From contig DVFU01000107.1 of assembly GCA_018713065.1 (NCBI GenBank), forward strand, positions 1 through 32,259: a stretch of 32,259 bases of DNA, in the 5' to 3' direction. The stretch's first letter is position 1; every line of letters starts with the position of its first letter. Of this stretch, positions 1-32,259 are shown piece by piece. Made by a program: the position numbers and the translations under genes. A model generated the notes under the pieces. It saw only the letters and a list, made by a program, of their open reading frames with translations. It ran no database searches and had not been told where the DNA came from. Source of the DNA: Candidatus Faecenecus gallistercoris. GTDB taxonomy: Bacteria; Bacillota_I; Bacilli_A; RF39; UBA660.

Positions 1-235
1 GGCACCAGTCTGAATATCAGTAACCAAAGAATAACTACTGCCGATTAAAACCAAAAAAAGACCAGTTACCAAACAACAGAAAAACGTTACTTTAAAACGA
101 CTACTAATTTTCATATGACACCTCTATCCTACATAAACATTATACGGAAGATTGGACAATTGTTCAAGGAGTTATTTCTTTAAAATCATAATTGTGTTAA
201 AATAGTAATAGATTATGAAATAAGGAGTGTATCAC

Positions 236-1177
236 ATGGATAATTTTATGAATGGAGTATTTGCTTTTTTATTTTGCATGATACCAATTATTGTATTTAA
301 AATAAAAGATTGTATTCCAAAAGCGAATAAGAAAACTCACCTTCTCATGACGCTGGGATGGGCATCAGTCAGTTTGCTATTTACCTTTTTATTAATGCTT
401 GTAAGTCGCAGTACATTTAAAATCATTCCAACTCTCATTACGATTGCCATCACATCCATTTATAATTACTTCTTAATGGAAAACGAAATCGATGCAAAAA
501 ATCTAGTAAAAATGTTAATTATATTTTTACTGTTTATGATGAGTAGTTACTTACAGTTGATTCCGATTGCAATCTTCAATATCGATTTGAACAACCTATC
601 AATGGAAACATCTACTTGGTTAACCGTATTTTCAGATGCTATTCTATTGATGATATTATTTTTGATTTACCGCAAAGACTTAATACGAGACTTTAAAGAT
701 TTTCGCCATCACATTTGGGAAAACATGGATGTCGCCATTAAATATTGGTTAATAGGTCTCATCATCATGGGAACTTCAAACGTATTAATTACCTTCCTAG
801 CAACAGGCGCTCAAGCAAGTAATGAAATGGGCGTTCAAACAATGATTCATGATGCACCACTTGCTAGTTTCTTGGCAGCAGGAATTCTGGCTCCAATCAT
901 CGAAGAGTTGACATTCCGCAAAAGTTTCTTCGATGCATTAAAAAACAAATGGTTGTTTATCTTAACATCTGGTCTGATTTTCGGAGGATTACATGTCATA
1001 TCCGCAACTAGTTGGCAAGACTTTTTATTCATCATTCCATACAGTTCTTTAGGCGTTGCATTCGCAGCGATGGTATACAACAGAAAAAACATATTGACTT
1101 CGATTTCAATGCATATGATTCATAACGTCGCTTTAATTCTTCTATCGATTGCAACCATGGCGGTGATTTTATTATAA
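236..1177 (+). CDS. CPBP family (CAAX protease-like) intramembrane glutamic endopeptidase
   Basis: Multi-TM protein with EELTFR, FGGLH and HMIHN motifs. AGGAG SD favours ATG at 236 over GTG at 227. Confidence 0.9.
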   Translation: MDNFMNGVFAFLFCMIPIIVFKIKDCIPKANKKTHLLMTLGWASVSLLFTFLLMLVSRSTFKIIPTLITIAITSIYNYFLMENEIDAKNLVKMLIIFLLFMMSSYLQLIPIAIFNIDLNNLSMETSTWLTVFSDAILLMILFLIYRKDLIRDFKDFRHHIWENMDVAIKYWLIGLIIMGTSNVLITFLATGAQASNEMGVQTMIHDAPLASFLAAGILAPIIEELTFRKSFFDALKNKWLFILTSGLIFGGLHVISATSWQDFLFIIPYSSLGVAFAAMVYNRKNILTSISMHMIHNVALILLSIATMAVILL

Positions 1178-1178
1178 T

Positions 1179-2102
1179 ATGACACGAGAAGAACGAAACA
1201 AAGAAATTCAAGAAGAACTAAAGCGAAAAGAAGAACAAAAAGAAACACTAAAAAAGGTGGGAAAAGTTACAAAGATCGTTTTAATCATCGTCTTAATCAT
1301 CTCATCTTTCATCTTGTATGCTAGATTTGTAAGTACTTCATTTCTAGTCGTTCGAGAATACAAAGTGACAAGTCCAAACCTACCGACAAACTTTACCGGA
1401 TTTAAAATTGTACAGTTCAGTGATCTCTACTATGGTTCTACTATCGATACAGAAGACTTGCAAGATATTGTAGATAAAATCAACGAACTAAAACCGGATT
1501 TAGTCGTCTTCACAGGAGACTTAATTGCTCCTAATTACACCCTTGAAGATGGCGAACAAGAAAATATTGCAAACTTGTTAAAATCGATTACTTCGACAGT
1601 GGGAAAATATGCTGTCAACGGAAATAATGATATTCAAAATGAAGTATTTGAAAGTATTTTACTAGGAAGTGATTTTAAATATTTGAATAACGAGTCTGAC
1701 TTCATCTACTACCAAAATCAAACTCCTATTCTATTATCTGGAACATCTACTTTATATCAAGGAAATGCAGATGTAACCAAAACATTTCAAGATAAAAATA
1801 CCAATGCTTATTACACGATTTCCTTAATGCATGAACCGGATCAAATAGAGACAATAGTAGCAAACAGAAAAATCGATTTAGCACTTGCCGGCCACTCCTT
1901 AAACGGACAGATTAGAATTCCAGGAATCGGAGCAATCATCCATCCGATGGGTGCTCAAAACTATCCTAATGAGCACTATCTCGTTTCGACAACTTCTAAC
2001 ACGACTGAATTGTTCGTATCGGGAGGACTCGGAACTGACACTGCACCATTTCGATTATTCAATCATCCAAGTATTAACTTCTATCGTTTATACAAAAGTT
2101 AA
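1179..2102 (+). CDS. Membrane-anchored metallophosphoesterase (YkuE/YaeI-like) with degenerate His ligands
   Basis: N-terminal TM; calcineurin-like motifs FSDLY, TGDL, GNND, MHEPD, AGHSLNGQI, VSGGLG. Confidence 0.85.
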   Translation: MTREERNKEIQEELKRKEEQKETLKKVGKVTKIVLIIVLIISSFILYARFVSTSFLVVREYKVTSPNLPTNFTGFKIVQFSDLYYGSTIDTEDLQDIVDKINELKPDLVVFTGDLIAPNYTLEDGEQENIANLLKSITSTVGKYAVNGNNDIQNEVFESILLGSDFKYLNNESDFIYYQNQTPILLSGTSTLYQGNADVTKTFQDKNTNAYYTISLMHEPDQIETIVANRKIDLALAGHSLNGQIRIPGIGAIIHPMGAQNYPNEHYLVSTTSNTTELFVSGGLGTDTAPFRLFNHPSINFYRLYKS

Positions 2103-2428
2103 AAATTCCAAGAAAGTCCATCCATATTGTGAGATGGGCTTTTTTCATTACTAAGAAGAGATAAACAGTATAAATACGAAAAGGTTCCAACAAAAATCAA
2201 AACACTGTTAATTAATCTTCTCGTCCCTTCATTGTTCACCTCTTTCTCAACAGCATAAAGAAAAATTAAAATAGTGATTGTAATCGTCCATCCAAGACGA
2301 CGCAGAGCATGATTAGAATCAGACCAAGTAGAAAGCAAATATTTTCCATAAGAAACGAAAGATACTCCTAAGAAAACACCTAAAATAATCCAAAACAGTA
2401 CTCTTTTATCTTGTAACACATCATTCAT
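2099..2428 (-). CDS. Small hypothetical membrane protein (3 TM)
   Basis: 109-aa ORF with three hydrophobic stretches, downstream of the ABC permease. Confidence 0.55.
   Translation of the reverse strand: MNDVLQDKRVLFWIILGVFLGVSFVSYGKYLLSTWSDSNHALRRLGWTITITILIFLYAVEKEVNNEGTRRLINSVLIFVGTFSYLYCLSLLSNEKSPSHNMDGLSWNF
2113..2145 (+). terminator. Rho-independent terminator after the phosphoesterase
   Basis: AAAGTCCATC / GATGGGCTTT stem followed by a T-run. Confidence 0.55.
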
Positions 2429-2459
2429 AATAAAGAATATGAAAAAAAGTGTAGAATGA

Positions 2460-4904
2460 TTACTCTACACTTTTTAAAGATTCAATCATATTGATTCGTT
2501 TTAATTTAAAGAACGTAATAATTTGCATTAAAATGGCAAAGACAAGTGTTAATAAACCAGCCCAAACGAAACTAGTAACCTGAATCGTTCTCAAGAATGT
2601 AACCGTCTCATTTTCTAATAAATCGATTAAGTAAGCATGTAAGAACGGTGTCATACAAAATCCTAGTAAGATTCCTACGAAGACAGTAACTAACGTCTCA
2701 CGATAGATGTATTCGTTCGTTTCTAAATCTTTAAATCCCAATACTTTTAAAGTTGCAATTTCTCTTGTTCGTTCACTAATATTGATAGAAGTTAAATTAT
2801 ACAAAACGGCAAAACACAACAAGCAAGATATGATTACCAAAAGAGCAATGATATAGTTTAATCCTTCGATACCACCATTGGACTTTGCTAATAACGTAGA
2901 CGCTAAATTGACACTTAATACCTCATCTTGATTCAACAGTTCGGTACTTACTTCTTCCTCATCCAACACATCTTCTGAAACGAAAGAATTAAAGGTTAGC
3001 TCATCTCCGGTAAGAGATTCATATAATCCTTTACTTATGTAAATATAGTTAGAGACATAATTCAAAGCCACACCAGAAACTTTCACTTGGTAAACAGTAT
3101 CGTTACTATCTCGTAAAGAAATCGTATCCCCTGCCTGAACAGAAAATAAATCCGCAATTTTATTACTGATGATGACACCGTCATCGGTAAGAGTCAGATC
3201 ATCTTTGGTCTCATTATCTTCCAAATCGAAGTAATGTTCAAATTTAGTGGAATCATCTTCTGGAATCAAAACTGTGACACTAAGATCATCCACACCATCT
3301 TTGATAACATCGTAGTAAGATTGATTTAATAACAATTCATTCGTTACAATGCCATCGATAATCGGTTCTACTTCTTCATGATTCGTAACATTTTGATTTA
3401 AAACAACTAAATTGTCGTAACGATGAATTTCTCGAAATTGTTTCTCGCCAACTCCATTGATACTATCCTGAACAGCAAATCCAATCATGATTAGCATCGT
3501 ACATCCAGCCGTTCCAATCAACGTCATAAAAACTCTCTTCTTATAGCGGAAAATGTTTCGTAACGTAATCTTCCAAGAAAAAGATAGATGATTCCAAATA
3601 AATCCAATTCGTTCCAACAAAATGGTCTTCCCAGATTTTGGCGACACTGGTCGTAACAAATTAGCAGGTTTATTTTTTAATTCTCGGTGGCAAGAATATA
3701 CCGTTACTAAGAACATAACTGTAACCGTTACCAGTAAATAAATGCAGAAGTAATCGAGTCTAAAATGATAAGATAACGCTGGAACATCGATTGGGAAACA
3801 AATGTATATCAACTGTGGAATGATAATACTACCCAATAAGTAACCGAAAACTGTCCCTAAAATCGTACTTGATAAAACATAAACCAAATAGTTAAAAATG
3901 ATACGTTTATTGGTAATACCAAGAGAGGCAAACGTTCCCATCTCACTTCTTTCTTCGACAATCATCCGCGACATCGTATTGGAAGTCATCAAAACGACGA
4001 TGATAATAAAGAAAACAGGAATGACGTTGGATAACGTCGTAAGTTGATTGTACTCATGTCCCGTTGTCGTATACATGGTAACGACATCGTCACGGTCAAA
4101 TAAATACCAATCTGATGTAAGTCCAGATCGAATTTCTTCTACTACCTCTTCTGGATATCCTTGATAAGGTTCTAATAACTCATCGATTCTAGCCTCTTCT
4201 CTTTCAGAAGAAATCCCTTCGATGGCTTGCACTGCATCGTTAACGGCTTCATTGTAAGCACTAGAATACGGAACATTGTTATCCCCTTTGTTGGCAGTGA
4301 CATAAATTTCCGTATACGTATCATAATCAAACACGGTCTCTGGTACAAATATGTAAGATGTAAGAGAGCCATTTCCAATATCGGCATCTCCATAATCAGT
4401 ACCAGTATATAAAGGTGACCGAATGGTTCCCGTTACAGTAAACTCATGAACCTTTAAATTTTCGCCTTCTACTTCCCGAACGGTAATGACATCTCCAACG
4501 TGATAAGTATTGGCATCTGCCAAACAAGAAGAATCATCTTCTGGATAAGCCCCTTCAATCAAATCGACACCATTTATTTCATCCGTCAAAGCATGAACTT
4601 TAATGACATGATCTTCTTCCATAACGAACTTGGAGTAACTGCCTTCGGCATCTTCTACTTCCGGCAAATTCCGAATTGCTTCCACATCGGCATCAGTTAA
4701 CCCTAAAGAACCTTGCACCTTAATATCCATCAAATTGGTCTCTTGATAATAATCCGTTTGAACTTCCTTCATGTCAGGAATCGATTCTTTAATTCCAGCA
4801 TAAAAAGCGACGCCAATCAAAATAATCATCATCAAAGAAATGTAACGACCAAAAGACTTTCTAATTTTTTTAATCGTATTTTTTAATAACACAGAAATCA
4901 CCAC
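2460..4904 (-). CDS. FtsX/MacB-like ABC transporter permease (two FtsX domains)
   Basis: Two 'ER.EM/IGT/ATL..LG' FtsX motifs, large extracellular loops, coupled to the ATPase gene. Confidence 0.9.
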   Translation of the reverse strand: MVISVLLKNTIKKIRKSFGRYISLMMIILIGVAFYAGIKESIPDMKEVQTDYYQETNLMDIKVQGSLGLTDADVEAIRNLPEVEDAEGSYSKFVMEEDHVIKVHALTDEINGVDLIEGAYPEDDSSCLADANTYHVGDVITVREVEGENLKVHEFTVTGTIRSPLYTGTDYGDADIGNGSLTSYIFVPETVFDYDTYTEIYVTANKGDNNVPYSSAYNEAVNDAVQAIEGISSEREEARIDELLEPYQGYPEEVVEEIRSGLTSDWYLFDRDDVVTMYTTTGHEYNQLTTLSNVIPVFFIIIVVLMTSNTMSRMIVEERSEMGTFASLGITNKRIIFNYLVYVLSSTILGTVFGYLLGSIIIPQLIYICFPIDVPALSYHFRLDYFCIYLLVTVTVMFLVTVYSCHRELKNKPANLLRPVSPKSGKTILLERIGFIWNHLSFSWKITLRNIFRYKKRVFMTLIGTAGCTMLIMIGFAVQDSINGVGEKQFREIHRYDNLVVLNQNVTNHEEVEPIIDGIVTNELLLNQSYYDVIKDGVDDLSVTVLIPEDDSTKFEHYFDLEDNETKDDLTLTDDGVIISNKIADLFSVQAGDTISLRDSNDTVYQVKVSGVALNYVSNYIYISKGLYESLTGDELTFNSFVSEDVLDEEEVSTELLNQDEVLSVNLASTLLAKSNGGIEGLNYIIALLVIISCLLCFAVLYNLTSINISERTREIATLKVLGFKDLETNEYIYRETLVTVFVGILLGFCMTPFLHAYLIDLLENETVTFLRTIQVTSFVWAGLLTLVFAILMQIITFFKLKRINMIESLKSVE

Positions 4905-5596
4905 TCAATCTCTGAAGGTAACTTCGGATCTGTATTGATATGAACATGTTCAACCGTACCATTTTTAATCGTAATCACTTTATCTGCAACATCAGCAATG
5001 ACAGAGTTATGCGTAATTAAAATCGTCGTAATGCCCATGTTTTTACAAGTGTTGACCAAAAGTTCGATAACTTTTTGACCAGTAACAGAATCTAGTGCTC
5101 CAGTCGGTTCATCGCAAAGCAAAATTTTTGGATTCTTAGCAATCGCACGGGCAACAGCAACTCGTTGTTGTTCTCCACCAGATAGCTGCGGTGGAAAATT
5201 TTTCATTCTGTTTTCCAAGCCAACTAGTTTTAAAACCTCTTTTGGATCCAGTGCATCTTTACATAATTGACATGCCAACTCTACATTTTCAAGCGCTGTC
5301 AAGTTTACAATCAAATTGTAAAACTGAAAGACGAACCCAATGTCATTCCGCCGATATTGAATTAGATCCTTATACTTGTACTGATCGACTCTTTTCCCAT
5401 CGACAATAATTTCTCCAGATGTTGGCGTATCCATTCCTCCAAGCATGTTTAAAATAGTTGTTTTACCAGCGCCAGATGGGCCTAAAATGACGACAAGTTC
5501 CCCTTTTTCAATGGAGAAAGAACAGTGATCGACAGCCAGTACTTTGACTTCTCCTTGATATTCTTTTTTGACATCTTTAAATTCAATAAATGCCAT
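4898..5596 (-). CDS. ABC transporter ATP-binding protein (LolD/MacB-like)
   Basis: [34 protein letters not shown] favours start MAFIEF at 5596. Confidence 0.93.
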
Positions 5597-5681
5597 TTTA
5601 TCTTCACCTTTCGTTTGAATATTTTTCTCTCTATTAAGCATTATATCATAAATCAAAAAAAGATTAGCACTTTTTACAATA

Positions 5682-6443
5682 CTAATCTAATCTAGGAGTT
5701 AAGATTTCATATCCATCTTTGGTAACCAAAACGGTATGTTCATAATGAGCAGAAGGTTTCCCATCGTCCGTTTTCACGGTCCAGCCATCATCCAATTGAT
5801 AAACACGAGCCGTACCATAATTTAACATCGGTTCGATACAGATGACCATGCCTTCCCGCAATCTTGGTCCTTCCCCAGGATGACCGAAGTTTGGAACCTC
5901 TGGATCTTCATGCATATCAGTACCGATACCATGACCACAAAGTTCCCGTACGACACCCAAGTGATGTGCCCTAGCGTACTTCTCGACGGCATTCGAAATA
6001 TCACCGATATGATTTCCTGGTTTTACCATCTTAACGCCTTCGTACAATGCTCTTTCCGTGTGTTCCATCAGATACTTTTTATCATCAGATACATCTCCAA
6101 CGGCATACGTCCAAGCGGCATCTCCTTGATATCCTTTATAACCGATTACCATATCGATTGTAATGATATCTCCATTTTTTAACTTTCTCTTAGAAGGAAT
6201 TCCATGTACAACTTCATCGTTAACGGAAGTACACAACGTTGCAGGAAAACCTTCGTAACCTTTACAAGAAGGAACTCCTCCCATTTTACGAATAAACTCT
6301 TCTGCCAATCGGTCCAACTCTTTAGTCGTGATTCCCTCTTTGATAAACGGTTTTAAATATTGATGTGTTTTAGAAACCATCATGCCGGCTTCCCTCATCA
6401 AAGCAATCTCTCGTTCACTTTTAATCGTAATCACAAGCGACAC
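5682..6443 (-). CDS. map: Type I methionyl aminopeptidase
   Basis: CTSVNDEVVHGIP, GDAAWT, GHGIG...HEDP, EPM, AHYEHT motifs. Start may be GTG at 6434. Confidence 0.96.
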   Translation of the reverse strand: MSLVITIKSEREIALMREAGMMVSKTHQYLKPFIKEGITTKELDRLAEEFIRKMGGVPSCKGYEGFPATLCTSVNDEVVHGIPSKRKLKNGDIITIDMVIGYKGYQGDAAWTYAVGDVSDDKKYLMEHTERALYEGVKMVKPGNHIGDISNAVEKYARAHHLGVVRELCGHGIGTDMHEDPEVPNFGHPGEGPRLREGMVICIEPMLNYGTARVYQLDDGWTVKTDDGKPSAHYEHTVLVTKDGYEILTPRLD

Positions 6444-6450
6444 TTCCTAA

Positions 6451-7146
6451 CTATTTTTGTTTTAAATAATAATGTCTAATTGGAGTCAAATCATCGTTTA
6501 ATTCATAACAAATTGGATTTCCAGTTTCAATTTCCAAATTCATAACTTCTTCGTCTGATAACTGATCCAAATACTTCATTAAACCACGCAAACTATTACC
6601 ATGAGCGGCAATAATAACCTTCTTACCTGCTAACAAATCATTTTTAATATCGCTGTTCCAATATTCAATAACACGTTTTACAGTATCTAAAAGGTTCTCT
6701 GTTCTTGGTAGTTCTTCTGGTGTCAAATCTTTATACTTAGGATCATTGCCAGGGTATCTTGGGTCATCTAATGCAAGTTCTGGTGGACGAACACTAGCAC
6801 TTCTTCTCCATAAATGAACTTGTTCTTCCCCATATTTTTGCTTTGTCTCATCTTTATTTAAGCCTTGCAACGCACCATAATGACGCTCATTTAAACGCCA
6901 ACTATAATGAATTGGAATATTTTCTTCGCCAAGTTCTTTTAAAATATACATCAAAGTATCATTGGCACGTTTTAAAACAGAAGTATAGGCAACATCAAAT
7001 GTAAATCCTTGCTCCTTTAATACTTCTCCAGCCTCTTTGGCTTCTTTTACTCCTTGTTCAGAAAGTTCAACATCTGTCCAACCAGTAAATTTATTTTCTA
7101 AATTCCAAACACTTTGACCATGTCTTACTAAAACTAATTTAATCAT
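6451..7146 (-). CDS. gpmA: 2,3-bisphosphoglycerate-dependent phosphoglycerate mutase
   Basis: [29 protein letters not shown]. Confidence 0.97.
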
Positions 7147-7231
7147 ATTTTTCCTCCTTAATCCCGTATAAAATTATATCACAAAACAAAAAAACAGGAA
7201 ATAAAAACAATAAAAAAGAGCCATCTGGCCC

Positions 7232-7804
7232 TCATAGCAAATGTACAAATAAACTGTATCCTAAAAGAGAAAGTGGTTTTCCAACTAAAATAATCCAAAT
7301 AAATGTGCGAAATCTCATATTACTTAAACCAGCAATATAACATAATAAATCATCTGGAAGCCCAGGAACTAAGATTCCCCAGAAGAAAATCCATTTGAAA
7401 GTATTGGTCCTAACATATGCCAAATACTTATCGATAGTTTTCTGCTCAAAAAATGCTTGAACAATTTTCATCCCCAAAGTGCGAGATAAGTAAAATGCAC
7501 CAATAGAGCCTAAGGTAAGTCCAACATAGTTATAAATAAATCCAAAAACAGGACCAAAAGCAAGCACCCCAGCAAGACAACTGGCACCACCAGGAATTAC
7601 CGGAAACATAACTTGAAAAGCTTGCAACAATAAGAATACTAACGGTCCCCAAACACCAAACGTACGAATTTTATCTACTAACAAATCTTTATCCCGAAAG
7701 ATTCCCAATTGTAATCCATAAATAATAAAGATAACTAGCAAAATCGTAACGACAATGGTTGTAATCTTAAATATCGTTTTCGTCTTTGATTTTTTGCGAC
7801 TCAT
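7232..7804 (-). CDS. TVP38/TMEM64 (DedA/VTT) family membrane protein
   Basis: FPVIPGG...GVLAFG and PGLPDDLLCYIAGLS motifs. SD AGGTGA precedes MSRKK at 7804. Confidence 0.85.
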   Translation of the reverse strand: MSRKKSKTKTIFKITTIVVTILLVIFIIYGLQLGIFRDKDLLVDKIRTFGVWGPLVFLLLQAFQVMFPVIPGGASCLAGVLAFGPVFGFIYNYVGLTLGSIGAFYLSRTLGMKIVQAFFEQKTIDKYLAYVRTNTFKWIFFWGILVPGLPDDLLCYIAGLSNMRFRTFIWIILVGKPLSLLGYSLFVHLL

Positions 7805-7815
7805 ATGATCACCTA

Positions 7816-7956
7816 CTACGAATTTCTGACTAACGTACGTTTTAAATAACGAAACAAAAGAACAATTCCTAATATAGGAACTGCAATAATTACAAAGAAA
7901 GCGGATATTGTCATCCAAAAAAGTGTAAAGAAAAAGTTTCGAATTTTAAAAATCAT
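7816..7956 (-). CDS. Small single-TM hypothetical protein (46 aa)
   Basis: GAAAGGA SD before ATG at 7956; hydrophobic helix; ends just upstream of the TVP38 gene. Confidence 0.5.
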   Translation of the reverse strand: MIFKIRNFFFTLFWMTISAFFVIIAVPILGIVLLFRYLKRTLVRNS

Positions 7957-8027
7957 ACTGCATCCTTTCAAACTACCCTTATTATAACAAAAAATAGTGA
8001 AAAGATACCTTACAGTTCTGTAAGGAT

Positions 8028-8582
8028 TTAAAGAGTTCGAATCACCCGGCAAGGATCTCCTACTGCAACAGAGTTACTTGGGATATCATGAGTTACCACA
8101 CTACCGGCACCGATGACGACATTATCTCCTATCGTAACACCAGGTAAAACAGTAACATTCCCACCAAACCAGACGTTACTTCCTACTGTAATCGGCTTTG
8201 CATCCTCTAATCCTTGATTACGAACATGATAATCCAGTGGATGAGATGACGTATAAAAACCACAATTCGGTCCAACAAACACATCGTTTCCAAATGTGAT
8301 ACCACCAGCATCTAGTAAAATCAAATTATGGTTGGCATAGAAGTTTTTCCCGATTCGAATATTGTAACCATAATCACACCAAAAAGAAGGTTCGATCCAA
8401 GCATCATTTTCCATATGTAAAATAATTCGTCTAAGAAGTGCTTTACGACCTACTGAATCATTAAAATCCAATCGGTTATATTGAGCACAAAGATTTTTTA
8501 CTTCATTTCTTTCCCGAATTAAAGTTTGATCATAATTTGCATTGTATAATTCACCACGTAACATCTTTTCTTTTTCCGTCAT
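8028..8582 (-). CDS. maa: Sugar (maltose/galactoside) O-acetyltransferase
   Basis: MTEKEKMLRGELY start, CDYGYNI, hexapeptide repeats LPGVTIGDNVVIGAGSVV. Confidence 0.9.
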   Translation of the reverse strand: MTEKEKMLRGELYNANYDQTLIRERNEVKNLCAQYNRLDFNDSVGRKALLRRIILHMENDAWIEPSFWCDYGYNIRIGKNFYANHNLILLDAGGITFGNDVFVGPNCGFYTSSHPLDYHVRNQGLEDAKPITVGSNVWFGGNVTVLPGVTIGDNVVIGAGSVVTHDIPSNSVAVGDPCRVIRTL

Positions 8583-8695
8583 AAAAATTTCCTTTCAATT
8601 TTGTAATGATTCATCTCTATTATAAACGATTATCACACTGGAATAAATATAAAAAAGAGTATCAATGTTATACAATCAAAAAACAAATTTTCTAT

Positions 8696-9190
8696 TTACG
8701 AAACAGAATTCAAACAATCTAAAATAACTTGATACGATGAAACCAAAGAAGGAAGAGAACATTTTGCATTCGCAGCAGAAGGACTCGGCAATAAAAAAGC
8801 ATCGATATTCGTATTTGGTTTCATATATTTTTGATACAAGTCGTATGCTTTTCTCCCTGTACAAAAAACAAACTCAATTTGACTATTTTGTAAAAGTTCC
8901 GTCAAATCATTCACTTCGATATTTTTAATAGATGCATCGGAAGAACCTGAAATTTCACAAGAGGCAACCGTATCCCATAAAGCAATCCCATGGGAAAGTA
9001 AAAACTTTTTTTTCGCATCAACATCCGGTAAAGAAACACCAAACAAGGATTCCAAAATTCGCCAAAAACGATTTTGCGGATGGGCATAATAAAACCCAAC
9101 TTCCCTAGATTTTACGGAAGGAAGGCTGCCCAAAATCAGCACTTTACTAGACTTGTTATAAATCGGTTCCAATTCATGATAAACACGCAT
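8696..9190 (-). CDS. DNA-deoxyinosine (hypoxanthine) glycosylase, UDG superfamily
   Basis: LILGSLPSVKS, YYAHPQNRFW, GSSDASI, LPSPSAAN motifs. Confidence 0.88.
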   Translation of the reverse strand: MRVYHELEPIYNKSSKVLILGSLPSVKSREVGFYYAHPQNRFWRILESLFGVSLPDVDAKKKFLLSHGIALWDTVASCEISGSSDASIKNIEVNDLTELLQNSQIEFVFCTGRKAYDLYQKYMKPNTNIDAFLLPSPSAANAKCSLPSLVSSYQVILDCLNSVS

Positions 9191-9217
9191 AAAATCACCA
9201 GTTTTATTATACAACAT

Positions 9218-9919
9218 TTACTGAGAATTTAATATCCAAGAAACGACCGCTTTCTTAATCTCGTAATACTCCTCTTCTTCAAACTGCATGTTGGCAATAC
9301 AAAAACGTTTCGATGCAATATGAGCACAAAACATACACTCATCTAAATCAAAGCAATCCTGAATAAAAAAAGAATTACGAACTTTATTAGAACAAATGAC
9401 ACTGTAACAGTTGCTACAATCTTTAGAGTCATCCGTTCGAATACAAAAGCTACATGTCCCTGAACGTTGCGATGCAAGTAAATATTCGCAATGCGTACAA
9501 GAGTCACAAAAAATAAGATTTGTAGAATCGCTACAGCCAGTTGAGCGATATACGTTTTGACATCGATAAATAGTATCACTTTGAACCACATCAATAGAGT
9601 CATATACCCGTTCTGTAGTTGTAAAATTGATGGCATCCCACAAAGATATAATATCCGTCAAGGAATGAATTTCACGTTTTGGTACCATCCATCCTTCACG
9701 TTTATCTTTTAAAGCCATATTTTCATTGGTAATAAACTTGCCACTACTAACAGAATCTGCCCAAGTTGCAACTCCAGTGATGGAATCATGTACTTCTTTT
9801 GGTAAATGCACATCAAATGCGAACAACTTCAATATTTCATCCAAAGAATAAGGATTACTAGAACCAAACACTGCTAAAAAGATTTTTTGAACTATCTTTA
9901 ACGTCTTCTCATCAGTCAT
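9218..9919 (-). CDS. Cys/Ser-rich repeat hypothetical protein (likely beta-solenoid)
   Basis: Cys/Ser recurring with about 3/6-residue periodicity, ending in RFCIANMQFEEEEY. ATG at 9919 overlaps the upstream stop (ATGACTGA). Confidence 0.7.
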   Translation of the reverse strand: MTDEKTLKIVQKIFLAVFGSSNPYSLDEILKLFAFDVHLPKEVHDSITGVATWADSVSSGKFITNENMALKDKREGWMVPKREIHSLTDIISLWDAINFTTTERVYDSIDVVQSDTIYRCQNVYRSTGCSDSTNLIFCDSCTHCEYLLASQRSGTCSFCIRTDDSKDCSNCYSVICSNKVRNSFFIQDCFDLDECMFCAHIASKRFCIANMQFEEEEYYEIKKAVVSWILNSQ

Positions 9920-16832: not shown

Positions 16833-18802
16833 TCACGAATTAACAATTTTGGATATTGTTCTTGTACTTGTGAACTATCTTCATAAAGTCTTTTTAAAAC
16901 TCCATTAAATTCATCGTCTGACATTTCTTCAATCGACTGACAAATACTCTTATATTTATTAGAATCAAACTCATTTACTACTACCGTGCCATAATCTCCT
17001 TCATATGCTGCTGTGTAAAAAGGCCGTTTTATTTTAACGCCAGGTTCAATGAAAACATCAAGACCATGATTGTACATAAAGACACAATTGCCAGCCACAT
17101 AAATTTTATCTTTACCAACTTCGTTTTTGACACACTGAACATCATGTATCGTATCTGCAATTTTTTTACCATGATAATCCCTCAAAGTATGAAAACCATA
17201 ACCATCATCTAAAACAATCATATCATCTAAGAAACGAATATTAGAATATGTAATGCCAAATGATACCTCTTCCAAAGTATGAGAAGGAACTCCATAATGA
17301 CGATTAATTTCCATCAAATGCATACCGTCTTCCTTTTTGACAGCAAAATAAACAGAATCACAATCATAACGAGGAGTTTGACGACATTCTGGACAAATTT
17401 CAATTTGATCAAAAGTATCATTAGAAAGATATTTGCCCAATCCATATAATTTCTTTTTACCATCTTGTGTAACGCAAAAGTAATCATCTCCTAAATGTTT
17501 AATTTCTTCCACACCGAATAAATCAGAAGAATAAGAAGTTTTTAAACCATAGCCAGAATCATCATGATAAATAAAATAGTTTTTCCCTGAATCTGTAATC
17601 GCAATATTATCTAAAACTTTTCTTTCTTGATTCGTATCATATACATCACACTGTCCCTGATGATAAAGAGCAACACAAGAAGAAAACAAAGGTTTAATTT
17701 CATCATACTCTGCTGGTATTTGATATTCTGAAGTCGAATATAACAAACCGAATTTTCCATCTTTTTCTAAAAGAATCATATCAGAATCATCTGCAAGAGG
17801 CTGAACAGAATCATAGATTGGTTCACAGATATGCGTTAGCTCATAATAAAGCTCTCCATTGTCATAATTCAATTTTTCTTTTAAACAGAATACACCAACT
17901 TGTCCTTCTTTCAAATAAGTAAATAAATAGGGATAAGTAAAAGAAGAAACATCATCTGCCAAAAGTGACGTCATGATTTTTCCATCTTCGCGATCAATTA
18001 AATCAATCATTGAGCCGTGTTTTCCCATCATAATAAAAGAAGCGACTGGTTTCACATCATCAAAACTAGCATCCATCATCTTATCATTCGTATAATAAAA
18101 ATATTGTCCATCTTTCTTTAATTTCAAATCCACCAATTTTCCGTATTCAAAGTCTCCATATTCGTCAGCCAAAGAAATATCATCATATTCTAATTTCGTC
18201 TGAAATCCATCGACAGAATAAATACCAAATTTTCCGTTTTTAGATACAACATATTCGTTTGGTGAAATAAGTTGAACAGAATCATATTCTTCTGAAAATT
18301 CTTCTGGATGTTCCCGGTAACGAAGAGAATTCAGTATATGATACTTTCCAGTCTCTTCATCCATTACACCAAAAACTAAATCATCAGCCATAAAAGAAAA
18401 ATCATCCTGCAACTTTGCACCATCTACTATCATTTGATGCTTTTTAGCATCATATAAAGAAACCCTAGTATAATCTGAATAAGGTGTATTTCCATCATTG
18501 AATAGAATTTGATACAAGCCATCATCTACAAGACGACCTTCAAAATTATCAGAATTCGTTACAAAAAACACTTCATGATCAGGTGTCATCAACCCACTAT
18601 GATAATCGTCAATCTTAATTCCTAAAACACCTTGAGATCCTTTTTCTGTATAACGAGCGAAAGCCGGCACAAAAACAGTTTCCTTTTCCATCCTCATGTG
18701 ATGCTCCTTTGGCTTTGCACTCTGAGTTTGTTTAGACATTGCTTGCTCATTCCTTTTAAATTCTTCTCTACTGAACTTGTTAAAATCACTACTCTTTTTC
18801 AT
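16823..18802 (-). CDS. WG-repeat-like beta-rich hypothetical protein
   Basis: Repeated K(N/D)GKFG(I/L)...EYD(D/E)I units; acidic; no signal peptide. Confidence 0.65.
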   Translation of the reverse strand: MKKSSDFNKFSREEFKRNEQAMSKQTQSAKPKEHHMRMEKETVFVPAFARYTEKGSQGVLGIKIDDYHSGLMTPDHEVFFVTNSDNFEGRLVDDGLYQILFNDGNTPYSDYTRVSLYDAKKHQMIVDGAKLQDDFSFMADDLVFGVMDEETGKYHILNSLRYREHPEEFSEEYDSVQLISPNEYVVSKNGKFGIYSVDGFQTKLEYDDISLADEYGDFEYGKLVDLKLKKDGQYFYYTNDKMMDASFDDVKPVASFIMMGKHGSMIDLIDREDGKIMTSLLADDVSSFTYPYLFTYLKEGQVGVFCLKEKLNYDNGELYYELTHICEPIYDSVQPLADDSDMILLEKDGKFGLLYSTSEYQIPAEYDEIKPLFSSCVALYHQGQCDVYDTNQERKVLDNIAITDSGKNYFIYHDDSGYGLKTSYSSDLFGVEEIKHLGDDYFCVTQDGKKKLYGLGKYLSNDTFDQIEICPECRQTPRYDCDSVYFAVKKEDGMHLMEINRHYGVPSHTLEEVSFGITYSNIRFLDDMIVLDDGYGFHTLRDYHGKKIADTIHDVQCVKNEVGKDKIYVAGNCVFMYNHGLDVFIEPGVKIKRPFYTAAYEGDYGTVVVNEFDSNKYKSICQSIEEMSDDEFNGVLKRLYEDSSQVQEQYPKLLIREKK

Positions 18803-18869
18803 TTATTAACCATAACCTCCCTACTACAATTACCTTTAGTATAAAAGAAAACAACAAAATTAACAAGAA

Positions 18870-19892
18870 TTATTTTTTACGATATTGTCTTCCTCCACGA
18901 TGACATACTTCATCAAAGAGTTTTAAGTCCTTTAATTGAGACTCTTTAGACACAACCGAAAAGTTTAGTAAGAATGTCTTTAAAACATCTTCTTCATGCT
19001 CATCATAAAAAGTAGATAAAAATTCTGATGTCATATGCTCTTTTGTCATACTTTCCACCATCATTTGTTCAAATTCAGTTTGGACAGAAAAATCTTTTTC
19101 ATAGATTCCTGATAACACGCATTCTAAAAGAGCAATCTTTCTTTCATCTTCTCCTTGATTAAATGAAAGTCTAGCTTGTACTTGACGAATAACAGAATGA
19201 TAAAACTTATTTTTCTGTCGTTTCTCTTCTGGCAACTCGCGCAATACTTGAGTCATTTGTCGTAAATTATCCGGCATAAAGAATGGCGAATCAAATGCAT
19301 GCTTACTAAAAACAAATAATTCTAAAGCATCCGAAGCAGCCTCAACTACCGTGTAATAAACTTCTTCTTTTGGAGACACAGAGTTTTGACTTAGTAGAAC
19401 ATGAGATAATGGTGCCAAACAATCATAAAATTCGACAATATTTTCAAATTCAGAACGATAAAAAGTACTAACAACTGTCTGCTGATAAAGAGGCGACGGA
19501 TGATTTAAATAACAGCAAACATCATTTAACAACAAACAAAAATGAGCATAAGGAATCCGAATCGTAACATTGTGTTGCATTTGAAATGCGCCTAAAAGTA
19601 TATTATAAACTTCTTCCCGCTTAGAATCCAATTTTATTCCCATTTCTTGACGGTAATGTGTAATTTCTAAAAAATTGCCAAGTAACATACCAAATACTAA
19701 AGATTTAGAGACATGGGGAAACTGTTCTACTATATAATCATAATATGGATTAGGTTCTTGAAACAAAATATATCTACCTATACGTTCGATTGTTTCGTCA
19801 TAAGAATAATATTTAGATGAAATATCAATAATACTTTTAAAACACTCTGAAACTTCATCACTTAAAAATACGACATCTTCTGTTCTTTCCAT
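18870..19892 (-). CDS. Hypothetical protein
   Basis: Long ORF; GGAGG SD precedes MERTED at 19892; no motif recognised. Confidence 0.65.
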   Translation of the reverse strand: MERTEDVVFLSDEVSECFKSIIDISSKYYSYDETIERIGRYILFQEPNPYYDYIVEQFPHVSKSLVFGMLLGNFLEITHYRQEMGIKLDSKREEVYNILLGAFQMQHNVTIRIPYAHFCLLLNDVCCYLNHPSPLYQQTVVSTFYRSEFENIVEFYDCLAPLSHVLLSQNSVSPKEEVYYTVVEAASDALELFVFSKHAFDSPFFMPDNLRQMTQVLRELPEEKRQKNKFYHSVIRQVQARLSFNQGEDERKIALLECVLSGIYEKDFSVQTEFEQMMVESMTKEHMTSEFLSTFYDEHEEDVLKTFLLNFSVVSKESQLKDLKLFDEVCHRGGRQYRKK

Positions 19893-20006
19893 AAAAACCC
19901 TCCTGAATATAAGTATAGTATAACAGAAAAAATGACTTACAAAGGAAATTATTTTTCTTGATATTGAATTCAAAATATCCATTTTAAAATATAGATAGCC
20001 TTTTGA

Positions 20007-20396
20007 TTATTTTTCCTCTAAAAGATGATCCTTTATCATCGTAGAAGAGATTCCTCCCGTTCGTTCAATATGAACAATCTTACAAGAATCATTTAAATAA
20101 TCAAAGTAATGCGTCGTTGTAACCATCACATCGATTTGTAAATCTTCTAACATTTGAGGAGTAATTTCACGATCCCGCAAAATAACTTCATCTACCACTT
20201 TGAAAGAGGAAATCATCTTCATTCGAATCTCTTCATTAAAATACGGATTCTTTCCCTTTTCTTTGGCAAGTCTGTCCGAAGTGACATAGACAATTAAATA
20301 ATCTCCATATTTTTTAGCACGTTCCAAATAACGAACATGGCCATAGTGAACGATATCAAACGTACCATGAGCAAGAACTTTCTTCATACGATTCAC
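20007..20396 (-). CDS. Cytidylyltransferase family protein (TagD-like)
   Basis: HGTFDIVHYGH (HxGH) and RTGGISST motifs. Confidence 0.85.
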   Translation of the reverse strand: MNRMKKVLAHGTFDIVHYGHVRYLERAKKYGDYLIVYVTSDRLAKEKGKNPYFNEEIRMKMISSFKVVDEVILRDREITPQMLEDLQIDVMVTTTHYFDYLNDSCKIVHIERTGGISSTMIKDHLLEEK

Positions 20397-20504
20397 TTCC
20401 TTATTTTTATTGTATCAAAAAAACATAGAGAGTCGCTAGAAATTACTTATCTACAATTGTTATTTTATCTATTTTTTGCTAAAATTTGAAATAGGAGGGT
20501 TTAT

Positions 20505-21056
20505 ATGTTAGATAAAGACGCAATCAAAACAGAAATCACAAGAAATAGCATATATGTAGACGGTGGAATCGATCACATTAAAGATGACTACATAGAAGTT
20601 ACTTTAGGAGACACATTGAAAGTATACGATGCTCCCTATTTAAGTATCACAAATCCTACTTCAACAAAAGAATTTAAAATGGATGAAGATGGATTTATTT
20701 TAAAACCAAACGAGTTATACATCGGTAGAACGCAAGAGTATACCAAAACTTATGGATTCGTTCCCTTACTAGCAGAAAGTGAAGAACTAGCAGCAGTCGG
20801 AATGGAAATCCACGTAACAGCAGGATTCGGGGACAACGGATTTGAAGGCACATGGACCTTAGAAATTGTCTGCACCAATCCAACCAAAGTATACCCTGGC
20901 ATGCCAATTGGACGTGTCTATTACTACCCTTTAATTGGAGATGCTGATATCGAATATCGCGGAAAATACTTTGGACAAGTAGAGCCGACAGCTTCTAGAT
21001 TATCACAAGAATACGAAGGACAGAAAGTGATGGTGAAAAAGAATGTTAACAAGTAA
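20505..21056 (+). CDS. dcd: dCTP deaminase family protein, single domain (motifs 3 and 5 intact; 1, 2, 4 degenerate)
   Basis: LKPNELYIGRTQE, IHVTAGFGDNGFEGTWTLEI, YRGKYFGQ. Confidence 0.85.
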   Translation: MLDKDAIKTEITRNSIYVDGGIDHIKDDYIEVTLGDTLKVYDAPYLSITNPTSTKEFKMDEDGFILKPNELYIGRTQEYTKTYGFVPLLAESEELAAVGMEIHVTAGFGDNGFEGTWTLEIVCTNPTKVYPGMPIGRVYYYPLIGDADIEYRGKYFGQVEPTASRLSQEYEGQKVMVKKNVNK

Positions 21057-22116
21057 TGAAATTAAAAAACAAATCGATAATGGCACCATCCAAATTGAAA
21101 ATATGGCGGAAGATGCTTTAAAAAAGCCAAACAGTTGTGACCTTCGAATCGGAAATGTTCTATATGTATTCGATTATGAAATTGTCGACACCAAAAATTG
21201 TAAAAATTATTTACAAGAAGTATTAAAAGATCAAATTAGTCATTTAAGAAGAGTCGTGATTCCAGAAACAGGATTACTATTAGAACCACATAAAGTATAC
21301 TTAACCAAAACAGTGGAAAAAATAACGACGAACGGTTACGTTCCTGTCATGAATGGAAAAACGATGTTATCTTTACTAGGTGTCAGTGTCGAACTAACGA
21401 ACGGATATAAAACGGATCACTTCGATGACCATTTACTATTAAGTATCATCGCATCCAAACCGACAATTATTTATCCAGATATCAAAATCGCCAACTTAGC
21501 ATTTTTCCCTAGTTTAAAACCATCAAACGAAATCAGAAAAATAGACGATCAAAAATCTTGTGGATTATATCAATCCGGAATGCTAAGTGGAACAGAGATT
21601 CAAAAAAGAATGCAATGCGATAATCCGGATATTATCATTACACCACAAGATAACATTGTCATCAATCCAAACTCTGTCAACCTAACCTTAAATGATACAA
21701 TTGCCATTTATTCTGATCCAGTATTAGATATGAAAAAAGAAAATGCAACTCAAAAATTTCAGATTGGAGAAGATGGTATTTGGGTTTATCCAGATGAAAT
21801 CTATTTAGGCAGAACCAACGAATGGACTGAAACGAATCGTGTCGTACCAATGATGAGTGGCCGTAGTTCTTTAGGTCGCAATGGCCTTCACGTTCATTGC
21901 TCTGCTGGGATGGGTTCCCTAGGATATAAAGGATATTGGCATATGGGAATTAGACCAGTCAAACCACTTAGACTAGTCAAAGATATGAAATGTTGTCAAA
22001 TCTACTACTTAACCGCCGAAGGAGAACAAGATAAAAACTATCAAGGATATATGCAAAATATGTCAGGCGAACAGTTAAGTAGTCCTTTATATAAGTCATT
22101 AACCAAAAAGAAATAA
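21043..22116 (+). CDS. dcd: dCTP deaminase family protein, two tandem domains
   Basis: Two repeats starting MLTSNEIKK and MLSGTEIQK. The second has NPNSVNL, GRSSLGRNGLHVH and CCQIYY. Overlaps the upstream dcd gene. Confidence 0.85.
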   Translation: MLTSNEIKKQIDNGTIQIENMAEDALKKPNSCDLRIGNVLYVFDYEIVDTKNCKNYLQEVLKDQISHLRRVVIPETGLLLEPHKVYLTKTVEKITTNGYVPVMNGKTMLSLLGVSVELTNGYKTDHFDDHLLLSIIASKPTIIYPDIKIANLAFFPSLKPSNEIRKIDDQKSCGLYQSGMLSGTEIQKRMQCDNPDIIITPQDNIVINPNSVNLTLNDTIAIYSDPVLDMKKENATQKFQIGEDGIWVYPDEIYLGRTNEWTETNRVVPMMSGRSSLGRNGLHVHCSAGMGSLGYKGYWHMGIRPVKPLRLVKDMKCCQIYYLTAEGEQDKNYQGYMQNMSGEQLSSPLYKSLTKKK

Positions 22117-22130
22117 TAATAAATAATACG

Positions 22131-22160
22131 AAAGAAGCAGGGAATCTTCCCTGCTTCTTT
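22131..22160. terminator. Bidirectional Rho-independent terminator
   Basis: Perfect 13-bp inverted repeat AAAGAAGCAGGGA-ATCT-TCCCTGCTTCTTT between convergent genes. Confidence 0.85.
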
Positions 22161-22178
22161 CATATGATAAAAACAAAT

Positions 22179-22898
22179 CTAATTTTTTGTGACAGATGCT
22201 ATCTTATTTTTTCTAAAATGCTTATAAACAAAAACGATAACTACCCCGGAAATAAAACGTATCAAAATATCATCAATATCGAAAATGGCAAGCAATAAAG
22301 TCCATTTAAGAATTTCTAACAAAATATTAGTCAAAAGTAAAAATCTAAAAAGATGTTGTTTCTTTTGTTTAAAATTCAAGCAAAAGATTCCAATAATAGA
22401 GCCAATTATAAAGTTAACGATAATATTTCGCAACAAATTCATATAATTACCGGACTGTATCGTAGAGATGATATTGATAAAAGGAATAATTGAAAAATTA
22501 TTCCTTAACGTAAATAATGTCATATTGTCAAATCCTTGAAAGTCAGTAATCAAATATAAAATCATCATAAAAAGAAGAATTCCAAATAACAGGAGTAAAA
22601 GATAATGTTTCTTACCTTGTTTGTTGAAAAGAGCGAAAGTATGTAATAACAAATTAATATCCTTTTTTTGGGCATTATCTTCTTGATTGGAATATTCACC
22701 ATTTAAAAGTTCTAAAACAGAAACATCCAAAACTTTAGACAAAGGCTCTAAAAGAGAAATATCGGGAAGTCCTACACCACGTTCCCAACGCGATACCGCT
22801 TTATTTGTTACACAAATTTGATTGGCCAATTCTTCCTGTGTAAGACCTTTCTTAGTTCGTAACATACAAATAAACTTACCAACACGTTCTGAATCCAT
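22179..22898 (-). CDS. XRE-family HTH protein fused to a VanZ-like membrane domain
   Basis: LTQEELA...AVSRWERGVGLPD HTH; C-terminal IIPF...NIIVNF...FDIDDILI. Confidence 0.8.
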   Translation of the reverse strand: MDSERVGKFICMLRTKKGLTQEELANQICVTNKAVSRWERGVGLPDISLLEPLSKVLDVSVLELLNGEYSNQEDNAQKKDINLLLHTFALFNKQGKKHYLLLLLFGILLFMMILYLITDFQGFDNMTLFTLRNNFSIIPFINIISTIQSGNYMNLLRNIIVNFIIGSIIGIFCLNFKQKKQHLFRFLLLTNILLEILKWTLLLAIFDIDDILIRFISGVVIVFVYKHFRKNKIASVTKN

Positions 22899-22996
22899 AT
22901 TAACTCACCTTCTAAACTATTATAAAAATACTTTTTCAAAAAAAGCAATCGACGGAACATAGACTTTATACAAATCAAAAAAAATAGATAAGTTTT

Positions 22997-23560
22997 TTAT
23001 CTATTTTGTGCCTTCTTTTCCAACGACTCCAACATATCTTGAATGAGTAAAACGGTCTCATTTTGACGTCTTCCCTTTTTATGGACCATCTCATTCCATT
23101 CTTCTAAAACAGTATGAACATTAGATTCATTTACTTTATCATGAAAAATTTGAAGAGCCGTTTTTTGATAATCCATAAGAGCAACTGCTCCTAGTGCACG
23201 ATAATAGGCAACTTCTGGAATATCGGACTTATAATAAAAATCAAGTGCCATTTCATCTGTTACTTTTCTAGGATTTTGAAGAATGATTTTATTAGAACGA
23301 AACACTCCATGCGGTGTAGCAGAATCTACTACATCGATTACTTCTGCATCAGGAGGAACGATAACATCATATAGCGTATCACCACGATGAAGCCAACGGA
23401 TAATTTTACTTTCCTGCGAAAAATTAAATCCACCAAAATCTTTTCCAGATTTTGCAGTAGGATCCCAATGAGATGCGACATTGACTTCCCCAATTTGATA
23501 CCGAACAGATGAATCCGCTCCACTATTTTCACCAAACATCACTTTTAAATATTTTGTCAT
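22997..23560 (-). CDS. Hypothetical protein
   Basis: GAGGAG SD precedes MTKYLK at 23560; conserved-looking GGFNFS...LYDV...FRSNKIIL core. Confidence 0.7.
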   Translation of the reverse strand: MTKYLKVMFGENSGADSSVRYQIGEVNVASHWDPTAKSGKDFGGFNFSQESKIIRWLHRGDTLYDVIVPPDAEVIDVVDSATPHGVFRSNKIILQNPRKVTDEMALDFYYKSDIPEVAYYRALGAVALMDYQKTALQIFHDKVNESNVHTVLEEWNEMVHKKGRRQNETVLLIQDMLESLEKKAQNR

Positions 23561-23568
23561 TTGAAACT

Positions 23569-23649
23569 TCACTCCTCTATACAAGAATTCAACAACATAA
23601 TAACATTAAATAAATCATTATCATGTTTGTTTATATTATGCTTTACCAT
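23569..23649 (-). pseudogene. Probable internally deleted mazF/pemK remnant (26 aa)
   Basis: ATGGTAA start/stop overlap with the antitoxin gives MVKHNINKHDNDLFNVIMLLNSCIEE*. Confidence 0.35.
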
Positions 23650-23846
23650 ATTTCCTTGCCTACATCCTCATCCCAGGAAAATTCTTTTGCCATATTTTCA
23701 CTATGATACTCTTGAAAACGCTCTTGCAAAGATATTTTTTTCTTAGGAATACTCACAATAAACTTATCACAATCTTGTTCAATATGAATCAATTTTAAAA
23801 TACAATTCTCTGATGAGTTGTCCGACTTTGGATTTTTCACTTTCAT
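23643..23846 (-). pseudogene. Degenerate AbrB/MazE-family antitoxin
   Basis: C-terminus SLQERF..Y...EFSWDEDVGKEIW is typical of MazE; the N-terminal KWGNS motif is decayed (KSDNS) and shortened. Confidence 0.6.
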
Positions 23847-23864
23847 AATTAATCACCTATTTAC

Positions 23865-23893
23865 AGCATATACAATGTATATACCCTTGTCAA
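23865..23893 (-). promoter_or_regulatory. Sigma-A promoter with palindromic operator upstream of the mazE-like gene
   Basis: TTGACA-17 nt-TATGCT; perfect inverted repeat ATATACA-A-TGTATAT at 23868-23882. Confidence 0.7.
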
Positions 23894-23903
23894 TGGTATA
23901 GTT

Positions 23904-24488
23904 TCACAATAAAAGAAAAGAAACAACTAAATAAAGTAAAATCGATGGAAATAACAAAAGAACAAGATTAATAAAGTAAATAAGAAAGATTTGACAATCT
24001 TGATATCCAACTACAGATAAAAGATATATAGTATCCTTTTCATAATAGATTACCGCACCAATCGTGAAAACAATCAACAAAAGAAAGATGCCCAGTAAAA
24101 ATTTACTAATCGAATAAAATGATTCAACATATTCTAAATTTGCTTGATACCGTTGATCAATAGCCAAAATAGCATCTTCTTTATACTTTTCATAATCTGT
24201 AAGTCTAGAAAACCAAACTTTATAATACGTATCATTAGAATTATCTATAATTCCATTTTCCATCCAATCTTCCTTTGGTATTGGAATGGATGTTCTAATA
24301 TCCTTTATTGGAATCGATTGATATTTAGAAGTGGAAGCAATTAAATACCAATCGTAATTATCAATATCAATTTGATCTACCTGCCACAAATTATAGCAAG
24401 TTACACAATAAAATATAGCAAACAGAAAAAATATAAAGCCAAAAATTCGAATATATTTTTTACGAAAAAATAACTGAATTAACATCAT
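23904..24488 (-). CDS. Short FtsX-like membrane protein
   Basis: N-terminal TM, loop, then C-terminal TMs with EK..IYLL.VVGY; coupled to the upstream permease. Confidence 0.55.
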   Translation of the reverse strand: MMLIQLFFRKKYIRIFGFIFFLFAIFYCVTCYNLWQVDQIDIDNYDWYLIASTSKYQSIPIKDIRTSIPIPKEDWMENGIIDNSNDTYYKVWFSRLTDYEKYKEDAILAIDQRYQANLEYVESFYSISKFLLGIFLLLIVFTIGAVIYYEKDTIYLLSVVGYQDCQIFLIYFINLVLLLFPSILLYLVVSFLLL

Positions 24489-25615
24489 TTTACATCACTT
24501 ACCTTATACCCTCTACTTGCCAATAAAAATATTTTAGTTAAAACAAAATTAATTACAACTTCTAAAATGAACATAATTCCGAAAATTAGAATTGGCAATG
24601 TTGGCATGAATCCCATCGCAATATCGTACGGATGAGTCCATATAAAAATTGCCACTCCAATCCAGTAGAAAATAAATGCGAGAACAATCGTAATAAGACT
24701 ACTAATCACATTTTTTATAGAATAGATACTAGAAATTTGCCCATATCGATATCCGTTCATTAAAAAAATCATAATATTCTTTTTTTCTTTCAAAAAATAA
24801 ATATACAAATACGACAATCTCACAAACAAATACAAAAACGCACCAATCACGAGTTGAGTAAAGATAGATTGATATATTTTTGCAAGTCCTTCATAATCAA
24901 CCGTAATAGGAGTATGTGTCATAGCACCGAGTTCCTCCGCTTGTTCACGAATAGAATCAACATTTTTTGCATCATTTGTCATAACGACATATACACCTTG
25001 AATTGTCGTAAATTCATCTAATAAAGACTCTTGAACATCACCAATGGTAAGCATATCGTCATGAGACAAAAAAGCCGCATTATTAGAAAGACTAAAATTC
25101 GTTGCATCAACAATACCGACAATCTCTACTTCGCATGCTTCTTCCCCACCAACAGAAATTGTAACTTTCTTGCCAATCAATTGTTGCCCTTTTATTGTTT
25201 TCCCATCAATTGTTAATTCCAAATAATTGGATGCAATCATCTGACCGGCTTGCAAATTTTGAATTTCCGCACCTGCAAAATCCATATTACTTGGAACAGA
25301 ATAAAATTCTAACGGTTGTTCTTCAATCTGAGCACGAATATAGACTTCATATTCATTTAAAAAAGCATCGACATTTGGAAGATTGCGAATCTTTTTATAG
25401 ACTTCTTCATCCCCATCTGGAACAGTCACATAAATACGATGCGCAGCAATTGCATCCTCTGTCATGATTTTAACAAAATTTTGTTGAGTAAAGAAATATG
25501 TAAGATACCCTAACAAAAACAAGAGTAAGAGTGTAAATATCAAAATTTGAATCCAATCCCGTTTATTTTTTATAATTGTTTTTCTGGCCAAAAAAATTTT
25601 ATCGTTTAGAAACAT
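24485..25615 (-). CDS. FtsX-like ABC transporter permease
   Basis: 1+3 TM layout with extracellular domain, EKKNIMIF..NGY; GAGG SD precedes ATG at 25615. Confidence 0.72.
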   Translation of the reverse strand: MFLNDKIFLARKTIIKNKRDWIQILIFTLLLLFLLGYLTYFFTQQNFVKIMTEDAIAAHRIYVTVPDGDEEVYKKIRNLPNVDAFLNEYEVYIRAQIEEQPLEFYSVPSNMDFAGAEIQNLQAGQMIASNYLELTIDGKTIKGQQLIGKKVTISVGGEEACEVEIVGIVDATNFSLSNNAAFLSHDDMLTIGDVQESLLDEFTTIQGVYVVMTNDAKNVDSIREQAEELGAMTHTPITVDYEGLAKIYQSIFTQLVIGAFLYLFVRLSYLYIYFLKEKKNIMIFLMNGYRYGQISSIYSIKNVISSLITIVLAFIFYWIGVAIFIWTHPYDIAMGFMPTLPILIFGIMFILEVVINFVLTKIFLLASRGYKVSDVK

Positions 25616-26282
25616 TAGAAACCTCAATCAACTTTCCGTCTTTCAGTTCCAGACAATAATCAGCATAATCAAAAACTTTTTCATCATGAGAAACAACAAT
25701 TACACACAAACCTTCTTGGGATAAGTCTTTTAAAAGTTGAAATACTTTAATTGTATTTCTTTTATCTAGCGAACTAGTTGGTTCATCACACAAGAGATAT
25801 TTAGGGCGATTTGCTAATGCTCTTGCAATACATACTCTCTGTTTTTCACCACCAGATAATTCTTTAGGATAATGATTCATTCTTTTTTCTAATCCGAATT
25901 TTTTTAATAATTTTTTTGCGATTATGGTTCTCTCGTCTTTAGAAATATCAGAATTAACTAACATAGGTAACAACACATTCTCCAAAGAATTTAAGTAATC
26001 ATTTAAATCCATACTCTGAGATACATAACCGATATTATTTTTACGAAGTGAAATTAATTCCTTCCGATTTAACTTTGTTACATCGACTTTATCAAAAATA
26101 TAACTTCCCGAAGTCACTTTTTCCAATAAACCCAAAATATGAATCAAAGTAGTTTTTCCGGAACCGGACTCTCCAAAAATTGCATACAATTTTCCTAAAC
26201 GAAAAGAATAACTTAAGTCTTGTAAAACAGAAATATTTTTTCCTTTCTTTTTATAACTCTTACAAACATTTTTTAATTTCAT
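25599..26282 (-). CDS. ABC transporter ATP-binding protein (LolD-like)
   Basis: GESGSGKTT, LSGGEKQR, LLCDEPT, VSHD. Confidence 0.92.
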   Translation of the reverse strand: MKLKNVCKSYKKKGKNISVLQDLSYSFRLGKLYAIFGESGSGKTTLIHILGLLEKVTSGSYIFDKVDVTKLNRKELISLRKNNIGYVSQSMDLNDYLNSLENVLLPMLVNSDISKDERTIIAKKLLKKFGLEKRMNHYPKELSGGEKQRVCIARALANRPKYLLCDEPTSSLDKRNTIKVFQLLKDLSQEGLCVIVVSHDEKVFDYADYCLELKDGKLIEVSNVSKR

Positions 26283-26392
26283 GAAACTCTCCTCATACAA
26301 CCTTCATGAATCATAAGCAAGTACTAATTACCCAAAGTATATCATAGGAATGCAAACTTAACAATCAATTTATTTTCTTTATCATCTATCTT

Positions 26393-27271
26393 TTACTTCC
26401 TTCTTACCTTAATCACATCATCATTTTCTAAGTGTCCGACTAATAAAGAAGAGTCGCATTCATGATGAGACATGTTAGAAAGAACTTGCTCTTCATCAAA
26501 ATTAGCATAACAATATTTACAAAAGTGTTTACAAGAATTATAGACACCAATATCTACCATAGCAGCACAACCACAACCACGTGCTTTCCATGCTGGAAAC
26601 TTTTTTCCAGTTAATTGATACGCTTGCAACCTAGATACACATTCGCCTTCGACAAAACCGTATTTCACTAAATTATTTTTCTCAAAGCAAGTCTGTACAG
26701 TCATACCATGATTCTTGGCTATACGACTAAATTCTTTACCAATCGTTTCATAATCTGATTCAGTAAAAGGAAGAATTCCTAACATTTCCCAGTTTTTCTT
26801 TGAATTCTTATATTCGTCGATAAACGATACGATAATTTGTTTTACATAACCATCGAGTAAAGAGCACATCCGTTCGAATGCTTTCAAGTGATAAGAAAGA
26901 GAATATTTTTTACTAATAAAAATCGGATCATAACGAACAAAGACAAATTCCCTACCGAGTTCGTTAGATATTTGTTTAATCGATTCGATAATTTCCTCTT
27001 TCTTTATCACATTCGGCTCCACATCCCGCTTGTAAGGTGTCAAAGTGACTTGAAATAAAATCGGTTTATGAATCTCTTTTAAATAAGGCACGATTGGCTT
27101 AGGGTTTTTAGTACAGAACACAATCAAATCGACATCTTCAAAATAGATCCTACTTACTTGTTTCGGATAAAACGGATTTCTGACATCGACGAATCCTTCT
27201 CGATATCGTTTTAAAAACCAATCTGTATAAAAGGCCACAATGTCACATCTACCACTCACGTTTAAAATCAT
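26393..27271 (-). CDS. DUF1848 domain protein (radical-SAM-like, C-terminal CxxxCxYC)
   Basis: MILNVSGRCDIVAFY, FCTKNP, RYDPI, DIGVYNSCKHFCKYCYAN. Confidence 0.85.
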   Translation of the reverse strand: MILNVSGRCDIVAFYTDWFLKRYREGFVDVRNPFYPKQVSRIYFEDVDLIVFCTKNPKPIVPYLKEIHKPILFQVTLTPYKRDVEPNVIKKEEIIESIKQISNELGREFVFVRYDPIFISKKYSLSYHLKAFERMCSLLDGYVKQIIVSFIDEYKNSKKNWEMLGILPFTESDYETIGKEFSRIAKNHGMTVQTCFEKNNLVKYGFVEGECVSRLQAYQLTGKKFPAWKARGCGCAAMVDIGVYNSCKHFCKYCYANFDEEQVLSNMSHHECDSSLLVGHLENDDVIKVRRK

Positions 27272-27283
27272 ATTACCATCTCT

Positions 27284-27844
27284 TTACTTTTTTAAAATCA
27301 ATCGTTTGACCTCCTGCATATCATTTGCTCTTACTGCACCATATTCTTCGATAACAGAATCTGCCAAATCCAAATTATGATACGCCGTATACAAGATTTT
27401 CGTATCTGCATTTTCTAAATTAGAAAGTTTGTCATCCACTTTTACATCGCACTGTAAAACAGATTTATCTCCTAAAAAGACAAATCGATTGGGATCTAAA
27501 AACGGAAATGTTCTCGTTAAAAACTGATATTTATAATCGAGCAATACACCAGATTTGGACGCAACTTCCGGAATAATATAAGACGTTCCAATGTACACCT
27601 TATGATGCTCATTTAATTCTTTTAACAGTTCAGTAGCACCTTCTGTAACAGTCGCATAATCATATAAATTGTGCTGTAAGAAATACTCAAAAAAAGCCTC
27701 TTTATCAGGCACGATATCTTGCATGTAATACGTTTTAAAATCCGATTCCGTATAATGTGTTCCTAAATAAGAGTTAATCAAATATAAAAACCCTCCCGAA
27801 ACTAAAACATCATCCATATCAAACATAATTCTCATTTGTTCCAT
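27284..27844 (-). CDS. 5'(3')-deoxyribonucleotidase, NT5C-like HAD family
   Basis: FDMDDVL, K..FL...FPFL, DKS...DVKVDDK, TAYHN. GGAGG SD precedes ATG at 27844. Confidence 0.85.
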   Translation of the reverse strand: MEQMRIMFDMDDVLVSGGFLYLINSYLGTHYTESDFKTYYMQDIVPDKEAFFEYFLQHNLYDYATVTEGATELLKELNEHHKVYIGTSYIIPEVASKSGVLLDYKYQFLTRTFPFLDPNRFVFLGDKSVLQCDVKVDDKLSNLENADTKILYTAYHNLDLADSVIEEYGAVRANDMQEVKRLILKK

Positions 27845-27905
27845 AAGTCCTCCATTTGACTTTATTATAACAAAAGAAAAAAGACCGAACAAGTTTTTGT
27901 TCCGT

Positions 27906-28622
27906 CTATATTTTACGAAAAGCAACGACGATAAATGAGTTTTCCGGGTAGTAGTAACAAGTTTGCAAAAGTAAGATATCATCATCTGTTGAAACCGAAG
28001 CCCCCGTATCGTAAAGCGAGTTTTCTTTCAAATAATTTAAATGTGTTTGATACTCTTCTTCTGTAAACGATAACTTCATGTGTTCTACTTCATCTTTCAC
28101 AATCAATACAGCAAAAGCCTGATAACGATAGTAACCGTTCTCACTCCTAAGTGTCAAAATAGAATGTTCTGGATAAAAGGATTCATCCAAATACTGTTCT
28201 AAAATTTGAAACTCCGTATTGACGTTTCTAGAATTGTGTCCGTAGATTAATAACTTTTGATCGGTTAGAACATTCCGGTAATCTAGGAAGGTACTCCCCA
28301 TTCCATCAGGTTTTCCGCTCAAATCGTGATCTAAGTAAAACTCATTATCTTCTGCTTGCAACACAACGCTACTAAAATCCGTATTTTCAATTTCTATTTT
28401 TGCAATAATATCGTCATTTTGATACGTTTCTTTTAAAATCGCAATTTCGTTTTTGGTAGAAAATGGATTCGAAAACGAAACTGGCACCACATCGTGAGAA
28501 GGAGTCGGTGTAACGACCACCTCATACGGACTCTCAAAAAAGAAATTAGTGGAAGATAAAAAATGGATACAAATACCAATTCCAATCAAGGTGAAAGCGA
28601 CAATGAGTAATCTACGGTACAT
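27906..28622 (-). CDS. srtB: Class B sortase
   Basis: N-terminal TM, DNEFYLDHD, FLDYRN, LIYGHN, LLQTC catalytic Cys motif. Confidence 0.88.
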   Translation of the reverse strand: MYRRLLIVAFTLIGIGICIHFLSSTNFFFESPYEVVVTPTPSHDVVPVSFSNPFSTKNEIAILKETYQNDDIIAKIEIENTDFSSVVLQAEDNEFYLDHDLSGKPDGMGSTFLDYRNVLTDQKLLIYGHNSRNVNTEFQILEQYLDESFYPEHSILTLRSENGYYRYQAFAVLIVKDEVEHMKLSFTEEEYQTHLNYLKENSLYDTGASVSTDDDILLLQTCYYYPENSFIVVAFRKI

Positions 28623-29715
28623 AATCCGTCTTAGGTGGAGTTGGAACTTCTACTTCACCAGATACCGGCATATCGGTTCTCTCTAGTTGTAATTCCAAAT
28701 AAAAACCGATGTAATAATTCATATAGGTATTTGTAGTGTAACGACCGTTGATATAAATATGTGGCATGTTGATACTTGCTTCTTCACCCGACTCTAATTT
28801 TGCAAACGAATCTTGAAGCAACCGATTAGCATATTGATAAGAAGATTCTTTTCGCATGTAAGAACCGATGCTATAATTCTGACTATTTTCATCATTGATT
28901 TCTTCTTGTCCAAATGAGAATGCAACTAGTTTATTGTATAGATAGTTAAAGGCAAGTTCGATGACTTCGCGGTTACTTTCTCTTGCACTTTGCGTATAGT
29001 TTCCATCCAATAGTTCTGAGATTGCCTTATCTGGTAAATCCTCTAACTTCGTTGCGTTCGTGCCGTATTTTGCATTATAGAAATCCAAATAGTAAAGATG
29101 TAAATCGGCAACCCCATTTGGGTACTTTACAGGGTCTAACTGTGCGCTAATCGAATCATCTTGCACCATTTCTGACGTCAAATCAGAAGTTCTATCAACT
29201 CCGAAAAGTGCCTGTAATGCCGTGTTCTTCGTCCGGTAAAAACTGATTTCTTCTCGGATTGGAACACCAGAGAAAGATGTCGCGGAAGAGACGATGTCTC
29301 CTAAAACCGATTCATCGTAAATCGAAAAATCTTCGACACTTAGAACAAATGAATCATCGACATATGCATATTCATGGGAAGACTCGTTTCGAATATGGAT
29401 GATAAAACTATCGTTCATACCAGGTAATGCCGCATCTCTGATGTATCCATCCGGGACCAAAGTAATTCTTTCTTGGTCGAATCCTTCTGGAATCGTATAT
29501 GTAATCTCATAATGTTTTGACGGATTACCGTTTTCATCCACTACATCCGTAATGGTTACATCAGATGCCACAATCCCTTCTGTCATCTCATTCATCTGAT
29601 ACTGTGGTGCACTCCATTTGCTTACCTCTGCGAATACTGGTACTGCTAAAAAACTCCCTACCAACACTGCTACAGCGAAAAATACTTTACTGTACTTCCT
29701 AATTTTTTTCTGCAT
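28612..29715 (-). CDS. Secreted surface protein, putative sortase substrate (C-terminal PPKTD)
   Basis: Signal peptide ending VFA; acidic body; ends VPTPPKTDYVP; overlaps the srtB start. Confidence 0.65.
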   Translation of the reverse strand: MQKKIRKYSKVFFAVAVLVGSFLAVPVFAEVSKWSAPQYQMNEMTEGIVASDVTITDVVDENGNPSKHYEITYTIPEGFDQERITLVPDGYIRDAALPGMNDSFIIHIRNESSHEYAYVDDSFVLSVEDFSIYDESVLGDIVSSATSFSGVPIREEISFYRTKNTALQALFGVDRTSDLTSEMVQDDSISAQLDPVKYPNGVADLHLYYLDFYNAKYGTNATKLEDLPDKAISELLDGNYTQSARESNREVIELAFNYLYNKLVAFSFGQEEINDENSQNYSIGSYMRKESSYQYANRLLQDSFAKLESGEEASINMPHIYINGRYTTNTYMNYYIGFYLELQLERTDMPVSGEVEVPTPPKTDYVP

Positions 29716-29798
29716 ACATTTCCCCTTTCCGCTTCCATTATAGGAGAATGAAAATAAGAAAAATGTCGATGCAAGAAAAAAAGAACAAAAATGTTCTT

Positions 29799-30434
29799 TT
29801 ACTGATTTTGTAACAAAGACATACCTAAATCGTAACGATCCGTTTTGGCATATTCTGCATCGATGGCAGCAATGATATCATCATTCATAGAAGTTCCATA
29901 ACCAGAGAATGTTTGATCTCCAATGATGAAAAATGGAACGCCACCAATGTTAACATTTAGTTCTACTTCAACATCTTCCATCAAAGCTTTGTTCTCATTA
30001 TCGTACCAGGTTTCAAAAGTGTATAAATTGAATTTTGCTTTTTCTTGATCCGATAAACTTTGTAAAAATTCAATCAATTCTTCACAATGAGGACATCCTC
30101 TACCATAAAACAAATACATATTAAACGTTCCGTTAGATGCCTCTTTCACATCACTCAAATGAATATCCGATTGTAATTGTGGAACATCGCTATTATTATA
30201 TGTTTCACTACCAGAGTCTGCTGTAGCAGTAGGTGTTGATGTCGATGTACTAGCAGGAGTCTCATCTGGTGATGGTGTACTAGTTACATTATCATCCGAT
30301 TCAGAAGTAGCAGGAGTTTCTTGATTATTATAAGAAACTCGGTTGTTACCAGGGCCATAATTCACATATAAGAATACACCCAATAAAATAACGACAAGGA
30401 GTAATCCTCCTGTTATCAAATAATCTTTTTTCAT
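29799..30434 (-). CDS. Membrane-anchored thioredoxin/glutaredoxin-fold protein
   Basis: N-terminal TM, S/T/P-rich linker, FYGRGCPHC and GVPFFIIG motifs. Confidence 0.85.
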   Translation of the reverse strand: MKKDYLITGGLLLVVILLGVFLYVNYGPGNNRVSYNNQETPATSESDDNVTSTPSPDETPASTSTSTPTATADSGSETYNNSDVPQLQSDIHLSDVKEASNGTFNMYLFYGRGCPHCEELIEFLQSLSDQEKAKFNLYTFETWYDNENKALMEDVEVELNVNIGGVPFFIIGDQTFSGYGTSMNDDIIAAIDAEYAKTDRYDLGMSLLQNQ

Positions 30435-32259
30435 GAAAATTGAACACTCGCTTTCGTTTTATAAATTTGATCATTAATCTGTACATAGACAGAGTATGTA
30501 CCACGTAATCCCGCATCGTTAATGTACTTCGTAACGACAATACCATTTTCATTTTCTTCTTCCGTGAAGATGTCGACACAAAGTGCCGTGTAAGGTTTCT
30601 TACTAATTGGTACATTGTAAATTAATTTTTTTCCATTTTGATATAAAATGACATTGACGTCCGTTCCTCTTACAAATTGACCAGAGAATACAAGACGATC
30701 CTCTTCTCTCGTAATCGAAATATTATGAGATTCGTAATCTGAATCGATATCTTTGGCATCCAATACAAATCCATATTCCGTATCAGTTACTGTCGTTTCT
30801 CCTAAAGTTCCTAAACGACGTGCTTTTCCTAATGTAAAGGTTTCATTTTCTGCATATAAACTTAGCTTTTCAACACGATAATTATTTGTTGGTAACACAA
30901 TTTCAAAAATCACGTCATCATTTAACAATTCAACCGTATCAGAAACCAATCGGTCTGCACCAGAAATTCCAGCTGGTTGATTTGAGTTTTCTCCATCGAC
31001 ATAAACGATACCACCAGAGTGAACAATATAATGATCACTTGCTAAATAATCGACATCGGAAATGTATGGTGAATAAAATTCAGAACCACGTTCTTTACCA
31101 TATTCATAAACTTGACGAATGGTCATATCTTCCGTATTGATTTCATACATGACACCACGAGAGTAACTTTCCGTTGCAGGAACATAATCTTTTCGAATTT
31201 TAGATTTATTATTTCCATTATCAAAAATAAATACGTATCCTTCTGGTGTAATCATCGCAGCATGTTGACTCCATTGCCATTCAAAATCACCATCTCCAAC
31301 TGGTGTAAAGAAATATTTTTGATACTCTTCACTCCAATTAGTAGAATCTCCAATAATCCAATTTAATTCACCCGTCTCATAAGAAATATTGATGACGGCA
31401 TCTTGATGTCTTCCAGAAAGAGTAATAGAATTTGTTTTTTCATCGTACCAAACAGAATTGTTATGGAACCAATCGTAACTCGTCCAGTTCTCACTCTGAC
31501 CATCTTCCATATTTAAGATATTCTTTAAATCGAATGTTTTTACAATACGGCCAGTTGAACGATCCAATTCTACGATAACATCTTCCACTGTACCAGCATC
31601 GCTATTAAAGTCATCCGTTGCTACTAACAAGTTACCAGATGGCATTTCAAAATAATCGTGATGATATCCACCCGGTAAACTGTACTCGACATAAATCTTA
31701 CCAAGCAAATCGATCTCATATAATCCGGTCATGTAATAAGGAGAATTGACAAGACGTTCCGTACTAATCAAAATATGACCGTTGTCTAATCTCGAATTAT
31801 CCCAAAGTGCATAACTCGTTAAATACCAACGAACATCCCCATTGACATCGTATGCACAAGTATATCCTTTAGAAGACGGTGTAAAGAAATAAAGTTCATT
31901 TCCTAATTCAGATTTATCAGCAGTTACTGAAGTCGGTAAAATGAAATCATCTGGTAATTCTGCCGTCTCAATTTCAAATGTTTTAGATTCATCTCCTACT
32001 GTAACTGTAACTTCATTTACAGTTCCCGCATACAAACCGTAAATTGGCAAATAGTGCTCCGTTCCTTCTTCAAATGTATGGGTATAGGTAGTCCACTTAT
32101 CTTTTCCTTCAATCGTAACCGTTGGCGCAACACTCTCCTCTGTTTCAAACATGATAAGTGCAGTTAACGGCGAAATATGATATGGATCCAACACGACATT
32201 GGCATTTTCTAATGTATACCCGTCAGTCGTAAAATCCGCTTCATATCGTACTTGTTCCG
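30431..32259 (-). CDS. Aryl-sulfate sulfotransferase (5'-partial; runs off the window)
   Basis: PY..SPLTAL, PIYGLY, YHHD, DWFHNN, SGRHQ, SQHAA, FDNG motifs. The frame stays open to the window end. Confidence 0.9.
   Translation of the reverse strand, partial: EQVRYEADFTTDGYTLENANVVLDPYHISPLTALIMFETEESVAPTVTIEGKDKWTTYTHTFEEGTEHYLPIYGLYAGTVNEVTVTVGDESKTFEIETAELPDDFILPTSVTADKSELGNELYFFTPSSKGYTCAYDVNGDVRWYLTSYALWDNSRLDNGHILISTERLVNSPYYMTGLYEIDLLGKIYVEYSLPGGYHHDYFEMPSGNLLVATDDFNSDAGTVEDVIVELDRSTGRIVKTFDLKNILNMEDGQSENWTSYDWFHNNSVWYDEKTNSITLSGRHQDAVINISYETGELNWIIGDSTNWSEEYQKYFFTPVGDGDFEWQWSQHAAMITPEGYVFIFDNGNNKSKIRKDYVPATESYSRGVMYEINTEDMTIRQVYEYGKERGSEFYSPYISDVDYLASDHYIVHSGGIVYVDGENSNQPAGISGADRLVSDTVELLNDDVIFEIVLPTNNYRVEKLSLYAENETFTLGKARRLGTLGETTVTDTEYGFVLDAKDIDSDYESHNISITREEDRLVFSGQFVRGTDVNVILYQNGKKLIYNVPISKKPYTALCVDIFTEEENENGIVVTKYINDAGLRGTYSVYVQINDQIYKTKASVQFS

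Follow-up and report, generated by a model that had tools for sequence, protein, structure and literature searches.

A two-gene locus of Candidatus Faecenecus gallistercoris probably encodes a pseudo-heterotrimeric dCTP deaminase with one composite active site

The window analyzed here, i.e., the whole 32,259-nucleotide stretch of contig DVFU01000107.1 from Candidatus Faecenecus gallistercoris (assembly GCA_018713065.1), contains two overlapping genes, which were designated A and B-C (Table 1). The deduced proteins matched the Pfam family PF22769 (DCD) once in A (E 2e-21) and twice in B-C (E 7e-49), and the three domains were the sole DCD matches in the 1.28-Mb genome. A preliminary description of this DNA had claimed two overlapping genes that supply exactly three Dcd-fold domains, and both reading frames and the three PF22769 stretches were found as described. 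The genome also carries a dUTPase-like gene, a cytidine deaminase gene and a gene for a weakly matching ComEB-like deaminase, so that dCTP deamination for the dTTP supply is plausible but not required. The promoter-like sequence ahead of gene A is a pattern match only, from a consensus scan that returned 14 sites against 8.5 expected in shuffled sequences, and the hairpin downstream of B-C is likely a terminator. Contigs from RNA libraries span the locus; X18 (20979-22299) bridges the junction of the two genes, and its cover was absent upstream of 20533. These contigs were not counted as expression, because such contigs can be derived from DNA, as the length of an X17 contig (12,957 nt) illustrates.

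Table 1. Positions of genes, signals, domains and motifs at the A/B-C locus, numbered from the first nucleotide of the window
Feature	Position	Strand	Description
Promoter-like sequence	20457-20485	+	TTGTTA-17 nt-TAAAAT, TG before second hexamer; upstream of gene A; consensus scan
Ribosome-binding site	20493-20499	+	AGGAGGG, 5 nt ahead of gene A ATG; read from sequence
Gene A	20505-21056	+	183 aa, one Dcd-fold domain; motif 3 and lid kept; motifs 1, 2 and motif-4 Gln lost
A motif 3	20811-20867	+	Residues 103-121, HVTAGFGDNGFEGTWTLEI; holds Asp110 and catalytic Glu120
A C-terminal lid	20955-20978	+	Residues 151-158, YRGKYFGQ; invariant residues; part in predicted interface
Gene B-C	21043-22116	+	357 aa, tandem pair of Dcd-fold domains
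A/B-C overlap	21043-21056	+	14 nt, ATGTTAACAAGTAA; end of A over start of B-C
Domain B	21043-21558	+	Residues 1-172; motif 3 decayed; motif 1 KPNS, G105, SLLG and N151 conserved
B motif 1	21124-21135	+	KPNS; K28-P29-N30-S31 invariant (31 B-C sequences)
Domain C	21577-22113	+	Residues 179-357; motifs 1, 2, 4 kept; motif 3 without Asp and Glu
C motif 1	21664-21675	+	N208-P209-N210-S211, invariant in 31 sequences
C motif 2	21859-21879	+	G273-R274-S275-S276-L277-G278-R279; G273, R274, S275, S276, R279 invariant (31 B-C sequences)
C altered motif 3	21895-21948	+	Residues 285-302, HCSAGMGSLGYKGYWHMG; Asp to Ser292, Glu to Gly302
C motif-4 Gln319	21997-21999	+	CCQIYY; invariant
G+C-rich hairpin	22126-22165		Between convergent B-C and HTH-membrane gene; scan reported minus strand
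HTH-membrane gene	22179-22898	-	Convergent with B-C

The deduced domains were aligned to solved Dcd chains. In domain A, TAGFGDNGFEGTWTLE aligned to TAGFIDPGFSGHITLE of the M. tuberculosis enzyme with the Glu column matched, and in domain C, SAGMGSLGYKGYWHMG aligned to TAGWIDAGFKGKITLE of M. jannaschii, with Gly at the column where the E145A and E145Q mutant entries have Ala and Gln. Because both mutant chains align there, the position of the catalytic Glu is fixed, and it is occupied by Glu in A and by Gly in C. The corresponding residue of the E. coli enzyme, E138, is likewise mutated in deposited entries. The preliminary description had proposed that A keeps motif 3 with its Glu and the lid while lacking motifs 1, 2 and the motif-4 Gln, and that C keeps motifs 1, 2 and 4 while motif 3 lacks its Asp and Glu. 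All of the strings it quoted for these domains were present in the translations, in agreement with the solved-chain alignment.

Conservation among relatives follows the same division. The residues H103, T105-D110, G112, F113, G115 and W117-I121 of A motif 3 were invariant in 31 A proteins, as were Y151, G153, K154, Y155 and Q158 of the lid. From 45 sequences, the mean conservation per column was 0.97 for A motif 3 against a background of 0.72, and 0.82 for the lid, while motifs 1 and 2 of A, with 0.69 and 0.65, did not rise above the background of 0.70-0.72. In C, motifs 1, 2 and 4 scored 0.95, 0.92 and 0.82 (45 sequences), and the altered motif 3 scored 0.88 against 0.71. The lid of C, said to be decayed, is so only partly, since Y333, G335 and Q338 are still invariant in 31 B-C sequences. 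Domain B, described as having lost most motifs, has a decayed motif 3 (0.65 in 45 sequences, likewise not above the background of 0.70-0.72) with no counterpart of the Glu, but its motif 1 is retained with an invariant KPNS. Among the three domains, the catalytic Glu of motif 3 is present in A only, and the set of NPNS, GRSSLGR and Q319 is complete in C only; A has lost it, and B retains a part. This complementary retention holds in at least 90% of the 45 sequences per domain, and its recurrence in 45 domains each of A, B and C shows that it did not arise by chance. The motif losses, examined by invariant residues and conservation scores, are thus kept in relatives. No single domain has the full motif set, and the locus does not encode a three-site homotrimer of identical subunits. 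Taken together, the A and C halves contain NPNS, GRSSxGR, TAGFGDxGFxGxWTLE, the Gln and Y..GKY..Q, that is, every Dcd-type element of the canonical relatives.

The linkage of the two genes was analyzed at 44 related loci. Gene A lies directly upstream of B-C on the same strand at 39 of them, a fused A-B-C frame is present at four, and one is cut by a contig end; A therefore accompanies B-C at all 43 loci that can be judged. At the split loci, the stop of A overlaps the start of B-C by 1-23 nt in 36 of 39, and the remaining three have a 1-nt gap. The fused proteins, four among the 120 homologues listed, are 484-550 aa long. Three of the fused loci (L028, L049 and L051) fell in separate subclades of a quick tree, which suggests that fusion probably had more than one origin. 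A Rickettsiales locus (L072) first taken as a tandem match turned out to be a single domain with insertions.

The A and B-C proteins were modeled as a complex. The ipSAE value was 0.92 in all three runs, which may reflect the model's memory of solved Dcd homotrimers and thus indicates likeness to such a trimer rather than proving binding, and the best of three controls gave 0.00; for comparison, 58 of 80 solved complexes attain the 0.92 mark, as do 2 of 110 mismatched pairs. The contacts agreed by at least 95% among the runs, and the pLDDT of the partner was at least 84. On the A side, the predicted interface comprises residues 103-112, 118, 120, 151 and 154-155, which belong to motif 3 and the lid, and on the B-C side residues 207-211 (C motif 1) and 270-284 (C motif 2). 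The model thus places motifs 1 and 2 of C at one interface with motif 3 and the lid of A, as the preliminary description had expected. Because the interface was obtained as lists of residues, the apposition of Arg274/Ser275 to Glu120 is deduced rather than observed. The predicted list of A/B-C interface residues includes neither motifs 1 and 2 of B nor the dead motif 3 of C, and the altered motif 3 of C should therefore face B. The lists fit an order in which, in the model, motif 3 of A meets motifs 1, 2 and 4 of C, motif 3 of C meets B, and motif 3 of B meets A. A model of a natural fused chain was only of moderate quality (pTM 0.72; mean pLDDT 69.1, with 49.7-62.9 in the other four models; 6-row alignment).

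From the sequence comparison and the predicted complex, A and B-C are probably obligate partners in a pseudo-heterotrimeric dCTP deaminase whose one composite site lies at the A/C interface. The two proteins would be two chains of one enzyme in a 1:1 stoichiometry, and their three domains would follow one another around the ring as A, C, B, with the packing of the subunits in a canonical dCTP deaminase trimer. Of the three clefts between domains, A/C alone would be catalytic. A would furnish this cleft with the hairpin of motif 3, bearing Asp110 and the catalytic Glu120, and with the closing lid (Tyr151, Lys154 and Gln158), whereas C would furnish NPNS, the motif-4 Gln and, for phosphate binding and catalysis, the Ser and Arg of GRSSLGR. 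Since each domain lacks different catalytic pieces, a working site should exist only in the assembled pair, and neither protein would work alone. Most likely, the enzyme would convert dCTP into dUTP, or further into dUMP, for thymidylate synthesis, and the translation of both chains would be coupled by their overlapping stop and start codons. The obligate pairing of A with B-C around a single A/C site, which was put forward in the preliminary description, is supported by the co-occurrence of the genes, the conserved motif losses and the confident complex model, each of which agreed with its predictions.

The two other clefts appear to differ from each other. The B/A cleft would be decayed on both sides. 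The C/B cleft, formed by the altered motif 3 of C and by KPNS and G-K/R-T..SLLG of B, would not perform deamination, yet it is conserved. Because KPNS of B is invariant and the altered motif 3 of C is strongly conserved, the C/B interface may bind a ligand. For the same reason, the proposal that B serves as a plain scaffold is probably too simple; this conservation fits the accompanying remark that a dead interface might bind another ligand. A more specific and tentative possibility is that A/C is catalytic, that C/B is a second, non-catalytic nucleotide site acting as an allosteric sensor (e.g., of dTTP), and that B/A is a dead structural seam. The parts of such a C/B site would be HCSAGMGSxGYKGYWHxG and the half-kept lid (Y333, G335, Q338) of C, with KPNS and G-K/R-T..SLLG of B. 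The control of homotrimeric Dcd by dTTP is competitive and cooperative, and a C/B sensor, if real, would turn this control into a design with one catalytic and one regulatory site.

The principal alternative is that the complex exists as described but has a chemistry or role other than plain dCTP deamination, for example as a bifunctional dCTP deaminase-dUTPase, as a deaminase acting on CTP or on some modified or activated cytosine nucleotide, or chiefly as a nucleotide-binding regulator. We consider this unlikely. The sequence does not reveal the substrate or the product, the altered motif 3 of C and KPNS of B are both conserved, the pair is sporadic (a sample of 151 genomes from the order had three-domain loci in 6), and the genome has alternative routes to dUMP. 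A small cytidylyltransferase-like gene adjoins the pair at 12 of the 44 loci in three arrangements. However, a functional link to this divergent gene was rejected, because, in the order sample, matches at E <= 1e-10 occurred in only two three-domain genomes out of six (G000 and G105) but in 19 genomes that lack a three-domain locus. Furthermore, the composite A/C site has all of the canonical Dcd elements, and B-C scored 120.9 bits against the dCTP-deaminase equivalog TIGR02274 (NCBIfam; cut-off 92.8 bits). A alone scored 62.3 bits, below this cut-off.

It is much less probable that A and B-C form separate oligomers, one an A trimer and the other a B-C multimer comparable to the Agrobacterium tandem DCD, and that they act as pseudoenzymes or in separate functions. 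The two-domain structure 2R9Q superposes on B-C and was deposited without a third domain, which would suit this arrangement. Conversely, the strict adjacency or overlap at 39 loci, the A-B-C fusions at four and the complex model, with its contrast to the controls, argue for one assembly. Because motif retention is complementary, a homo-oligomer of one or the other chain would always be short of the Glu or of the Ser/Arg loop.

Slightly less probable still is a role in anti-phage defence, in which the pair would belong to a defence island and deplete dCTP when a phage infects the cell. The same window does contain an Abi_2 gene (15056-16063) and genes for an HD-domain protein (12785-14320) and a HerA-like ATPase (9912-11783), and the pair is patchily distributed. 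This reading was rejected, since PADLOC gave no family for A or B-C at E <= 1 and the flanking ORF families of the 44 loci held no recurring defence-type gene. The known anti-phage dCTP deaminases have the zinc cytidine-deaminase fold, and NF041025 (NCBIfam) matched only the ComEB-like protein of this genome, weakly. In addition, relatives adjoin housekeeping-type genes: a two-gene pair in G025 lies next to a gene that we take, by eye, to be RluA-like, and a canonical single-domain Dcd in G048 lies beside a thymidylate-kinase-like (tmk-like) gene. The idea that a frameshift from sequencing or assembly has split what is really one three-domain gene, as fused A-B-C forms and the two abutting frames might suggest, can practically be dismissed, because the split recurs at 39 loci in different assemblies with an ATG or GTG start, an overlapping stop and six overlap lengths, and contigs from four runs in three studies have no indel within 20505-22116.

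The trimers of the Dcd/dUTPase family are symmetric, with active sites shared by neighbouring subunits. The fold and the motif set are common to this locus and the canonical enzymes of E. coli (1XS1), M. jannaschii (1OGH), M. tuberculosis (2QLP/2QXX) and B. halodurans (4XJC), and structural matches to solved Dcd chains gave Z scores of 11-12 for A and about 10.6-10.8 for B and C (overall 10.6-12.1). DCD shares the trimer core, and its sites lie in the inter-subunit clefts (PMC4827122). A canonical Dcd has one gene, three identical subunits and three equivalent sites, whereas this locus has two genes, three different domains and at most one complete site. Since the homotrimer plan is absent, the pair is a Dcd-family enzyme in its ancestry and probably in its chemistry, while its quaternary plan differs.

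The closest two-domain arrangement to B-C is that of the tandem "2'-deoxycytidine 5'-triphosphate deaminase" (PF06559 DCD_N, PRK07559), represented by 2R9Q of Agrobacterium tumefaciens. The superposition of B-C (model residues 203-522) extended over the entire 2R9Q chain, with 293 residues, a Z score of 24.7 and an rmsd of 3.0. In sequence, DCD_N matched the N-terminal part of B marginally (22.3 bits, cut-off 21.4), PRK07559 gave 16.3 bits with B-C against a cut-off of 283 (NCBIfam), and 2R9Q did not turn up when either the B-C profile or domain B by itself was used as the query. To our knowledge, there is no paper on the function of 2R9Q.

The division of motifs has its precedents among dUTPases. 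The BLLF3 dUTPase of Epstein-Barr virus (2BSY, 2BT1) derives from a duplication after which complementary copies of the motifs were lost, and in herpesvirus dUTPases one chain carries the motifs in the order III, I, II, IV, V and forms a single site that mimics that of the trimer (PMC8961515). The order of III in A followed by I, II and IV in C mirrors this arrangement, and 2BT1 aligned over model residues 6 to 520 (Z 9.5). However, the herpesvirus enzyme is viral, with two domains in one chain and a motif V, while the locus is bacterial and Dcd-type, with three domains on two chains, a Dcd-type lid and no motif V, and it does not belong to the monomeric type. In the dUTPase of Drosophila virilis, three jelly-roll domains are linked into one pseudo-trimer (PMC12524310), and the four fused A-B-C loci have the same layout. 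The D. virilis repeats are near-identical, with all five motifs each and three sites, in contrast to the diverged and complementary domains here. Among the papers listed in a search of openly accessible main texts, no title or abstract opening concerned a heteromeric or pseudo-trimeric Dcd. The precedents for the plan are the monomeric herpesvirus dUTPase and the fused insect dUTPases, and an earlier description of a heteromeric Dcd may exist.

The locus would be a natural example of a ring-shaped enzyme that has lost its symmetry. When each duplicate keeps only the half-site for one cleft, the copies become interdependent and three sites are reduced to one. Stages of this kind are found in related gut bacteria as the canonical single gene, two-gene pairs, the 1+2 split and the fusions; the two-gene pairs, in the related genomes G021, G025 and G116, are simpler and have the same separation of Glu from GRSS. 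The series offers a tractable natural system for the transition from a homomer to an obligate heteromer, and it allows testing whether three-site cooperativity is needed in regulation by dTTP. Annotation pipelines probably label each gene "dCTP deaminase", as one source already does for a homologue, and in the metabolic reconstruction of uncultured gut Bacilli the pair should be counted as one enzyme. The B-type domain marks a small family, with 14 cluster representatives at E <= 1e-30 among 1.84 billion. In the quick tree, B sits on a long unplaced branch.

The two genes overlap by 14 nt, with AGGAGGG and a promoter-like site upstream of A and a strong hairpin 3' of B-C, which separates B-C from a convergent HTH-membrane gene. 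PF22769 (Pfam DCD) matched once in A (E 2e-21) and twice in B-C (E 7e-49), and the N-terminal part of B barely passed PF06559 (DCD_N; 22.3 bits, cut-off 21.4). Against the NCBIfam dCTP deaminase equivalog (cut-off 92.8 bits), B-C scored above at 120.9 and A below at 62.3. Domains A, B and C were the only DCD matches in the genome (1.28 Mb, 133 contigs, 91.6% complete). The stretch was found in chicken-gut metagenomes of several studies, by their records. Since contigs from four runs of three studies carried substitutions and no indel at 20505-22116, an assembly error as the origin of the split frames was ruled out.

Coordinates of the gene pair, related genes and neighbouring features
Feature	Sequence	Position	Strand	Size or remark
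Gene A	window	20505-21056	+	183 aa
Gene B-C	window	21043-22116	+	357 aa
Two-gene Dcd pair	L006 (genome G021)	974-2022		
Two-gene Dcd pair	L007 (genome G025)	1026-1989	-	
Two-gene Dcd pair	L078 (genome G116)	1039-2082		
Dcd-like protein	L080 (genome G132)	664-1464	-	266-274 aa, counting the similar frames in G073 and G111
ORF with weak ThyX matches	L076, contig C32 of G000 (window's genome)	1399-2631	+	410 aa
UDG-superfamily protein	window	8696-9217	-	
Unannotated HerA neighbour	window	9218-9961	-	
HerA-like ATPase	window	9912-11783	-	
HD and YfbR-like 5'-deoxynucleotidase domains	window	12785-14320	+	511 aa
Abi_2 abortive-infection-like	window	15056-16063	-	
HIGH-motif nucleotidyltransferase	window	20007-20396	-	small
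NT5C-type 5'(3')-deoxyribonucleotidase	window	27284-27985	-	
Sizeable ORFs around the pair	window	16823-18802, 18870-19982, 22997-23584, 23904-25627	-	659, 370, 195, 194, 380 aa; no Pfam match at E <= 0.001

The preliminary description held that A and C keep complementary halves of the Dcd active site, and this pattern is real and conserved. In alignments to solved chains, A TAGFGDNGFEGTWTLE pairs with M. tuberculosis TAGFIDPGFSGHITLE, and C SAGMGSLGYKGYWHMG pairs with M. jannaschii TAGWIDAGFKGKITLE; the Glu position is Ala or Gln in the E145A and E145Q mutant entries and Gly in C. The domain alignment combined 45 sequences each for A, B and C (from the window, genome G002 and 43 or 44 genome loci) and, for comparison, 14 canonical relatives with a single domain. 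In A, the mean column conservation was 0.97 for motif 3 and 0.82 for the lid against a background of 0.72, while motifs 1 (0.69) and 2 (0.65) fell below it and motif 4 (0.75) has Arg instead of Gln. In C, motifs 1, 2 and 4 reached 0.95, 0.92 and 0.82 over a background of 0.71, and the non-canonical motif 3 is itself conserved (0.88). The residues invariant across 31 A proteins include H103, T105-D110, W117-I121 (with E120), Y151, G153, K154, Y155 and Q158, and those across 31 B-C proteins include K28-S31, N208-S211, G273-S276, R279, Q319, Y333, G335 and Q338. Two points of the description required adjustment. B was said to have lost most motifs; its motif 3 is indeed decayed (0.65, background 0.70), but motif 1 is kept, and KPNS, the motif 2 G, SLLG and an Asn at the motif 4 position are each conserved at 0.9 or more. 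The lid of C is only half decayed, as Y333, G335 and Q338 are invariant.

The complex of A and B-C was modelled from a 31-row alignment per chain. The ipSAE was 0.92 in all three runs, against 0.00 for the best of three controls; 58 of 80 solved complexes attained this mark, as did 2 of 110 mismatched pairs. The runs agreed in at least 95% of contacts, with partner pLDDT of at least 84. This score may merely echo the homotrimeric Dcd structures already solved. The confident interface comprises, in A, 88-112, 118, 120, 122-130, 141-151 and 154-155, spanning the decayed motif 2 and the intact motif 3 and lid; in C, motif 1 (207-211), motif 2 (270-284), 306-312 and 321-324; and also the decayed motif 3 region of B (117-136) and the B-C linker (155-185). 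Motifs 1 (28-31) and 2 (104-112) of B and the altered motif 3 of C (285-302) lie outside the list. A Dcd/dUTPase-type ring forms each cleft where motif III of a subunit meets motifs I, II and IV of its neighbour (PMC12524310; PMC4827122). By this rule, the only predicted ring order that fits the lists places A motif 3 with C motifs 1, 2 and 4, the altered motif 3 of C with the altered B motifs 1 and 2, and the dead motif 3 of B with the dead motif 2 of A. This predicted arrangement, as read from residue lists rather than coordinates, is the one that the preliminary description set as its test.

Scanning one genome per species with a pattern yielded 60 loci, 44 of which have a B-C homologue (L014-L056, L064; 43 assemblies). 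The co-occurrence anticipated for an obligate pair was borne out: A lies directly upstream of B-C on the same strand in 39 loci, A-B-C forms a single open frame in four (L028, L049, L051, L053), and the contig begins within B-C in the remaining one (L030). Among the 39 split loci, the end of A and the start of B-C share 1-23 nt in 36 and are 1 nt apart in three. Four fused proteins of 484-550 aa, in the order A, linker, B, C, were present among 120 listed B-C homologues. Such gene fusion is a classic sign of parts working in one complex. A quick tree resolved the three domains as one branch apiece (A, B and C, support 100, 99 and 99) with broadly parallel internal groupings. Because the fused loci placed in this tree (L028, L049 and L051) sit in separate subclades, fusion probably arose more than once. 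The B-type domain is rare: 14 cluster representatives among 1.84 billion reached E <= 1e-30, past which scores fall to the generic Dcd level. Two contigs of one MAG (L027, L030) carry B-C loci, each with 62% identity to the window, which could be two co-binned strains or a true second copy. Several loci have records titled 'Muribaculaceae' with genes grouping with Bacilli, which suggests mislabelled bins.

Among 151 sampled genomes of the order, the three-domain locus was found in six (G000, G064, G082, G105, G139, G152), and therefore the lineage does not depend on the pair. Two adjacent single-domain genes occurred in two (G116, G025), with a third case, G021, found apart from this count, and one full-length match in four (G048, G073, G111, G132); other matches were partial, in frames of about 150 aa, and were taken to be dUTPases. 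The three pairs share one pattern: TAGFGD.GF.GTWTLE and the lid are intact in the upstream gene, where G-K/R-x-S-L-A-A/T-L-G replaces GRSSxGR, whereas the downstream gene has retained NPNS and GRSSxGR, with Gly replacing Glu. A heterotrimer from such a pair can only have at most one complete site. The A clade is sister to the upstream genes (support 89, quick tree). The two-gene pairs resemble a simpler stage of heteromer evolution, the 1+2 split and full fusions later routes to a fixed composition. G048 has a fully canonical Dcd adjoining a thymidylate-kinase-like gene. The Dcd-like protein of L080, with similar frames in G073 and G111, has RGRTSFNRLG, a motif 3 without Glu (NPGFKGKLNLTLTN) and about 90 additional residues at its C terminus, and is a separate Dcd-fold subfamily within the same order.

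A natural fused chain (P0108; 6-row alignment) was modelled with a mean pLDDT of 69.1, a pTM of 0.72 and a disordered A-B linker. Its B-C part (residues 203-522) matched 2R9Q, an uncharacterised Agrobacterium tandem DCD of the PF06559 family with the same two-domain layout (Z 24.7, rmsd 3.0, 293 residues), its A part matched Dcd chains with Z of about 12, and the monomeric EBV dUTPase aligned over residues 6-520 (Z 9.5). The herpesvirus monomeric dUTPase arose by duplication and has one site with the motif order III, I, II, IV, V (PMC8961515), and the fused Drosophila virilis dUTPase has three domains and three intact sites (PMC12524310). Unlike these precedents, including 2R9Q, the present pair would be a Dcd-type enzyme divided 1+2 over two genes with complementary half-sites. 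No description of a heteromeric or pseudo-trimeric Dcd was found among the titles and abstract openings listed by searches of the open-access literature. Comparative and model evidence together support the predicted composite-site Dcd pair well.

In the alignment, the composite A/C site contains all elements of the canonical relatives, and therefore its chemistry is most likely dCTP deamination. The pair would then contribute to dUMP and dTTP supply in a genome rich in A+T (window G+C 25-39%), with dUTP or dUMP as the product. The C/B cleft is conserved yet without Asp and Glu, and may putatively bind a regulatory nucleotide; the B/A cleft is decayed on both sides. Separately, the genome has a dUTPase-like gene, a cytidine deaminase and, as weak matches, a ComEB-like deaminase and a ThyX-like ORF, with no ThyA match at 91.6% completeness. 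The ORF at L076 matches ThyX (Thy1) weakly at two places and does not reach the thyX equivalog cut-off. An unusual, duplicated ThyX may thus serve this organism as thymidylate synthase.

The Abi_2 gene, 4.4 kb from the pair, together with the HerA-like ATPase and its neighbour, points to some defence content in the window. A defence role of the pair is unlikely, since PADLOC matched neither A nor B-C and no defence neighbours recur across the 44 loci; the Abi_2/HerA-type content showed no linkage to the pair in other genomes. The HIGH-motif nucleotidyltransferase resembles TagD and RfaE domain II, below both cut-offs. It adjoins the pair in 12 of 44 loci, either divergently upstream (L014, L019, L020, L022, L024-L026, L043, L055), downstream on the same strand (L056, L064) or upstream of the fused gene (L053), and does not track the pair, with a match in only two of the six three-domain genomes of the order sample. 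Further window genes that handle deoxynucleotides encode a UDG-superfamily protein, a protein with HD and YfbR-like domains and an NT5C-type deoxyribonucleotidase.
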